Part shown: piece after piece, positions 1 to 64,000 of the stretch
How positions within the stretch are numbered: the stretch's first letter is position 1
Layout: each line of letters begins with the position of its first letter
Source: a virus
Taxonomy: Duplodnaviria > Caudoviricetes
Virus record (IMG/VR): IMGVR_UViG_3300029288_000106
Location: 1 to 64,000 of that record
DNA length: 64,000 nt
Direction: 5' to 3' (one strand)
Translations under genes and position numbers: made by a program
Notes under the pieces: generated by a model
What the model saw: the letters and a program-made list of their open reading frames with translations, nothing else
The model's database searches: none
Told to the model about the DNA's origin: nothing

Positions 1-135
1 AATCTTTAATGGGCAAGAATTTATTTTAACGTCCGTTGCGGCCAGCGTCACACCATCGACAACCGCAGGCTCAGGCCAGCCCATAGCCTCAGCAACCGCC
101 AACAAAACCAAAAACATAATCATTTTCTTAATCAT
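1..135 (-). CDS. Partial CDS (runs off window start), signal-peptide-bearing hypothetical protein
   Basis: Manual translation from ATG at 135: MIKKMIMFLVLLAVAEAMGWPEPAVVDG..., open to window edge. Confidence 0.6.
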   Translation of the reverse strand, partial: MIKKMIMFLVLLAVAEAMGWPEPAVVDGVTLAATDVKINSCPLKI

Positions 136-232
136 ATACCCATTCGTCCTTTCCGCCGAAAACAAATAAAAATACTCCAGAAGTAACCACACCTAAAATT
201 TTTAAAGCTAAAATCATTTTTTTAATCATCTT

Positions 233-1000
233 TTATCTTCCTATTAAAACATATCCGTTGGGCTTTGATTTTTTGTAAACAACTTCTAATTCTTCATCTG
301 ATAATGCTTTATTAAAAACCATAAAGTTGTCAAGCGAGCTTCCATCAGGTCTACTCAAGACTAAACTACCTTCACTTATATAATCAGCCATAACGCATTC
401 ATAAGGGTCAGAGGTGTCACTGCGTGTTAAATTAAATCCAACTTTTGAAATAACATCACTATCGTTTTGTTCAAATGTTGCCCAAGCCATAAACCAATGA
501 GTCATATCAGGCTCGGTATATGGTGCAGGTTCAGTTTCTGTCCAGCCACTTCCGTTTCTTAAGCCATTAGCTGAATAAAAACTCCAAACGCTACGCCAAG
601 AAGTATCTATACCAAAATTAACAAAATTATCAGTCCCAATAGGTGTGATGATATTTGTGGCTTGGCCGCTCCCCGGAATATCTGTTTCTTCTTTAACCCA
701 AACCACAATACTAAAATTAGCTTTAAAGGTATCTTCCAAGCCAGTAAGACAGTTGACATCAACCGTGCCATCAAAAGCAAATCCTTTACCAACTTTACCT
801 GCTGTCGATAATTGATTTGTGTTGACAGAAGCTGCACCGTTATAACCATTACCACTGCTGTCAAGCACAGTGGTATTGGGACAGTTATCCTCGAACTCAT
901 ACCAAAGTACGAGATTAGGTTCGATTTCTGACCAAGTAACGGCTAACAAAGGTTTACAGCCAACAAAAAACAGCATCAATATTATCAACAAGTTTTTCAT
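233..1000 (-). CDS. LamG/concanavalin-A-like jellyroll domain protein with N-terminal signal peptide
   Basis: LVLWYEFED..TTVLDSSGNGYNG, GKVGKGFAFDG, FSIVVWVK, LDNFMVFNKALSDEE are LamG_3-type motifs; hydrophobic N-terminus. Confidence 0.8.
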   Translation of the reverse strand: MKNLLIILMLFFVGCKPLLAVTWSEIEPNLVLWYEFEDNCPNTTVLDSSGNGYNGAASVNTNQLSTAGKVGKGFAFDGTVDVNCLTGLEDTFKANFSIVVWVKEETDIPGSGQATNIITPIGTDNFVNFGIDTSWRSVWSFYSANGLRNGSGWTETEPAPYTEPDMTHWFMAWATFEQNDSDVISKVGFNLTRSDTSDPYECVMADYISEGSLVLSRPDGSSLDNFMVFNKALSDEELEVVYKKSKPNGYVLIGR

Positions 1001-1001
1001 T

Positions 1002-1736
1002 TTATACAGTTCCGGTTAGAGGAGTAGAAGCTAGTTTAACCGCTTTTGCTTCTGTACATTTCTTACATAACTCTGATTCTTTCGGTTTTACCCTACCACA
1101 AGCACATTTTGAAAGTACTCTCTTCGAATTAGTAACAGAAGGATTACTAGTATTGACAGAAGAACTCTTATTATCCTCTTTATTAATATTTTCTTCTTCT
1201 GAAGTTTGGTTTTTCTGAAGAACTTCAGCTACTGTAATTTCTGTACCACATTTTGGGCAGAAATAGTATTCAATTTTAGCTGCATCGGTTGTTATTATCA
1301 TTCGCTGGCCATCTTTAGGGCAAATCATAATATTATTTGGTCCTATTTCTTGATTATTTATCTTGTTTTCAGGCAATCTAACTACACCTAATCCTTCTTT
1401 CTGAGTAATAGCTGGCGCCTGTGTATTTTTAATCTGATTTATCTTTCCACCTGAATTTACAGGAACTTGATTTTGTTTTGGTATAGAATTAATTTTCACT
1501 GGTCCTGGTTTAGTTCCAGCTGGTACCTCAACAAACACCCCAGATACTAGATGATTTCTAAACTCCTGTTCACTCGAAAACTTCAATGTTCCAACCTCTC
1601 CTCTATTAAATTGTTTTGAATCAACTCCTGTACTAACTCTAACGTCTCTTGTGGCCTGAATTGTTTTTTGAACTTGCATGTGTTCTGCCCTTTCTTTCTC
1701 TTTTTGATTTTCAATAACTCTTTCTTTCTTTAACAT
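1002..1736 (-). CDS. Hypothetical protein with zinc ribbons
   Basis: CPKD..CPKC and CAC..CKKC cysteine pairs. Confidence 0.6.
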   Translation of the reverse strand: MLKKERVIENQKEKERAEHMQVQKTIQATRDVRVSTGVDSKQFNRGEVGTLKFSSEQEFRNHLVSGVFVEVPAGTKPGPVKINSIPKQNQVPVNSGGKINQIKNTQAPAITQKEGLGVVRLPENKINNQEIGPNNIMICPKDGQRMIITTDAAKIEYYFCPKCGTEITVAEVLQKNQTSEEENINKEDNKSSSVNTSNPSVTNSKRVLSKCACGRVKPKESELCKKCTEAKAVKLASTPLTGTV

Positions 1737-1748
1737 TTTCTTTAACTA

Positions 1749-1779
1749 AAGGTGTGGAGTGTTTGCCGCTCCACACCTT
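1749..1779 (-). terminator. Hairpin/probable intrinsic terminator after major capsid gene
   Basis: 11-bp inverted repeat AAGGTGTGGAG / CTCCACACCTT 30 nt downstream of the capsid stop. Confidence 0.65.
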
Positions 1780-1809
1780 ATACTCTACTCAACAACAAGC
1801 AGCAAAAAA

Positions 1810-3369
1810 TTACACGTTAGTAACTTGACCGTGACAATACATACCTGGATTGATAATCTTAAATCCAGCTGAACTCATAAAGCCTTTCTGGGCCATCAAA
1901 TCCGAAGTCACTAAAGTCGGGGTTGTATAAAGTGGAATGTATGGAGCATAAATAGCACCAGCCATCAAGAAATTATCCCCTTTATAACCCAAGATATATC
2001 TGTTCGAACCACTAACACTGGTACCACTAATTTTACGTGTTCTCAAGAACGGATCCATAATAACAGCTCGTCCATTGAGATCACCGATCTTCACAGGCCC
2101 GGTAACAGTCATTTTGTTCAAGCCAGATACTTCTTTAAATTGACTATGCTGACGAATCACTTTAGCAACATTCATACCAGCAAGTATAAACGTCGCAGCA
2201 CCACGTAATGTAGCGGTAATAATATTATTATTACCTTCTTCAATGTACTTCGTGAATTCTTCTTTCTTCCAAATCCACGGTTCACCTGCACTCGGAGTAC
2301 CATCCCAAGTCGTAACTGCTGTGGCTGGATCTACTGTAGCACCTTCAATTGTTGCACCATCTGTCGAAGCTTGATCAACAAGATCAATACCGTAATGATC
2401 AATAGTCCAACGCACTTCTGAGCCAAGAAACTTCACTAATTCCGACTCGAGATCCATACCATGGGCTTTCAAAAGATCCATTGCAGCACCAATTGAATAC
2501 TTTGTACGAACTGGAAAATCTATCGCTTCCAAAGTATCTTGTGATACATCAATATCAATTTCAGGAACACCCGATGGATTGTTATAAGCATCAACTGGAA
2601 GATCATACTGATAGCTATAATCAACTGTTACGCCATCACTATCAAAAGCTTCGCCAGCATCTGGAGTAATAGTTAATACACCAGCAGCGGTTACTGTACC
2701 AGAACACCCACCTTGAACAGCTGAGCCTAATGTTGTAAGTACACCAGCTGAACATGTATTAAGTGCATCGCCGGCACTGTTTCGAACAATAACTGTATTA
2801 ATATCGACGCCAGGAGCAAATCGAAGCGAATACGATACTGCACCTGTAGCGCCTGCTGCTCCAGTTACTGTTTCTTCTCGAACTGCAGCCATTGTATACC
2901 GACGACCAGCTAATGTTCTATCATGACCAGTACGAGCATCTAACATATTCGTACCAGACGAGATAGCACCTTTATCTGTACCATACAATACATCCAGATA
3001 AAATACTGCGGCTGTTCGTCTATCCATTGCCTGCATAATCATAATCTCATTTAGTATGAGACTAGGAATTAGCGAGGCAATGATTGGAAGTTGTACCCCC
3101 AAAAAGTCAATGTTGTCTTCAGTTGTTGCCTCGAGAATTCTCCTTCTCTTAGCTTGCTTACTTTGCATAACAGCTGAAATTGTAGCATTTTGACAACACT
3201 GGGCAATTGTTCGAGCTTCATGAATTGTAAGTTCACGATTCTGCGTCTTCTTAATATGCTCGTTTATCCCTTTAATAAACGGAGCCCACGTCTTAAACAG
3301 ACGGTCTTGTTGCATTTCTAATTCCCGCAGCTGATTTCGAGCCAGCTGCTCCAATAATTCTACCTTCAT
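1810..3369 (-). CDS. Major capsid protein, T4 gp23-like
   Basis: C-terminal YILGYKG..AGAIYAPYIPL matches the gp23 signature; KYSIGAAMDLLKAHGMDLESEL; AGGAG RBS favours start 3369 (MKVELL). Confidence 0.92.
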   Translation of the reverse strand: MKVELLEQLARNQLRELEMQQDRLFKTWAPFIKGINEHIKKTQNRELTIHEARTIAQCCQNATISAVMQSKQAKRRRILEATTEDNIDFLGVQLPIIASLIPSLILNEIMIMQAMDRRTAAVFYLDVLYGTDKGAISSGTNMLDARTGHDRTLAGRRYTMAAVREETVTGAAGATGAVSYSLRFAPGVDINTVIVRNSAGDALNTCSAGVLTTLGSAVQGGCSGTVTAAGVLTITPDAGEAFDSDGVTVDYSYQYDLPVDAYNNPSGVPEIDIDVSQDTLEAIDFPVRTKYSIGAAMDLLKAHGMDLESELVKFLGSEVRWTIDHYGIDLVDQASTDGATIEGATVDPATAVTTWDGTPSAGEPWIWKKEEFTKYIEEGNNNIITATLRGAATFILAGMNVAKVIRQHSQFKEVSGLNKMTVTGPVKIGDLNGRAVIMDPFLRTRKISGTSVSGSNRYILGYKGDNFLMAGAIYAPYIPLYTTPTLVTSDLMAQKGFMSSAGFKIINPGMYCHGQVTNV

Positions 3370-3382
3370 TGAAATTCTCCTT

Positions 3383-6208
3383 TTAGTGGCGCATACCACT
3401 TGCTACTACTGAAATCACTTCGTTTACTGCAGTCTGCATTTCATCAGCTGCACCCACAATTGTTTCTTGCTCGACCTTTATTTCGTTTACTTGGTCAGGA
3501 CGAAGTGCGCCCCGTCTGAAGGCTTCTCTGATATCATCGAAGACTTCATCTACTTCTCCAGTAGTACTACATTTCTCAAGAAGTGCTTGAGAATTTCGAG
3601 GAAGAGTTAAACCCGACATCTTAACTTTCAAACCTACATAAGCTTCAACAAGTTTTTTGTTACTTGCTGTTTCTATTTTCTTCTTCTCTTCTATTAGTCT
3701 TGTATTGACTTGGCTATTAATCTCCTTCTTAATCCGAATTACTTCGTTGCTCTTGCTTTCTACAAGCTTGGTATGAGTAGATTTCATTTCGTTAATTTGC
3801 TTTGTCCTGTCTTCCACAACTTTACGAAGAGCTACAATTGTTGAATTAGCTCCTTTCAAAGCTTCTGCTTTTTCTGAAAGTATATTTATTTGCATTTCAA
3901 AATTGGCTCTCTGTTCTTTTAATTGCTTCTTCTGCTCTTCAATCAACTCGAGAGCCTTATCCCGCTCTGATCTAACCGAAGCTTCGTTAACCTTTAACTG
4001 CCTTATTTTCTTTATATTCTCTCTAATACTTGTATTCTCTTGAAGCAATTGTTTGTTAAACACTGTAGCTAATTCTTGTTTCTTATCTTCAGGCACGCTT
4101 TCTATAAACTTCGTAAGATGGTCAACTAGATCAGCATATGACTCGAAGACTGGAAGTTTGGAAGTAGCTGAAGCTAGATCCACATCAGTATAAGCATTTA
4201 CTGTCATCTCACAATCATCTTCATCAAATTTAATAGAAAGGAAAGATGTATTGTCTTTACTTGTAGCAACAACAGCAGCTTGTGCCCCAGTTTTCCATAT
4301 TTTCTTATTATCTCCTGATACAATATCATGAGTAATTATAACTTTGTCTCCTTCTTTAAAAGGATTATCTTTTCTAAGAACTTTTAAATCTCCTTCTTTA
4401 AGCTTCGACTCCTCAACTTTTACATTCTGTTTACCTACAACAAGCCTTTGTCCTATCAACGCAGAAAGTAATTTAGAATTTACTTCTCCATTTTCTTGAT
4501 ACTCAACCTCTCCTTCAAGTCCTGAACTTATAAGCTCAAGTATTTCCGATTCGTTTGTTATCCAATTTTTGTTATTCTCATAACGAGCTTTGGTAACTGT
4601 CTTAACTTCTTTAATTTTTAATTTACTCTCATCTATATTAGATAAATCTTCTGGAAGTGTATTATATCCATCAAATTTATCAGAATTTACTATCTTAGTA
4701 ATTTTATCAACCTCTTCAGAATCAAGTTTTTGCTTACTAACAACAATTACGATTACATCAGAACCATACATTTTATCTGACGATTCAAGTCTATACGCAT
4801 GAACAAAACCTTCTTTACTTTTATCTAAAACCAGTTGAGGAAGATCGCATTCATTCTCAAATGATTCTGCCACAAATGCAATCTCTTTACCATTTATTTT
4901 CCAAATATTAGAATTATAATCCTCTTTAAGCTTCGATTCTTTAATTAATTTCATTTCTTCTGAAGTAGCTTTTCTAATCTTTTTAAGCTTATCTATCCAA
5001 AATTCATCTTCATTTCTTGAAACCAAATGCTTAACAAAAACATTAGCCCTATCACTAGATTTATCATCAATACCAGCTACAATCCACTCACCACCAAGGT
5101 CTGCCTCAGAAGCAGCTCCAGCAACACTTACTATATCACCAACAGATATATGTATAAGCGATTCTTCAACCTCGTCTTTCTTCTCTTCCTCATCTGTAAT
5201 TGCTGGCATACCTTCGCCTGTATTTCCAGCTTTATCCATATCTTCAGCCGGTGTATCATCAATCTTAGGTTCTATTTCTGTTTCAGCAGGAACAGGAGTT
5301 GGTTCAGGAACTGGTACTGGTTCTGGGTTACCCTTAGCTACGGTAATAGCTTCTGGAGAAACAGCAATCAAAGTACCATCACCAAGTGTGATAGTTGCGT
5401 TTATATCATTACACTCTTTGATTGTACCTTCAATCTTAGTTGCTGCAAGATATCTACTAGCTTTTCCTACAACACTATAATCTCCTTCTTTAACTACTAC
5501 CCTATCTCCAGCTTTAAATTGTTTCTTCTCAACAGCCTCAAGTAATGCTGTTGCAAATTGCTTTTCACTCTTATTGAGTTTGCCACTTTGTAATTCTTCG
5601 CGTAATTCTCTAACTAGATTTGGCCCAGCCTTCGCTGGCTTTGTTCCATACGTCGATGGGTCAGCTGTAAAATCAGTTGTAACATAAGCATATGAATCAG
5701 GAATAACACGCTGATAAGGTGCTATATCTCCTTCTGTAACTTCTTCTAAATCACCTTCTGCTCTGGTAGATACACCAACTTGACAACCTGCTTCAATTAG
5801 TGTATTAATAATCCTACCACAAGGCGTATCTAGAATATCAATATTCTGGAAGAATACCTTATCTCCTTCTTTAATCCCTGGTATGCCCTCAAACAACTGA
5901 TCTCCTTGTTTATATTCTCTAATAAACGAATCAGTAATTATATGAGACGTTAACTGCAAATCAGATTGTGTCTTATCAGGATGCTCTGCTTGGCCAAAAA
6001 GTGTCCTGGCTTTCATCTTTTCAGCAATAAGCTGATTGCCGATTACCTTTCTCGTCCATACTTCTTCTTCGTACATACGTTTATTGGCATTAAGTTTACC
6101 AATATTACACACTGGCCATACTCCTCTATAAAGTACACCAGCTGGTAATTTAGAACGATCCGATTCAATAACTCGTCCTCTTGTAATTAGTGTTTCGATA
6201 AGTCGCAT
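3383..6208 (-). CDS. Prohead protease (T4 gp21/S77-like) fused to inserted domains and a C-terminal coiled-coil scaffold
   Basis: NANKRMY, GQAEHP, DTPCGRII..LIEAGCQVGVSTRAEG protease motifs; C-terminal coiled coil; lies directly upstream of MCP. Confidence 0.85.
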   Translation of the reverse strand: MRLIETLITRGRVIESDRSKLPAGVLYRGVWPVCNIGKLNANKRMYEEEVWTRKVIGNQLIAEKMKARTLFGQAEHPDKTQSDLQLTSHIITDSFIREYKQGDQLFEGIPGIKEGDKVFFQNIDILDTPCGRIINTLIEAGCQVGVSTRAEGDLEEVTEGDIAPYQRVIPDSYAYVTTDFTADPSTYGTKPAKAGPNLVRELREELQSGKLNKSEKQFATALLEAVEKKQFKAGDRVVVKEGDYSVVGKASRYLAATKIEGTIKECNDINATITLGDGTLIAVSPEAITVAKGNPEPVPVPEPTPVPAETEIEPKIDDTPAEDMDKAGNTGEGMPAITDEEEKKDEVEESLIHISVGDIVSVAGAASEADLGGEWIVAGIDDKSSDRANVFVKHLVSRNEDEFWIDKLKKIRKATSEEMKLIKESKLKEDYNSNIWKINGKEIAFVAESFENECDLPQLVLDKSKEGFVHAYRLESSDKMYGSDVIVIVVSKQKLDSEEVDKITKIVNSDKFDGYNTLPEDLSNIDESKLKIKEVKTVTKARYENNKNWITNESEILELISSGLEGEVEYQENGEVNSKLLSALIGQRLVVGKQNVKVEESKLKEGDLKVLRKDNPFKEGDKVIITHDIVSGDNKKIWKTGAQAAVVATSKDNTSFLSIKFDEDDCEMTVNAYTDVDLASATSKLPVFESYADLVDHLTKFIESVPEDKKQELATVFNKQLLQENTSIRENIKKIRQLKVNEASVRSERDKALELIEEQKKQLKEQRANFEMQINILSEKAEALKGANSTIVALRKVVEDRTKQINEMKSTHTKLVESKSNEVIRIKKEINSQVNTRLIEEKKKIETASNKKLVEAYVGLKVKMSGLTLPRNSQALLEKCSTTGEVDEVFDDIREAFRRGALRPDQVNEIKVEQETIVGAADEMQTAVNEVISVVASGMRH

Positions 6209-6261
6209 CTGATCTATCTCCTATAAGTTACTGTTATATACAGATTCTGTTTATTTCTGTA

Positions 6262-8349
6262 TTACTTCTGTATTTGTTTACTATCACTAACTTCTTTATC
6301 AACTACCTTTGCTTTTGTAGCTAATACCTCGAATTGTTCGTCGTCTATATTTGCTAAAACATCAAGAGCTAATTCTCTCAATACATCTTCTGTTATCTTT
6401 CCATCTTTTCGATAAGCTGTTAGGAAAGCATTATTTAGTTTAAAGTCTTTACCACTTATACTAATCGTTGCATCTCCACCTGTCTCGTCAAGTAAATGTA
6501 CATCAAATTCTCGACGATCAAGTGTAACTTTTACCTCATGCAGTTGTTTACTTTCAACTGGAGCTGCTACTGGCTCTTCATCTTCAACTGGTGCAAATTC
6601 ATCTTCTGTGTTGTCTACACCAATACTTTCTTCCTCCTCTTCTTGTTTGAGTTCTTCAATCTTCGGTGCAATGAATTGAATGAATATATCGAACGATATC
6701 ATCTCAACTTCTAACTTCTTCACTGCTTCAAGTATAAAATCATATACTTCCTCACCTTGTGCCTCAACATCTTTCGATGTCAATACAACTTTACCTTCAG
6801 CATCAATTATTTCAAATCCAGTCTTACTACCTTCTTCCTCTCCACCTGCTGGTTGAATGTAGTAGAACTTATCATTCTTTTTACCAAAAAACATTTTATC
6901 TGTTAGTCTTGGTATACCTTCATCCTCTTCTTCATCTATACCTGGATCTGGATCTAGTTCTTCTTCTGGTGGGAGTTCTTCATCTGCTGGTATGTCATCA
7001 AATGGTTGTTCTTCTTCTTTCTCATCACCAAGAGGTTCAAAATCTACTTCGTCTTCTTGCTCGTCGTCTGCTTCGCGAAGCTTTCGTTCATCAAGTCCAA
7101 GAGATTCACCCAGTAGCTTTTCAAGAAATTCAACTTCCCTTTCCGACCACCGTCCAACCCTAGACATCCTTCCACCTACAGCTTTGGCAAGCTCTTCTTT
7201 TGAAAATTTCTTTAGCACTTTTTGAACAAATTCAGTAACACTATCTTCCCAACACATTCCCCAATCATCAGCATCCTCAATCAAGTCTGCAATCAATCTA
7301 GCACAATCATCTGCACTTGTTAAAGCCCATTCATCATCGTCTGCTTCGCGAAGCTTTGAAGCAATTTTTTTCTCTGTAGCTTCAAATAACTTCTTTAGCT
7401 CCCTCTCAATCAACGACCCACCAAATCTTGTATTAATAAACTTTAACAAGTATTCTTTGTCTTTGCCAGCTCTACCTCGTTCAAACAACTGTCGAATAGA
7501 TAATCCAGCGTAAGGAATAACTCTACCATCATCAAATTTAGCTTCGCTTTCAATTAGCTTTTTAATCTGTGTCTCTTCGTTGTCTTTAGACCAGTCTGGT
7601 ATGATGCTTTCTCCGACAGTATTTTGATAAAGAAGTGGCTTTTTTGATTTAAGCTGCTCTAATCCTACACTCTCTGCTTCTTCAGCTGTATCAAATTCAT
7701 CACTCTTAAATATTTGAAACATTCCATTCATAACCTGTAAATAGAATTTTTCATTTTTTCCTTTAACAATATCATATCCTTTTCGATATACACCAAATGG
7801 TAAATAATCAGATTCTCCACCTTTTACTATTTCATCTTCCACCAACTTCTTTATCTGTGTCTCTTCGTTATCTTTAGACCAGTCTGGTATGATGCTTTCG
7901 TTAATCTTAAACCTCAAGATCTTACCAAAGCCTGGTGCAACAATATGCCCTTCTTTTAGACCAAGCTTATTAATTGCTACACTCTTTGCAGCTATGCCTT
8001 TACCTACTTTAACCCGAAGCTGTTCTCTTAGTGCAACGATAGGATAAGATCGACCATTCCCTACAACCACATACTTAGCTTCTCTGATTGATTTAAGCTT
8101 CTTCAAATGAGCATAAAAAGCTTCTTTTACTTTTTTCTTCTTGCCTTTTGATTTAGTTGAAGCTTTACAATTCTGGAAAGGCCAATGCCTCGATCCACAT
8201 TTCTTGCACTTCGGTGCCGTCTTCTCATTTAAGTTTCTTGTAGCATATTGTTGATCTATAATAAGCATTTCAGCTGCAGCTTCCTCATTCATCTGCTGCA
8301 AGTCGCTAAAGTTCTTATTTTTTAGTAAAGCATTTAGAATATCCATCAA
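6262..8349 (-). CDS. Acidic putative internal head/core protein with internal repeats
   Basis: Glu/Asp-rich; many [LIV]xE motifs; ESIIPDWSKDNEETQIKKL x2 and KLREADD x2; located in head module. Confidence 0.6.
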   Translation of the reverse strand: MMDILNALLKNKNFSDLQQMNEEAAAEMLIIDQQYATRNLNEKTAPKCKKCGSRHWPFQNCKASTKSKGKKKKVKEAFYAHLKKLKSIREAKYVVVGNGRSYPIVALREQLRVKVGKGIAAKSVAINKLGLKEGHIVAPGFGKILRFKINESIIPDWSKDNEETQIKKLVEDEIVKGGESDYLPFGVYRKGYDIVKGKNEKFYLQVMNGMFQIFKSDEFDTAEEAESVGLEQLKSKKPLLYQNTVGESIIPDWSKDNEETQIKKLIESEAKFDDGRVIPYAGLSIRQLFERGRAGKDKEYLLKFINTRFGGSLIERELKKLFEATEKKIASKLREADDDEWALTSADDCARLIADLIEDADDWGMCWEDSVTEFVQKVLKKFSKEELAKAVGGRMSRVGRWSEREVEFLEKLLGESLGLDERKLREADDEQEDEVDFEPLGDEKEEEQPFDDIPADEELPPEEELDPDPGIDEEEDEGIPRLTDKMFFGKKNDKFYYIQPAGGEEEGSKTGFEIIDAEGKVVLTSKDVEAQGEEVYDFILEAVKKLEVEMISFDIFIQFIAPKIEELKQEEEEESIGVDNTEDEFAPVEDEEPVAAPVESKQLHEVKVTLDRREFDVHLLDETGGDATISISGKDFKLNNAFLTAYRKDGKITEDVLRELALDVLANIDDEQFEVLATKAKVVDKEVSDSKQIQK
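7064..7357. repeat. 21-bp perfect direct repeat pair (7064-7084, 7337-7357) encoding KLREAD
   Basis: TCGTCTGCTTCGCGAAGCTTT seen twice. Confidence 0.85.
7565..7899. repeat. 47-bp direct repeat pair (7565-7611, 7853-7899) encoding ESIIPDWSKDNEETQI
   Basis: One mismatch between copies. Confidence 0.85.
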
Positions 8350-8363
8350 TTATCCTTTCTATT

Positions 8364-8777
8364 TCAATTTGCTTGATAACTACTATCGGATTGATTATCA
8401 GTAGATACTTTACGTTCTACCGTTGTCTCTTGTCTTTCTACTTTTTCTTTTCGTTTTCCTGACCATTCCCCATACACTAATAACATCCAGCATATAAAAG
8501 CAATAATAGCCCAACTTACTACCTTTTCTAATAAACTCAATCCAAATTCCCGCCAAGTCTGAAGTTGTTTTTTACACAACTCTAAAAATTTTATTCTACT
8601 AATCAATCCTTTTTCTTCGTCATATAATATATCTTCAATTTTTTCTGTTTTTTCTCTATGATTCAAACAAATTTGCTCTAAACCACTCTTCCACAATAAG
8701 AGTTTATCTACTCCCGTTTTAATTTCAGTTGTTGTTTGCTCAATTGATTCTATTCGAGTCAATAACGACATCTTCAT
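8364..8777 (-). CDS. Coiled-coil protein with one transmembrane helix (holin-like)
   Basis: TM segment VVSWAIIAFICWMLLVYG; AGGAG RBS before ATG at 8777. Confidence 0.5.
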   Translation of the reverse strand: MKMSLLTRIESIEQTTTEIKTGVDKLLLWKSGLEQICLNHREKTEKIEDILYDEEKGLISRIKFLELCKKQLQTWREFGLSLLEKVVSWAIIAFICWMLLVYGEWSGKRKEKVERQETTVERKVSTDNQSDSSYQAN

Positions 8778-9167
8778 CTCTCCTTTGCAAGTCAAGAACA
8801 TCGGCCGTTAAACATTCAATATTTTGAAACACTAGAGGAAGAAGAAGCTTATATTCTGTTCTTCCTTGTTCTATTTCAATAACAGCATGAGTACCTAGAC
8901 TAACCAAGCCTTTAATCGAGTAATAGAATTATCTTTTTCTTTTTTTGTTAATTGAAAAAGCGTTTTATAAACCGGTTTGCCTTTAAGTGATTGAATTAAT
9001 TTCTTCATCAATCCTTCTTGAGTAGGCAAGCGTCTAAATATATTCATAACTTTTATATAGTCTTCTTGTTTAAAAAACACCCAAGCTTTATCTATGTCTT
9101 TCTGATACTTTGTATGCTTAAGATGCTTTTCAGTGTCAACAAGTTTTGTAAATAATTCTTGGTTCAT
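8740..9167 (-). CDS. Hypothetical protein, apparently split by a 1-nt frameshift near 8911
   Basis: ORF 8895-9167 stops, but the -1 frame continues ...KGLVSLGTHAVIEIEQGRTEY... to TGA at 8740. Confidence 0.5.
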
Positions 9168-9466
9168 CTGATTAAGCTCTTTGCTATATCTGATAAAAAC
9201 TCCATATCAATTCCTTCAACTACATGTTCAACTAATCGAGCCTTCTCTTCGCTATCCATCTCTAGATCATTTATACTATTCTGTACTACTTGATCAAACG
9301 CTTCGTCTAAATTACTAGTACTTTTACTATCATCAGCAGTAGATCTTTTGTTCTCCTGCGTGCTCCTTTGTTCTTGAATAGGTGCCACATGCTTGTCTGG
9401 TTGATTACTAGCTACAAACTGACTTATCATACGATCTCGTACTTGATCTACACTAGCCATCTTCAA
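9164..9466 (-). CDS. Hypothetical protein (head module)
   Basis: ORF overlapping its neighbours; acidic. Confidence 0.55.
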   Translation of the reverse strand: MKMASVDQVRDRMISQFVASNQPDKHVAPIQEQRSTQENKRSTADDSKSTSNLDEAFDQVVQNSINDLEMDSEEKARLVEHVVEGIDMEFLSDIAKSLIR

Positions 9467-9797
9467 GCCCTATACTAGAATTATTTTCTACCATAGCTTG
9501 TGCTTCAATTATAGGAAATCCATTCCATACTTCTAATTTATTCATACATCCTTCTATTGCTACATACTCTGGTATATCAGGAGATATGATCAAAAACAAA
9601 AAATATCGTTGACCATCTATAACTGTATATTCTACATCTTTAATCACAACACTTCTAATACCATGGGTAAAACATAAAGTGAAAGGCTTCTTGAAATCAA
9701 CAGTATTACTAGCTAAAAACTGTTCAATTGCTTCAGCTCGAACCCGAAGCCAAGCAGTTACTTTTGGTCCTAATATTTGACTTACATCTACATCCAT
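9453..9797 (-). CDS. Hypothetical protein
   Basis: ORF in tightly packed operon. Confidence 0.55.
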   Translation of the reverse strand: MDVDVSQILGPKVTAWLRVRAEAIEQFLASNTVDFKKPFTLCFTHGIRSVVIKDVEYTVIDGQRYFLFLIISPDIPEYVAIEGCMNKLEVWNGFPIIEAQAMVENNSSIGLEDG

Positions 9798-10102
9798 TTT
9801 ACTTTACCAATCGACTCTTCAATCTTACCTGATTGTATAAGTGTTATATACTTTCTGGCCCACTGTCTATCAAATTCTTTCATCTCTTCTGTCAACTCTT
9901 CGTATGGTTTAAAGCATTCTTCTTTCCAACGATCTGCCCGTTCTTTGCTTATTGTTTCTGTTTCAAGTATATCTTTCGCCCACTTCATCCACTGATCATG
10001 AGCCAAAGCTGCTACTTTTTCTACAAGTGGATCTTTTTCTTCAACTGGAATTTCATCTTCTTCGTTAACTATAGATAACATTTTTTCTAGTAGTTCTATC
10101 AT
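9788..10102 (-). CDS. Hypothetical protein with leader MIELLEKMLSIVNE; RyR-like AHDQW..PYEELTEEMKEFDR segment
   Basis: Motif read from translation; leader duplicated upstream of the LRR gene. Confidence 0.55.
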   Translation of the reverse strand: MIELLEKMLSIVNEEDEIPVEEKDPLVEKVAALAHDQWMKWAKDILETETISKERADRWKEECFKPYEELTEEMKEFDRQWARKYITLIQSGKIEESIGKVKWM

Positions 10103-10743
10103 TATAAGTAGTCTCTATCAACTGTTTTCTTTAGTTTAGCTACCGAAACTGGATTGTTGCTACAATCAAAACTACCACCAACTTCCTGTGGAGCACCTTC
10201 TAGGGTGGTGAGTTGGTTGTTGCTACAATCAAACCAACCACCAACCTTCTGTGGACAACCTTCTAGGGTGGTGAGTTGGTTGTTATAGCAATAAAAACCA
10301 CCACCAACTTCCTGTGGACAACCTTCTAAGGTGGTGAGTTGGTTGAAGGAACACCAAAAACCACCACCAACCTCCTGTGGACAACCTTCTAGGGTGGTGA
10401 GTTGGTTGAAGGAACACCAAAAACCACCACCAACTTCTTGTGGACAACCTTTTAAGGTGGTGAGTTGGTTGAAGGAACAAACAAAACCACCACTAACCTT
10501 CTGTGGACAACCTTCTAGGGTGGTTAGTTTGTTGTTGTAACAGTTAAAACCACCACCAACCTCTTTAAATTTAACTGGGAGTTTAGTTAAACCTAAACCC
10601 GATAAGTCAACGTCACCATCGCAAGAATAAGTACCGTCTGGATTTTTAGTACAGTTTTCTAGTCGACGCTGGACTAATTCGTCTGTCGAAACTGGTTTAA
10701 ATAACGAATCCAAATCCGAGTCTTCGTTAACTATAGATAACAT
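10102..10743 (-). CDS. Leucine-rich-repeat protein (21-aa repeats)
   Basis: Six-plus copies of FxCxxNQLTTLEGCPQEVGGG. Confidence 0.85.
   Translation of the reverse strand: MLSIVNEDSDLDSLFKPVSTDELVQRRLENCTKNPDGTYSCDGDVDLSGLGLTKLPVKFKEVGGGFNCYNNKLTTLEGCPQKVSGGFVCSFNQLTTLKGCPQEVGGGFWCSFNQLTTLEGCPQEVGGGFWCSFNQLTTLEGCPQEVGGGFYCYNNQLTTLEGCPQKVGGWFDCSNNQLTTLEGAPQEVGGSFDCSNNPVSVAKLKKTVDRDYL
10156..10560. repeat. 63-bp tandem repeat, about 6.4 copies, within the LRR gene
   Basis: The TTCTAGGGTG-type motif recurs at 10198, 10261, 10324, 10387, 10450, 10513. Confidence 0.9.
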
Positions 10744-10788
10744 TTTTTCTAATAGTTCTTTTATTTTAAATACCTTTTTAAAAATCTA

Positions 10789-11124
10789 TTATATCTTTAA
10801 CTGACCAATAAAATCAATTATATCTTTCAAACAGCCTTCATCAAACACAGCTACTTCTTTAAAAGTTACTGTGTATTTCTTCCACGGTTTGTAAAAATAT
10901 ACTTTTCCTAAAACATCGCCCGACTTATTATTCTTAATCAAATACCAAGACTTCTCGTTATGCTTTTCTAGCTGCTCTTCAAAATTAATATGTTTGTACT
11001 GCATTGTTATATTTTCTTCTCTTAATATATTTTCTAATACATCATCAAAGGCAGTATTAAATAGCAAGGACGCAGAAATTGCTCCTTCTGAAATATCTAT
11101 ATATCTTTGTTGAGTTTCTAGCAT
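10789..11124 (-). CDS. Hypothetical phage protein
   Basis: ORF; C-terminal FDEGCLKDIIDFI. Confidence 0.55.
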   Translation of the reverse strand: MLETQQRYIDISEGAISASLLFNTAFDDVLENILREENITMQYKHINFEEQLEKHNEKSWYLIKNNKSGDVLGKVYFYKPWKKYTVTFKEVAVFDEGCLKDIIDFIGQLKI

Positions 11125-11126
11125 CT

Positions 11127-11468
11127 CTACACTCCATACACCCTATCTGACGGAAATGCTTCTTTCAATAATCTATCTTGTTTGGAAATAGATAAATCAA
11201 ACCAACTTTCTAACAACTGAGGTTTGAATTCTCGTTCTTTTAATACCTGGCAATATACAGCACTTCGAACTTCATCTGCTGTTATCTCTACTCTTGCAAT
11301 ATCATTTAACGATATATTCTCTGTGCATAAACGATTGCTTAATATACTTCGACAGTAATCAGCAGAAATATCTCTCCATACTTCCTGTAGCATCTCAACA
11401 AGCTGAACATCTGTCGAAGCTAATTCAACTAATCTAATGCTTTCAAATAATTGGTTAAAATCACTCAT
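11127..11468 (-). CDS. Hypothetical protein, possible internal head protein
   Basis: N-terminal LFES/LVE motifs; overlaps portal stop. Confidence 0.5.
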   Translation of the reverse strand: MSDFNQLFESIRLVELASTDVQLVEMLQEVWRDISADYCRSILSNRLCTENISLNDIARVEITADEVRSAVYCQVLKEREFKPQLLESWFDLSISKQDRLLKEAFPSDRVYGV

Positions 11469-13225
11469 TTTTTGACTTCTGATTTGCTTGCCACTCTTTT
11501 TACTTCTACAATTTCTATTTTCTTTCCTTTGAATTTACCCGACCATTCATCTGCAGATTCAAAAAGACCAGTAGTACTTTTTTCTTTCAATGGAACAGCA
11601 GCATAACAATCAGTATTAAAAACAAGTCTCCTTTTTGATTTGCCCTTATCTTGCTGTTCTTTGAGCTCTTTTACTAGTCTATCTTTTATTGCTCCAATCG
11701 ATTCTGGCAGTAATGGTGTATCACCAATAACATATGATTCTAAATTAAAATCTGATAATTTAAGAATTTTCTCAACAAAGTAATTAAATATTCCTACTTT
11801 ATCAAACTTCTTCTCCTCAATACCAGCTACTGTATCCATAAATTTATCAATTACATCAACACCTTTTTCTAACGAATCTCTTAATTCTTGTTCCTCCGCA
11901 ACTGATGTTTCACCCATATGTAGGGTGAATAAATTAGGATCAGGATCCATATTCATGTAAGCTAGATGTATCTGAACGAGTCGAGTTACACCTTGTATTA
12001 AAGCTCTTTGTACTCGTCTGGTACTTCGACCAAATCGTAAATCAAGTTTACCTAGGGCTTCCGATCCTAGTGCCCCTGTTGCGTCTTTTACCCATCCACC
12101 AAGCAACGATAATGGAACGTTTAAAGCACAAGCTAATTGATTTCTCATATCCTCAATATCTACTATCCATCGAACGTCCGCGTTGCCACCTAGTGTCTCT
12201 TTTGTTATATCTCCCATATCTCCAAACACAGGAACAAATATATCTTCAAGTACAGTTAATGGTGAAAATTTACTATCAAATTTTGGATCTGAATTGCTTA
12301 TATTTAATGCAATTGTTCGCTTCATTAGATTTTTGTATTCTTGAATAATCTCTGAAGCGGCCCGAGCACTACCTCCAACTTTTATCTTGTATAGATATCG
12401 TTCTACACTCCTGCTTACTCGAGCAAGCAAAAGTGAATCTTCTGCTAATTTTAATTTCTTGTATATTGGTAATCCATCATTAAGTAAACTCACTCCATAT
12501 TTGGTTGACATCTGCTGAACACCCGGCCCAGTCAACCAAGCAGATCGATATTCAGAATATGAATTATCGTTAAATATACTTCTGCGCTTCCTGGCCCCAA
12601 GTATTCTAAAATGTACCCAGTCCCAGGGTGGACAAATATCTGCTTTACCAGATGCGTTTGCTTCCCCACCTAGGCCAGATTCGAAAGGAGTATCAAAAAA
12701 TCCAACTAAAGCACCTTTAAAATCTAATCTTGATGTGCTTGCTGGATGGTACGAGTCGTCTATACAAATTACCCCTACACCCGGCTCCCCTATTACCTTA
12801 ACAAAAAGATCTCCATATCCTGCTAACGAACAAGCCCAATCGTAAATTTTCTCTTCTATTCCTATGTTGTTTAAAAACTGATTAATCTTAATATTATATT
12901 CTTTAGCATCAGATGTAACCCAAATTGTCGAATCTTGTAAGCTATTATATGTTGTAGCGTAATCACCAAATAACTTTATTGCTGCTCCCATCGCCCAGTG
13001 ATGTAAACTTCGATCCACTTCCCTGTATAAAGTCATCCTCTCATAATTAACTGCTAAGGCCTGGGCCAACCCCTCTTCCACCTCTCCTCTGCTTACACCC
13101 AGCATCTGCAGTTGATTGAAATCCCCTTCTGACATCCCTGCTGACATAACAACATCTGGTGACACCGGAATCCGCTTCCGCACCAGATTTTTCAACAGTT
13201 TTAGGAACATTTCATTTTTTCGCAT
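11465..13225 (-). CDS. Portal protein, T4 gp20-like
   Basis: LAEDSLLLARVSRSVERYLYKIKVG resembles gp20 LEDAVVIYRITRAPDRR; LEDIFVP, ALNVPLS. Confidence 0.88.
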   Translation of the reverse strand: MRKNEMFLKLLKNLVRKRIPVSPDVVMSAGMSEGDFNQLQMLGVSRGEVEEGLAQALAVNYERMTLYREVDRSLHHWAMGAAIKLFGDYATTYNSLQDSTIWVTSDAKEYNIKINQFLNNIGIEEKIYDWACSLAGYGDLFVKVIGEPGVGVICIDDSYHPASTSRLDFKGALVGFFDTPFESGLGGEANASGKADICPPWDWVHFRILGARKRRSIFNDNSYSEYRSAWLTGPGVQQMSTKYGVSLLNDGLPIYKKLKLAEDSLLLARVSRSVERYLYKIKVGGSARAASEIIQEYKNLMKRTIALNISNSDPKFDSKFSPLTVLEDIFVPVFGDMGDITKETLGGNADVRWIVDIEDMRNQLACALNVPLSLLGGWVKDATGALGSEALGKLDLRFGRSTRRVQRALIQGVTRLVQIHLAYMNMDPDPNLFTLHMGETSVAEEQELRDSLEKGVDVIDKFMDTVAGIEEKKFDKVGIFNYFVEKILKLSDFNLESYVIGDTPLLPESIGAIKDRLVKELKEQQDKGKSKRRLVFNTDCYAAVPLKEKSTTGLFESADEWSGKFKGKKIEIVEVKRVASKSEVKK

Positions 13226-13320
13226 TACTCGGGACCCAAAAATTAGTACAGTACCTCTGCCTTTCTATAATTAATATAAATTGAACTTCTGAACTTTTAT
13301 ACAACCAACTTCTGAACAAA

Positions 13321-13353
13321 ATAAAAAAGCAGGTGTCCAACGAGAACACCTGC
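13321..13353 (-). terminator. Intrinsic terminator
   Basis: Minus strand GCAGGTGT-loop-ACACCTGC followed by TTTTTTAT. Confidence 0.8.
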
Positions 13354-13586
13354 CAAATCAGTTTAAATCTGTGGTAATTTTTAATCTTTATTATCTATAT
13401 ACCTACTTTTAAGTAAATCCACTCCAAAAGCTATGCTTAGCACGCTTTGTCAGGAGGTATCTAAATACGAACAATTTCAAAGTAATAATTGGCCAGTACA
13501 ACAAGAGATAGTCTTCACTCATAGATGCTTTAGAATAGCACCAGCCAAATACAGCAATAGAAGAATATACCAAGCACATTATATAT

Positions 13587-14509
13587 TTACAAAACTCCGT
13601 TTAAATCAGCTGCGATAGAATAATTTATAAAAGTATACACCCCTGTGAACCATGCCTCTAATATATCTCGTATAGTAGGCGGTGGAGAAGTGGTATATTT
13701 ATTCGCCAATAAAGCAAATGTTTGCAAAGGAGAATTTGGGTCGTTAGGGCGAGGCTCAAGCCAAGTATCAAAACAAAACTTTCGCCTGCTATGTATTGTT
13801 ACAGGAATAAATTTGTTAAACCACTGAAAAACTACATCACCATTAAATTTTAATTGAGCCACATAACCTCTATAACCAAAGCAAGACGGATAATAACCAA
13901 CAATATGAAAACCATCTACGTCTTTAATAACATCCAAAATCACACCAAAATATTTCCCATCCCACTCCGGCCACCATTCTCTATACCAATCAATCTGCGC
14001 TTTGTTTAAATTTGGCCAACGGAAAATAGTGCGACCTATATATATCTCACCACACTGAACACCTTGATATAAATCATAGTTATACATAGCCCCAAACGGA
14101 CGATTAGCAATATACTCACCATAAAACGGTGAATAACAATCCCAAGTTATTCCAGCTACGAGGAAATTTTTATCTAAATCGCTACAACTATCATCAAAAA
14201 AATAACTCCAATATTCTTTCGATTCCGGCACGACAGCCCAGAAATATTCATGATTTTGTATCAAAGCCCAAGGTATTAAATCTTCTGGGGTAATTTTGCC
14301 ATCTTCCACCAAATCATAAGTTGCCAGAAAACACTCATCCGGATAACTGTGCATATAATCTAATACTCTAAAAAATCACTTGTGGTAACATATCCGTCTT
14401 TATCGCCGTCCATACAAAAGGTATAGTCCTCACCACATTCTTCCGGTGGGTATTCGTACCCTACACAAGGAAAGAAGATTAAAAAAAGAATTATTAGTAC
14501 AGTTTTCAT
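13587..14509 (-). CDS. Secreted protein with dockerin/EF-hand-like repeats, split by a -1 frameshift at T-TTT-TTA (14369-14375)
   Basis: Upstream ORF from 14509 (AAGGAG RBS, signal peptide, DGDKDGYVTTSDF) joins the 255-aa ORF (DLVEDGKITPEDL) in the -1 frame. Confidence 0.6.
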
Positions 14510-14592
14510 TTTTGATTCTCCTTATAAAAAGTTTATAATTGCGAACCAAAATAATGCAAACCTAAGTGCTTATCTATTTGGTATTATCTCTA

Positions 14593-15342
14593 CTAAACAT
14601 CTGTAAAACTAAAAGTTATATTAGAAAAAATATCTGTTGCTTGTACTACAAATTGTTGATCCATTTCCCAGTGTATAGTTTTTAATCTCAATTTATCGCC
14701 TATTTTCAGATTTTCCAGACTCTTTCTATCAACAGATAATTGAATTTTTTTATGTTGTTCATCCTCAACCTCAATACACTTATCAACTGAAGATATTGCT
14801 GTAATTGTTATAATGCTATGCTGTGAATTAGAACTTAATACTGATTTCATCCAATCTTTGTGTACATCAACTACTGATTGAGTATGGCTGGCTATTTCTT
14901 TAGCTTTTAATAATTCTGGTGTTTCATATGTGTTACCAAGAATTTCAAAATCGTCTGGCTCGTCAGTGTAAAAATGAAGCATTGGAACTACTATACCATC
15001 ATCTGGAAAATCCAACATTACTTGCAAATCGCCAATCACGACAATACCAATAGCCTCTCTCTCTATCCCAAGCAAATCTTCGTACTTAACTTTTATTATA
15101 TCCCCCTCAAATATTCTACTACCACCAAAATAACCAATACATTGCATTATATCAAATTGCTGCTGAAAGTAAGGATTATTAAAAGGATGAAGTTGATTAG
15201 CTACTTCTTGAGGAGATAACTTTTGCTTGTCAGAAATAAAAATTATCCAGTCATTGCTTTCTTCACCACTCTTGATAAATTGAAAATCGTAATGCATAAC
15301 CTTGTTCTGTTTATCCCACGCTCTAAATTCATGATTTTCCAT
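14593..15342 (-). CDS. YopX family protein
   Basis: FRAWDK..MQCIG..IFEGDII..EILGNTYETPELL. Confidence 0.85.
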   Translation of the reverse strand: MENHEFRAWDKQNKVMHYDFQFIKSGEESNDWIIFISDKQKLSPQEVANQLHPFNNPYFQQQFDIMQCIGYFGGSRIFEGDIIKVKYEDLLGIEREAIGIVVIGDLQVMLDFPDDGIVVPMLHFYTDEPDDFEILGNTYETPELLKAKEIASHTQSVVDVHKDWMKSVLSSNSQHSIITITAISSVDKCIEVEDEQHKKIQLSVDRKSLENLKIGDKLRLKTIHWEMDQQFVVQATDIFSNITFSFTDV

Positions 15343-15352
15343 AATTAGTCCT

Positions 15353-15763
15353 TTACTTCAATAATTCGGGGTTTTCGCGAATATTACCTTGTTTTTTAAA
15401 TCTTACTCTTAAATCTTGTAATGCGGAGTACAAAGGAAAAACTGAAAAATTTTCATTCTGATATAAATACCATTGTCCTTGTTTTTCGTGCCAATCTATA
15501 TAAAACACACCATCTTCAACATTACCTGAGCCTAAAATATCTCCTTGATATAAATCTTCTCCCTTGCCATTCTTATCTTTAAAACCAGTATATTCTTCAG
15601 GTATTAAATGTGGTAAGTAATTACTAAGTACTGTTGATACACCACTAACATTTATAAAACCTCGTCCATCAGGACTGAGTGTTAATTGATCTTTTCCCAT
15701 CTCCTGGGCAGACCAGTACTTCTTCTTCTTTTCGTCCCAGGCCCTGAATTTATGTTCTTTCAT
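15353..15763 (-). CDS. YopX family protein
   Basis: FRAWDE..YTGFKDKNG..LYQGDIL..GNIRENPELL. Confidence 0.88.
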   Translation of the reverse strand: MKEHKFRAWDEKKKKYWSAQEMGKDQLTLSPDGRGFINVSGVSTVLSNYLPHLIPEEYTGFKDKNGKGEDLYQGDILGSGNVEDGVFYIDWHEKQGQWYLYQNENFSVFPLYSALQDLRVRFKKQGNIRENPELLK

Positions 15764-15793
15764 TTTTATTCTTTCTTTATTCTATATTAGAAT

Positions 15794-16183
15794 TTATTTC
15801 ATTGAGCTTTGACTAATAAATCCTCTGCATGAAAGATAAGGTATATCTAGTCTTGTGCATACCTTCTTAAGAACTCCAACTAATGCATCTTTCTCAACCC
15901 ATACCTCAAAATAATAATCTTGATCTGCTCGAGTGTCAATATGAAATTGTCTTCCTATTGCTGTAATAATTTCTTCTGGTGAATCCCAATGAGTAATACT
16001 TTGACTTGGCCTTGTTCTATCAGTAATAGCATCCCAATCAATAAGACCAGCTAATCTCCCGTTATTTACAACTGAAAGAAGCTTACCATACTCTTTATCA
16101 TTATTGAGAACAAGACCTCTTGCAACAAATTGGTAGTATAACGTTGTTTTACCACTTTGTCTCTCTTTTGCTATTACTTTCAT
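15794..16183 (-). pseudogene. Truncated/chimeric fragment of a Topo VI-A/Toprim-like phage protein
   Basis: LYYQFVARG..IDWDAITDRTR..EVWVEKDAL..CRGFIS, ending before the expected DxD Toprim motif; unrelated N-terminal RQSGKTT. Confidence 0.6.
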
Positions 16184-16755
16184 TATTTTATTTTCCTAAT
16201 TTGTTGTTCAAAATAATTAGAAATTTCTTTTTTATTGAAGAAATGATTTTCGTAATTAATTGACACTGGACTAGATGGATCAGACATTGCTTGTCTAGTA
16301 AAAGTAGTAATTCTCAATTTGTCTCTATCCATAGCAATTTCAAACGCCTGATTTTTCTTTACAATATCACTTAAACACAGATCTACTTTATTTGGTGGAT
16401 TCGGTGAATTACAACAGTTTTTATACTTTCTTCCACTTCCGCAAGGACACGGAGCATTTCTCAAATGACTCTCCCGATCATGAACAAGCTGTTTTTCAAC
16501 ATCTTGCACAGCTAGATCAATTGCTGTTGAACATAAGTTACTATCATTTGCTTTTTTCAGCTCTGCTTTACGAAAAACTTCAGATTTTTTGTATTCAGTT
16601 GCATAAAATTTAACAGCAACATATCGACCAGTTAATACTTTAAAGGCATCAGCGAAGCGTTTAAAAAAAGTACTATTATCAGCTGGTCTAGCTATAACCC
16701 ACTTGCCTGCTACTTCACACTCAGTATTCATATAACTATCAATTAAAGATGCCAT
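16183..16755 (-). CDS. SEC-C metal-binding motif protein
   Basis: RNAPCPCGSGRKYKNCC. Confidence 0.8.
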   Translation of the reverse strand: MASLIDSYMNTECEVAGKWVIARPADNSTFFKRFADAFKVLTGRYVAVKFYATEYKKSEVFRKAELKKANDSNLCSTAIDLAVQDVEKQLVHDRESHLRNAPCPCGSGRKYKNCCNSPNPPNKVDLCLSDIVKKNQAFEIAMDRDKLRITTFTRQAMSDPSSPVSINYENHFFNKKEISNYFEQQIRKIK

Positions 16756-16809
16756 TTACTCTCCTTTGTACGAAATATACTCTTTAAATAATTATACGTA
16801 TTTGTTAGT

Positions 16810-16843
16810 ATTATAATACAAATTTTATAAAAATCAAGAAAAA
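16810..16843 (-). promoter_or_regulatory. Sigma70-like promoter, copy of a repeated motif
   Basis: TTTTCTTGATTTTTATAAAA..TATAAT; TTGATT-N16-TATAAT. Confidence 0.7.
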
Positions 16844-17442
16844 TCTTTTAGTTTTTTTCTAATTTTTTCAAGTATAATTTTTAAATCTTGTTGAAACGCA
16901 GCAAGAGTCCTCTTGCCTTTGTACTGCTCAGACAATGCTTTATATGTTTTACCATTTAAAAATTTCTCTTTTATTAAGTCAAGATCTGATTGACTTATAG
17001 AATTATCAATAAGCATTCGCTTGATAACACCAATTAAATCAAGAGTATTTGCATTTTTATCTGCGCTGTCAAAACGTTTTGTATCTAAAGTATATACTGC
17101 TTCTTCAGAGTCTAAAGATTCATGTTTAGAAAAAAACTGAGCATCCTGTGTTGCAAAAGTTGCTTTTAATTCACATTTTACATAAGCTTCGATTCTAGCA
17201 ATAATTTTGTAATCTTTCTCTTCTTTCATCGTTATACATGCTTTGTACAATCCAATAATAGCTGTATGATAAAGATCACATAAATCTATACAAGCTATAA
17301 ATGATCGTCTTTTTGTGTATGAGTAAATTATATATAAAAGAAGACTATCTGTTCGACGAAGAATTTTCTCAAACAGCAAAGGATTTTTCTCTTTCTGATA
17401 TTCTGTTATAAGCTCTCGAAGTATACTTTCTCTAAGACTCAT
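16834..17442 (-). CDS. Phage sigma70-family factor
   Basis: Region 2 (DLYHTAIIGLYKA) and region 4 (FLNGKTYKALSE). Confidence 0.7.
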   Translation of the reverse strand: MSLRESILRELITEYQKEKNPLLFEKILRRTDSLLLYIIYSYTKRRSFIACIDLCDLYHTAIIGLYKACITMKEEKDYKIIARIEAYVKCELKATFATQDAQFFSKHESLDSEEAVYTLDTKRFDSADKNANTLDLIGVIKRMLIDNSISQSDLDLIKEKFLNGKTYKALSEQYKGKRTLAAFQQDLKIILEKIRKKLKDFS

Positions 17443-17445
17443 TTA

Positions 17446-20400
17446 CTAAGCTCTTCTATTTATTTCTCTCAATGCTTTTAACACAGATTGATCATCAGAA
17501 GAATCTTCAGTTATAGCTTCAGCATTTTTATCCCCTGGATGAAATGAAACAGGATTATCAACTTTAATAGGAACAAGATTTAATGGCTTGTCTGAAAAAG
17601 GACCATTTAAGTTAGGTTCACTATCAGCTGTTCTTGTATATATCCAATAATAATTCTGTAAGTCAACAAGCAAATAAGTTTCTACACCAGATGTATTAAT
17701 TACTTTTGGTTGATCTATCCACCAAAATTCTTCTACAAATTTCTTACTAGAATCTCCTTTACTAACTTGTCTTAGTATAGCTGCTCTATCGTCACCATCA
17801 ATAGATTCATCACCTAAATCAACAATAGCTCCATAAACAGATCCAGCTACCCCATCAATAACATCTTTCGATCCTTCCATCACAGCTTCTCTAGAAGAAC
17901 CATCCTCAATAAAAACAATCTGTGTAACTTTATCTGGGTGATCTATTTTACCTGTTTTTGGATCCTTCTCAAGATTTATAGCTTCAAAATGAAAGAAAGG
18001 ATCAAAATGTCCCATCCATCTTTGTTCAATCACAAGCTCTCTAAAAATAGTATATGGCTTCAAATCCCTATCTAGAGAAAGACCATCACAAGCTATTTTT
18101 CTTTTAGTAAGAAGTTGTTTTGTATCTTCGCTCAGTAAATTCAAATCTGCTGTATATTTAGCGATGTTAAATCCAAGTGTTCGAAGATCTAGTATTAATT
18201 TTCTGACAGCAAATAATGGTATAACATCCCCTGGTTTAGCTTTTAATCTTAACCAAAAATCAGTCTCAACAACTGGCATTTTCCTAACACTGAATGTACC
18301 ATCTGGATTCATCACTTCTTGTTTTTTATATGTTTTTACTCCAGACATAGCTAATGATAAACAATCTCCTCCTGAAGCATAAGCAACGTCTGAATGTAAA
18401 AATCTTCGTGTACTCTTTGGCATTCTTATCTTCTTCAAATCAAGATAATGGATAAGATCTATCTCATCATTCAAACCAATCATGATAGTAGGTTTAGTCA
18501 CAGGATTTTGTTTTGTTTTATCATAGCACTGCTGAATAATTTTTTCTGAAGGAAAGAACTTAGATTTTCTTCTTCCTTCTACTGAAATACCTGCTATGTC
18601 TCTCAATGCACCTACAATATCTGCAGTAAAAGGCTCAAGAAATTCGATTGGAATATCCTTAACTTCTCTTCCATCTAAAATTGCTTTTTCCTTTTCTGCT
18701 GGTAAATATATAATATTTGAGGGAGTATACATATCTCCTATAGCTACAGAAAAAGTTCGGCCACTTAATTCTCCTGTTTTTATTGCCCAGAATGGAATAT
18801 CTACTATATGTACATTTGGCGAGCCTTTTCTTTCGGTGATAAATGTGTTAAGAAAAGATAATTCTTCTTGTTTAGATGCAACAAGAAAAAACTTTCCTAA
18901 AGATTCTTTGAATAGCTGAACACCACTCTCTGTTTCCCCATATGAATCATAAACAAATCGAGATTCAAATCTTCTAACTGTGTTATCATATGCCTTAAGA
19001 ACTCTTTGTTTTTGATTAGTTGTAGCATCGGGAGCATCTACTTCATCCATTATTGCTATAATTACATCAAGTCCTTGCGTATTATGAACAAAAACTCCTG
19101 CGGAAGTAGCAAAATTATGATAATTTTCAATTGTTAAATCATACACATCTTGCATTATATCTTCTTCTACAGCAACAACAGTATGATTATTAGGATTATT
19201 TGTCTTCATTCTAAGAGATTGTTCTGCTTTCCACTTCTTTCCTGCTTCTGTTTCTAACCACTTTTTTCTTGATTCTTTCTGCTTTTTCTTGGCTTCAGGA
19301 AGTTGAGCTAACAAAGCCATTTTTTTAGCATGACCTGCTAAATTAAATGCCTTTGACCTAATAGAAGCTTCTTTCCTCTTTTCTACTCCTTTTTCTGATA
19401 ACCAGAACTTCTTAAGTGCTTCAACTCTTTTTTGATTAGCTCTAGTTTTAATATCTGGTTTAGCATTATGAACAACAAAAAAAGTTTTGTTTAAATTTGT
19501 CTGTCTTAAGCTTTGTGCTTTTCTTCGCTCAGGTGTCCAAGAAGCTTTTAACCCATCAGATATTTTCTTCTTTATCTCTGGTCTTTTCATCACTTCTTTA
19601 CAAGTCATTCTAGACTTTTCTCTTGCTTCAGGTGTATGAAGTGTTTTATGAGCAAGCATTGCATGAAATTTATAATGTGCTTTTCCAGTCATATATTTCA
19701 AATTATCTGGATTGTTATTATACTTATTAAAATCCCTGTGATGAACTACACACCCTCCTTTAAACTGACCTTTCTCATTTCTAAACTTTTGAGGAATATC
19801 CCCTGCCATTCTTCTATGTGTAAAACACCAGCATTTCTCGTCAACCTCAAAAAATTGCTCATAACCACCATTTCCTTTTCTGCGGTATAAAGGCATTAAA
19901 CTATCACCAAAACTTAAATTTTGTGCTTCTTTATATTCTCCATTTCGAAGTAAAAAAGGATGATCTGGAGTACATACAATAAATTGATCATTATCAAGTT
20001 TTACTTTAACTGTTTTTGTATTTAGTTTTGTCTTCAAAGCATTAGCAACTTTTCCAGAAACAACTTTTCTTTTCTCTATATCATAAGAATATACCCAATG
20101 CTGCTTACCTTCTTCTCGCTCTTTTATTATCTCGGGTATAGTTAATTCTCTTCCATCTAAAAGAGAAATCTTAGTATCTGCACTTAAACAACCAAAACCT
20201 CGTGCATTGGGACTTGCTAGAGCATAAGAAAATAAAGGTATATCTAACCATTGATTAGGAACAGTACCTTTAACTACACCATGCTTTCTAAACCACGGAG
20301 ATGCTACTAAATAACTTTGTAATGTGCCGTAGGCTTTTGATTCTGAAAGTGATTTAGTGAGATTGAAAAAAACAATTGACATTCTTCCACCAGCTGTTTT

Positions 20401-20706
20401 CTTGAAAAACTGCCATGGATTTTTCAAACATAATATCTTATTCATAACAGCTGCAATACCTAATACAGCTGCCGATGTCTTTCCTACACCAATTGCTCCA
20501 GTTAATACAACAAGATATTTTATATCTTCCGCCATTACCTGAGTCAGTTCATCTTTCCATACTTTATATATGGTCTTTCCGTTTTCTGTAAGACTACCGA
20601 AGAACTGATCAGAAGAAATAAGAGTATTTATATTAGCTGGATTTTCTTTAAATATCCGCTTGTTACAATAATCAGCATATGTTTCTATTCGCTTATGTAG
20701 GGCCAT
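17446..20706 (-). CDS. terL: Terminase large subunit containing an intein
   Basis: Walker A GAIGVGKT, Walker B IAIMDE, nuclease motifs HSDVA and KIDHP..SKDVIDGVAG. Confidence 0.9.
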   Translation of the reverse strand: MALHKRIETYADYCNKRIFKENPANINTLISSDQFFGSLTENGKTIYKVWKDELTQVMAEDIKYLVVLTGAIGVGKTSAAVLGIAAVMNKILCLKNPWQFFKKTAGGRMSIVFFNLTKSLSESKAYGTLQSYLVASPWFRKHGVVKGTVPNQWLDIPLFSYALASPNARGFGCLSADTKISLLDGRELTIPEIIKEREEGKQHWVYSYDIEKRKVVSGKVANALKTKLNTKTVKVKLDNDQFIVCTPDHPFLLRNGEYKEAQNLSFGDSLMPLYRRKGNGGYEQFFEVDEKCWCFTHRRMAGDIPQKFRNEKGQFKGGCVVHHRDFNKYNNNPDNLKYMTGKAHYKFHAMLAHKTLHTPEAREKSRMTCKEVMKRPEIKKKISDGLKASWTPERRKAQSLRQTNLNKTFFVVHNAKPDIKTRANQKRVEALKKFWLSEKGVEKRKEASIRSKAFNLAGHAKKMALLAQLPEAKKKQKESRKKWLETEAGKKWKAEQSLRMKTNNPNNHTVVAVEEDIMQDVYDLTIENYHNFATSAGVFVHNTQGLDVIIAIMDEVDAPDATTNQKQRVLKAYDNTVRRFESRFVYDSYGETESGVQLFKESLGKFFLVASKQEELSFLNTFITERKGSPNVHIVDIPFWAIKTGELSGRTFSVAIGDMYTPSNIIYLPAEKEKAILDGREVKDIPIEFLEPFTADIVGALRDIAGISVEGRRKSKFFPSEKIIQQCYDKTKQNPVTKPTIMIGLNDEIDLIHYLDLKKIRMPKSTRRFLHSDVAYASGGDCLSLAMSGVKTYKKQEVMNPDGTFSVRKMPVVETDFWLRLKAKPGDVIPLFAVRKLILDLRTLGFNIAKYTADLNLLSEDTKQLLTKRKIACDGLSLDRDLKPYTIFRELVIEQRWMGHFDPFFHFEAINLEKDPKTGKIDHPDKVTQIVFIEDGSSREAVMEGSKDVIDGVAGSVYGAIVDLGDESIDGDDRAAILRQVSKGDSSKKFVEEFWWIDQPKVINTSGVETYLLVDLQNYYWIYTRTADSEPNLNGPFSDKPLNLVPIKVDNPVSFHPGDKNAEAITEDSSDDQSVLKALREINRRA
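19081..20190 (-). mobile_element. Intein (370 aa) with HNH homing endonuclease
   Basis: Begins CLSADTKI, block B CTPDHPF, HNH HHRDFNKYNNNPDNL, ends VYDLTIENYHNF..VFVHN; +1 residue Thr. Confidence 0.92.
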
Positions 20707-21418
20707 CTGGTTTATTCTCAGTTAGTTGTTTCATTAGAGAATTGCGCAGTTTATACGCATCTTGAATAGGCAATTCATCAATCCTATTCAATACTTCTTG
20801 TTCTTCAGCTGAGACTGGTTTTCGATTAGCTGGAATGTGCCGTTGATCTACATACATAAAAGGTGGAAGATCAGGCTGGAGTTTTTTATCTAATCCCATC
20901 TTTTCCATACATGTTAACATGAATGTGTCTTCTTCTCTTAATTTATCAACTGCATCAAAAACAAGTCTGATTGTTGATTGTTTAGTTGATTTAATAGAGT
21001 AACAAGAATTATGACATTGAGTACATTGAAAAGGACGAGAAGCTGGCAAACTTGGATTGTGACTAGAATTTGGAACAATAAATGCCGAACAACAACTTGA
21101 TACGTCTATATCTATACCTTTTCGAATTTCTTTCAAAGCTTCTTCTAGATAAGATATTCGTTGTTGTCTGCCTTGAAATAATTCGCTGACCATGCAAGAA
21201 GCTAACCACAAACTTGAATCTCTCTTTAGTTGATTTTTAAGCTTCTTTGCAGCTTTCTCAATATAATCAATAGGATATCCAGTTTCTTCAGCCACAAGAG
21301 AAATATCTCCTCTATGTCGCATAAAAGAAAAACGAATCCTGTGCTCAGCATTAAGTCTTTCTAGTCTGCCAAGTTTGTGTGAATCATACTGATTATTTGA
21401 AGTATTTGAATCTGCCAA
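20693..21418 (-). CDS. Putative terminase small subunit (HTH plus Zn finger)
   Basis: Overlaps the terL start; HTH-like ISLVAEETGYP; CC..CTQC. Confidence 0.5.
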   Translation of the reverse strand: MADSNTSNNQYDSHKLGRLERLNAEHRIRFSFMRHRGDISLVAEETGYPIDYIEKAAKKLKNQLKRDSSLWLASCMVSELFQGRQQRISYLEEALKEIRKGIDIDVSSCCSAFIVPNSSHNPSLPASRPFQCTQCHNSCYSIKSTKQSTIRLVFDAVDKLREEDTFMLTCMEKMGLDKKLQPDLPPFMYVDQRHIPANRKPVSAEEQEVLNRIDELPIQDAYKLRNSLMKQLTENKPDGPT

Positions 21419-21435
21419 TCATTGTCATCCTTGAC

Positions 21436-21990
21436 TTAATCTAAAACACCTTTTATATCCACTGCTGACATATATTTAATAACATACATCTGTCCATCTG
21501 TTCCTCGATGCTGATATTCCCACAGTACATTCTTATCGTATACAACTCTTAATCCTATCTTAAGACTTGGAGAAGTTGGCCAGAACCGACCTTTTTTATC
21601 ATGATAACCTTTTCCAAATCCTATGAGTATTCCGTCATAAGGAAGATAAAATTGTCTACAAACTTCTGGTATTTCAATAAGTTGATCTTCCCCGTGATGT
21701 GTTGGACATGGAAGAGGCCAGATAAAAACTAAATCTCTTAGTGGATGAATAAATTTCTTGATCGCCCCACATATCTCACAATAGAATGGAACTTTATGAA
21801 TTTCTGAATCAAGTAGAATATCTGTAGGCCTAAAAGGATGATTTGTTTTTCGAGTCTCTGCAGCACAACTTATAACTTGAGTACCGCAATTCCAACAACA
21901 ACTAGTATCCTTTGAAAGATCTGTATGTTCACTTATCATAGTTCTAATCCTGTGGATAGTATGTTGCACTATTTCCTGGAGTCTCTTCAA
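21436..21990 (-). CDS. GroES/Cpn10-like co-chaperonin with N-terminal Zn ribbon
   Basis: IHPLRDLVFI..GILIGFGKG..LKIGLRVVY..DIKGVL; N-terminal CWNC/CEIC. Confidence 0.7.
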   Translation of the reverse strand: MKRLQEIVQHTIHRIRTMISEHTDLSKDTSCCWNCGTQVISCAAETRKTNHPFRPTDILLDSEIHKVPFYCEICGAIKKFIHPLRDLVFIWPLPCPTHHGEDQLIEIPEVCRQFYLPYDGILIGFGKGYHDKKGRFWPTSPSLKIGLRVVYDKNVLWEYQHRGTDGQMYVIKYMSAVDIKGVLD

Positions 21991-22384
21991 ACGAAACAGA
22001 TACTAACTTAAAAGAAAGTTGACTTGAATTGATGTACTGCATTAAATCCTGAGCTATCCATAAACAAAAATTCTCAGCGGTTGGAGTAACTGATACACCA
22101 ATAAGTCGAAGAGCTGGAGTGAATTTCATCAGCACAGACTGATCAAGAATTACCTGATAAAATGGATCGGATTTCTCAAGAACAAGAGAATGATCGTAAA
22201 TATCAATAATTTGTTTTGCCCATTTCAGATCACCAAAATCCACTATCATTCCTGTCGAAGACTGTACCTCCCCCTCAAACACAACAGCTACTTTCCCCGA
22301 ATGCCCATGAATATTTCGACACATACCAGGATGATTCATCAGCCGATGAGCATACTCAACTCGATATTCTTTTCTTATCTGCAT
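21944..22384 (-). CDS. queD: 6-carboxy-5,6,7,8-tetrahydropterin synthase
   Basis: AHRL..CRNIHGHS, GMIVDFGDLK, DHSL, PTAEN, ETP. Confidence 0.92.
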   Translation of the reverse strand: MQIRKEYRVEYAHRLMNHPGMCRNIHGHSGKVAVVFEGEVQSSTGMIVDFGDLKWAKQIIDIYDHSLVLEKSDPFYQVILDQSVLMKFTPALRLIGVSVTPTAENFCLWIAQDLMQYINSSQLSFKLVSVSFEETPGNSATYYPQD

Positions 22385-22385
22385 A

Positions 22386-22997
22386 TTACACTCCTTGTTC
22401 TGTTTCAGTAAACTCACATATATGAGGAATACACCTATATCTTTCTCCTAAACCCATCCCACAACCAAGTAAAAAATAATCTCCTATATAATTAAACCCT
22501 TTTAATGTAGCTTCAATGTTTTTAAAATTAACTATTCTATTACGGGGCTTATCAACTAATGTACAACTTTTTATAGTCATATTCTTCAACTTAGATTGCA
22601 TTTTAATATACTCAGATACTATTGATAATGTTTGACCTGTATCAAGTATATCATCAATAATCCATATATCTTTACCTTCAAGATTTATAGAAATATGTTT
22701 ATAAAAATTGATTCTAACTTTACCTTCCTGAATTGCAAGACATGCATGAGTACTATTTCCATAAGTTGAAACACCAATAAAATCGTACTCAAAATCATAA
22801 ACACCTAAACGAACAAGAGCATCTATTAATCTACTTCCAAACCACTCTCCACCTTTTAATACAATGAGAAAAACTACGTTTTTAAACTCTCCTTTCTGAT
22901 CAACATAAATCTGAGCAGCAAGAGACTTAATTATACGTTCCACTTCTATTTGTGAATATAAAATTTTCATGTTTCTTGGAACACAATCTTCCATCAT
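22386..22997 (-). CDS. hpt: Hypoxanthine-guanine phosphoribosyltransferase-like protein
   Basis: VLKGG and PRPP-binding loop IIDDILDTGQTL. Confidence 0.85.
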   Translation of the reverse strand: MMEDCVPRNMKILYSQIEVERIIKSLAAQIYVDQKGEFKNVVFLIVLKGGEWFGSRLIDALVRLGVYDFEYDFIGVSTYGNSTHACLAIQEGKVRINFYKHISINLEGKDIWIIDDILDTGQTLSIVSEYIKMQSKLKNMTIKSCTLVDKPRNRIVNFKNIEATLKGFNYIGDYFLLGCGMGLGERYRCIPHICEFTETEQGV

Positions 22998-22999
22998 TT

Positions 23000-23632
23000 T
23001 TATACTACTTTCTCTACTTGACTTGTATCTTTAGCAAGTAGCTTAACGTAATATGCTGTATCAGCTATCTCAATCAACTGTTCTTCATGAGTGATAATTA
23101 TCAATTGCAATCCTAACATCTCTGATAATTTCTTTATCATCTTTCCCATACGTCGCAATCGACCTTCATTCTCCAGATCTATCTTATCTAATTTACTAAA
23201 AGGCTCATCAAAAATTAGTGTAGGAGTAGTTCGAGGCGATTGTATAGCCCAAAGGATAATACGAAGACAAAACGAAATTACTTCTTTAATTCCTCTTCCT
23301 TGTTCTCCTTTTAAAGCTCTTAATTTTCCATCAATACAAACAAAAAATTCAGTTTCAGGCTGGTTTCGCTTTATTCCATCTTTCATTACGAATTCATGCT
23401 TTTCATCAAAAACAGCTTGCAGCGCCTGAGTCACTAAACTCTCTATCACACTCTTAACTTCTGCTTGAGCTACTATTCCAACCTCACTAAAAATCTCTCG
23501 AGCTTCTTTATAGAGTTTAAGAGAATTTGCATCCACATTAACACTCGCTTCAAGCTCTTGATGCTCTTTTCTGCTTGTAGTTAATTGAGCTCTCTTTTCT
23601 AACAAAAATTGTTCACAGTCTTTTATATTCAT
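23000..23632 (-). CDS. SbcC/Rad50-like ATPase, C-terminal half
   Basis: Walker B LIFDEPFSKLD and H-loop IIITHE; N-terminal coiled coil. Confidence 0.8.
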   Translation of the reverse strand: MNIKDCEQFLLEKRAQLTTSRKEHQELEASVNVDANSLKLYKEAREIFSEVGIVAQAEVKSVIESLVTQALQAVFDEKHEFVMKDGIKRNQPETEFFVCIDGKLRALKGEQGRGIKEVISFCLRIILWAIQSPRTTPTLIFDEPFSKLDKIDLENEGRLRRMGKMIKKLSEMLGLQLIIITHEEQLIEIADTAYYVKLLAKDTSQVEKVV

Positions 23633-23956
23633 TTATTGTTCATCTTGTATTCTGGGTATAGTAAAATTAACTTGCTCTGCAGGAGGATAATTTTCAATTG
23701 CATGAGCTTTTACAACATGTACCTCAACTAACTCAAAAAATATTTCTGGTATATTATTAGTTATATTAAAAATTTTTTGTAATAATAAAAGTACTTTATT
23801 AGACTTTCCACTTCTTATCTCTTCATCTAATTTATCTCTATCAACAACACCATCTCCAAAACTACAAAAGCGATACCCATTTATAACAGTACCACCAGCA
23901 CTTCGAGGTTTAATACTCAAAACCTCATCAACAGTCATTTCAAAATTGACTTTCAT
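23633..23956 (-). CDS. Hypothetical protein
   Basis: ORF abutting neighbours. Confidence 0.5.
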   Translation of the reverse strand: MKVNFEMTVDEVLSIKPRSAGGTVINGYRFCSFGDGVVDRDKLDEEIRSGKSNKVLLLLQKIFNITNNIPEIFFELVEVHVVKAHAIENYPPAEQVNFTIPRIQDEQ

Positions 23957-24600
23957 TATTTTTTTTCTCCTGTAGGAAAAGAAATATAAGAAGGCCTTTT
24001 TATCTCAACATTCAAAGCTATTCCACCTCTTGCTTTCATTGTGATTGAAAGCTTGAAAGTTTTAGGCTCACATGCTTTTGTCCAATCATCAGCTATTCTA
24101 TTAGCAAGAGCTTCGATAAACATACCTTCATTTCGAAAGCTCTGAAAATAGAATTTCATACTCTTACTTTCAATACATGCTTTATTTGGGGTGTATTTTA
24201 TAACTATATAATACAAATCAGGATAACTTGTCAATGGACACACAGCTGAAAGCTCATCAAATGGAACAGTAATTTCAAAATCATTTTTTGAATTAGGATT
24301 ATCAAAAGTTTTAAGTATTCTATAATCTGGATGCTCGAATTTATGAAAAGAAATGCCTTTTCCTGGCGCAATTGCATCTGGGCTGTCTAGAAGTTCTTGA
24401 TCTGTATTTTTAATTTCACTTGTGTGTTTTTTATATGCTTCTATTTCAAGCATAAATTTTTCTTGTACATCTGGACGCATTGCTTTAAGAAAACTTATTT
24501 GTGTGTCTATAGGCATACAAATAAACATTTCACAAGCTAAATCGTGATCTAATATTTTCCCAGCTTCCATACTAATCCCTTTCATCTGCTTTTTTAACAA
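23956..24600 (-). CDS. queF: preQ0 reductase (NADPH-dependent, type I) with N-terminal extension
   Basis: Catalytic CPLTSYPD, QueF motif ESKSMKFY, RNEGMFIE, ARGGI. Confidence 0.88.
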   Translation of the reverse strand: MLKKQMKGISMEAGKILDHDLACEMFICMPIDTQISFLKAMRPDVQEKFMLEIEAYKKHTSEIKNTDQELLDSPDAIAPGKGISFHKFEHPDYRILKTFDNPNSKNDFEITVPFDELSAVCPLTSYPDLYYIVIKYTPNKACIESKSMKFYFQSFRNEGMFIEALANRIADDWTKACEPKTFKLSITMKARGGIALNVEIKRPSYISFPTGEKK

Positions 24601-24829
24601 TTGCTTCAGCTTCTTGTAATAAAGTTTCAGCTTTTGTAGTTAAAGTATTATCTTCTTCTACAAAACCATCTCTTAGTTTCTTTGCATCTTCAATAGTATC
24701 AACAGCAAAAGAAGTCTTCAATGAAGTAGAAAGCTGTTCTTTTCTTCCAGTAAGTCTGTCTTTTTCTGATTGAATAGTAGTAAGTTTACTATCAACAGCT
24801 TTCAATCTTTCAATAAGAGTCTCTGCCAT
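24572..24829 (-). CDS. Small coiled-coil protein
   Basis: Heptad pattern; directly after the nuclease gene. Confidence 0.55.
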   Translation of the reverse strand: MAETLIERLKAVDSKLTTIQSEKDRLTGRKEQLSTSLKTSFAVDTIEDAKKLRDGFVEEDNTLTTKAETLLQEAEAIVKKADERD

Positions 24830-24833
24830 TAGA

Positions 24834-25775
24834 CTAACCTTTCAGTTGTTGAGAATATTTTTTTAATATTTCTTCTACTGTTGCTTTCAGTTCATCACTT
24901 ACATTTTTCTCTATAAGAAGCTTTTGCAAAACTTCTGTCCATTTTACTCCAGTTCTTTCACTCTTTTTTAAATTTTCAATAAACTGAAGTAATAAAGCTT
25001 CTGCTTGAGCTTTGTCTTTATCTTCTTCTTGCTCTTTTCTGTGTAAATCAAAAATCTCCTCTGGCGGAATGACAGTAAATTTGATAATATCAAATTTGTT
25101 TGAATCAGTATCAAATACCACAACTCCGGGCTTATGAGCTAGATCTCTCTCATTGATTGTTAATCTTAACAAAGCTCCTGGATTAACACAATATCTACCT
25201 TTATACTCAACAACAAATCTATAATGATAATCCCCACACACCACCAGTTGAAATTCTGGATGTTGTCTCAAAAAAGCTTCTGGATATACAATATCTTGGC
25301 CTGGATACAAAAGATCGTTACCTATCATTGCATGTATAACAAGAATATTGTATTTAGTTGAATCTAAAACTTTTGGAATTGCCTCTCCAAACGAAGCACC
25401 ATAAATATGAATGTTGTTCTTCATAACAGGATTGAACGAAAGAAGCTTCGTGACCTTCGCGGAAGCTAAAACTCGATGAGCACAATCATCATATGTCTTC
25501 ATTGTATGACCTGTTATATCATGCTGACCACATATTGAGTAAAAAGGAATGATAAATCTAGATAAACATTCAATTAACTCTGCAATTGCTCTTCGACTTA
25601 TTCGAGGAGTCTCTCCTATATCTCCGACTTGGATTGCTATATCACAATTATTTTGCTCTCCAATCATCCGAGCTTGATCTATTTTACTCAAACCTGTAGC
25701 AAGAAAATTCTCATCTTTCCTTCGCTCAGGTTTAATATCTGTAATATGACCATCACCTATTAAAAGTAGTTTCAT
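24834..25775 (-). CDS. SbcD/Mre11-like metallophosphoesterase nuclease
   Basis: GDGH, VGDI, GQHD, GDYH, NPGAL. Confidence 0.88.
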   Translation of the reverse strand: MKLLLIGDGHITDIKPERRKDENFLATGLSKIDQARMIGEQNNCDIAIQVGDIGETPRISRRAIAELIECLSRFIIPFYSICGQHDITGHTMKTYDDCAHRVLASAKVTKLLSFNPVMKNNIHIYGASFGEAIPKVLDSTKYNILVIHAMIGNDLLYPGQDIVYPEAFLRQHPEFQLVVCGDYHYRFVVEYKGRYCVNPGALLRLTINERDLAHKPGVVVFDTDSNKFDIIKFTVIPPEEIFDLHRKEQEEDKDKAQAEALLLQFIENLKKSERTGVKWTEVLQKLLIEKNVSDELKATVEEILKKYSQQLKG

Positions 25776-25823
25776 ATATTCTTATACGTTTAAAAGTTAA
25801 TATTATTTAAAAAATATAAACTT

Positions 25824-26159
25824 TCATCCTAAACTCCTAACCACCCAAAAATTGGAAAAAGTAAATCTCTCCCAACTTTTCTTTAATTGACATTCAATAT
25901 GTAACAAGAGACTTACTCTTGCAAGCATACTTAGTTCTTGCATTGTGTTTGGATGTGCAAGGATGTGTTTTTGTCTAGAAGCACAGAAAAATTTCAAGCC
26001 TTTAAATTTTGTCCACGAAGCTCTATCTACTATTTTTAAGCTAATCCCTTTTATATCAATTATAGGAATATCTCCTGGTCCTTGAAATACAATATAGAAA
26101 TCGGTATATGCTTCTTCTGGAAGTAATACTCTAATTATACTTTTTATCCATTCAAACAT
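25824..26159 (-). CDS. Hypothetical protein
   Basis: ORF. Confidence 0.45.
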   Translation of the reverse strand: MFEWIKSIIRVLLPEEAYTDFYIVFQGPGDIPIIDIKGISLKIVDRASWTKFKGLKFFCASRQKHILAHPNTMQELSMLARVSLLLHIECQLKKSWERFTFSNFWVVRSLG

Positions 26160-26160
26160 T

Positions 26161-27267
26161 TTATTTTGTGTTTTCCAATAACTTAATTCTAGTTTCCGTT
26201 GTTAATTGAGACTCACAATAAGGGCATACTTCAAGCTGTTTTTGAAGTTCTATTTTCTGTTGCTCAAGCTCTTTACAAATAATTAATTTTTCATCTATCT
26301 GTTTATTTGTTTGTTCAATAAACTCAATCAGAGAATTTAAAGACAAAATCTTAATCATTACCTTTTCTTTAGCTTCTTTTACTTCTTTTAATTGATCCTT
26401 TATATTCTGAACATTTTCTGGTAATTTTATTTGTCTCTCCCATGTCTCTTCTAACTGATTAATAAGGGTAGTAATATTTTCTTTGTCTCTTCGAATTATA
26501 TCAATATCTTTTATAATTCCTGAAATATCTTGATTTATGCATCTGACTTTATCTAAATCTAGAATTTTGAGTTTATTTAATCTCAAATCTATTTTACCAA
26601 GATCAGAAATCAAAGTATTAAGTATTGTAACATTACTTTGAATCTTATCCTGCTGTAATTTAGTATTTTTTATTGAAGTTATAAGCAGCTCTAGTTGATC
26701 TAAATCAATAGCTTCAAGCTTCTTCACCTTCACATCTAAAGCTTCAAGTTTAATTTTATCCTTCTTTAATATATCTTCCTTCTCCCGAATCTGACTAGCA
26801 GTAAAAGATATAATTGCATCTATCTCATCTAATTTTGCAACAGTACGAATGTATGAAGCAACTTGACCAGGAGTATCCAGTACAAGAAAATATGGTGAAT
26901 CTTCATCATGAATATTTATCTCATCAATATTCAAAGCATCCCTTACAACCTGTGGTACATCAGTACCAAAAGCTCTGAGTTCTATAGGATCAGCTTGAAC
27001 ACCTAATACTTCATAAAAATTATCTGGATCTTTTCCTCTTGTTACTGCAATACCATTATCAAATTCTATACATGAAAAACAATTTTTCTCATCGTCTCTA
27101 AGTAATCCATCGCCAAAAGGACGATTTCGAATAACAAAAAATACACCTCGAAGCAAAACAGTTTTGCCAGCATTAGACGCTCCCCAAATTATATTCACTC
27201 CTTTCGAGAGATTTATTTCTGAATCTGGGTGTGATTGAATATTATGTACTATGAGTTTGTTTATCAT
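26161..27267 (-). CDS. SbcC/Rad50-like ATPase, N-terminal half ending at the Zn hook
   Basis: NIQSH, Walker A GASNAGKT, coiled coil, terminal CPYC. Confidence 0.85.
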   Translation of the reverse strand: MINKLIVHNIQSHPDSEINLSKGVNIIWGASNAGKTVLLRGVFFVIRNRPFGDGLLRDDEKNCFSCIEFDNGIAVTRGKDPDNFYEVLGVQADPIELRAFGTDVPQVVRDALNIDEINIHDEDSPYFLVLDTPGQVASYIRTVAKLDEIDAIISFTASQIREKEDILKKDKIKLEALDVKVKKLEAIDLDQLELLITSIKNTKLQQDKIQSNVTILNTLISDLGKIDLRLNKLKILDLDKVRCINQDISGIIKDIDIIRRDKENITTLINQLEETWERQIKLPENVQNIKDQLKEVKEAKEKVMIKILSLNSLIEFIEQTNKQIDEKLIICKELEQQKIELQKQLEVCPYCESQLTTETRIKLLENTK

Positions 27268-27314
27268 TTTTCTTTCTAAAATCTAGTTATTCTACTCTTA
27301 TCTATATACTATAA

Positions 27315-27360
27315 ACTTAGGAGCACGCGTGCTCCTTAATGATCTTCTATTGGTTAATAC
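27315..27360 (-). repeat. Dispersed ~46-bp intergenic element with 18-bp perfect palindrome AGGAGCACGCGTGCTCCT (27319-27336)
   Basis: Near-identical to 55017-55060; related to 41591-41638 and 52498-52542. Confidence 0.85.
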
Positions 27361-27367
27361 TAACATA

Positions 27368-28162
27368 CTAATCAACATTTCTACAAATAAAAGGTTTATC
27401 AAAAAATGTAATTTTCTCATCTTTAGCTTCACTAATAAAAGCTTTTGTCTTATGAGAAGGAAGATTATCACAACTTAATTCTTTTCGTTTTAGCCTTAAC
27501 TCCATCCTTCCCATCTGAGCAATCCACATTGCGTCAATGACGTCTGTTGCTGGCCCTGTATAGTCATGAGTATATTGCTTTTCTCCTATTGTAATAGGAT
27601 CAAGAAATTTCGATCCTTTCTGAAAAAATTCTTGCGGAATGCCTTGAGGTACTTGAGACAAATCACCTTCACTAGCTTCTAAAACCATATGAAGCTTCTT
27701 AGCATTTCCTTTGCTTGTAGCCCAAAACTTTATATTTCTTGGATCATAAATACGAAGAGGAATACCAATTGACCATAACTCTGATCTTACACAACCAGAT
27801 AACTCAATCATATCATACAATCCACGAGATTGAGATGCATAAGCATATCCTTCTAAACAAACTAGATTGTAACCTTGATTTGATTCAGCAATAAAGCTAT
27901 AAATGACTGTTTCTATAAAACATCTACGCCGAGCTAAATAATTATCTCTCGATTCAGCTTTTTGGGAGTTGCCAGATATAATCTGTGTTGGTAGAAGATA
28001 AGCTTTTCCACAATCTGGAAGTTTCATCCCAGCAAATTTTTTTGTTCCAACAATACAAGCCCACCTCAGTACCTTCCCTGTACTAACTTCTACTTCACAC
28101 ATACCAGCTGTATTTGCTGCTAAATCCAAACCAATAACAGATTGTATTTTAGTTAAATCCAT
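27368..28162 (-). CDS. RuvC-like Holliday junction resolvase
   Basis: VIGLDLA..G, VCLEGYAY, IKFWAT.KGNAKK, DVIDA. Confidence 0.8.
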   Translation of the reverse strand: MDLTKIQSVIGLDLAANTAGMCEVEVSTGKVLRWACIVGTKKFAGMKLPDCGKAYLLPTQIISGNSQKAESRDNYLARRRCFIETVIYSFIAESNQGYNLVCLEGYAYASQSRGLYDMIELSGCVRSELWSIGIPLRIYDPRNIKFWATSKGNAKKLHMVLEASEGDLSQVPQGIPQEFFQKGSKFLDPITIGEKQYTHDYTGPATDVIDAMWIAQMGRMELRLKRKELSCDNLPSHKTKAFISEAKDEKITFFDKPFICRNVD

Positions 28163-29202
28163 ATTCGTTGTTTTCTGCCTGTCTCTGTTTTATATACTTC
28201 TTTCCAAACCTTAGCCACTTCTTGTTTAAGCTGCTCTTCAAGATTATTTGCTTCTACATGTTTTACCATTGTTGAAATCATTTTACTTTCGCCTGCAAAC
28301 TTAACTTTCTTCTCCCCATCTGCATAACCATTATCTTTTAAAAATTGTAAGTTTGAAAATATATCATCTAATCCGTAGTCAAACAAGATTCGATACATAC
28401 CATCTCTAAAAGGGGGAGCTACTTTATTTTTGGTTACTTCAAATTTTATCCACACACCTATTTTCTTTGCAGCTGAATTTTCAATCTTAGAACTAACTTT
28501 AAGATAAATCCTAACTGATGTATAAAATTCAAGAGCCCTACCTCCACTTGTTGTCTCTTTTGGTCCACGTGTATCAACATTATCTCGAGTTTGGTTTATA
28601 TATACTATACTAATATTATTCTTCGATAAAACGATTGGATTATATTTTCTGAAAGCAGCTGACATCTGTTTTGCTTTTTGTGTCTTATACGACCCTTCAT
28701 CTAATTTCCTGTCTACTTCATCTTTAGCAGCAAGTGGCGTTAAACTATCAACCACAATTATTTTATTTCTCTTGTCTTTCTTGCTTTCTTCAATCACACC
28801 AGCTAAAAAATCATCATAAAACGCTTCTATAGTTGATGGTGCCTTCAATCCCCCAAATAATCTAAATGTATCTTTATTAGCTATGTCAATGCCAAACATG
28901 TTAGCCCACGAAGGAAGAAATGTATCTTCTACATCAACAAAATATCCTACTCCTCCTGCTCTTTGACAAGATCCTATAGCAAGCATACCCAATACTGTCT
29001 TACTTGTTGAGGCCGCACCCATTATCTCAACTGTTCTTCCAACTGGAAATCCGCCTGGCAATATATTTGAAATAGCTAAATCAAGCTGTGTACAGCCAGT
29101 TGATAAATACTGAACAGGAGAAGGCAAATCATCTAATAGATCTGTATCTGCAACTTCAGCTGCAACCTCAGCTATTTTCTGTTGGTTTTCCTGCTTGCTC
29201 AC
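28153..29202 (-). CDS. recA: RecA/UvsX recombinase
   Basis: STGCTQLDLAI..GGFPVGR, IVVDSL, INQTR, TSGGRALEFY, KNKVAPPFR. Confidence 0.92.
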   Translation of the reverse strand: MSKQENQQKIAEVAAEVADTDLLDDLPSPVQYLSTGCTQLDLAISNILPGGFPVGRTVEIMGAASTSKTVLGMLAIGSCQRAGGVGYFVDVEDTFLPSWANMFGIDIANKDTFRLFGGLKAPSTIEAFYDDFLAGVIEESKKDKRNKIIVVDSLTPLAAKDEVDRKLDEGSYKTQKAKQMSAAFRKYNPIVLSKNNISIVYINQTRDNVDTRGPKETTSGGRALEFYTSVRIYLKVSSKIENSAAKKIGVWIKFEVTKNKVAPPFRDGMYRILFDYGLDDIFSNLQFLKDNGYADGEKKVKFAGESKMISTMVKHVEANNLEEQLKQEVAKVWKEVYKTETGRKQRIWI

Positions 29203-29776
29203 TTTCTACCTCTAATTGTCGTTCGTCTTTCAAATCTTGATTTCTATCTTCTTGTTGTTCTTTCATTCTAAGTGCAGCAATTTGTCTTTCTCGTTCATCA
29301 GCAGCAGCTTCTCTAGCTACATTAGTTGAAATAGGTGTTTGAGATTGATAATTATATGTGTATAAAGTAACAATATCTCTTAACATTGATTTTCGTTGAC
29401 CAGCTGATTCCATTAAACCTTGAAGAAGATCTACGAGATACAATGAAGTAAGATATAAATCTTCAGCTTCTTTATACACTGCTTGCAATGGAATAAGCTC
29501 AAGCACAGCTGAATCTGTGATCTTAACTGCTCCATAATTTCCTGGATTGGTTCTAATATCTCGAGCGCAGGCTGATCTAACTCGTTCGAGATTAGCTTTT
29601 GCTTTCTTAGAAGCATGTCTCACTTCCGCCGATACCTCTGATATATCCTCGTAGAAAAATGCTTGTTCAATACACTCTTGAAATATATTAGCCGAATTAA
29701 TTTTAAGTTGACTTTTAACTTCTTTCACAAAAGCAAGTATATCATCAACTAACGTAGCGTTCTTAATATCACTCAT
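29168..29776 (-). CDS. Putative UvsY-like recombination mediator
   Basis: Helical protein between SSB and recA; KITDSAV..QRKSML pattern. Confidence 0.5.
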   Translation of the reverse strand: MSDIKNATLVDDILAFVKEVKSQLKINSANIFQECIEQAFFYEDISEVSAEVRHASKKAKANLERVRSACARDIRTNPGNYGAVKITDSAVLELIPLQAVYKEAEDLYLTSLYLVDLLQGLMESAGQRKSMLRDIVTLYTYNYQSQTPISTNVAREAAADERERQIAALRMKEQQEDRNQDLKDERQLEVESEQAGKPTENS

Positions 29777-30000
29777 CCTAAAACCTTTTCATTAATAAAG
29801 TCTTCTAAACTATCTAAAACTTCTATATCTTCCGCTGCAAGATTTAATACATATACGATTGATACTTTCTGTTGCATTAGAGTTACTTGATTTTTAAATC
29901 TATTAACAAGCCAAGCAGCAGGAGAAAGACTTGTTAAAACATTGTGAAAAGCAAAACTCATACATCCTTCTGTATATGTAACATAAGTTATCAAATACAT
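29773..30000 (-). CDS. Hypothetical protein
   Basis: Short ORF. Confidence 0.45.
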   Translation of the reverse strand: MYLITYVTYTEGCMSFAFHNVLTSLSPAAWLVNRFKNQVTLMQQKVSIVYVLNLAAEDIEVLDSLEDFINEKVLG

Positions 30001-30003
30001 TTT

Positions 30004-31062
30004 CTATGCTTTTCCTTGAGATTTTGCTCGAATCTTATCTCTAATACTACTAACTCTCGATGCTAAATCATTTTCCTCTGGAATAGACGGAGTTGGATTA
30101 GCTTTCTTTTCTTCTACTGGTTTAGCTGCTTCTACCGGTTTAGCCTCAACTGGAACAGCTTTTGGTTCTTCTTTTACTGTATTTGCAACAGCAGCTGATT
30201 GAGTAGGTATTGCTTCTCTTTTCGGAGCTGAATGTTCATCAACTACATCTGTTCTTTGTCTGCTAACTCTAGTCGGAACAGTTTCACTATCTCCTATATC
30301 AAGATCATCATCAACTTGTTTTGAATCAACGCCAACTAATGCTTCTTGCATATCTTCATAAGTTCCTATTCGAAGAATATCCTCAAACTTTGGTACATTT
30401 AACCATGATTTTGGAAGAGCTCCTCTATCTTCAATACCAAATCTGGTATATCTAGTCATAGCTTTTTGTCCAGTTCGAGTAAAAACAATAATTTTTCCTG
30501 TATCTGGATGACTTATATTAATTAATCCACCGCCTCTTCTCAACTGACACTGCCCAGAAATCTCATCATTTACCCCACTTGCAGCATCCCACCACATCAA
30601 TGGTAAATTCGCTTTTTCCATCATCTCAGTTGTCGGATTTTGAGGCAAATCAGCAAGATCAACAATCCAGTATAAGTATCTCTTAGATGCACTTAGATTT
30701 ACAAGCCTATCATCTTTTGCATCTTGTGCAGCAATCACATCGCAGCGTTCACAACAAGCACACTTTTCATTAAGAGGTTCTTTTGTTATGATATCGGGTG
30801 TTTTCCTCAAACACAAGAAAGTTAGTCGATCAGGCCCAATATTTCCATGAACCCACACTTTCCGAGCAAAATACATCTCTGGAGAATCACTCGGAGGAAT
30901 TACAGCAATAAAATTATCGCCCACCCTTGCTTTAAATTGTTTAATACCAAGTCTATTAAGTTTATCAATATCAACATAATAAAACCTTGATACATCTTTC
31001 TTTTTCTGCTCTTCTCGCTCTCTTTGAATACCAGCAAGCCTTGGATCTATCGACTCTGTCAT
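30004..31062 (-). CDS. Single-stranded DNA-binding protein, gp32-like
   Basis: VWVH..FLC..CACCE Zn ligands, FTRTGQ..TRY, acidic/disordered C-terminus. Confidence 0.7.
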   Translation of the reverse strand: MTESIDPRLAGIQREREEQKKKDVSRFYYVDIDKLNRLGIKQFKARVGDNFIAVIPPSDSPEMYFARKVWVHGNIGPDRLTFLCLRKTPDIITKEPLNEKCACCERCDVIAAQDAKDDRLVNLSASKRYLYWIVDLADLPQNPTTEMMEKANLPLMWWDAASGVNDEISGQCQLRRGGGLINISHPDTGKIIVFTRTGQKAMTRYTRFGIEDRGALPKSWLNVPKFEDILRIGTYEDMQEALVGVDSKQVDDDLDIGDSETVPTRVSRQRTDVVDEHSAPKREAIPTQSAAVANTVKEEPKAVPVEAKPVEAAKPVEEKKANPTPSIPEENDLASRVSSIRDKIRAKSQGKA

Positions 31063-32018
31063 TTCTTATCTCCTTCATTGTATATCATACAAACATCCAC
31101 CACAAGAGCGGCCAATGCAGCTCTACCATGATAAAATGTACTAACACTTAGTTTTTTAATGATTGAAGCATAATCTCTTATATCTGCTATATTAGTTGCT
31201 TCCATCATCTTCCGCATCACAAACTTCATAACAGACATACGAATCATTTCTGAATCGCCTTGTATTGAATTTAATAATTTCAATATATATGTAACTTTAT
31301 TAAAACGATTTTCGGGTATTTCTGACAATGCAAGACATAAATCTAATACTCCAGCTTCTACTTCAGTATTCTTTAACAAAAGGTCTAGCATTTGCTCTTC
31401 ATCAGACAAATTTCTGATCATATCAATAGCATTAACAGCAAGCCTTGGAGCTCCATCTGATATCATGCTAACTGCTTCTACCATCTCATCGCTAATATTA
31501 AAATTTACTTTTTGGGCAGTTGATTTAATAAACTCGGGCATTTTCCGAGCATTAAGTTTTGATACTTGTAAACATAAACACCGTTGTCTTAAAGCAGCAG
31601 AGATACTCTGAAGATCAGATGTACAGAATATAAAATAAACATGCACAGGAATATCTTCGGTTGGCTTTAATAATAGCTCTTGTGCTGCAGAAGTTAATTG
31701 ATGCGATTCATCAATAATATATACTTTTGGTGTTCCTGAAAGTGTTCCATATTGTATTTTATCACTAATATCTCGAGTAGTATCTATACCTCGAGTATTA
31801 GAACCATTTATTTCAATTACACCCATATCATCGGAGCCAATCATCGAAGCATAAATCCGAGCAAGAGTTGTTTTTCCACACCCATAGGGACCATGAAATA
31901 TCAAAGCATGCTTTCGATCTTCAGGTTTGCGTCGAACTTGTTCATTTAGAGAAGATATAACAGCTTCATTACCAAATATATCTTCAAATTTTGTTGGTCT
32001 TAATTGTTGATATAACAT
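31059..32018 (-). CDS. Clamp loader AAA+ ATPase (DnaX/RFC-like)
   Basis: LYQQLRP, GPYGCGKTT, IIDESH, ALRQRC. Confidence 0.88.
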   Translation of the reverse strand: MLYQQLRPTKFEDIFGNEAVISSLNEQVRRKPEDRKHALIFHGPYGCGKTTLARIYASMIGSDDMGVIEINGSNTRGIDTTRDISDKIQYGTLSGTPKVYIIDESHQLTSAAQELLLKPTEDIPVHVYFIFCTSDLQSISAALRQRCLCLQVSKLNARKMPEFIKSTAQKVNFNISDEMVEAVSMISDGAPRLAVNAIDMIRNLSDEEQMLDLLLKNTEVEAGVLDLCLALSEIPENRFNKVTYILKLLNSIQGDSEMIRMSVMKFVMRKMMEATNIADIRDYASIIKKLSVSTFYHGRAALAALVVDVCMIYNEGDKK

Positions 32019-32087
32019 TTATTATGCTCTCAAACAAATAACAAGTATAAAAATATATACGAACTTTTTTATAAAATTTCTTATAAA

Positions 32088-34628
32088 TTATTTTAATTTT
32101 TGCATCTCATAATAATTTTCTCCCCACTCCCACGATATGCTAAAATTAAGACCTCTTTGCCAATCAAATACTTTAGTCTCGAAAATTTTCTTAACATTCA
32201 TCATCACAGTCTCTAACTCATCTAAATGTGTATCAAATAATACACTATCGTGTGTTTCAGATCGAATAATGGTATTAAATCTTTCTCTTGTTAAAAATTC
32301 ATTTATTCTACGAACAGCATCAAAAACAAAATGAAAAGCTGGACCTTGAACTGGAGTATTATAAATTTGCTCTATACTTAATGGAGCATACCGCCTAAAT
32401 CCTGTAACGCATGTTATGAATCCATATTGTTGGTATTCGGCTAAAGTTCTATTCTGCCATTCTTTAACTTCAGCATACTCCTCCCAGAACAACTTCTGAA
32501 CTGCTTCAATATGATCTCTGTTCATACCTATAGCCCCAGCTATTGAAGCAGGAACGGCTCCATATAAAGAAGCAAAAACAAACATATTTTTTGCATTAAA
32601 TCTCTCTAAACCAGTAATTTCTGATTCTGGTTTTTTATATAATCTTGCTGCCCATCTTCTATGTACATCAACTCCTGCAAGCAGCTGTCGAATAAGAGTT
32701 CTATCTCCCGAAACCATTGCAACAGTTGTTACTTCAATACCATTTACATCTGATTCAAGAAAAATATGGTTGGGACGAGGAATAATAATTTTTCTAAATT
32801 TCATTAACTCTTCATCATGTTTAAACATATTCTGAACATTTGGATCAGTTGTACTTGAACGAAATGTCTCTGCAATATTCATAGTAAAACAAGGATGAAG
32901 GTAGCCATCTTCTTTCAAACATCCTCTATACTCTTTAACTCGCTTTTTAAAACTCACAACTTTCCTATATTCTTTCACAAGTTGTGCTGATGACAAAACA
33001 AGAGGATCTTTATCTTTTCTTAATATGTCTTCTATTACTTCAGCATCGAGACTATAATTTCCTTCTTTTGTAACTCTTTGTATTCTTGTTCTAAGTATAT
33101 TGTAAAATAAATTTGGTAAATCTACATTAGATTGAATATTAATATCATGCTCATACTTTTCTTTAAATTTTAATCCTATTTCACTCTGAACCAATTCTTT
33201 CTGATATCTCACTATATCTGCATTTGCTTCTTCTTCAAAAGTATCAAGTTGTTTTCTATCAACTGGAAATCCTCGTTCTGTCATATCCACAAACGTCGAA
33301 AGGCCTTTATGTAAAAATTCATAAAAATCTCTCTGACACTTATTCTCTGGTCTATCAAAATACTCTTTAATAACCAAATATAACATATACTGATATCGAG
33401 CATCAAGACAGTTATATGGGTATAATCGCTCAATTGGCTCTTGATCCATCTTCTTAATGTTTACATCTCCTTTGTAAACATCTCCGGTCATCTGAAATAC
33501 CTGATACTCTAATGATGTAGTTCCAGATTTGCAAAATCTAACATGAGATGCAACCATCGTGTCCATAATAATATTATTAACTCTCGTGCCAAATTTAGCT
33601 CTTGACCAAGTCTCTTCCATATTAAAATTCTGTACAACTTTAGGAGTAGAACTTGCAAGAAATGCTTTAAATGCTTGCACTACATAAGCTTGACAAGGAA
33701 GAGACCAAGTAGGATTATCAAGCCATATACAATACCCTTCATCTATACTAGACGAAAATCCTATTGATAAAGGTCTTGCCCCTACCTCGTAAGGACTTAA
33801 TCGATTTGCTTCATAATCAAAAGACACAACAAAATTAACATCAGTTATTGATTTCAAAAACTCAATAGCATCATCTGGATTATCTATTAGATAATTACCT
33901 GATCTATCTAGTGGTTTGGGCAATGGTTTATTGAGATATTCTTTGAGTATTGATGCTATATCCCTCTTGAACACAGGATCAACCGAAGGATCATATAATG
34001 TACTTGCTGGATGATATGTTAATCCTACCCACGATTGATAATTCTGATAAGGATAAACATAACCATGAATTCTGCTAACAGCCAGTAAATCAGCTCTTTT
34101 GCCTTTAAAAACATCGTTTTTCATCACAGCTTTCATTGCTACATCACCTAAGCAAATAATAAGCTGTGGTTTAACTTCTTCAATATCTTTCATCAAATTA
34201 GCAAAACAACACTTAATTTGATCATTCGTAGGAGTTGCATTTCGAGGAGGATGACAACGTATAACGTTTGTTCTAACACAATCTCTATCAATATTAATTC
34301 CAGATTGTTGTAAAACAGAAGATAAGTACTGACCAGATTCTCCTACAAAAGGTTTACCTTCCCCATCTTCTGTTCGGCCTGGAGCTTCGCCTATTAATAA
34401 AATTTTCTTTTGTCCTTGACCATACCTCTGCATCTTCGGAGAATGACACCTTTCCGAAAGACCACAAGTTGAACAATTATAAACTTCAGGAGATGGAGTT
34501 GATGCTTTTCTACTTCGGCCTGTGCTTGATTTTGAACTACTTCTTACAGTAGATTTATTCTTCTCTTCTTGTCTCTTCTGATACAGAAGTTCGTTCTCAG
34601 TATAGAAAAAAGCTGGTTGACTACTCAT
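32088..34628 (-). CDS. polA: Family A DNA polymerase with N-terminal family-4 uracil-DNA glycosylase domain and 3'-5' exonuclease
   Basis: UDG: CSTC..C, GEAPG, TNVIRCHPP, YHPA. Exo: FDYE, YNCLD. Pol motifs A (ESDVNGIE), B (RFNAK..LYG), C (THDS). Confidence 0.92.
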   Translation of the reverse strand: MSSQPAFFYTENELLYQKRQEEKNKSTVRSSSKSSTGRSRKASTPSPEVYNCSTCGLSERCHSPKMQRYGQGQKKILLIGEAPGRTEDGEGKPFVGESGQYLSSVLQQSGINIDRDCVRTNVIRCHPPRNATPTNDQIKCCFANLMKDIEEVKPQLIICLGDVAMKAVMKNDVFKGKRADLLAVSRIHGYVYPYQNYQSWVGLTYHPASTLYDPSVDPVFKRDIASILKEYLNKPLPKPLDRSGNYLIDNPDDAIEFLKSITDVNFVVSFDYEANRLSPYEVGARPLSIGFSSSIDEGYCIWLDNPTWSLPCQAYVVQAFKAFLASSTPKVVQNFNMEETWSRAKFGTRVNNIIMDTMVASHVRFCKSGTTSLEYQVFQMTGDVYKGDVNIKKMDQEPIERLYPYNCLDARYQYMLYLVIKEYFDRPENKCQRDFYEFLHKGLSTFVDMTERGFPVDRKQLDTFEEEANADIVRYQKELVQSEIGLKFKEKYEHDINIQSNVDLPNLFYNILRTRIQRVTKEGNYSLDAEVIEDILRKDKDPLVLSSAQLVKEYRKVVSFKKRVKEYRGCLKEDGYLHPCFTMNIAETFRSSTTDPNVQNMFKHDEELMKFRKIIIPRPNHIFLESDVNGIEVTTVAMVSGDRTLIRQLLAGVDVHRRWAARLYKKPESEITGLERFNAKNMFVFASLYGAVPASIAGAIGMNRDHIEAVQKLFWEEYAEVKEWQNRTLAEYQQYGFITCVTGFRRYAPLSIEQIYNTPVQGPAFHFVFDAVRRINEFLTRERFNTIIRSETHDSVLFDTHLDELETVMMNVKKIFETKVFDWQRGLNFSISWEWGENYYEMQKLK

Positions 34629-35659
34629 AATTTAGGCTGCTTTTCTATCACAACATAAATAAGCTTCTCTGTGACAAATAATATAGCTCCTTTTGTTGTG
34701 TACGTAAGAGAATTACAAATAGGTGCAATTTCTTTTAAGAATAACGGATTAACAGAAAATTCAATTCTCTGCTTTACTGGATTAGTTAATTCCACTTCCT
34801 CTTCTAACTTTCCTAAATCTTTATCAACTGATGTAAATATACATTTTGTGCCTTCAACTACTACTCGTATCTCTTTATCAAGAGTTTGAATGTTTTTAAG
34901 GAGAGTGATATGCCTATCTAAAATCTCATTAAGAGAAGCAGGAAAATCTAAATTATCTACAATTGTTTCTTGTGGTGGAATAAATTGAAGAAGATTTTTA
35001 TACTCTCCTCTTAAAAGAACAGAAGAAAGAATTGTCCCATCATTCATCTCTATCACAATCTGATTATCTTCAATTAAACCGATTTTCATAATTTCTTTTT
35101 TGAAAGACAAAATTGTCTGAACAAGTTTAATTGGAAGAGTACAAGGATTAGCAAGAAGATTTTCTTTAGCAGTAAAATTAGCTATTCTATATCTATCTGT
35201 ACTAAACATATCTTTACCGTCTACTCTTACTCCACATAGTGGCCCTACTGAACTATCTTTTGAAACACTATATTGACAGAATTGAAAGCCTTCATATAAT
35301 TCAAGTGAAACTTCTTGCATATTCTCACAAACCAGCAGCTGAGGAATTGATGATAATTGAGCAAGAGTAAATGTACCTACAATCTTTTTGTCTTTTATTA
35401 AAACTCTTGTATCCTCCAGTTCTAATTCAATTGTATCTGAAGAAAGACTCTCGAGTAAAAACAAGAAAGAAAGTCCTGGAATAGCAAAAGTAGCTTGAAG
35501 ATCTGGACAAGATGCTTTGATTATCATTGTTCCATCGGTTGCTACAACTCTATCATTTTGAAAAATAAAACATTGAAATGTTGGAACAAGTACGTTAATT
35601 CCTAATGCTGGCTTTACTCTATTAAGTGCTTTTACTAACTCCTTACGATCTACTATCAT
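34625..35659 (-). CDS. DNA polymerase sliding clamp (beta/DnaN-like)
   Basis: VVATDG, STDRYRIA, ~345 aa; adjacent to pol. Confidence 0.8.
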   Translation of the reverse strand: MIVDRKELVKALNRVKPALGINVLVPTFQCFIFQNDRVVATDGTMIIKASCPDLQATFAIPGLSFLFLLESLSSDTIELELEDTRVLIKDKKIVGTFTLAQLSSIPQLLVCENMQEVSLELYEGFQFCQYSVSKDSSVGPLCGVRVDGKDMFSTDRYRIANFTAKENLLANPCTLPIKLVQTILSFKKEIMKIGLIEDNQIVIEMNDGTILSSVLLRGEYKNLLQFIPPQETIVDNLDFPASLNEILDRHITLLKNIQTLDKEIRVVVEGTKCIFTSVDKDLGKLEEEVELTNPVKQRIEFSVNPLFLKEIAPICNSLTYTTKGAILFVTEKLIYVVIEKQPKL

Positions 35660-35887
35660 ACCACTATCCTTTCCTTATTTTTTATAGTGTTTTAATAACT
35701 TTTACTAAATAACACCCACAATCAGTTTGAATAGGAAATTCAATTTGATCTGCACCCATAATTTCAAGATGCTCTACTAAATTCTCTGCAATTTTCCTAC
35801 CTTGAACTTGTTCCTCATTTAACTCTTCACACATTTTTACTTCTCAATATAGCTTTACATCTAACTTCATCTGACCATACAACAACA

Positions 35888-36241
35888 TTAGGCATTTTCT
35901 ATATTCTTAACTTCAATAGATTTAGGAACAATAAAAACATCAAAACAAGCTTCTTGTAAACAAAGTATTGAAATTAATGCTGCTCTATGAATTTCATTGG
36001 GAATAACACGTAATGCTATATTAGAATTGTTAGAAAAAGCTCTGTTCAAATGCTCTTGAACTGTTTTAGCAATATTAGTTCTCAATTCAAAACTATCTTT
36101 CTCAAACAAATAAGATTGCAAAATAGGCTTTATAATACTTGAAATCTCAAGGTCAACACCGTCTTCTCTAATTATCAGTATATCTGCTCTTGCTTTGAAT
36201 CTTTCAATCCTATCTTCAACACCTTCTCTAACACTTTCCAT
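35888..36241 (-). CDS. Hypothetical protein
   Basis: ORF. Confidence 0.5.
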   Translation of the reverse strand: MESVREGVEDRIERFKARADILIIREDGVDLEISSIIKPILQSYLFEKDSFELRTNIAKTVQEHLNRAFSNNSNIALRVIPNEIHRAALISILCLQEACFDVFIVPKSIEVKNIENA

Positions 36242-36256
36242 TCATTTCTCCTTGCA

Positions 36257-37342
36257 TCAAAATAAAGTTTTAATGGCTCTAAACTCTTCGATTGACGGAG
36301 CAATGCCTTTTGCTAATAACTGAGAAAAATACATTACATTAACTTTCTGTCGCTCGTGATGAGATGTTTCTAAAGCCAGTAAATCGATATCTAATCCTTT
36401 CAAGTAGCTTTCTATCTTTTCTTTCTCTTCTTCAGTATAAGCTGTTGTATAATGAGGATTAGTAACATTAGGTCTAATCTTTGCTTCTTCTGATACAACA
36501 ACAGCTAATGGAGGTAAAGTAAAATCAAACTCTCCTTTAATATTACATTTAGGTACAACGACATTACCAAAAGCAGCACTCTTTAACCACGACGTACTAT
36601 CTACTGAATAAAATGGAAATCGCTGTATCATATCAACAGATGTTACAGCAAAACCATGTACTTTAAGTTGAGGATTAACTTCAGCAATTATTTGAAAACA
36701 CTGATACGCAAATGTAAGAAAATCAGCTTTCCTCAAACCAGTAGCCATTCCACCTAAACCAATATACTCATATTCTTCAGCATATTTTTTCAACCACTTA
36801 AAATCTTCAAGAAAATGAAATACTGGAAGAGGTTTTAAACCATTTGACTCCATATATTTCTGATTTTCCCATGATTTTTCAGCATTGTAAATAATATCAA
36901 GATTAACATAAGCATGAAGCTGATCTTTGTATTTATGTACAAATGCAATGTACTCATCAAGGTACTTCCTAACTTCTGTATTATCAGCAAGGGAAAAATC
37001 TGCCATCCCCTGAACCATGCTTCTCTGTTTTTCTGCAAAAAATATTTGTGCATTTGAATCCAGCCTTTCTCTAAACTCCTCTTCTGAAAATGTTCTTATT
37101 CCTTCCACCTTTTCTGAATTAACTGTTGAATTGCTATTAATCAAACCTGTCATTGCATTAAGCAACGAATGTGCTCCTGAGTCCATAAATATACTTAATT
37201 TAGAGTTGCTGTCTAAAAGCTTTGCTACATCTTTTCCTTTCCAAAACGTTTCAAGCGAAGCAACTTCCCCTGACAACAATTTATCAGTCCAAAATCCTTC
37301 TTTATTAGATGTAGCAAGATTTGCCATATAAATATATTTCAT
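36257..37342 (-). CDS. dpdA: DpdA-like 7-deazaguanine DNA transglycosylase (TGT fold)
   Basis: FMDSGAHS, NLDII, PVFH, YIGLGG, VHGFA, YSVDSTSW; full preQ1 pathway in the window. Confidence 0.75.
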   Translation of the reverse strand: MKYIYMANLATSNKEGFWTDKLLSGEVASLETFWKGKDVAKLLDSNSKLSIFMDSGAHSLLNAMTGLINSNSTVNSEKVEGIRTFSEEEFRERLDSNAQIFFAEKQRSMVQGMADFSLADNTEVRKYLDEYIAFVHKYKDQLHAYVNLDIIYNAEKSWENQKYMESNGLKPLPVFHFLEDFKWLKKYAEEYEYIGLGGMATGLRKADFLTFAYQCFQIIAEVNPQLKVHGFAVTSVDMIQRFPFYSVDSTSWLKSAAFGNVVVPKCNIKGEFDFTLPPLAVVVSEEAKIRPNVTNPHYTTAYTEEEKEKIESYLKGLDIDLLALETSHHERQKVNVMYFSQLLAKGIAPSIEEFRAIKTLF

Positions 37343-38067
37343 TTCACTAATTGCTCCTGTCGAGAATCATAAATTAAAATAGCTTGTTTTGGTATATTGT
37401 TATTTTTTAGCATACTATCAAGATTTTCTAAATAGACTAATATTTCTGGCCACCAAGTATCAAGATCTAAAGCTTGAGCCAGATCACAAAGCTTTCTAAG
37501 CAAAGGCAAATCCCAATCTCTATATACGTTATAATCAAAAGAAGTTTCTTTAGCTTTACAACCAAACAACCAATTCCTTCCATATTGCCTTTTAGTTAAT
37601 CGAGCTATGCCTTGCTTATTGCCATCAATATGCATATGAGGCAAGGCACAATGCAAAGGCTTAATAGAATGAATCTGGCATAAATTATCTTTTAAAAACC
37701 GACATCTTTTACTATCATTTTGATAAGCTTTAATCTCGTAACTCTTTTCATTTATCTTAACCACAAAATTATGGCATTTTTTTATATCAAGAACAGTAAG
37801 GTCATCAACATAATTATCAAAACAAACAGCTTTACTTGCTAAATACACCAACGAAACAGGCCTTTTTGAACAACACTCTCCACAAGTACTACACTTAAAA
37901 TTACGAAAGAACTTTTCAGAAATTTCAACCTTTTTTGGAGGACTAACTTTTAACTTATAATTCTTTGCAAAAGTAATTGTAATATCATGTTTGGTTAGTC
38001 GATAAATATATTGAAACATATAAACAACTGAGCCAAGCAAATTCTCATCATATTTCTCAAGAATCAT
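37339..38067 (-). CDS. YkgJ/FliB-like cysteine-cluster protein
   Basis: FKCSTCGECC..CRFL..LCQIH..KPLHC..P. Confidence 0.75.
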   Translation of the reverse strand: MILEKYDENLLGSVVYMFQYIYRLTKHDITITFAKNYKLKVSPPKKVEISEKFFRNFKCSTCGECCSKRPVSLVYLASKAVCFDNYVDDLTVLDIKKCHNFVVKINEKSYEIKAYQNDSKRCRFLKDNLCQIHSIKPLHCALPHMHIDGNKQGIARLTKRQYGRNWLFGCKAKETSFDYNVYRDWDLPLLRKLCDLAQALDLDTWWPEILVYLENLDSMLKNNNIPKQAILIYDSRQEQLVK

Positions 38068-38978
38068 CAGAAAAATCCTTTTTGTTCTTCTTTTACTTTA
38101 ATTTGTGAATACATATAACTCTTCACTTCATATGATGGATAATGTGTTTTAAATAAAGACAAATTTTTGTTCAATTGAGCACCACAATTAAATTTCTTCA
38201 TGCCTCTCTGATACAAATCTCTCAGTACATAAATATCAAGCCATTCCATCATATTAGATGGAAGTTCCCAGTACTTACCAAAATTTGCTAAATCATAAGC
38301 TATGTCTTTTTGTATACCCACAACACGAACTGCAATTAACTGCTTAGCCATACAAAAACAATAAACAAAATAACCTACATGTTGAATTGCATAATCATAA
38401 CAACGAATATATCGATTAGTTGGAAACATTATTTTAAATGTGTTAGGATCAGCAAGTTTATGCTCTACCCACTCATCATGTAGAAGTTTTACTGCATTAC
38501 TATCAACTTCGCTTGACATGAATGATCTTGTTTTTACTTTATATCTTTCTAACTGTTTAAACGGATATATTAATCGTTGATATCTTTTTTTCTTATTTGG
38601 ATACGAATTAGGATTTAAAACTTTCTCAAGATCGTATCCAATTTCAATAAAAGAGTGAGCACCAGACAAAAAAACTTCAGGGTAGAGAGAATAAATAGGC
38701 CCTAATTTTATCAAGTAATCAATAAGTTTTCTTTGTATTTTATCATTCTCTGGATTGAAACAGAAACTTTTAAATCGGCCCTGAACAGAAGGAAGAAGAA
38801 GTATATTTCCTTCAAAAACAATCAAGCCATACATATTTCTTATTTCATCTAAATTGAAGTATGTATTCAACACTGGAAGAGAAAAATTATGTACTCCCTT
38901 ATTATCAAGATCCTCTATAGAAGTTAATTTCTTCTTATATTGATGAAGATCGCTGAGTATTGTTTGTATTTTGCTCAA
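38067..38978 (-). CDS. GNAT-fold protein resembling DUF2156/Fem aminoacyl-tRNA-dependent transferases
   Basis: KKKRYQRL basic helix, LHDEW, C-terminal RGMKKFNCG...NLSLFKTHYP pattern. Confidence 0.55.
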   Translation of the reverse strand: MSKIQTILSDLHQYKKKLTSIEDLDNKGVHNFSLPVLNTYFNLDEIRNMYGLIVFEGNILLLPSVQGRFKSFCFNPENDKIQRKLIDYLIKLGPIYSLYPEVFLSGAHSFIEIGYDLEKVLNPNSYPNKKKRYQRLIYPFKQLERYKVKTRSFMSSEVDSNAVKLLHDEWVEHKLADPNTFKIMFPTNRYIRCYDYAIQHVGYFVYCFCMAKQLIAVRVVGIQKDIAYDLANFGKYWELPSNMMEWLDIYVLRDLYQRGMKKFNCGAQLNKNLSLFKTHYPSYEVKSYMYSQIKVKEEQKGFF

Positions 38979-38986
38979 TTAAAAAC

Positions 38987-39172
38987 TCATACAATATTAT
39001 ATTTTTCTACTATGTCACAAATCCACTTAACTCTACCTGGTGTCATTTCATATTCTGGATGATCTACCATATCAATTATAAATTTCTTCTCTTTCTCAGT
39101 TAATCGAGTAGCTAGTAAATCAATAGCTTTTAATAATCTTTTTGCTTCTTCAATATCTATACTATCGCTCAT
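38987..39172 (-). CDS. Small hypothetical protein
   Basis: Likely start MSDSID overlapping the queE stop. Confidence 0.5.
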   Translation of the reverse strand: MSDSIDIEEAKRLLKAIDLLATRLTEKEKKFIIDMVDHPEYEMTPGRVKWICDIVEKYNIV

Positions 39173-39851
39173 GTGTCGCTCCAGGCCATAATACTTTATG
39201 TATTTGTAGAGAATAACTAACATCAGGTATCATATGAGCTTCATCTATCATCATTTCAGCTAATGCCTTTGGCCAGCCAGTAAAAATATCTGAATATTTG
39301 ATAGCAGGACTAAATACTTTCCTGGCCTTCCATGTATCTCTATTAGCTAAAACCAACCCCCGAGCTATGTAAAAATCATTAATTCCATCAATCACAAATT
39401 TAATAACATCACAATCCCGAAGTTGAAAAAAAGTCATAGCTCTCATTTGATCTTCCATTTTTGATGATGGAAGTTTATAATCAACAATCAAACGAAGATT
39501 TTCTTTAGCTAGCATATGATTAAATAAATCGTGTGAAACACTTAAACTGCCATTTGTCTCGATCGATACTCTATGTTTTCTATCAAGAAGACCAAGTACA
39601 AGTTGGGTAGTTTCTTCTTGAATTAAAGGTTCTCCACCAGTTATTGTGACTTTTGGTAAGATATTGAGTTTTAATATATCTTCAACAGATTTTAACTCTT
39701 TTGCCTTCTGGTCTTGAGCATATTTTGTATCACAAAATTCACACCTTAAGTTACATCCTCTTAAACGAATAAATGTACAGAGCTCGCCTGCTCCATTAAA
39801 TCCATTAACTTCACCATCGATACTATCAAAAATAGCCTGAATATTTAACAT
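39162..39851 (-). CDS. queE: 7-carboxy-7-deazaguanine synthase (radical SAM)
   Basis: IFDSIDGE, FIRLRGCNLRCEFCDT, ITGGEP, IETNG, SLQIHK. Confidence 0.93.
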   Translation of the reverse strand: MLNIQAIFDSIDGEVNGFNGAGELCTFIRLRGCNLRCEFCDTKYAQDQKAKELKSVEDILKLNILPKVTITGGEPLIQEETTQLVLGLLDRKHRVSIETNGSLSVSHDLFNHMLAKENLRLIVDYKLPSSKMEDQMRAMTFFQLRDCDVIKFVIDGINDFYIARGLVLANRDTWKARKVFSPAIKYSDIFTGWPKALAEMMIDEAHMIPDVSYSLQIHKVLWPGATHER

Positions 39852-39985
39852 ATCTAACCCTCAAAATAAAATACTTGTTTTATCAGATATATACGTAAAA
39901 TATTTTAAGATTTGTTTGAAATTTTATAAAAAATTAATCGTATAAAATTAAAAATACAAATTAAGATTTTGTAGGATATTAGTAT
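39852..39985. promoter_or_regulatory. Divergent promoter region with back-to-back CGTATA motifs
   Basis: AT-rich strand-switch gap; CGTATA on minus strand at 39890-39895 and on plus strand at 39939-39944. Confidence 0.6.
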
Positions 39986-41200
39986 ATGATAGAAAATATT
40001 GTGGTTAAAACAATGCAGGAACTAATCAATCTTCTCTATATATACACTAAAGAGAGAGATACATTAGATGAAGATTTGTCTAAATTGAATATTGATGATT
40101 TTGAAAGACTTAGAGCAGTAGTAGAAGTGCCTTATATCAAAGCAAAAATAAACCACATCGATGAGAAATCAAAATCAATCGATCAGACCACGTCCCCACA
40201 TCGATCAGACCACATCGATGAGAAATCAAAATCAATCGATCAGACCACGTCCCCACATCGATCAGACCACATCGATGAGAAATCAAAATCAATCGATCAG
40301 ACCACGTCCCCACATCGATCAGACCACGTCCCCACATCGATCAGACCTGTAAACTGCTGTGAGGATATTTATAATAAAATAAATAATAATAATATATATA
40401 ATAATATCCCCACAGCAAATCAATCTCACAGCAGTAGTCCCCACAGCAGTTGTGATGATCAAGTCGATGTGGTTACAGCTGCCCCTCCAGCGATCGACCA
40501 ATCCCACATCGATGAGAAATCAAAATCAATCGATCAGACCACAGCAAAAAAGAAGTCAACCACCGATGAGAATTCTATTGCTTATCAACTTACACAACTG
40601 CTACTTGATTTGATTTTAGAAAGACGACCCACCAGATTTGGCGGAGAATTAATTGAAAAGGGTGAAGCATATAAGAAAAAAATAAAATCATGGGTCGATT
40701 ATATGGATTACATTATTCGAATTGATAAACATGACCCAGAAAAAGTTCTTAATGTAATTTTGTGGTGCCAAAAAAATGAATTTTGGCAGAAAAATATTTT
40801 GTCTACAAGTAAATTGAGAGAACAGTACGGCAGACTTGAAGATTTAATGGATGCAGAAAATCCAACCACAGCAGAAATAACTGAAGATAAAAATTCACAA
40901 CTTACTATAGAAATTACATATGAATATGAAAAAGAAGTCCTTAATTCACCAAACCCAAATAATTGTCCAGTTGATTGGTCAGCTGAAAATAAAAAGAAAT
41001 TCATAAAAGCAGCTGAAAAAGCAAGAGAATTTGCAAACAAGTTTAAAATTAGACCAGAAAACATGGCTAAGTATTTAATCAGAGCATTAAAACAAAGTAA
41101 AATAGGATCTACACCTCTAGCTCCTGGTCATTTATGTTCAGATCATATGTGGACAGTAGTTATGCCACAATTTATTGATGAACTTGGATTGATTAATTAA
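39986..41200 (+). CDS. Replication initiator, lambda O-like
   Basis: WVDYMDYIIRID..WCQKNEFWQKNILSTSKLREQY resembles the lambda O C-terminus (FWSGNVLSPAKLRDKW); internal iterons; upstream of helicase. Confidence 0.75.
   Translation: MIENIVVKTMQELINLLYIYTKERDTLDEDLSKLNIDDFERLRAVVEVPYIKAKINHIDEKSKSIDQTTSPHRSDHIDEKSKSIDQTTSPHRSDHIDEKSKSIDQTTSPHRSDHVPTSIRPVNCCEDIYNKINNNNIYNNIPTANQSHSSSPHSSCDDQVDVVTAAPPAIDQSHIDEKSKSIDQTTAKKKSTTDENSIAYQLTQLLLDLILERRPTRFGGELIEKGEAYKKKIKSWVDYMDYIIRIDKHDPEKVLNVILWCQKNEFWQKNILSTSKLREQYGRLEDLMDAENPTTAEITEDKNSQLTIEITYEYEKEVLNSPNPNNCPVDWSAENKKKFIKAAEKAREFANKFKIRPENMAKYLIRALKQSKIGSTPLAPGHLCSDHMWTVVMPQFIDELGLIN
40152..40542. repeat. Iteron array/probable replication origin: 57-bp unit x3 plus partial copies
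   Basis: ACCACATCGATGAGAAATCAAAATCAATCGATCAGACCACGTCCCCACATCGATCAG repeated; AT-rich tract at 40365-40406. Confidence 0.8.
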
Positions 41201-41437
41201 ATGGCCTGTATAATTAAATTACCTTTACCAAGATCTAATATAAGTGAGATAGATCTCAATATTCATAAAATGACAGATCAAGCTCTCACAATCGCTCTTG
41301 CTATAGCAAATGGAGATAGAAACAAAGCTGCAGTAAAACTTGGTGTTTCACGAAGAACAGTAAATAGAATGATTGAAAAAAGATATAAAGAGGAGCAGAG
41401 ACTTGTGCAAAAAGAAAAAATATCTCAAGCCCGTTAA
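41201..41437 (+). CDS. Fis-like helix-turn-helix protein
   Basis: ALAIANGDRNKAAVKLGVSRRTV. Confidence 0.8.
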   Translation: MACIIKLPLPRSNISEIDLNIHKMTDQALTIALAIANGDRNKAAVKLGVSRRTVNRMIEKRYKEEQRLVQKEKISQAR

Positions 41438-41590
41438 AGCAGGAATTTTTCCTAAAGAAATGATAGAAATACAAAAAGAATTACATACAGAAATAGCCAA
41501 GCATTTTTCACTTCCTTTTAGTATTTTTATTTCAGATGAATCAATAAGGACTGCGTTGGAACTAAAAGGAAGACGTGCTTGAATACAAAT

Positions 41591-41638
41591 GTATTAACCT
41601 ATATGAAATCATTTAAGCACACGCGTGCTCCTAAGTTT
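41591..41638 (+). repeat. Copy of the dispersed CACGCGTG element
   Basis: GTATTAACC..ATCATT..CACGCGTGCTCCTAAGTTT. Confidence 0.75.
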
Positions 41639-41689
41639 TTACTATGTATAATAATTAGTGATAATCATTGTTAATTAGGATTTTTTGAA

Positions 41690-42010
41690 ATGAATATTCA
41701 AGAGATAATAAATAGCTTTAACTGGCTAGTTGAAGATTGTAAACATAGATTTGATGAAACTGAAATAACTCCTGAAAACTATAGCAAAGAATTAAAAGCT
41801 GCTATAGAAATTAAAAATAATCTCTTACTTAATCAAGACAAATTCGTATTAGTAGATCAAGAGTTTATACAAGCAGTTGCTACAATTGTTGAAAACAAAG
41901 AAATGCTTGATGAATTAACAAAAATTAAAAATTTTATGGAAAGCAACAAATTTGTTGATATGCTCAATAGTGGAAGCAAATCGTTAAATAAGCCTACTTC
42001 TCATGAATAA
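41690..42010 (+). CDS. Hypothetical protein
   Basis: ORF overlapping the helicase start. Confidence 0.55.
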   Translation: MNIQEIINSFNWLVEDCKHRFDETEITPENYSKELKAAIEIKNNLLLNQDKFVLVDQEFIQAVATIVENKEMLDELTKIKNFMESNKFVDMLNSGSKSLNKPTSHE

Positions 42011-43370
42011 TGATACTGTAAGTCAGCATCTACAAGATTGTTTTGTACTACTAGCAATTACTGATAATCATTTTCTTTCAATAGCTAGAAAAAGTGTTAA
42101 ACCCAGCTACTTCTCTACCATTGTTACAGAAGACATAATTCAAATATGCTATAGATATCATGATCAATTCAAGACAGCACCAAACGATCATTTTCACGAT
42201 GAATTAGTTCGATTTTTAGAAGGCAAAGCTCATAATGAACGAAAAAGATATGTAGACTATCTTGATGAGATTGTTAAACTTAATCTTCCAAGCAAAGAAT
42301 ATATTATATCTAGATTCAATACATTTATTAAAAGTCGAGAATTTACAGAGGCAGCTTTAAATTTTGTTGATCTAGTTGAAAAAGGAGAATTTGAACAAGG
42401 CCGAATGTTAATAACAAAAGCACTTAGAGCTGGTATGGGTAATACAGAAAAAATCCTTCGATACTTATCTTCTTCAACCCCTACTTATTACAATCCAGAT
42501 CATTATGAAGAACTTTTCACTGCTGGTTTTGGAGATATTGATAGATTTATAAAATTTCGACGAAAACAACTTATTTGTATTCTGGGTGGAGGAAAAGGAA
42601 AAAAGAGTTGGATATGTCATCATATATCTGTAAGAGGATTGTTGGCTGGGTTAAAAGTTTTATACATATCTCATGAATTATCTCAAGAAGAAGTAGAAAT
42701 GAGACATGATATGATGATAGGAGGATTAACATCTTCTCCAGCTTCAGAAGAAGTAGAATTTAATGTTTATGATAGATCTGGAGAAATTGTTAGAACAGAA
42801 ATCAAAACAGTTGATTCAGTGTTTAATAGAAAAAAAATTGAAGATGCTCGGGGCATAGCTAGAAAATTTGGTGGTGAATTGATAATCAAAAAATATCCAA
42901 TGGGTACGTGCACAATAGGAGAAATAGATAGACTTCTTGATCATCTGGAAGTGTTTGAAAAATTCATACCTGATATAATTATTAATGATTATCCAGATAT
43001 TATGAATATGCCTCATCCGTCAAGCACAACAAGAGATAGATTAAATGAAACATATATTGAACACAAGAGAATAGCTGATGAAAGAAATGTTATAGTATTT
43101 GTACCATCTCAGACAAATAGAATAGCTCTTGATCGGCCGAGATTAACAAAACAAGACATTGCTGAAGATATTCGAAAATTAGCAAATGTAGATATGATTC
43201 TTGCAGTTGCCCAAAGCAGTGATTTAAAAGCAGAAGGTAAGATGCGAGCAATGATAATAGCAGCTAGAAGTTCAGATGATGGAAAAAGCTGTTTATTTAG
43301 TCAAAACCTGAAAGCAGGATTAGTGGTAGGCGAAAATTGGCTTGAAGGATATGAAAAGACACAGCATTGA
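42003..43370 (+). CDS. DnaB/gp41-like replicative helicase
   Basis: ISHEL, IINDYPD, PSQTNR, IAEDIRK; variant Walker A GGGKGKKS. Confidence 0.8.
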   Translation: MNNDTVSQHLQDCFVLLAITDNHFLSIARKSVKPSYFSTIVTEDIIQICYRYHDQFKTAPNDHFHDELVRFLEGKAHNERKRYVDYLDEIVKLNLPSKEYIISRFNTFIKSREFTEAALNFVDLVEKGEFEQGRMLITKALRAGMGNTEKILRYLSSSTPTYYNPDHYEELFTAGFGDIDRFIKFRRKQLICILGGGKGKKSWICHHISVRGLLAGLKVLYISHELSQEEVEMRHDMMIGGLTSSPASEEVEFNVYDRSGEIVRTEIKTVDSVFNRKKIEDARGIARKFGGELIIKKYPMGTCTIGEIDRLLDHLEVFEKFIPDIIINDYPDIMNMPHPSSTTRDRLNETYIEHKRIADERNVIVFVPSQTNRIALDRPRLTKQDIAEDIRKLANVDMILAVAQSSDLKAEGKMRAMIIAARSSDDGKSCLFSQNLKAGLVVGENWLEGYEKTQH

Positions 43371-44784
43371 TTACAAATCATTAACACTAGATGACTTGAG
43401 AGAAATATTTCAGGGGGTTAACTTTCATGTCGAACCTTATTGGCATCAGTTTGTTACACTAGCTCATACAATAGGACAAAACCTGAATAGAATAGGATGC
43501 TTTCATCCAATAGGTTCAGGTAAGACATTAACAGGATTATGGATTAGTCAGTTATGGAAAGCTCAACGGATATTAGTTGTTTGTCCTAGATCTGCATATA
43601 GAGCTTGGCACAGAGATGTTAAACATACAAATTATAGTATCACTGAAATAGAAGGTGAAGCAGATGAAAGAAGAGCTAAAGTTAAAGAAGATAAAAATAT
43701 ATTTCTCATCAGATACGAAGGATTAAGAGTATTATATGGAATTAAAAACCCAGAAGGTGGATATAGAATAGGCCGAAACGCATTTAGAGATCTTCCAGGA
43801 TTTGATACCATAATATTTGACGAAGGACATAGATTCAGAAATTACAAAGCTTTACAATCTAAAATAGCACTTAGATTATCTGCTCAAAGCAAAAATGTTA
43901 TTGTAACTACAGGAACTCCGATCGATAGACTACTTCAAGAAATCTGGAATGTAATGCGAGTTGTTGATCTTGGAGATTGTTTAGGAAGTAATCCGCTATT
44001 TTTTAGAGATAGATATTTTTTTCAAGCTGGTTATGAGTGGATACCAAGAAAACGAGCCGAAGAACAAATACTAGATAAAATTTCTCCTGTCGTCACCACA
44101 TTTAAAAGGGAAGAATGTTTTGATGTACCACAAGAAACATCTTTAGTTCGGCCTATACCACCATCTAAAAAACAAATAGAATTATTGAATGTAATAACAG
44201 ATAGTCTAAAAAATGAAGTAGATAAACCAGGAGATATACTGGTAAAAACAATAAAATTAAGACAAGTTGCTGGAGGATTTCTTCCAGAATTTGGAATAAT
44301 TAAAGACAATCCAAAGCTTGTAGTCCTCGAAGAACTTGTAGGAGAAATAAAAGGAAAGATTGTCGTTTTTCATCAATTTACAGAAGAAGGACATATTCTT
44401 GAAGATTGGGCAAGAAGTAAAAATTTAGGTTTTGCTTCTGTTAGAGGAGAGATTAAAGATAAAACTAGAGATACTGAAATTGAAAAGTTTGTAAGTGATA
44501 AAAAAGTTGTATTTCTTTTTGCCAACACAGCTTGTGCAGGAGAATCACTTGATCTAACAGTTTCTAACACAATTGTATTTTATTCTAACGGATATTCGTT
44601 ACTTCAGCGCAAACAGGCTGAAGGAAGAATATGCAGAAGAGGCCAAACAAAACCGTGTACATATATTGATCTTGTGATTGAAGGAAGTATTGATGAAATA
44701 ATAATATCTAGAATTGAAGATAAAAAAGAATTAACTAATCGTATTTTAGAATATATTAGAACGTATGGCCAGAGAAATAACTAA
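43342..44784 (+). CDS. SF2 (SNF2-like) helicase
   Basis: GSGKT, DEGH, TGTP, QAEGRICRRGQ. Confidence 0.9.
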   Translation: MKDMKRHSIDYKSLTLDDLREIFQGVNFHVEPYWHQFVTLAHTIGQNLNRIGCFHPIGSGKTLTGLWISQLWKAQRILVVCPRSAYRAWHRDVKHTNYSITEIEGEADERRAKVKEDKNIFLIRYEGLRVLYGIKNPEGGYRIGRNAFRDLPGFDTIIFDEGHRFRNYKALQSKIALRLSAQSKNVIVTTGTPIDRLLQEIWNVMRVVDLGDCLGSNPLFFRDRYFFQAGYEWIPRKRAEEQILDKISPVVTTFKREECFDVPQETSLVRPIPPSKKQIELLNVITDSLKNEVDKPGDILVKTIKLRQVAGGFLPEFGIIKDNPKLVVLEELVGEIKGKIVVFHQFTEEGHILEDWARSKNLGFASVRGEIKDKTRDTEIEKFVSDKKVVFLFANTACAGESLDLTVSNTIVFYSNGYSLLQRKQAEGRICRRGQTKPCTYIDLVIEGSIDEIIISRIEDKKELTNRILEYIRTYGQRNN

Positions 44785-45697
44785 CAAAAAAATTATTCAA
44801 ATACTTGAAAGTCTTGATATTGAATACTGGACAGCTGGGAATAATGTATCGCTTGATTCTGTAAATATTCAGTGTATATTCTGTGATGATCATTCTAACC
44901 ACCTTGGTATATTCTTTCCTTCTGGTATATTTCACTGTTGGAGATGTAACAAGAAAGGGTATTTTGAGATTATAATTCAAAAAATTAAACAATGCACATA
45001 TGAAGAAGCAGAAAAATTAATAACAGAAGGACAATCGTTTAAAAAATCAGCAATAGAACAAATAAAAGAGAAAATGCAACCAAAATTAAATACCACAGAA
45101 AATAAAAAGTTTGAAATAAAAGGAATAGCACTTCCCAAAGAAGCAAAACCAGTTGGATTTTTTAAAGGCGAAGCACTGCTCGAAAACTTTCTTCGAAGAA
45201 GAAAACTTACATTAGAAACATGCACAAAATATAATTGTTATGTATGTGAAGGAGGAGAATATTGTAGTCGAATGATAATACCAGTTTTCTTTCAAGGCAT
45301 AATGGTTAGCTTCCAAGCAGCTGATATGACCAAAACATCAGCAACTAAATACAAATCACTTGGAAATGTTGATTTGAATAGCTTTCTCTATAACTATGAT
45401 AATATTACAGACAGAATTATAATTACTGAAGGTGTATTTGACTGCTGGCGAGTTGGAAAAGATGCAGTTGCAACGTTTGGAACACATATAACTGAGAGAC
45501 AGCTTGATCTTATTGAACAGAAAAAACCAAAAGAGATTATACTTGCTTGGGACAACGACGCTTATGTGAAAGCATTAAAACAGGCAAGAAAACTACCTCG
45601 ATGCAGTAAAATACGAGTATTGAGATTGCCTCGAGGAGAAGACCCAGATAGTTTAGGAAGTGAAGCAATGTGGAGACTTATTGATGCAGCTAACTAA
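44765..45697 (+). CDS. DNA primase (Zn finger plus Toprim)
   Basis: CIFC..CWRC, TEGVFD, AWDNDA, GEDP. Confidence 0.88.
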   Translation: MAREITNKKIIQILESLDIEYWTAGNNVSLDSVNIQCIFCDDHSNHLGIFFPSGIFHCWRCNKKGYFEIIIQKIKQCTYEEAEKLITEGQSFKKSAIEQIKEKMQPKLNTTENKKFEIKGIALPKEAKPVGFFKGEALLENFLRRRKLTLETCTKYNCYVCEGGEYCSRMIIPVFFQGIMVSFQAADMTKTSATKYKSLGNVDLNSFLYNYDNITDRIIITEGVFDCWRVGKDAVATFGTHITERQLDLIEQKKPKEIILAWDNDAYVKALKQARKLPRCSKIRVLRLPRGEDPDSLGSEAMWRLIDAAN

Positions 45698-46193
45698 TGC
45701 AACTAAAATAAGAATTGGTATAGTTTTTGAAGGAAGAACAAAAGAAACAGCAGAAGGATTAGCTGCCACACAAGAACTTCTTGACTATCTTAAGCTAAAA
45801 TATGATATATTAGGCCTCAAAAAAGAAGTAAAAGATACTTTAAACGGAATTCAAATCATAACTAAATCTTGGCTTGAAAAAGGAGAATATCAAAACACTA
45901 TTCAAAAAATACTTAAAGCACTTCAACCATATATTAACTTCGTATACACAGATATTTTGCAAGAAAAATACACAACCAAAACAAATAAAATTGCTAGAGA
46001 TTTTATTGTTTATATACTTATATTCAAATTTGGATATTCAAGAACTGAAGTTGGAAGTATTTTTAATAAATCAGAAGTTTTAATTCGTCGTATATTACGT
46101 AGATTTGATACAACCGACACAGGATTATGCAAAGATGTAGAATTAAAAGATATATATAATTTTGTGAATACTAGATATAAAAATGAATGCTGA
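45660..46193 (+). CDS. HTH protein, C-terminus resembles DnaA domain IV
   Basis: ARDFIVYIL..GYSRTEVGSIFNK. Confidence 0.5.
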   Translation: MKQCGDLLMQLTNATKIRIGIVFEGRTKETAEGLAATQELLDYLKLKYDILGLKKEVKDTLNGIQIITKSWLEKGEYQNTIQKILKALQPYINFVYTDILQEKYTTKTNKIARDFIVYILIFKFGYSRTEVGSIFNKSEVLIRRILRRFDTTDTGLCKDVELKDIYNFVNTRYKNEC

Positions 46194-46977
46194 AATAATT
46201 CAAAGTCTATTAACTGCCAGATCTGATAATGATATATACATCGCTGAATGTTGTGTCAATGAATGTCGATTAGACGGCTGGGCTATACGAAAGTCTTATT
46301 CTAATCCACTCACAATAGGTTATGAAATCAAAATAAGTAAATCAGATTTTTTGACAGATAAAAAATGGACTGGCTATTTGTCATATTGTAATGAATTGTA
46401 CTTTGTTTGTCCGTCTCATCTTATACAGCCAAATGAAGTGGGAGAACAAGTAGGATTGATGTGGGTAGCATCAACTGGAACAAGAATTTATACAAAGAAA
46501 AAAGCTACCTACAGAATTGTAGAAGATAAGTATATTAATCAAATTTTGAGATCAGTACTTTTTAATAGATGTGTAGTTAGAGAAAATTATTGGGGTAATG
46601 CACAGCCAGACAAATCAACGTTTTGGAAAAGATGGTTGCAGAAAAAAGACGAAGATAAAGAATTAGGCTGGAATGTTAGTGAAAAAGTAAGACAATTAGT
46701 TGAAGAGCGTGTTGATAAAGTGAAAAGGGAAAATAGTAGCTTAAGAAGAAAAATTGAAGAATTTAAACGCCTTGAAGAATTACTAATAAAACTTAATTTT
46801 AATCCTGAATATTTTGATTTGAATGAAGTTCAAAATCGTATTAAAGGAGCAATACCCAAAGATTTACTTTGGACAATTGATCAAGTTATAGATAGACTTG
46901 ATCGAACAAAGAAAAAACTATTACTTTTAGAAAGGACAAAAGCAGATGGACAAAACACAGATGACCCAAGGAATTGA
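46183..46977 (+). CDS. MmcB-like PD-(D/E)XK nuclease
   Basis: RLDGWAI..GYEIKISKSDFLTD.KW..Y..YCNELYFVCP. Confidence 0.8.
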   Translation: MNAEIIQSLLTARSDNDIYIAECCVNECRLDGWAIRKSYSNPLTIGYEIKISKSDFLTDKKWTGYLSYCNELYFVCPSHLIQPNEVGEQVGLMWVASTGTRIYTKKKATYRIVEDKYINQILRSVLFNRCVVRENYWGNAQPDKSTFWKRWLQKKDEDKELGWNVSEKVRQLVEERVDKVKRENSSLRRKIEEFKRLEELLIKLNFNPEYFDLNEVQNRIKGAIPKDLLWTIDQVIDRLDRTKKKLLLLERTKADGQNTDDPRN

Positions 46978-47497
46978 GATGTTTCTTAAAGGCGCAGGAA
47001 TTGATTTAACAAATGAACATTTCCAGAAAACTCCAGCTAGAGTTACTAAAGCTTTTGCTGAGACATTTTTATCTGGATACGAAATGAATATTCAATCAAT
47101 CCTCGAAACAACATTTACTGAAAATAAATATGATCAGATGGTAGTAATAAGTAATATACCATTCTGTAGTATGTGTGCACACCATTTGCTTCCTTTCTAT
47201 GGTCATGCGAAGATCGGATATTTACCAGATGGTAAAGTCTGTGGCTTATCAAAATTAGCTAGAGCATTAGAAGTACACTCGCGAAGATTACAAATTCAAG
47301 AAAAGCTTACCCAAGATCTTGCTGAAGATCTAATGAAGTATCTCAAACCTAAAGGCGTTGGAATTATTTTAGAAGCTGTTCATTTGTGCATGACAGAGCG
47401 AGGAGTGATGAAATCAGGAAGTTTAACAAAAACATCTTGTTTACTTGGTGCATTTAGAGACGATGCATCAACACGACAAGAATTCTTGTCTTTCTAA
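46946..47497 (+). CDS. folE: GTP cyclohydrolase I
   Basis: TPARV, SMCAHHLLPFYG, GLSKLAR, RLQIQE, HLCMTERG. Confidence 0.95.
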   Translation: MDKTQMTQGIEMFLKGAGIDLTNEHFQKTPARVTKAFAETFLSGYEMNIQSILETTFTENKYDQMVVISNIPFCSMCAHHLLPFYGHAKIGYLPDGKVCGLSKLARALEVHSRRLQIQEKLTQDLAEDLMKYLKPKGVGIILEAVHLCMTERGVMKSGSLTKTSCLLGAFRDDASTRQEFLSF

Positions 47498-47532
47498 AAA
47501 ATATTCATAAAATAAATAAAATTCTATACTTA

Positions 47533-47568
47533 TTTTCTTGATTTTTATAAAATATATACTATAATATA
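47533..47568 (+). promoter_or_regulatory. Sigma70-like early promoter (repeated motif)
   Basis: TTGATT(47538)-N16-TATAAT(47560). Confidence 0.75.
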
Positions 47569-47571
47569 AGT

Positions 47572-48264
47572 ATGAATAAAAATAATAATTTTAGGGACAA
47601 TAAAATGACAGAAGAAAATATACAACCAACTCAAAGATTTAAACTAGGAGATAAAGTTGTTGTTGCTGCAAGTGGAACAGGTTGGAGAAAATGGACAAAA
47701 GGCGAGGTTACAGGTCTAACTCAATCTAATGATTCTCCTCCAGTACAAATAGAATGTATAATTAAAGATATCAAAGGTAGGTATAAAAGGTTTTATCCTC
47801 ATCAACTTGAACACGATCGTACTCCAGGCTTGAATGAAAAACAAGCACCAAAAAACGATCTCAAATCTTACTTTGATATTATTGAAAAACAAGGCAAAGA
47901 AAAGCAAGAAGAATACAACGTGCTTCGACAGCAGTATCAAGAATTAGAAAAAACGGCACCTGCTTTCATACTATCATCTGATGTTGATGATACTTGTAAA
48001 CTGAAAGGTTTCAGAGTTAAGGGTGGTGTACATGTTATTCCACTAGTTAAGGCTAGTAATAGACTAAACATGACCCAAATAACATCATATTCTGATGAAT
48101 TTATTGAAAAGTTACACAGCTTAATTCATACAGAAGATGAACGACTTCGCAATGCATGGGAAGTATTAACAGAAGCAATACATAATAAAGAATTACCAAC
48201 AAGAGATGCAACGATGACCAGAGCTTTACAAGATATAGGAGTTTATCTTGGAATTGTAAAATGA
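47572..48264 (+). CDS. Hypothetical protein with N-terminal KOW/SH3-like domain
   Basis: FKLGDKVVV..KGEVTG. Confidence 0.55.
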   Translation: MNKNNNFRDNKMTEENIQPTQRFKLGDKVVVAASGTGWRKWTKGEVTGLTQSNDSPPVQIECIIKDIKGRYKRFYPHQLEHDRTPGLNEKQAPKNDLKSYFDIIEKQGKEKQEEYNVLRQQYQELEKTAPAFILSSDVDDTCKLKGFRVKGGVHVIPLVKASNRLNMTQITSYSDEFIEKLHSLIHTEDERLRNAWEVLTEAIHNKELPTRDATMTRALQDIGVYLGIVK

Positions 48265-48722
48265 TTATTGAAGACTTTATGAAAAAAAGTGAAAATATTA
48301 GACTCTCTAGTATCAATCGATGGATGGTTTTTGATAGTAACTGCTGGATTGTATATGAGCACAAGCACAATGCAAAGCAAACCCAAATCCTTATTAAAAC
48401 TCCTAATCTTGATGAAGCATTAACTATTTTAATAGTAGAATAAAATAGGCTAATTTACTTGATAGATTATTTTCTTAATTAAATAAGGAGAACTAAACAT
48501 GATAACCACGATTATAGCAATAACTTATAGTATAGGTTATATAATAACAGCAATCATATATAGACGAACACTAGAAGAAGATCAAGCACAAAGAATAGAA
48601 GAAATGCTTATGGTATTTGTTGTAAGTCTTATGTGGCCAATAACACTTCTTGTTTTTATAACAAACCAAATTTCAAAATTAGGTATGAAAACAAAACAAT
48701 AAACTTTTTGAAAGGAAAAGAA

Positions 48723-49214
48723 ATGTACAGAACAACTCTAAAACTTCTTAGTGTCGTTGCTTTAGCTCTTGTAATTGCAGTATTAGCTCAACACATCAAC
48801 AGCAATCAAATATTAATGCAAACTGAAATACAAAATCCTCAAATCAATACTGTCTATCCTGAATGGATAGTTGTCAAAAATGCTGTTGTTACAGCATACT
48901 GTCCATGCAGTAAATGCTGTGAAAAATATGCAGATGGTATAACAGCTAGTGGTCATAAAATTAAATATAATGACAAGCTTGTAGCTGCTAATTCTAGCTA
49001 TGAATTTGGAACTCAAATTTACATACCAGGATATAGTTCAAAAGCTGTGGAAGTTCAAGACAGAGGTGGAGCTTTTGAAGAGCATACTGATCGATTTGAT
49101 GTATTATTTTATGAAAAATCTCGAGATTCTAAATTAACAGATTTAGAATGGTCGCATCAGAAAGCTTTGCAATGGGGTCGAGTAACTTGTGATGTTTTTG
49201 TGAAAAATAAATAA
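48723..49214 (+). CDS. 3D-domain protein (putative peptidoglycan lytic enzyme) with signal anchor
   Basis: VTAYC..GITASG..VAA..GTQIYIPG..VQDRGGA..RFDV. Confidence 0.85.
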   Translation: MYRTTLKLLSVVALALVIAVLAQHINSNQILMQTEIQNPQINTVYPEWIVVKNAVVTAYCPCSKCCEKYADGITASGHKIKYNDKLVAANSSYEFGTQIYIPGYSSKAVEVQDRGGAFEEHTDRFDVLFYEKSRDSKLTDLEWSHQKALQWGRVTCDVFVKNK

Positions 49215-49442
49215 AATGCTAAATTATATAACCAGAAAATTACTTAATCGATGCACTATACAACAAAAAAATAAGCAAAATACTAATAACTGTATTAAAA
49301 TATTAGAACAAATAAAACCAACCCACTTTATTATATATTATTTTATTAAGAAAACGCGAATTGGAAAATGGCTTGAAAAAAGATGGACAAAAAATATACA
49401 TAAACAAATAGCTTGCAATATAAGATAAAATATTTTTAAGAA

Positions 49443-49478
49443 TTTTCTTGATTTTTATAAAATATATATTATAATATA
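49443..49478 (+). promoter_or_regulatory. Sigma70-like early promoter (repeated motif)
   Basis: TTGATT(49448)-N16-TATAAT(49470). Confidence 0.75.
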
Positions 49479-49522
49479 GTTATAATCAAAAGTTAATAAC
49501 AACTATATAAAGGGAAATAAAA

Positions 49523-49963
49523 ATGGAAGCTGTGAAAACGTATCTAGAAAAAAGAATTTCACTTATAGAAAGTCAAATGTGTGAAGTGAAAGAAAAGATC
49601 AATACAAATTCGTATCATTATATTTTATTCTGGAATGTAATTGAAGACGCTGCAGCACTTGAATATGAATTAGCTTTTCTCAATAGTTGGCTTGATTATA
49701 TTAAGAATAAAAAAATCATGCTTAACCTATTAACTACAGGTATTACACAGAGAATAGATGATATTGAACGTAATCTGCTTGGAAATTGTTTCGGAACTAC
49801 CTTGGGTCCAGGAGAAGGGCCTTGGAAATCAAATTCAACAAGTCCAGGATCAAATAGATGGAATATAATTCAATGTGATTGCCAAAGACAAGAAAGATTC
49901 ATACTGAAAAAAATGCTTGTAATTATTGAAGAAAACCAGGAGCCAAAATGTCAAACTGTATAA
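49523..49963 (+). CDS. Hypothetical early protein
   Basis: ORF with RBS downstream of promoter. Confidence 0.55.
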   Translation: MEAVKTYLEKRISLIESQMCEVKEKINTNSYHYILFWNVIEDAAALEYELAFLNSWLDYIKNKKIMLNLLTTGITQRIDDIERNLLGNCFGTTLGPGEGPWKSNSTSPGSNRWNIIQCDCQRQERFILKKMLVIIEENQEPKCQTV

Positions 49964-50337
49964 TATTTGATAATCCAATAATACAAATACCAGTAATAGC
50001 AGTTAATCTACATAAAGTTAAAGAAATACTGGCACTCGGAGATGTTACATATAAAACATCTCCTAAACAGAATGAAATTGGCACAATTGCTTATCTTGCA
50101 TGGTGGTTTTTTAATTCCTCAAATGTTGATCTTGCTGTTGATAGTGTAGAAATTACGCTTGGAATAGCCAGATCAAGCCACACTTGGCGAGATTTCAAAG
50201 GTTTGTTAGAATGTATTATTAAACCATTTATGATCAGATCATATGTTGTTACACTTGAAATTCGAGATGAATGCGATGATTTTGAACAAGTATCAAAATT
50301 AACTATTGACTTACAAAGCCCAGAGAAAAGCTTATGA
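49948..50337 (+). CDS. Hypothetical protein
   Basis: ORF. Confidence 0.5.
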   Translation: MSNCIIFDNPIIQIPVIAVNLHKVKEILALGDVTYKTSPKQNEIGTIAYLAWWFFNSSNVDLAVDSVEITLGIARSSHTWRDFKGLLECIIKPFMIRSYVVTLEIRDECDDFEQVSKLTIDLQSPEKSL

Positions 50338-50422
50338 AAAAAATAAAATTCAAATCGTTTTCATTGAAACCAACAAAAACCAGAAAGACAACAGTATTAA
50401 AAGTTGAATACGAAGAAATAGA

Positions 50423-50845
50423 ATGATACAAGAATATTCAAAAATTGGATTTTCTGGAACACAAGATGGAATGACATTAGAACAACGAAGCAAGTTTGTG
50501 TATTTGCTTAGTGAACTTTTTCCAGACGAATTACATTATGGTGATTGTATTGGGGCTGATAATGAAGCTGATGATGCTGCAATGACCAGAAAAATGAAAA
50601 TTGTTGTTCATCCTCCAATCAATCCAAAGAAACAAGCTTTTTGTAATTTAAAGCTTTATTCAAATAGAATCGTCTTATCACCAAGAGATTATATTGATCG
50701 AAATCATGATATAGTTGATCAAACAGAATGCTTAGTAGCTACTCCTAAAAACAATATACAGCTTAGATCAGGAACTTGGTCTACAATTAATTATGCTAGA
50801 AAACAAAATAAAGATGTATTTGTTGTATGGCCCAATGAAAAATAA
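50423..50845 (+). CDS. SLOG-superfamily (YspA/DprA-like) protein
   Basis: IGFSGT, GDCIGAD, RNHDIVD, SGTWSTINYAR. Confidence 0.75.
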   Translation: MIQEYSKIGFSGTQDGMTLEQRSKFVYLLSELFPDELHYGDCIGADNEADDAAMTRKMKIVVHPPINPKKQAFCNLKLYSNRIVLSPRDYIDRNHDIVDQTECLVATPKNNIQLRSGTWSTINYARKQNKDVFVVWPNEK

Positions 50846-51404
50846 CCTTGAATAGTGAAAGCTGGCACAAGGAGTACAGATAATGGGAAATGGCTTATAT
50901 GGACAAAATCAAGGTAATGAAAAAAGATCTTCATCTGAAGTTATAGTAGATAGGTTTGAAGAAAATCAACAAATTGAAGGAGAACATGTTGAAAAATTAA
51001 AACAGCTAATCAGTACACACAAATGGTCAGAAGTTGAAAAATATATACAGGAATTAAAAGACTTGCATTTTTCACAAGATAGAATCCAAAGTATCACAAC
51101 ACAAGCACAGGCATTAGCAAAGATATAGAAAGGCAAATTATGAAAAAATAACCGAGTGTGATAGTCACATCAAAGTTCAATCACTTTCCTTCGCCAAGCA
51201 ATAGTATTGAACACTCTTACAAGCTATCACACTCGACCTTTTAAAAATAGAGACTTTTATGAAAAATTGGAATGATTATGAAGTAGCAAAAAGATGGGGC
51301 AGATGGTCCATTCAGCACAAGAAAAATAAGCAAGTGTATTGTACGTTCGATACAGAAGAACAAGCTAACAAAGCTTTAGCTCATTATAAGGAAACGCAAT
51401 ATAC

Positions 51405-52109
51405 ATGATACTCTATCACGGAACATCTGAAGTATATTTAAACAAGATTCTAGAAAAGGGTCTTGTTCCTCGAAGAGATCAGAAAATACCAAATTCAAAT
51501 TGGAAAGAATATCCCAGCCAAACAGATATGATCTATCTATCCACAGCATATCCATTTTATTTTGCATATACAGCTTGCAATCAAGTAAATCAATCAAAAG
51601 GAGTTGTATTTGAACTTGATTTACCTGATGATTCTACAAGTTTTTATCCAGATGAAGATTTCATATATCATTGTATTAAAAATCAATATAAATATAATAA
51701 GTCGAAAGAAGCACTAAAACAACTTCATGAAGATATAAAAAATAATTTGCAAAGTTACCAACACTATTGGGGGCACAGTATAACTAAAATGGGAGTTTGT
51801 GGTTATAAAGAAACAATTACACCGGAACACATCAAACGATATTGTGTAGTTGATTTTAGAAAAACTCCTCACATAGCTCTTAGTTGTCTTGATCCCAGCA
51901 TCTCTCCAGATAACTTTGCAATTAAAGGAAAGTACTATCAAGATCTTGTGAAGTGGTTTTTTGGTGATCGAGAGTTATTACCACAGGTTGATGAAGCTAA
52001 TTTAATAGTTAAACTTTTTCAAGAGAATAAAAAAGAATTTGAAAAGGGTGTGAATTTTTGGGCAGAACAATCGTATAATAGAGAATATATACAGGTGATT
52101 AATTTATAA
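51405..52109 (+). CDS. ADP-ribosyltransferase-fold protein
   Basis: LYHGTS..ILEKGLVP, IYLST..AY, VFEL. Confidence 0.6.
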   Translation: MILYHGTSEVYLNKILEKGLVPRRDQKIPNSNWKEYPSQTDMIYLSTAYPFYFAYTACNQVNQSKGVVFELDLPDDSTSFYPDEDFIYHCIKNQYKYNKSKEALKQLHEDIKNNLQSYQHYWGHSITKMGVCGYKETITPEHIKRYCVVDFRKTPHIALSCLDPSISPDNFAIKGKYYQDLVKWFFGDRELLPQVDEANLIVKLFQENKKEFEKGVNFWAEQSYNREYIQVINL

Positions 52110-52151
52110 AAATAGAAAAAATGAAAATTTTCTTAGGCACATTTTATAGGA

Positions 52152-52481
52152 ATGACAGCTAGTTTATATGTTTTAGGGCCTTTTAAAAAAGAACTTATTA
52201 CGTATCTTGATGCAAATTATTGGAAAAATGTAAAAGAAGAAACAGAAATTTTTGCTAAACTCTTATACACACCAACAAATAATCTAAGCCAACTGATGGC
52301 AGATATGTTTGGTATTAATATTAACAATCCCAGTGAGTTTGTTTTTGTTCCTGATGAAGCTAAAATGGATTGGGTATTAGGCCAACCAATCAGCGCACAA
52401 AACGATATTGAAAATGTACAAGAAATGATAGAAGCTTTTAAAAAAGCAGGATATATCTTTATCTTTGATCCTTATAGTTAA
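52152..52481 (+). CDS. Hypothetical protein
   Basis: ORF. Confidence 0.5.
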   Translation: MTASLYVLGPFKKELITYLDANYWKNVKEETEIFAKLLYTPTNNLSQLMADMFGININNPSEFVFVPDEAKMDWVLGQPISAQNDIENVQEMIEAFKKAGYIFIFDPYS

Positions 52482-52497
52482 ATTGATTAGTAGTCTG

Positions 52498-52542
52498 GTA
52501 TTAATCAAACTAAGATCATTGATTCTCCTGCGTGCTCTTTAG
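52498..52542 (+). repeat. Degenerate copy of the dispersed element (half palindrome GCGTGCTC)
   Basis: GTATTAATC..AAGATCATT..GCGTGCTCTTTAG. Confidence 0.55.
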
Positions 52543-52569
52543 ATAATTTTGTAGAAGAAAGACTAAAGA

Positions 52570-52875
52570 ATGAATGTTTATATAAAAACAAAATACACCG
52601 ATGGAGAAGTAGAATTAAAATTTGGATATTACTCAAACGGAAGTATAGCTATAAAAGGATACAGTACAGATGGACTTCATGAATGTGTATTCATAGCTAC
52701 AGTTGCTCTATCTACCATACCTGCTCCAGGATTTGTCTTTTTAAAAGGTTGGTCAGAAAATGAAGGACTTCCAGAAGCACTTGTTAAAGCTGGAATAGTT
52801 GAATTGACAGGAAAAAAGATACCTACAGGATATTGTGAAGCTCAAGAAGCAAAATTACTTGTAGATATTAAATAA
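52570..52875 (+). CDS. DUF4313-like protein
   Basis: Y.NGSIAI..ATV.L..SENEG..LVKAGI..TG..I.TGYC. Confidence 0.6.
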   Translation: MNVYIKTKYTDGEVELKFGYYSNGSIAIKGYSTDGLHECVFIATVALSTIPAPGFVFLKGWSENEGLPEALVKAGIVELTGKKIPTGYCEAQEAKLLVDIK

Positions 52876-52890
52876 AATATTTTTAAAAAA

Positions 52891-52926
52891 TTTTCTTGAT
52901 TTTTATAAAACATATATTATAATATA
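52891..52926 (+). promoter_or_regulatory. Sigma70-like early promoter (repeated motif)
   Basis: TTGATT(52896)-N16-TATAAT(52918). Confidence 0.75.
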
Positions 52927-53354
52927 TTTATGAATAAAAAACAACTATTAAAAAATAGTAAAACAAGCAAAATTAAAAATAAACATTTTACTTCGCCCGG
53001 TAATACTTTTTACGGCATTCAAAATAAAACAACTAAAGTATTATTAAGTTTATCAGTATCAGGAACAGGATCAACTGAAAGTTATGAATGTAGCCTTCAA
53101 GAAGATAGATTTACTAAAACTCCTTGGCTTACTACTTCTAAAGAAATAGCCAAAAAACTTTTAGAGGAAGGAATTGATTGGTATAATTCAAATTTAGAGT
53201 GCCCAGGAAATGCTTGGATGTTTAATGATGGTAAATTTAAAAACTATGAAATTGTAGAAATAATACTACAAATAAAATAATTTTTAAAAATCAAATTTTT
53301 TACTTTTGTATTTTATAAAAACGTATATATTAAAAAGAAGAAAGGGCAAAACAG

Positions 53355-54377
53355 ATGATTGATATTACAAAAAAACTCATTACAAAAGAAACAATGCTAG
53401 AACAGGGCCAAAAGCTCCGCACACTCACGGCTGAAGATATTACATTTGGAGAACAAACCAAATTTGCTTATGATGAAAAGCAAGGTGTAGTTCTTCAAGT
53501 GAAATCAAACGAACCTCAAACACTCGAAGCAACAGCAGTTCAACATCTTCTTCAGAATATTGGACTGCCTCAGAAGTTCTTTAACGAAACAACATCAGAT
53601 TTAGCAATACAACTTTTGAACTATTGGTATCAAGACAAACGAAATGGCCTCAAAAGCAGATTGTTAAAAGAAACAGGAAAAGTTACCGGAGTAGCTTTCA
53701 ATCCAAGAGATCAATTTGTATCACTTGATCAAATGATTGAAACAATCGAAGCATCTCTTGGGCAAGCAAATATTATTGGTTATCACAATCCATATTTCGA
53801 TTGGTCTCACAGCAATATCAATGTTGTGCTTAACCAGGTATTTGCAGTAAACGGAAGAGAAGATTTACTTAACATTGGAATCAGATTTGTTCATTCTTTC
53901 AACGAAATTGAACCAACTCGAGCTTTTGCTTATGTCTTTCGTCAATTTTGCTCTAATGGAGCAATAACAGAAGATACATTCGCTTCATTCAGTAAACGAT
54001 CAAAAGGTATGCCATTTAGAAAATGGGTTGATTCAGTTGTTGTTGAATCAACAAAAGCAGCAGGCCTCGAACAACAGCGATTGCAAAAACTCTTGCAGAT
54101 GCCAACAAATCAACATACATCTGATATACTTAATCATGTAATGGAAAGATCATTCTTACCAAAAGATGTACAAGAAGCAATTCGAACAGAAGCAATTGAT
54201 GCTAACGCAGAAACAATGTATGATGTCTACAATATACTTACTCGAGTATCTACACATCATCCAATCTTTTCTGATCATCCAACTGCTCTTCCGACAGTTG
54301 AAAAACTTGCAACAGGCCTTTCATTCCATTCTAGTTTATGTCCAGTATGCAAACACGAAATTGTAACAAAAGATTAA
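53355..54377 (+). CDS. DUF932/DUF945-like protein
   Basis: FRQFCSNGAI and TMYDVYNILT motifs. Confidence 0.6.
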   Translation: MIDITKKLITKETMLEQGQKLRTLTAEDITFGEQTKFAYDEKQGVVLQVKSNEPQTLEATAVQHLLQNIGLPQKFFNETTSDLAIQLLNYWYQDKRNGLKSRLLKETGKVTGVAFNPRDQFVSLDQMIETIEASLGQANIIGYHNPYFDWSHSNINVVLNQVFAVNGREDLLNIGIRFVHSFNEIEPTRAFAYVFRQFCSNGAITEDTFASFSKRSKGMPFRKWVDSVVVESTKAAGLEQQRLQKLLQMPTNQHTSDILNHVMERSFLPKDVQEAIRTEAIDANAETMYDVYNILTRVSTHHPIFSDHPTALPTVEKLATGLSFHSSLCPVCKHEIVTKD

Positions 54378-54468
54378 CTAACTAGCTAATCATCGCCACG
54401 ATCCAGACTAAAAACTGGATCGAGGCCTTGATTATCTTTCAGAAATAACATCAAAGTCTAAAACAAGG

Positions 54469-54999
54469 ATGGTTATGAATAGCAGCAAGGATGTTACTCA
54501 ATATCTGAGTATAATTCAGATAGAAGCGTATAAGTGTTATATGAAATTAAAAAAACCACCTATTTATGATGTAGAAGATTTAGAACAAGAAGGGATAATT
54601 GTATGGTTGTATGCTTGTATGTTTAAACCTGATTACACAGAACTTGAGTTCAGGCCATACTTTAGAATAGCTCTTATAAATAGATTTAATGATATTCTAA
54701 CAAAGTCTTATCGATATATTAATCAAGCTGGAGAAATAGATATGCCTTGTATTGGAGCATTAAAGCCCACTATATCTCCTCTAGCTAAAGCACAACTAAC
54801 TGAAACATTATACACAAATCTATCTCCAGTAGAACTTAATTACATATCTACACTTTTCAACTTGTCAGAAGAAGAAAAGAAAGAACTAACAAACGACCGG
54901 CGACATAGATTTTCATTAATGCAGAAAAAAATGAATTTAACGACCGAACAAGATTTTCAAACTAGAAAAAATATTGAACGGGTTTTAACTAATGCTTAA
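54469..54999 (+). CDS. Second sigma-factor-like protein (region 2)
   Basis: DVEDLEQEG..FRPYFRIALINRFNDIL. Confidence 0.6.
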   Translation: MVMNSSKDVTQYLSIIQIEAYKCYMKLKKPPIYDVEDLEQEGIIVWLYACMFKPDYTELEFRPYFRIALINRFNDILTKSYRYINQAGEIDMPCIGALKPTISPLAKAQLTETLYTNLSPVELNYISTLFNLSEEEKKELTNDRRHRFSLMQKKMNLTTEQDFQTRKNIERVLTNA

Positions 55000-55016
55000 T
55001 TCTATATATACAAAGA

Positions 55017-55060
55017 TATTAACCAGTAGAAGATCATTAAGGAGCACGCGTGCTCTTAAG
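55017..55060 (+). repeat. Copy of the dispersed element with 14-bp palindrome GAGCACGCGTGCTC, upstream of queC
   Basis: TATTAACCAGTAGAAGATCATTAAGGAGCACGCGTGCTCTTAAG. Confidence 0.85.
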
Positions 55061-55081
55061 ATCTTGATATAGGAGAATAAT

Positions 55082-55843
55082 ATGGGCAGTAGTGTAGTAG
55101 TAGTTTATTCAGGCGGATTAGATAGCACAGTATTACTAAATCATGCTGTAAAAACAATTGATCGAGTGTTAGCAATAAACTTTAATTACGGATCAAAACA
55201 TAATAATAAAGAACGAGATGCAGCTAAAGCTGTTTGTGAAGAACTTTCAGTTCCACTTTTTCTTGTTAATCTTCCAACTGATATAATTTGGATTGATCCG
55301 ACCTATCATTCTGAACGACTTGGGACTTTACTTAAGTCAAATCTAATGGCAAAAGGAAACGAAATACCAGATGGTCATTATGCTGAAGATGTGATGAAAA
55401 AAACAGTTGTCCCATTTAGAAATGGTATTATGCTATCAATAGCAGCTGGATTTGCTGAAAGTCATGATTGTAAATTTTTATGGTTAGCTAGCCATTCGGG
55501 CGATCATCATATATACTGTGATTGTAGACCAGAATTTACAAATGCTATGGCTTCTGCTGTACATTTTGGTACATATACTAATATTGAATTGAGAGCTCCG
55601 TTCAGCAATAAAAATAAAGCAGAAATTGTGAAACAGGGAGTTGAAGAAAATGCTCCAATGCATTTAACTTGGAGTTGTTATAAAGGTGGAAATAGACCGT
55701 GTCTAACTTGTGGCACATGCATTGAAAGAACCGAAGCATTCAAATTAGCTGGAATAAAAGATCCAACTCTATCCGATGCTGAATGGAAAATAGCATTAAC
55801 TCATCTGGAAAAAACAAACAATTTGATGAAAGAACAATCATGA
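55082..55843 (+). CDS. queC: 7-cyano-7-deazaguanine synthase
   Basis: SGGLDST, YGSKH, VPFRN, YCDCRPEF, TWSCY..CLTCGTCIER. Confidence 0.95.
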   Translation: MGSSVVVVYSGGLDSTVLLNHAVKTIDRVLAINFNYGSKHNNKERDAAKAVCEELSVPLFLVNLPTDIIWIDPTYHSERLGTLLKSNLMAKGNEIPDGHYAEDVMKKTVVPFRNGIMLSIAAGFAESHDCKFLWLASHSGDHHIYCDCRPEFTNAMASAVHFGTYTNIELRAPFSNKNKAEIVKQGVEENAPMHLTWSCYKGGNRPCLTCGTCIERTEAFKLAGIKDPTLSDAEWKIALTHLEKTNNLMKEQS

Positions 55844-56067
55844 AGATAACAAAACAAAAAACAGAAAGACTCATAAAAAAACTCAGTCCTATTGATAATG
55901 TAGAATTTTTTCAGGCCAATCCAAAATACGTCCGGGTAAATGACTTTGCTAAAGCAAATAATATCACTGTACAAACAGTACTAAATAAGGCACGGAATGG
56001 AAGCATTGAAGCAAGGATGTTCATGAACTTAATTGTTGTGAGAAATAAAAAGGAAAATATCACATGA
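55840..56067 (+). CDS. Small HTH protein
   Basis: VNDFAKANNITVQTV. Confidence 0.5.
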   Translation: MKITKQKTERLIKKLSPIDNVEFFQANPKYVRVNDFAKANNITVQTVLNKARNGSIEARMFMNLIVVRNKKENIT

Positions 56068-56225
56068 TTGCTGTAATTCTCATAAGCCTTGCAGTATTAA
56101 TGATTTACCCCCCAGCTTTTCTTCCCGTTTTACTTATACTCGGGGCGTTGTGTATAGGAGCTAAATGTAGATAAACTTCACAGTGTGTGAAGTAATAATA
56201 ACTTAACTCTAGAAAGGGACAAAAA

Positions 56226-56636
56226 ATGAAGTTAGCATGGTACCGAATTATTGTATTGATCTTACAATTACTGACTGGTAAGACTGACAGAATATTACCA
56301 AGAACAGAAATCAATTGTAAGCCAGAAGCGCTGTATTTGTTGAAGCAGCTGAAAAAAACTGCAGCAACAACAGCTAACATCGAATTCTGGATGTGGTTGG
56401 TCACGAAAATTATTGAACTTATAAAAACGATGCAGGAAGAAACAGCTACGGAAATACCTACTTTAGTTGGTTTACCAGACGTAACACTTGGTCTTGCTAA
56501 AATAGTGGGAGATCAACCTACACAACTTCCGCCAGCAATGGAAAGTATTGATGGGGCTATTGCTTTCTTACAACCAGCACCAGCTAAAACAGAAGAACCG
56601 GCCAAAACAGAAACAAATCAGCCAGAACAGTCGTAA
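56226..56636 (+). CDS. Hypothetical protein
   Basis: ORF with RBS. Confidence 0.55.
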   Translation: MKLAWYRIIVLILQLLTGKTDRILPRTEINCKPEALYLLKQLKKTAATTANIEFWMWLVTKIIELIKTMQEETATEIPTLVGLPDVTLGLAKIVGDQPTQLPPAMESIDGAIAFLQPAPAKTEEPAKTETNQPEQS

Positions 56637-56652
56637 TTATATAAAGACCAGT

Positions 56653-56723
56653 GGGGCTGTAGTTTAACTGGCAAAACGCTTTATTACGGTAAAGAATTAT
56701 AGGTTCAAATCCTATCGGCTCCA
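56653..56723 (+). tRNA. tRNA-like RNA with Ala identity elements (G3:U70, A73) and a non-canonical 6-nt anticodon loop; CCA not encoded
   Basis: Acceptor GGGGCTG/CGGCTCC, D arm GTTT/AAAC, anticodon stem CTTTA/TAAAG with loop TTACGG, T arm ATAGG-TTCAAAT-CCTAT. Confidence 0.8.
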
Positions 56724-56746
56724 GTAAATATATTAGGTAATTTCAA

Positions 56747-57637
56747 TTGAAAGGATTCACTATGGACCTCAAGTTTGGATGGCTCAAAGAACCAGATGAT
56801 CCTCGTGACTACACAGAGCAAAATATTCAAACTAAAAAACCAGAGTTTGCTAGACTCAAACTTCCGTTTTTTAAACAGGAAAAAGTTATAAATAATGACC
56901 GATACGTTATAAAAGGCGTATATCAAAAACGCAATGACTGCGTTGCCCACACAGGTTATCATCTTGTTGGATTTATCTGTAAGAAGATTTTTGGTAAAGA
57001 TGTTAAAATATCAAGAAGACATCTATATTACTTACTTCGATTTCTGATGCTAAATGATGAAAAACCAGTCAACTCAGAAATTGTATATCCATCTGAAGAT
57101 ACAGGTGGGTGGATTCGAAAAATGATTCAATCTATCTCTCTTGGCATTGTACCTGAAGACTACATTCGATATGTTGCAGACAAATATAATGAAAAACCTG
57201 ATCCATATCTTGTAGCACAATTCGCTGGATCTTACAAAGCTTTGAAAGCAATAAAACTCGATTATCCTGGAATAGATAGAGAAGAACTTATTGTAAGTAT
57301 GAAAAAATGGTGTGAAGCAGGTTGGCCAATTGCTTTTGGAACACTTCTTGGAAAGTCATACTATGAAAGTTTTGAGAATGGTGGTATAATTAAAGCACCT
57401 AATTTCTTAAAAGAAGGAATACCAATAGGTGCTCACGCTATGATGATTCCGGCTGGCTTCGACGAAAATACAAAGAGATTTCGACTTCAAAATTCTCACC
57501 TTGGTTTCGGAGATGAAAATTGTTGTGGCTATATTGATGAAGATGTATTTAGAATGAAACGAAACCAAAAACCAATTGCTCAAGATATCTGGGTTGGAAT
57601 TGACTACCAAGCTCTTATAAAAGAACAATTCAATTAA
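56747..57637 (+). CDS. Papain-like C1 cysteine peptidase
   Basis: FGWLKEPDDPRD, Q..NDCVAH, GAHAM, QNSH.GFGD..GYI. Confidence 0.8.
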   Translation: MKGFTMDLKFGWLKEPDDPRDYTEQNIQTKKPEFARLKLPFFKQEKVINNDRYVIKGVYQKRNDCVAHTGYHLVGFICKKIFGKDVKISRRHLYYLLRFLMLNDEKPVNSEIVYPSEDTGGWIRKMIQSISLGIVPEDYIRYVADKYNEKPDPYLVAQFAGSYKALKAIKLDYPGIDREELIVSMKKWCEAGWPIAFGTLLGKSYYESFENGGIIKAPNFLKEGIPIGAHAMMIPAGFDENTKRFRLQNSHLGFGDENCCGYIDEDVFRMKRNQKPIAQDIWVGIDYQALIKEQFN

Positions 57638-57676
57638 ACTAACCCAAAAAATAATCAAAAGACAAGAGGAAAACTA

Positions 57677-58513
57677 ATGGATACAGAAATGTGGGATCTA
57701 TTATATATCGCTGATAAAAAAGATAGCCATGAAGCTGACGACTTTATAGATAACTACACAGCTATATTTAACAGAAAGCTATGGAAAGAACGCTATCCAG
57801 ATATTCCATATCCACATTATTCTCATGCTGAAAAAGTATTTCCATACCGAGCTCGTTACGCAGAATGGATTGAAAGGCACTGTGGAATTGTCATTCCAGT
57901 TGGAAATAATATATGCTTTAGTTCAACATTAAGAGACGAAGGAAAAGGAGTAAGATTTGCTGATTTTGACATAATCACTCGAAACAAACATAGATGGGAT
58001 TTATATCTTGAAATCATAACAGAAGAAGAAATGGATATTCGATTTGCTCGGGCTTGTAAAATAGTTGGTCGGCCTTATTTCAAGATTGGATTGGTTCTTG
58101 ATTTTGGTTTGCCTTTCGGTAAATTAGGATGGGCAATTGGAGCTTTACTTAATCAATGGTATTGTTCGCAAGCTTGTTTTTATGTAGATACAGGAAAACG
58201 TGCCAGACAATCACCAATACGAAGAGGAATTTGGATAAGACAACAAGGACGAAAGTTTTTAGGTAATTTAGGTGAAAATGAAGTTAATTATCAGATTATA
58301 AATGATGGAAAAGTTCAAATTCAACTTCAAAAAACAGTATCAAAAATAGTAGCAACTGATTGTGAAGGAAGAAAGTGTACAGTAGTAGAATTTGAACACA
58401 ATCAAGATATAAATCAGGAAATACTAGAGTTTATATTTATGAAAACTCTTATATATACAAAAAATGTAGGAGCAGAAAATATCAAAAGTATTGATATTGA
58501 AAACAAATCATGA
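57677..58513 (+). CDS. Permuted NlpC/P60 (YiiX-like) protein
   Basis: YSHAE..GRPY..WYCSQ. Confidence 0.6.
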   Translation: MDTEMWDLLYIADKKDSHEADDFIDNYTAIFNRKLWKERYPDIPYPHYSHAEKVFPYRARYAEWIERHCGIVIPVGNNICFSSTLRDEGKGVRFADFDIITRNKHRWDLYLEIITEEEMDIRFARACKIVGRPYFKIGLVLDFGLPFGKLGWAIGALLNQWYCSQACFYVDTGKRARQSPIRRGIWIRQQGRKFLGNLGENEVNYQIINDGKVQIQLQKTVSKIVATDCEGRKCTVVEFEHNQDINQEILEFIFMKTLIYTKNVGAENIKSIDIENKS

Positions 58514-58657
58514 AATGGCTTTGTATAATATTTTGTGTTGCATTTATAGCATTTGGTGGAGTTAAAGTAGAGCATCATGTAATTGTTGAAGTAAATGCTA
58601 AACATGTAGTTGAATCAATCTTAAATTTCTTTAGGTTTCGAAGCAGGAGTAAACCAG

Positions 58658-59026
58658 ATGATAATAACAAGAGAATACCTCAGAGCTAATCCAACACATA
58701 TATTTGTATTTGGTGATAACATGCTTCATTCAGGATATGCTGGAGCTGCTGCTTTAAGAGATGAACCAAATGTTTTTAAATTTATAACTAAAAAAAGACC
58801 TACACAAGAAGATTCAGCTTTCTATACTCCAGAAGAATACAAAAAAATCTATTTACGAGAAATTGGCTTGTTGATAGTAGATATACAGATGCAGCCAGAT
58901 AATTTATTCTTAATATCAAAATTAGGATCTGGTCTTGCTAATAGATTTGGTATATTTGAAGCAATAATCGAACCACACATCAAAAATGATTTAGCCAGTT
59001 ATTCTAATGTAAAATTCTTATGGTAA
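58658..59026 (+). CDS. Conserved phage protein (FVFGDN..GAA family, macro-like)
   Basis: IFVFGDN..GYAGAA..LGSGLA. Confidence 0.55.
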   Translation: MIITREYLRANPTHIFVFGDNMLHSGYAGAAALRDEPNVFKFITKKRPTQEDSAFYTPEEYKKIYLREIGLLIVDIQMQPDNLFLISKLGSGLANRFGIFEAIIEPHIKNDLASYSNVKFLW

Positions 59027-59070
59027 TCCTGCAACGTATGCCCTCACCGGGTATACAACACTTTCGCGTA

Positions 59071-59098
59071 ATGGCTGCTATCCGACGGCCATTTTTTT
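59071..59098 (+). terminator. Intrinsic terminator, plus-strand block
   Basis: ATGGCTG-loop-CGGCCAT plus T run. Confidence 0.7.
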
Positions 59099-59104
59099 AT
59101 CAAA

Positions 59105-59145
59105 TAAAAAAGTGGACACCACTAAAACAATCAGCAGTGCCCACT
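59105..59145 (-). terminator. Intrinsic terminator, minus-strand sugar cluster
   Basis: 15-bp stem with G:U pairs AGTGGGCACTGCTGA/TTAGTGGTGTCCACT plus T run. Confidence 0.75.
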
Positions 59146-59171
59146 AAAGAGAAAAAAGAGTTTCTTGAAAC

Positions 59172-60053
59172 TTACTTTTTTCCTAATATCTTATTATAAG
59201 CATTAATATAAAATTGAACAAGATTTTTTGGGTGCCAATTTTGTAAAATCCATTCGCGGCTTTTTTGTTGATATTCTCTGAGCTTGTCTGTATTAACAAG
59301 TAGATTGTCCAGCACTGTATCAAGAACATTCAAATCAGCATAAACCCAAGCAGGATGAAAAAAGTTATTAATAACTGCTAAACCAAAACAAGACCCTTCT
59401 AATGATGTCCGATGAAATGTATTATTTATCACATCATCTACTAGAATGTCACTATTTCTCTTCTCTAGTAAATTATCTTCATAAGAAAAATTTGAAAAAA
59501 CTTTTACTATAGCTTTATCTGTAAATTTAGATAAAATTTCACATACCTCAGGTTTTCCTTTTGTTCCAATCTGATTTACTGGAAGAGAATTGGTTGGAGC
59601 AAATGCAATTATTGGCTTTTCATTTTTCTTTAACAAAGGAGTATATTCTTCAGGATTGATAAGATTTGGTAAGGTCATGAGTTTTGGATACTGTCTCATT
59701 TGTAGTGGTTGAGATATACAATAAACATATGGTGTAATTCGTGCATACCAATCAAGAGGCATTCTCTGTGGTACAGAATGAAGCTGAATAATTATTTTCT
59801 TTTTCCTTATCCATTCTTCTGGAAGTAAATTTATTTCATTATGAAAATGAATGATATCTGCTTCAGCAACTAAATTTTGTATTTGCTTATCTTCAGTATT
59901 GAAAATAATATCAGATGGAAATTTCCGGCCATCTCTATACTGAGTTCTATGAGCAATCCATCGAACTTTAAGATCAGTATAATTATTCAAACATTTGCAG
60001 ATCTCATAAGGAGCAGCGGCCAAAGCGGTTTTTGATACATGTATTATATTCAT
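59172..60053 (-). CDS. Glycosyltransferase (GT-B-like)
   Basis: ADIIHFH, IAFAPT..KG, SDILVD..SLEG. Confidence 0.7.
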   Translation of the reverse strand: MNIIHVSKTALAAAPYEICKCLNNYTDLKVRWIAHRTQYRDGRKFPSDIIFNTEDKQIQNLVAEADIIHFHNEINLLPEEWIRKKKIIIQLHSVPQRMPLDWYARITPYVYCISQPLQMRQYPKLMTLPNLINPEEYTPLLKKNEKPIIAFAPTNSLPVNQIGTKGKPEVCEILSKFTDKAIVKVFSNFSYEDNLLEKRNSDILVDDVINNTFHRTSLEGSCFGLAVINNFFHPAWVYADLNVLDTVLDNLLVNTDKLREYQQKSREWILQNWHPKNLVQFYINAYNKILGKK

Positions 60054-61783
60054 TTCTTTATAATATCCACCACGAGAGATAAAGGACGTTTTGGATTTTG
60101 AACTCTCTCATCAAAATCTGATGTTCTAGTTACCATTCCTTTTGAATAATCAATAGCTTTAATAACTGGAGTTCCATCCATCTTATAATATTGTAGGTAT
60201 TCAATTCTTGAATCAGAAAAAAGACTTTTTTGAATCAGATAATCAACACAATCAAACCTAGGAAACCATTTATGGCCTCGAGTTCCATCTGCATTTACAC
60301 CTCCTACTGGATCAAATACAACATCCCCATTCTCATTTTTTACTGATCGATTTTGATAAATATCACAACCATAATCAGGTAGAGATAATCTAAATAATCC
60401 TCCAGGCCGAAGAACTCTATATATTTCATCCATAACAGCTATTAATTTTGGATTAAAACAAATATGTTCAAAAACATCTTCGGATTGTATTGAATCTACT
60501 GAATTATCTGGTAGAGGAATTGGATCAGTAATATCATGATGAATACTTGTGCATGAACTCTCTTCTAATGTAAGTCCGATTAAATTATCATATTCTGGAA
60601 GAAGAGGAACAGTTCCAATATAAAGATGGATATCTTTTTTCTGTTTTATAGCAGACCAAGATAAAACAGGAAGTTTAGACCATGAATTTAAAGCCTCACA
60701 AATACAATTAATTTCATCGTCTGACATTTCAGGATAAAGAGGAAGGGTAAGGATTTGATTGCAAATTTTTTCAGTATTTACTAAATTATCACTTCCTTTT
60801 ATTCTATTCAAATAGCCAGATTGAAGATGAACAGGAATAGGATAATGAATAGCAACCCCAATATTGCAAGATTTTAGAAAGTCTATTAATTTACTCCTAG
60901 AATTACAGATATCTCTTACAACGCAGAGATGCCAAACGGGCTCAGAAAGAATATCCACTTTCTGAGGAAGTAATTTTTTAGGATCAAGAAATTTAGAATA
61001 TTTATAAACTATATTTCTTCTTTTTCCATTATCTTCACTTAAATAAGTAAGTTTTGCATTAAGTACAGCAGCCTGAATTTCATCCATTCGAGAATTCCAA
61101 CCAGGAAATAAACTATTTTGTTTTTCTTGCCATCCATATTGTCTTAAGCTTATTAGTTGTTTAAAAACTTCTTGATCTTTAGTAACCACAGCTCCAGCAT
61201 CACCTAAAGCACCTAAATTCTTAGTAGGATAAAAACTAAAAGCCCCGGCATCCCCAAATGATCCAACTCGTCTACCATTGTATGAAGCACCATGAGCTTG
61301 ACAACAATCTTCCACAACTTTTAAATTCAATCTTGAAGCAATAGCACAAACAGCTTCAATTTTACAGGGTTGGCCATACAAATGAACAGGAATAATTGCT
61401 TTTGTCTTAGGACTAACTGCATTTTCTATTTTATTTGGATCAATAGTAAGTGTATGTTCTTCTATATCTACAAAAACAGGAATTGCTCCAATCATTTCAA
61501 TTGCAGCAACTGTAGCTACAGAAGTATGAGATACAGTTATAACTTCATCGCCGGAACAAACTCCCACAGCTTTTAAAGCAAGGGCTAAAGCTTCTGTTCC
61601 ATTACTTACACCAACACAATAATTAGTGTTACAGTAATTTGCAAATCTTTCCTCAAATATTTTTACTTCTTCTCCCAGAATATACCAGCCACTATTCAAG
61701 ACTTTATCAATTCGAGAATTAATAATATCCCTGTACTTATCAAAACTTGCTTTTGGACAAACAACTGGAATAACTTTATCCAT
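60050..61783 (-). CDS. DegT/DnrJ/EryC1/StrS (FdtB-like) sugar aminotransferase fused to a C-terminal SAM methyltransferase domain
   Basis: SGWYILG, PVHLYG, EDCCQAHGA, SFYPTKNLGALGD; C-terminal DNSVD..VFEHI..RVLRPGG. Confidence 0.9.
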   Translation of the reverse strand: MDKVIPVVCPKASFDKYRDIINSRIDKVLNSGWYILGEEVKIFEERFANYCNTNYCVGVSNGTEALALALKAVGVCSGDEVITVSHTSVATVAAIEMIGAIPVFVDIEEHTLTIDPNKIENAVSPKTKAIIPVHLYGQPCKIEAVCAIASRLNLKVVEDCCQAHGASYNGRRVGSFGDAGAFSFYPTKNLGALGDAGAVVTKDQEVFKQLISLRQYGWQEKQNSLFPGWNSRMDEIQAAVLNAKLTYLSEDNGKRRNIVYKYSKFLDPKKLLPQKVDILSEPVWHLCVVRDICNSRSKLIDFLKSCNIGVAIHYPIPVHLQSGYLNRIKGSDNLVNTEKICNQILTLPLYPEMSDDEINCICEALNSWSKLPVLSWSAIKQKKDIHLYIGTVPLLPEYDNLIGLTLEESSCTSIHHDITDPIPLPDNSVDSIQSEDVFEHICFNPKLIAVMDEIYRVLRPGGLFRLSLPDYGCDIYQNRSVKNENGDVVFDPVGGVNADGTRGHKWFPRFDCVDYLIQKSLFSDSRIEYLQYYKMDGTPVIKAIDYSKGMVTRTSDFDERVQNPKRPLSLVVDIIKK

Positions 61784-62168
61784 TTTTATTTCCTATCATT
61801 TCTTCAAATGTCAAGTAGTCGTTAGAATCATATGAATGTGAAGCAACAACTAACAAAATTGAGTCTTCTTCAGCAAAAATTTCCTTTGTCCATACAAAAG
61901 TATCAACAAATAACGATTGTCCTCTTTCCAAGCATACCACATTATTTGATTGATTAGTTTGTTTGATTTCAATCTCAATCTTTCCACTTATACAAATATA
62001 AAACTGTTTACATAATTTATGAGCATGACCTCCTCGAGTATGTCCTTGAGGCACATTTTTTATTATGAAAATTCTCTTTGGAATAAAAGGGATATTCGAG
62101 AATTCAATTGGAATAAGATCTCCTCCTCGAATACTATCTTGCAAGATCGGAAAAGTATGTATATTCAT
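61776..62168 (-). CDS. FdtA/QdtA-family sugar 3,4-ketoisomerase (cupin)
   Basis: IPFIPKRIFII..RGGHAH..YDSNDY. Confidence 0.9.
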   Translation of the reverse strand: MNIHTFPILQDSIRGGDLIPIEFSNIPFIPKRIFIIKNVPQGHTRGGHAHKLCKQFYICISGKIEIEIKQTNQSNNVVCLERGQSLFVDTFVWTKEIFAEEDSILLVVASHSYDSNDYLTFEEMIGNKNG

Positions 62169-62183
62169 ATTATCATTCCTTAT

Positions 62184-63527
62184 CTAAACACGTTTTTGAA
62201 ACATTTCTCTCCATGTTCCTTCTAGTAGTAATACCATCTCTGTTACTTCTTGATCAGACATTGCTGAAAAATTAACTTTATATTCTCTTCCTGAATGAAA
62301 GAAAATATCATAAAAGTCTCTGTGACTCTTTATCCTATGCTTTGCAAGTATGTAATCATAAAGAGGAGAACCAGGATATGGACAAGTATAAGTACAAGCA
62401 AATTGAATTCGAGGATCTATTTTAAGAATTGTTTTCAATAGTTCAAGTGAAGCTTTTGCATCAGCTTTTGTTTCAGTCAACTGACCTACCATAATGCTTG
62501 TAGTAACAAAAATTCCTATTCGAGCTAATCTTTTAATAACACTAACAACCATTTCTGTAGTATAATTTTTTCCTATCGTTTGTAATATTCGATCTGATCC
62601 AGATTCAATACCAATACCTATAACTCTACAACCCGAATTTTTCATATCAATAAGTGTTGAATCATCCATCCTTGACAATATATCAATTCGAGAAGATACT
62701 GAATAACCTACTTTTCTATCTAAATTTTCTATTCCTTTAACAATTTGCTTTGCTCGATTTGGAGAACACAAAACTGTATCATCAGAAAAGTACAAAACAT
62801 TGCCATCAAATCTCTTCAAAGCATCTGATGCTTCTTCCATCATTATATTAACTGGCCTATAACGAGGTTTACTGTGATGGTAACAAAAATTACAATTATA
62901 TGGGCATCCTCTTCCTCCATGAACATTTATAACTCTATCTGCTTCATCCCAATGCCATTGAGTATTTCTATAGTATTTTCCAATTGGTAACCATTTTTCA
63001 GCTGGAAACAAATCATACTGAACAGGCGGAAGTTTAGTAAGATCTTCAATATAATCTCCCACTCCTGTATTTGTAAATTTATTTCCTTCTTTTATTACAA
63101 GTCCTTTAATATCAAATATACTGTTATTTCTGCGTAAAGCTTTTACAATTCGATCAAGAGTAATTTCTCCTTCGCCAATCACTCCTATATCAGCACCTGT
63201 AATTTCAATAGCAAATTCAGGAATAGGTGAAACCATCTGGCCACCAACAATAATTGGAAAATCTCTTCCTGCCTTATTCAACATTTCAATCATTTCTCTA
63301 TTTTGTTTCAACTCAGGATATAAACTTCCAAATCCAACAACAAGGGGTTTTAATAACATAATCTGATTAACTATATTTTGTAAATTACCTTCTTTAAAGA
63401 ATACTCTTACATCTTCTCCTTGTGCTATTAGATAACTAGCTAAATAAGGATAAGATAAAGGAAAAGTATAAGTAATATCACAAGATACTAAAACAACTGG
63501 TCCATTTTTGTTTTTGCTTACAATCAT
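62184..63527 (-). CDS. Cobalamin-binding radical SAM protein
   Basis: IIVGG..GEGE B12 domain; GRGCPYNCNFC; GIESGS. Confidence 0.9.
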   Translation of the reverse strand: MIVSKNKNGPVVLVSCDITYTFPLSYPYLASYLIAQGEDVRVFFKEGNLQNIVNQIMLLKPLVVGFGSLYPELKQNREMIEMLNKAGRDFPIIVGGQMVSPIPEFAIEITGADIGVIGEGEITLDRIVKALRRNNSIFDIKGLVIKEGNKFTNTGVGDYIEDLTKLPPVQYDLFPAEKWLPIGKYYRNTQWHWDEADRVINVHGGRGCPYNCNFCYHHSKPRYRPVNIMMEEASDALKRFDGNVLYFSDDTVLCSPNRAKQIVKGIENLDRKVGYSVSSRIDILSRMDDSTLIDMKNSGCRVIGIGIESGSDRILQTIGKNYTTEMVVSVIKRLARIGIFVTTSIMVGQLTETKADAKASLELLKTILKIDPRIQFACTYTCPYPGSPLYDYILAKHRIKSHRDFYDIFFHSGREYKVNFSAMSDQEVTEMVLLLEGTWREMFQKRV

Positions 63528-63530
63528 ATT

Positions 63531-64000
63531 TTAAACTTTCTTAAACAGATACGAGGCGTGGTATTCATCATTTTTTACATCTACTACATATTCTACTTTA
63601 TCTACTAATTCAAGTTTATTCAATTTAAACATCTCAAGCAGCTCGTTTTCATTATAATGAATTTCAAAAACCGGAACTTCATAAGCAAGCTTCTTTAAAT
63701 ATTGAGTAGGTTTAGATTTACAAGCTATTGATCTATGTAATATTACATATTGTTTTGATACTCTAGTTGCTTCAGAAATATGCTGAAGTGCATTAGAAAC
63801 ATGAATAAGTATACTTCCTAGAATAACAAAATCAAATTCATTATCGGAAAATGGAAGATTTGCTCCGTCAGCAACAATAAAATTAGCAGTTGAATAATAT
63901 TCTTTAGCTTTTTGAATCATTGCTTCTGAATAATCTACACCGGTATATTTAAGCTTTGTTTGAAAAAGTATAGATAATACCTCATAGTAATATCCAGTAG
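63531..64000 (-). CDS. Class I SAM-dependent methyltransferase (partial, extends beyond window end)
   Basis: Frame open to the edge: TGYYYEVL..YTGVDYSEAMI..LPFSDNEFD. Confidence 0.85.
   Translation of the reverse strand, partial: TGYYYEVLSILFQTKLKYTGVDYSEAMIQKAKEYYSTANFIVADGANLPFSDNEFDFVILGSILIHVSNALQHISEATRVSKQYVILHRSIACKSKPTQYLKKLAYEVPVFEIHYNENELLEMFKLNKLELVDKVEYVVDVKNDEYHASYLFKKV

Follow-up and report, generated by a model that had tools for sequence, protein, structure and literature searches.

[quoted passage not shown] A precedent for the tRNA-dependent aminoacylation of DNA is provided by the Mom protein of phage Mu, which transfers glycine from Gly-tRNA onto a DNA base (PMC13219725). 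More generally, a basic helix and a conserved lysine are hallmarks of the GNAT enzymes that use aminoacyl-tRNA (PMC9351520, PMC12945691).

The locus described here lies in a 64-kb stretch of DNA, the window, from the 105-kb contig (approximately 68% complete) of an uncultured T4-like phage of landfill/groundwater origin. This contig encodes the whole exchange of guanine for preQ1, with genes for FolE, QueD, QueE, QueC, a reductase-type QueF and a DpdA1-type transglycosylase; the pathway had been assumed in an earlier note on this DNA, and all of its genes were located within the window. On the minus strand are queD (21944-22417; PF01242, E 7e-30), queF for the NADPH-dependent preQ0 reductase (23956-24600; PF14489, E 7.6e-21; TIGR03139), and a block of five open reading frames running in one direction, as the earlier note had read them. 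These are queE, encoding the radical-SAM CDG synthase (39162-39851; phrog_2076, E 2.5e-32; TIGR03963, E 8e-46); a small open reading frame with no assigned function (38987-39172); a gene that we call X, with a TTG start and a product of 303 aa, encoding a soluble double-GNAT protein of the predicted aaPGS/DUF2156/Fem class (38067-38978); a dpdM homologue of the CxxCxxCC/YkgJ family (37339-38067; PF03692, E 2.9e-6); and the gene for the DpdA1-type DNA-guanine transglycosylase (36257-37342; phrog_887, E 4.8e-43). The plus strand carries folE, for GTP cyclohydrolase I (46946-47497; PF01227, E 1e-62), and queC, for a preQ0 synthase of 253 aa without a Gat domain (55082-55843; PF06508, E 4e-53).

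Within the block, X and dpdM have 1 nt in common (TGATG at 38067) and dpdM and dpdA overlap by 4 nt (ATGA, 37339-37342), as had been noted before; these overlaps suggest that the three genes may be translationally coupled. The small open reading frame ends 8 nt before X and encodes 61 aa from an ATG that follows GGAG, or 78 aa from an upstream ATG. The 61-aa product has no convincing family match and no homologue beside X in the tested loci, and the frame is outside the conserved module. The entire 64-kb stretch is contained in a single contig of run X1, from which this DNA may itself derive. Runs X5 and X8 each have a single contig covering the X-dpdM-dpdA block, and the listed differences include no small indels.

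Consideration of the QueF and DpdA proteins of the window indicates which base is likely to be made. QueF scores above the TIGR03139 preQ1-synthase cut-off (118 vs 86.9 bits), and has both the NADPH-binding reductase motif ESKSMKFY and CPLTSYPD. DpdA is 37% identical to the phage 9g enzyme over residues 116-265, matches phiSM DpdA1 at E 1e-17, and has the motifs DSGA, NLD, HGFA and SVDS. With a DpdA-family enzyme and a full preQ1 pathway, the phage is, as judged by its genes, predicted to be of the dPreQ1 type. A formyltransferase of the DpdN type (PF00551) had no match in the 105-kb, approximately 68% complete record.

The protein encoded at 37339-38067 had been put forward as a YkgJ/FliB-like candidate for methylation of the base. 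Its place in a methyltransferase family stands; its novelty does not, as it is a homologue of the published DpdM (PMC10516641) and thus a predicted preQ1 methyltransferase. It is 26% identical to phiSM CEPG_00054 over 232 aa (E 4e-10), and a profile built from the X-linked copies retrieves phiSM DpdM at E 2.5e-48. Residues C59, C62, C65, C66, C122, C130, C140 and probably C170 align with DpdM cysteines, with a motif spacing of CxxCxxCC in the window protein against CxxxCxxCC in DpdM. The gene overlaps dpdA, with queF in the same genome. Because this gene is a DpdM homologue, the methylation (+14) half of the earlier proposal is already known, and X is the new part.

X had been proposed to be a double-GNAT transferase that uses aminoacyl-tRNA, and both structural and profile comparisons agree with this class. 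A single-sequence AF2 model (pLDDT 37.5) was discarded; the AF2 model used here has a pLDDT of 93.8. With VIA-align, residues 12-296 of the model match the DUF2156 protein 2HQY with a Z of 18.8 (rmsd 4.2, 258 aligned), followed by L-PGS 4V36 (Z 15.2, rmsd 4.0, 245 aa), MprF (Z 15.0), Sbb17 (Z 14.7) and FemX (Z 13.4-13.9; 4II9 at Z 13.4, rmsd 4.1, 255 aa). The best matches are thus DUF2156 or aminoacyl-tRNA-dependent enzymes; these rank over CoA-dependent tandem GNATs, which are close behind (VipF at Z 13.5; MshD and others at Z 11-13.5), and Mom is absent among the fold matches listed. The X-family profile matches 4V36 at E 7.4e-4, with KKKRYQRL of X aligned to the SGKKRAGLR helix of L-PGS, FNCG to FNLG-type motifs, and L..FK to GLRSFK. 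The window protein alone matched no Pfam family; among 133 members, 16 match PF09924 (LPG_synthase_C, DUF2156) at E<=0.1, where the best member falls just under the gathering cut-off (26.2 vs 27.5 bits), and 13 match Acetyltransf_6. Identity to characterised aminoacyl-tRNA transferases is 10-16%.

The hallmarks of such transferases can be located in X. Residues 129-137 form a basic stretch at the start of the second GNAT domain, within a helix spanning 129-145 that begins KKKRYQR, and the mean net charge of residues 125-139 is +4.2 over the 133 sequences. K277 is 100% conserved across the family, with F/Y before it; in a weak second segment of the profile alignment it falls on GLRSFK of 4V36, and by alignment, rather than by residue-level superposition, it is the predicted equivalent of FemX K305, A-PGS K840 and L-PGS K813. 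The Q/RxxGxG/A pyrophosphate loop for acetyl-CoA after beta-4 is not conserved in the family alignment (A2), where 12/133 scattered matches occur. Alignments A2-A4 are too diverse for pattern scans, and searches with individual distant sequences gave no matches. The 303-aa globular model has no membrane or flippase domain, which sets X apart from MprF/aaPGS proper, and its two GNAT domains lie in a single chain, which sets it apart from the single-GNAT Mom family. From this fold and these motifs we assign X to the double-GNAT aminoacyl-tRNA transferase (aaPGS/Fem) class, with tRNA-dependent transfer as the predicted activity.

The X family comprises 179 clusters and was not found in cultured phages; a tblastn search of 50,697 phage records with X and four diverged members returned no X domain, which is not proof of absence since sensitivity is limited at about 20% identity. 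It had been suggested that homologues of X should co-occur with queF and dpdA, and the linkage is tight. After dereplication at 70% identity, and with preQ genes sought in the locus or record, 20/28 groups are linked to preQ genes, 7/28 are too short to tell and 1/28 is an exception. The sampled loci are biased to close relatives; the linkage persists down to members as distant as about 20-30% identity. In 15 groups X and a preQ pathway gene are adjoining, overlapping or fused, with many gene orders represented. QueF accompanies X wherever DpdA and enough DNA are seen, and every X-linked QueF examined has the reductase motif. In one prophage group X is 23-36 kb away from dpdA/queF, and at one 21-kb locus (L048) no que or dpd gene lies near X. 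Two records that are at least 90% complete have X but no DpdM, and phiSM shows the reverse, DpdM without X.

Three different DpdA/TGT types are found with X. Assignment of the third type (loci L047 and L003) as DpdA2 was rejected, as the DpdA2 phages nt-1 and VH7D are absent from its 30 matches. A 25-row tree of X is poorly resolved and does not cluster by DpdA type, and we therefore claim no order of events.

The closest association is a 586-aa fusion (P0080), present in two runs, in which an X part (residues 18-316) is joined to a DpdA3 that is 56% identical to that of immuto_2-6A. After the fusion come dpdM, a kinase gene and queF, where the immuto_2-6A cluster has dpdA3, the formyltransferase gene dpdN, the kinase and queF. 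In the fusion cluster X and DpdM thus take the place of DpdN. This exchange and the fusion make the functional link between X and preQ1 much firmer than it would be from neighbourhood alone.

With the class taken from fold and motifs and the acceptor from gene context, we propose, with a probability of roughly two in three, that X aminoacylates the amine of DNA-borne preQ1 in a tRNA-dependent manner. An unlikely alternative is that X acylates this amine from acyl-CoA or acyl-ACP, for example with acetyl, to give an N-acyl-dPreQ1 akin to the formylated base of DpdN. The GNAT fold is common to acetyltransferases, the tandem GNATs VipF, MshD and others score at Z 11-13.5, Acetyltransf_6 matches are found in the family, and the gene context fits equally well. 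However, none of the pyrophosphate-loop matches is at a conserved place, X has the basic helix and the invariant lysine of the Phe-Lys motif of aminoacyl-tRNA enzymes, and its best profile and structure matches are to aaPGS/DUF2156.

The remaining alternatives retain the donor and change the acceptor. Glycosyltransferase genes form a large block in the genome, which includes a DegT-type sugar aminotransferase (60050-61783 of the window), Sbb17/Orf11-type enzymes use an amino sugar, and L048 has X away from que genes; X might then act on an amino sugar of phage glycosylation, on a lipid, or on a protein at its N-terminus or at a lysine. We regard this as improbable, since que/dpd genes adjoin X in nearly all informative loci, once by fusion to DpdA3, no sugar-pathway gene adjoins X in the gene-called loci, and a membrane or flippase domain is lacking. 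Least probable of all, X could aminoacylate preQ1 outside DNA, either as the non-inserted free base or in host tRNA, thereby regulating supply or disturbing host queuosine synthesis. X is linked to queF, queC and folE no less tightly than to dpdA, and it is basic (pI 9.2; family median 9.1), which tRNA binding alone accounts for; against this, DpdA3, to which X is fused, is a DNA-inserting enzyme, and the other tailoring enzymes of such clusters, DpdM and DpdN, alter the base within DNA (PMC10516641).

Under aminoacylation of the base in DNA, the phage would make preQ1 from GTP and DpdA1 would put it in place of guanine in replicated DNA. With a host aminoacyl-tRNA bound at its basic helix, X would use the conserved Phe-Lys lysine in the manner of FemX/aaPGS to attach the amino acid at the 7-aminomethyl nitrogen, and the amide of the resulting N-aminoacyl-dPreQ1 would lie in the major groove. 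We favour action after base insertion over action on free preQ1, because X is paired with three unrelated DpdA types, each of which would otherwise need a larger base pocket. DpdM would be a separable second tailoring step; its target may be the same nitrogen or the newly added alpha-amine, or it may form mdPreQ1 elsewhere in the DNA. The modification would probably serve to protect against restriction and other DNA-targeting defences.

As relatives of X are almost always found among preQ1 genes, and once fused to the base-inserting enzyme, the DNA of X-bearing phages probably contains a base decorated with an amino acid. The earlier note knew of no aminoacyl-dPreQ1 base, and literature searches outside subscription journals likewise found no description of one. 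We lean towards the wider view that X is a widespread, undescribed phage family whose members load the preQ1 amine in DNA with an amino acid taken from host tRNA. Paired in some phages with DpdM and in others with a Trm1-like methyltransferase or a plain GNAT, it would give rise to several peptide-like 7-deazaguanine bases (aminoacyl, N-methyl-aminoacyl, N-acetyl-aminoacyl). Such a tRNA-dependent DNA modification would have arisen independently of Mom, and in the DpdA3-fusion phage it might replace most guanines. If true, natural DNA bases would gain a new class, aminoacyl-7-deazaguanine, DNA would join lipids, cell wall and antibiotics as a substrate of the aaPGS/Fem class, a further counter-defence chemistry would be added, and an enzyme for putting amino-acid handles on DNA would become available. 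As the hypothesis specifies the enzyme, donor class, acceptor and expected masses, the published E. coli two-plasmid DpdA system offers a direct test of it.

The mdPreQ1 and fdPreQ1 phages share with the window the FolE-QueD-QueE-QueC-QueF-DpdA core and DpdM, their tailoring is at the 7-aminomethyl nitrogen, as predicted for X, and the fused relative of X sits in a cluster of the immuto_2-6A type; the fdPreQ1 system uses a folate-dependent formyltransferase, whereas X is a double-GNAT of the aminoacyl-tRNA transferase class, and no X was found in the phiSM and immuto_2-6A clusters. Mom, like the predicted X, is a GNAT-fold enzyme that moves an amino acid from charged tRNA to a DNA base; however, it is a single-GNAT dimer with an HTH-like insertion that acts on adenine N6, with a subsequent rearrangement, whereas X has two GNAT domains and belongs to the aaPGS/Fem branch, with a predicted target in the aliphatic amine of a base from a separate pathway. 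The synthase domain of aaPGS/MprF and DUF2156 proteins (PF09924; 4V36, 4V35, 2HQY) have the double-GNAT, the basic tRNA-binding helix and the N-x-G and Phe-Lys motifs in common with X, which differs from them in the absence of a transmembrane flippase, in an identity of 9-16% that leaves it under the Pfam cut-off, in the replacement of the DLMR arginine by N or F, and in being phage-encoded inside DNA-modification clusters. FemABX and Orf11/Sba18/Sbb17 form an amide from aminoacyl-tRNA on a primary amine and have the same fold (Z 13-15) with the catalytic lysine aligned; their acceptors are peptidoglycan precursors or streptothrisamine, in contrast to the nucleobase predicted for X.

The five ORFs from queE to dpdA described in the earlier note were recovered in position, all on the minus strand. 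The gene for X, the proposed preQ1 aminoacyltransferase (window 38067-38978, minus strand; 303 aa), shares one base with the Cys-cluster gene dpdM at 38067, and dpdM and dpdA overlap in an ATGA at 37339-37342, both as claimed; for the small ORF, a GGAG precedes the start that gives 61 aa. The X-dpdM-dpdA block is free of small indels in contigs from other runs. One strain, from groundwater run X8, has an insertion of 453 nt exactly at the X start (window 38977/38978), possibly an extra small ORF. The remaining preQ1 pathway genes are scattered across the window: queD (22417-21944), queF (24600-23956), folE (46946-47497) and queC (55082-55843). The synthesis of preQ1 and its exchange into DNA by DpdA are established, and a phage with such a gene set is expected to contain dPreQ1 or a derivative. 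The window QueF exceeds the preQ1-synthase cut-off and carries the reductase motif, which is the criterion dividing QueF from QueF-L (PMC10516641), and the transglycosylase is of the DpdA1 type. A phosphoribosyltransferase gene (22386-22997) overlaps queD; in one X locus (L002) FolE carries such a domain as a fusion, and in the phage vB_FspM_immuto_2-6A one adjoins folE, making it a recurring partner of these clusters.

The virus record is linear, 105,263 bp and approximately 68% complete, with the window as its bases 1-64000. The portal, capsid and tail genes of the phage are T4-like, and a search of its DNA for tRNA genes gave no convincing candidate. Landfill and groundwater metagenomes of several studies contain nearly identical DNA, and a Desulfosarcina MAG contains a distant relative with the X gene family. 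Elsewhere in the window, a terminase-like ORF (17446-20706; 1086 aa) has an apparent intein with an endonuclease. Tandem repeats of about 60 nt at 40137-40352 lie within a 404-aa replication-initiator-like ORF, at a GC-skew switch, and are likely the origin of replication. Beside the baseplate and tail genes, 59172-64000 (on to about 72,500 of the contig) holds glycosyltransferase-like, DegT-type sugar aminotransferase, cupin-like, methyltransferase and B12 radical-SAM genes, possibly for virion glycosylation.

Taken by itself, X matched nothing in Pfam, PHROG or NCBIfam. A profile search gave a family of 179 clusters at 50% identity; its profile (133-row alignment) had the L-PGS synthase domain 4V36 as its first match (E 7.4e-4), ahead of three further MprF structures, and PF09924 matched 16 of the 133 members. 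An Atlas feature search was consistent (first match 0.97, with PF09924 in 33% of its members). With the X model (pLDDT 93.8, pTM 0.91), Foldseek placed A-PGS/MprF top, then Sbb17 and L-PGS, while VIA-align gave Z scores of 18.8 for the DUF2156 protein 2HQY, 15.2 for L-PGS, 15.0 for MprF, 14.7 for Sbb17, 13.9 and 13.4 for FemX, and 13.5 for the CoA-dependent VipF. A basic helix and the lysine of a Phe-Lys motif mark aminoacyl-tRNA users versus other GNATs (PMC9351520, PMC12945691). In X the helix spans residues 129-137, with a mean net charge of +4.2, and the lysine, K277, is invariant; neither a conserved acetyl-CoA loop nor a membrane domain was found. Thus the proposed class, a double-GNAT aminoacyl-tRNA transferase, is well supported and very probably correct. 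The donor amino acid is not readable from structure alone, as the Mom paper warns (PMC13219725).

The Cys-cluster gene matches PF03692, and its product shares 26% identity with phiSM CEPG_00054 across 232 residues. A profile built from X-linked copies only recovers the phiSM DpdM (E 2.5e-48), and the cysteines line up; on this homology the gene is that of a DpdM. DpdM is linked to mdPreQ1, and the VH7D homologue produces mdPreQ1 in E. coli (PMC10516641). The methylation half of the finding is therefore already known rather than a new candidate. When DpdM is co-expressed, dPreQ1 falls from about 2765-3666 per million nucleotides to 0-97, with only 9-40 per million of mdPreQ1 appearing (PMC10516641 Table 2); this missing mass suggests that the action or main product of DpdM is incompletely explained. 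Two X-bearing clusters in which no DpdM was seen encode a 205-207-aa protein resembling Trm1-like SAM methyltransferases (L044:5957-6580, L049:9225-9842; Atlas 0.95, in a cluster with PF02005 in 56% of members), a possible alternative methylase.

The X loci form 28 groups at 70% identity, in a sample biased towards close relatives by the pattern scans, with gene blocks shared among related phages and a poorly resolved tree. Retrieved DNA of 19 groups contains a folE, que or dpd gene, and in one further group the provirus that carries X encodes queF and dpdA at another site, which bears out the predicted co-occurrence; seven groups consist of contigs no longer than 3.3 kb. In 15 groups X lies directly against a pathway gene, overlaps it or is fused to it. 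Gene orders vary (dpdA-queF-X-queC-queD; folE-queC-X-dpdM-queF-dpdA; X-queF-queC-dpdA; queC-folE-X; queE-queD-folE-queC-queF-X), and an additional phage, GC-rich, carries queC, X, folE and dpdA, and its record also contains queF. The partner transglycosylase is DpdA1, DpdA3 or a third TGT-like type. In each case where a DpdA-type gene came with sufficient flanking sequence, QueF was also present, and all QueF examined are reductases, as expected if X requires the preQ1 amine. The third type (about 400 aa), possibly an unnamed DpdA subfamily, adjoins queF (L047:13027-14229, L003:8221-9411) and matches unannotated proteins of the Pseudomonas jumbo phage PA5oct and 'TGT domain' proteins of Vibrio phages GR11A/GR7B. 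In two loci queF is split by an intein with a homing-endonuclease-like region (L002:11505-12986, L047:11552-13030).

One family member, P0080 (586 aa; identical in two sequencing runs), joins X (residues 18-316) to a C-terminal half that shares 56% identity with the DpdA3 of Flavobacterium phage immuto_2-6A; the genes after it encode a DpdM homologue, a kinase and QueF. The immuto_2-6A cluster runs dpdA3, small ORF, dpdN (formyltransferase), kinase, queF, and its DNA contains N-formyl-dPreQ1 (PMC10516641); thus X and DpdM occupy the place of a known amine-tailoring enzyme. The two are separable, as DpdM was not seen in two records that carry X and are at least 90% complete, and the phiSM cluster has DpdM without X. 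In P0162 the C-terminal half of X is fused to a plain GNAT acetyltransferase, and at L045:1-342 a plain GNAT gene overlaps the X start; these sequences hint that the added amino acid may be N-acetylated. P0135, a 570-aa database protein joining the last 76 X residues, about 200 unrelated residues and a DpdA1 domain, could result from a gene-calling error that read through adjacent genes.

FemX-type enzymes transfer an amino acid from aminoacyl-tRNA to primary amines. Phage Mu Mom transfers glycine from tRNA to DNA (PMC13219725). The direct observations on X concern its genes, fold and motifs, linkage and fusion. We propose that X would join an amino acid to the 7-aminomethyl group of preQ1 via an amide, most likely after preQ1 insertion into DNA, and we give aminoacyl-preQ1 in DNA a probability of roughly 0.65 as its product. 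DpdM in this phage might methylate the same nitrogen, the new alpha-amine or other sites.

The foremost alternative, itself unlikely, is acylation of the acyl-CoA type; VipF lies among the fold matches, and the top matches and K277 point to aminoacyl-tRNA. An acceptor unrelated to preQ1 ranks next and is improbable given the pathway linkage; the sole exception is L048 (21 kb seen), where folE, que and dpd genes were not found, no que gene lies within 10 kb either side of X, and the X homologue adjoins a gene with a faint T7-type kinase match. Least probable is action on a preQ1 acceptor outside DNA, a reading that leaves the fusion to DpdA3 to be accounted for.

In the literature searched, mostly without subscription journals, we found neither the X enzyme family nor, in line with the earlier note, an aminoacyl-preQ1 base, and none of the cultured phage records searched matched X. 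The system belongs with the known 7-deazaguanine DNA-modification systems, and its tailoring family is new. X is a member of neither the Mom nor the MprF family, and by analogy would work as Mom and the Fem enzymes do.

Follow-up and report, generated by a model that had tools for sequence, protein, structure and literature searches.

A phage tRNA-Ala-shaped gene with a six-nucleotide anticodon loop as a possible alanine donor outside translation

Phage tRNA genes are normally taken as translation helpers. Dedicated non-proteogenic tRNAs and tRNA-dependent hypermodification of DNA are, on the other hand, already known. Charging by AlaRS relies on the G3:U70 base pair, with A73, G2:C71 and G20 as minor determinants, and does not require the anticodon; the tRNA-like domain of tmRNA and alanine minihelices are AlaRS substrates without any anticodon. 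In Staphylococcus aureus, the non-proteogenic tRNA-Gly species NP1-3 act as glycine donors for FmhB/FemA/FemB, and their T-stem pairs A49-U65, U50-A64 and A51-U63 are tied to weaker EF-Tu binding (Rietmeyer et al., PMC7826273). The Mom protein of phage Mu, a GNAT enzyme, attaches glycine taken from Gly-tRNA-Gly to N6 of adenine in dsDNA (PMC13219725) and thus provides a precedent for a phage GNAT-superfamily enzyme that uses a charged tRNA to hypermodify the phage's own DNA. The locus described here lies in a window of 64,000 nt (the whole stretch of DNA analysed, positions 1 to 64,000 of IMG/VR record IMGVR_UViG_3300029288_000106) and contains a tRNA-shaped gene (Table 1) which we tentatively interpret, at a rough probability of 0.45 and from sequence comparison, as a non-decoding alanine donor, i.e. 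a private carrier outside translation. If borne out, the new elements would be a donor tRNA encoded by a virus, its structurally disabled anticodon loop and a possible link to 7-deazaguanine DNA.

Table 1. Coordinates in the window of the tRNA-shaped gene and its parts, of the positions substituted in its second allele (allele B) and of the genes discussed in the text.
Feature	Position	Strand	Basis or change
tRNA-shaped gene, alanine-type acceptor, 6-nt anticodon loop	56653..56723	+	Rfam RF00005, ARAGORN
Acceptor stem, 5' strand GGGGCUG; G3 = 56655, pairs with U70 = 56720	56653..56659	+	sequence read
Anticodon arm, 5-bp stem CUUUA/UAAAG and 6-nt loop UUACGG (56684-56689)	56679..56694	+	
T arm, AUAGG / UUCAAAU / CCUAU	56699..56715	+	sequence read
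Acceptor stem, 3' strand CGGCUCC (56716-56722), then discriminator A73 (56723)	56716..56723	+	
Allele B substitution, tRNA position 20	56672		C>U
Allele B substitution, tRNA position 32	56684		U>C
Allele B substitution, tRNA position 36	56688		G>A
Allele B substitution, tRNA position 41 (U29-A41 to U.G)	56692		A>G
Allele B substitution, tRNA position 44	56695		A>U
Allele B substitution, tRNA position 59	56709		A>G
QueF, preQ0 to preQ1 reductase	23956..24600	-	PF14489, 76.6 bits
DpdA-like DNA transglycosylase	36257..37342	-	phrog_887, E 4.8e-43
DpdM-like protein (YkgJ / CxxCxxCC), putative dPreQ1 methyltransferase	37339..38067	-	PF03692
P0003, 303-aa tandem-GNAT protein, candidate aminoacyl-tRNA-dependent transferase	38067..38978	-	DUF2156/MprF/FemX fold
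QueE-like radical SAM enzyme	39162..39851	-	PF04055, PF13353
FolE, GTP cyclohydrolase I	46946..47497	+	phrog_2197, E 2e-62
QueC, 810 nt upstream of the tRNA	55082..55843	+	PF06508, E 4e-53
136-aa ORF, ends 16 nt before the tRNA, no family match	56226..56636	+	
291-aa papain-like (C1) peptidase-fold protein, starts 39 nt after the tRNA	56762..57637	+	ESM Atlas, Peptidase_C1, TM 0.84

Read directly from the sequence, the gene forms a 71-nt cloverleaf with the acceptor pairs G1:C72, G2:C71, G3:U70, G4:C69, C5:G68, U6.G67 and G7:C66, a D arm of 4 bp and an 8-nt loop containing G18 and G19, a variable region of 4 nt and a T stem composed of A49-U65, U50-A64, A51-U63, G52-C62 and G53-C61; CCA is absent from the encoded 3' end. 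The Rfam tRNA model aligns over its full length (model positions 1-71) with 54.6 bits (E 1.2e-10; gathering score 29), the central loop being one base short, and the conserved U8, A14, G18 G19, T54-C56 and A58 are all present. These data bear out the intact acceptor, D and T arms described in an earlier note on this DNA. ARAGORN also calls a tRNA fold, which it reports as ‘tRNA-???’ with a 2-nt ‘anticodon’, and finds no tmRNA. A 7-nt loop with a 3-nt anticodon is absent from both alleles of the gene (see below), each of which has 6 nt, and the anticodon arm offers no alternative register for one, as the earlier note had likewise claimed: opening of A31-U39 produces an 8-nt loop on a 4-bp stem, and shifting of the 3' strand leaves three pairs. 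In both alleles RNAfold pairs position 32 with 37, which extends the stem to 6 bp and leaves a tetraloop, the closing 32:37 pair of allele A being U.G and its hairpin weak (-1.2 kcal/mol). No other tRNA was found in the 105,263-bp virus record holding the window.

The alanine identity proposed earlier agrees with the determinants found. G3:U70 is present in allele A and unchanged in allele B and is accompanied by A73 and G2:C71, while position 20, where G is the minor determinant, is occupied by C (allele A) or U (allele B). The first 19 nt are those of genuine tRNA-Ala(UGC) genes if C/T is allowed at position 16, and this 19-mer is shared with the tRNA-Ala(UGC) of unrelated phage or metagenome contigs (L003, L015, L018/L025 and L027). 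The D-arm sequence alone is common to many AT-rich phage tRNAs of other identities and thus not alanine-specific; the alanine call is therefore based on the acceptor stem with G1-G4, G3:U70, G2:C71 and A73. The phage RNA would accordingly resemble the tmRNA domain and the minihelices in an expected G3:U70-dependent and anticodon-independent alanylation, but differs from tmRNA in being a complete 71-nt cloverleaf without an mRNA-like part.

The suspicion that a base is simply missing from the loop was checked on contigs of other studies. Metagenomes of landfills and groundwater contain the tRNA stretch in nine studies, and contigs from four runs of four other studies span positions 56000-57400 with zero indels in the tRNA and a 6-nt loop every time. 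Two of these runs reproduce the window sequence exactly (allele A), and the other two, ca. 97-98% identical overall, carry six substitutions in the tRNA (allele B, Table 1). As independent assemblies agree and a second allele exists without an indel, the short loop is genuine and no assembly artefact. The loop of allele B reads CUACAG, its 32:37 pair is C-G instead of U.G and its cap UACA instead of UACG, so that the two alleles share the loop length of 6 nt, the UAC at its centre and the ability of positions 32 and 37 to pair. Of the earlier description as a 6-nt loop or a UNCG-type tetraloop, the length is thus retained and the UNCG-type cap is lost in allele B. Allele B was obtained from a 54-kb contig (L002) and from a third, mosaic strain (L048), whose flanks mix A-like and B-like sites while the six tRNA differences move as one block, so that two discrete alleles are present among recombining strains.

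Searches for further relatives gave the following picture. Neither the 3.5 kb around the tRNA (megablast) nor the protein encoded downstream of it (tblastn) matched any cultured phage genome, and in IMG/VR neither this protein nor the exact 3' half of the tRNA gave a match. QueC-anchored loci in IMG/VR do not exceed 49% identity and lack a tRNA in their vicinity. In the protein database, the downstream protein falls only into its own cluster of 96-99% identity, and QueC has no relatives between 100% and 56% identity. It is due to this gap in close relatives that a third, more distant allele was not found. A metagenome scan with the 5' 19-mer recovered normal tRNAs and one bacterial look-alike (L021, see below) and no further relative with a 6-nt loop. 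With a single known phage lineage and two alleles, the evidence on conservation is thin.

The strains diverge by 1.33% over 11,117 aligned bases and by 4.0% at fourfold-degenerate sites, compared to 8.5% (6/71 sites) between the alleles in the tRNA segment. The tRNA sequence thus lacks the almost absolute constraint that is typical of decoding tRNAs; a divergence above the fourfold rate also fits relaxed constraint. All stems and all universally conserved bases stay intact through the six substitutions. If the changes were random, the probability of six of them sparing the stems would be ca. 0.03-0.10, and ca. 0.01-0.03 if the conserved bases had to be spared as well. A shape that is kept while the letters of the loop are free corresponds to the pattern which a functional non-decoding tRNA-shaped RNA would show, whereas a drifting pseudogene would display it only by some luck. 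The difference between the alleles at the ‘anticodon’ positions is expected if the loop goes unread.

The composition of the T stem provides a further hint. The A-U pairs noted earlier at 49-65 and 51-63 are confirmed, and the first three pairs are exactly the combination of the S. aureus NP1-3 tRNAs. Among 138 distinct comparison tRNAs from the other fetched loci this combination of A-U, U-A and A-U occurs once, in a tRNA-Val, and position 51-63 is G-C, G-U or C-G in seven of the eight ordinary tRNA-Ala genes of the comparison loci. Alanine is a weak EF-Tu-binding amino acid, for which normal tRNA-Ala bodies compensate. A weak T stem on an alanine tRNA should hence lower the affinity for EF-Tu. 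The analogy to NP1-3 would extend to the function, in that both are dedicated RNAs (the phage tRNA by our proposal) which act outside translation and serve a transferase of the GNAT fold. In contrast, NP1-3 keep a normal 7-nt loop with an anticodon whereas the phage loop is structurally disabled, and they deliver glycine to a peptidoglycan precursor, whereas the phage-encoded tRNA would carry alanine to a putative DNA-base acceptor.

The genome is that of a novel tailed phage, with genes for a portal, a major head protein, a family A polymerase and a DnaB-like helicase; the DNA polymerase shares no more than 26% identity with that of any cultured phage. FolE, QueE, QueC and QueF together with the DpdA-like and DpdM-like proteins are predicted from their sequences to constitute the full preQ1 route into DNA; DpdM has been described as YkgJ-like (PMC10516641). 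The pathway genes are scattered in the phage, and the tRNA belongs to the gene row of queC, 810 nt behind it and on the same strand, in agreement with the position given in the earlier note. Its immediate neighbours are the orphan 136-aa ORF and the C1-peptidase-like gene. A scan for promoters and terminators near the tRNA gave background level, and none was recognised.

The candidate transferase P0003 is encoded between queE and dpdM. It has no match in Pfam, and two or three of the 16 members of its family match PF09924 or PF13480 weakly (E ca. 0.007); a sequence-profile search of the PDB with the family gave nothing below E = 1. An AlphaFold (AF2) model calculated from the 16 family sequences (pLDDT 87) has as best Foldseek matches (E 2e-10) A-PGS, MprF, L-PGS, Sbb17 and FemX. 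Comparison by VIA yielded Z-scores of 18.0 against the free-standing DUF2156 protein 2hqy, 15.6-13.5 against the aminoacyl-phosphatidylglycerol synthase domains of MprF, L-PGS and A-PGS, 13.6 against the aminoacyl-tRNA-dependent peptide synthases Sbb17/Sba18 and 12-13 against FemX. The transferase that had been suspected next to dpdA is thus substantiated as a protein with the DUF2156/MprF/Fem fold. That P0003 stays below the Pfam thresholds speaks against the donor reading, as do the Z-scores of tandem GNATs using acyl-CoA, which are lower but still reach 10-13. In the five other contigs fetched, the P0003 family is invariably located among queF/queC/queD/queE/folE genes, for instance in the order QueF, P0003 homologue, QueC, QueD in L028. 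Fold and 7-deazaguanine context together point to an aminoacyl-tRNA-dependent step on the preQ1 amine, which is a reasonable but unproven proposal derived from the modelled structure. Compared to Mom, a single-GNAT enzyme which acts on adenine with the ordinary tRNA-Gly of the host, P0003 would represent a tandem-GNAT enzyme of the DUF2156 type which is embedded in a 7-deazaguanine pathway and supplied by the phage's own tRNA.

However, tRNA and P0003 are only loosely associated and do not adjoin each other. A distance of 17.7 kb separates the two genes, which lie on opposite strands, and no transferase gene borders the tRNA. Conservation of the short loop in related phages with the transferase, which the earlier note had proposed as a check, was not encountered either: an aberrant tRNA is present within 10 kb of the P0003 homologue in none of the five other phage contigs, three of which contain a tRNA-Ala with an ordinary loop. 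These are tRNA-Ala(UGC) in L028 and L040, both ordinary, and in L039 a tRNA-Ala(CGC) whose anticodon loop is ordinary but whose acceptor stem is damaged; in L029 and L038 there is none. It follows that the P0003 family does not generally depend on a special tRNA.

Consistent with these data we propose the following scenario. Host RNase P and 3' processing would free the RNA from the queC-containing plus-strand transcript, and a host enzyme would add CCA. The host AlaRS would then charge it via G3:U70 and A73, for which the anticodon is not needed, and the closed anticodon arm and the weak T stem might keep the resulting Ala-tRNA away from EF-Tu and the ribosome. Up to this point the scenario appears probable, as judged from the identity elements and the arm: the gene probably specifies a charged but non-decoding alanine carrier. 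Subsequently, the alanyl group may pass to P0003 in the queE-dpdM-dpdA operon. That the tRNA is the alanine donor for this DUF2156-like enzyme is suggested by the gene content of the phage, and we give it slightly less than an even chance. The likely acceptor would be the aminomethyl group of preQ1 or dPreQ1, yielding an aminoacylated 7-deazaguanine in phage DNA. A hitherto undescribed alanyl-preQ1-type base formed with the phage's own non-decoding tRNA-Ala as cofactor is, as a complete proposal, rather doubtful. If correct, this tRNA would be the first one encoded by a virus that serves DNA modification and not translation. A chargeable, non-decoding phage tRNA would mean that viruses carry tRNAs as metabolic cofactors. 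In combination with a DUF2156-fold enzyme it points to a new, testable branch of 7-deazaguanine hypermodification of DNA, in which an amino acid is placed on preQ1 in parallel to the recently solved tRNA-dependent Mom reaction. In the literature, no description was found under 6-nt anticodon loops, ‘anticodon-less’ RNAs or DUF2156 with preQ1.

A decaying tRNA-Ala, which lost one loop base before the known strains diverged and is now drifting, is disfavoured and in our estimate unlikely. It remains a real rival on account of the single lineage from which relatives are known, the fast sequence change at or above the fourfold-site rate with altered anticodon positions, and the occurrence of defective phage tRNAs without a Fem link, i.e. 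a 6-nt loop in L012 and the damaged tRNA-Ala acceptor in L039. Decay is countered by the fact that none of the six substitutions damages a stem or a conserved base (P ca. 0.01-0.10), one of them even strengthening the 32:37 pair, and that the gene is the sole tRNA of the phage and tightly packed between genes. Moreover, decay leaves the unusual T stem and the set of alanine identity elements unexplained, as well as the recurrence of a like architecture beside Fem-like genes elsewhere (L021, L043). The close spacing to both neighbouring ORFs, the background-level promoter and terminator scan and a conserved structure with a freely varying loop would also be compatible with a processing or stability element, whose cloverleaf serves as RNase P / RNase Z site and splits the queC block from the peptidase block. 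As a cleavage signal needs neither G3:U70, A73 and a specific T-stem composition nor a full D arm with G18 G19, we regard this function as improbable; it would in any case be compatible with charging.

Less probable again appears an alanine donor for an acceptor other than preQ1, either in the large glycan gene cluster which begins at 59172, 2.4 kb downstream of the tRNA, or in a protein or peptide. It is favoured by the bacterial look-alikes, which sit in polysaccharide clusters, but P0003 was the only Fem/DUF2156-like gene detected in the 105-kb record (ca. 68% complete) with PF13480, PF09924, PF02388 and the P0003 profile. The nearest gene of the cluster (59172-60053) is GT1-like, and hhalign of the P0003 family against this ORF, the ORF 57677-58513 and the L021 protein revealed nothing. 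Phages carry tRNAs that counter tRNA-cleaving defences, and a lone tRNA in a lytic-type genome might therefore be a decoy or sponge for a host tRNA-targeting nuclease or tRNA-binding enzyme. Mimicry of an anticodon loop, however, requires the 7-nt loop sequence of the target, whereas the loop has 6 nt of which two differ between the alleles, so that this alternative, raised in the earlier note, fits poorly and is very improbable. The slightest chance is attributed to a decoding tRNA with an unorthodox loop, either frameshift-promoting or read with U33 missing. Both alleles do present a UAC triplet with a pyrimidine on its 5' and a purine on its 3' side, but a UAC anticodon would direct alanine to valine codons, closure of the loop to a tetraloop is predicted, the ORFs of the window are normal under table 11, and literature searches yielded no natural tRNA reported to function with a 6-nt loop. 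Also rejected were a suppressor tRNA or recoding function (no CUA, UCA or UUA in the anticodon register, normal ORFs under table 11), an attP remnant (full-length cloverleaf between genes of a phage genome which, as far as the window shows, is of the lytic type) and a substrate mimic of TadA or TGT (G36 lost in allele B, no U-G-U).

tRNA look-alikes of comparable architecture occur in bacteria, and under the alanine donor reading such anticodon-less alanine carriers would be present in viruses as well as in polysaccharide loci of bacteria. A GC-rich bacterial-type contig (L021), which surfaced by chance in the 19-mer metagenome scan, contains a tRNA look-alike (Rfam 44.1 bits) with the acceptor GGGGCUG/CAGCUCC, A73 and an encoded CCA, whose 8-bp anticodon stem ends in a GAAA cap. 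A 329-aa PF13480 (FemAB-like) gene of a polysaccharide cluster precedes the look-alike, which begins 5 nt behind it. A publication on this class of anticodon-less tRNA-Ala look-alikes was not found in the literature. When genomes were scanned with the Fem-like protein of L021, a single homologue was recovered (L031, 38%), which is not accompanied by a tRNA-like RNA. Three homologues of the Fem-like gene were sampled. No tRNA-like RNA accompanies L044, a 45% homologue; in L045/L046 a tRNA look-alike with a long arm and an 8-nt loop is situated 1 kb downstream of the Fem-like gene; and in L043 a look-alike with an alanine acceptor and a C-G-closed GAAA cap overlaps the 3' end of the Fem-like gene. 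The phage gene and the bacterial look-alikes have in common the GGGGC-type acceptor, G3:U70, A73, normal D and T arms, A51-U63 and a closed hairpin. They differ in the tetraloops (GAAA versus UACG/UACA) and the stems, which are GC-rich with 5-8 bp in the bacterial RNAs and AU-rich in the phage. Furthermore, the bacterial RNAs adjoin the transferase gene, in contrast to the phage tRNA with its distant candidate, and the transferases belong to different branches, PF13480 in the former and DUF2156-like in the latter case. For annotators, a carrier of this type would be a reason against discarding ‘tRNA-???’ calls as pseudogenes; ARAGORN reports the L043 look-alike as ‘tRNA-???’ with a 2-nt anticodon, in the same form as the phage gene.

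tRNA look-alikes with irregular anticodon arms also stand close to Fem-like genes on other contigs (see table). On the bacterial-type contig L021, a tRNA-Ala look-alike with an encoded CCA end and an anticodon stem of 8 bp capped by GAAA begins 5 nt after the end of a FemAB-like (PF13480) gene; the surrounding cluster also encodes a GT1 protein, two UDP-glucose dehydrogenases, an AsnB-like protein and Wzy. The Fem-like gene of L043 is homologous to that of L021 (52% identity), and the loop of the adjoining look-alike, CGAAAG, corresponds to a GAAA cap with a closing C-G pair. The look-alike shared by L045 and L046, two further contigs with Fem-like homologues, has an anticodon loop of 8 nt and is flanked by two AsnB-like genes, with a Fem-like gene and a sulfotransferase gene 1 kb upstream.

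Irregular tRNAs of other kinds were also recorded. The 6-nt loop of the L012 tRNA reads CCGUAA and its variable region comprises 4 nt; ParB-like and terminase genes are located close by, and no Fem-like gene was seen among the 10 neighbouring ORFs. In the tRNA-Ala(CGC) of L039, the acceptor 3' strand has lost its pairing with GGGGCCG; either the tRNA is damaged or the contig is misassembled at this point. The 3' end of the L020 fragment is not complementary to its own 5' end; this tRNA has probably decayed or arisen as a chimera.

Features on the window and on related contigs
Feature	Location	Strand	Remarks
tRNA-Ala look-alike	L021:8923-8998	+	beside ORF L021:7928-8917
Alanine-acceptor tRNA look-alike	L043:1840-1910	+	overlaps 3' end of Fem-like gene
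Long-variable-arm tRNA look-alike	L045:4037-4127; L046, identical coordinates	+	ARAGORN 'gcaa'; Rfam tRNA-Sec, 47.7 bits
Non-alanine-type tRNA, 6-nt loop	L012:9820-9890	-	unrelated IMG/VR phage
tRNA-Ala(CGC)	L039:16514-16586	+	acceptor 3' strand CGGUAUCC
tRNA-like fragment	L020:940-1010	+	within tRNA array; starts with same 19-mer as window tRNA
QueE-like radical SAM gene, 572 aa	L040:4582-6300	-	also intein-splicing and HNH domains
Glycan-tailoring block	window 59172-64000	-	starts 2.4 kb after tRNA

The glycan-tailoring block of the window encodes a GT1-like protein, a DegT aminotransferase-methyltransferase fusion, FdtA, a B12-radical SAM enzyme and further methyltransferases. The members of a DUF2156-fold family of ca. 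290 aa without Pfam assignment (window 38067-38978, minus strand; L028, L029, L038, L039 and L040) lie within 7-deazaguanine gene clusters of phages on all contigs inspected, which suggests an undescribed tailoring step. The length and the additional domains of the L040 queE product suggest that this gene is interrupted by an intein.

Compared with the window (strain A), strain B carries ca. 3.4 kb of additional genes upstream, including a 500-aa ORF (L002:2732-6119 versus window 52963), and an additional 190-aa ORF directly after the peptidase-like gene (L002:10897-11469 versus window 57642). In the third strain, L048, A-like sites alternate with B-like ones in a mosaic; these strains therefore recombine.
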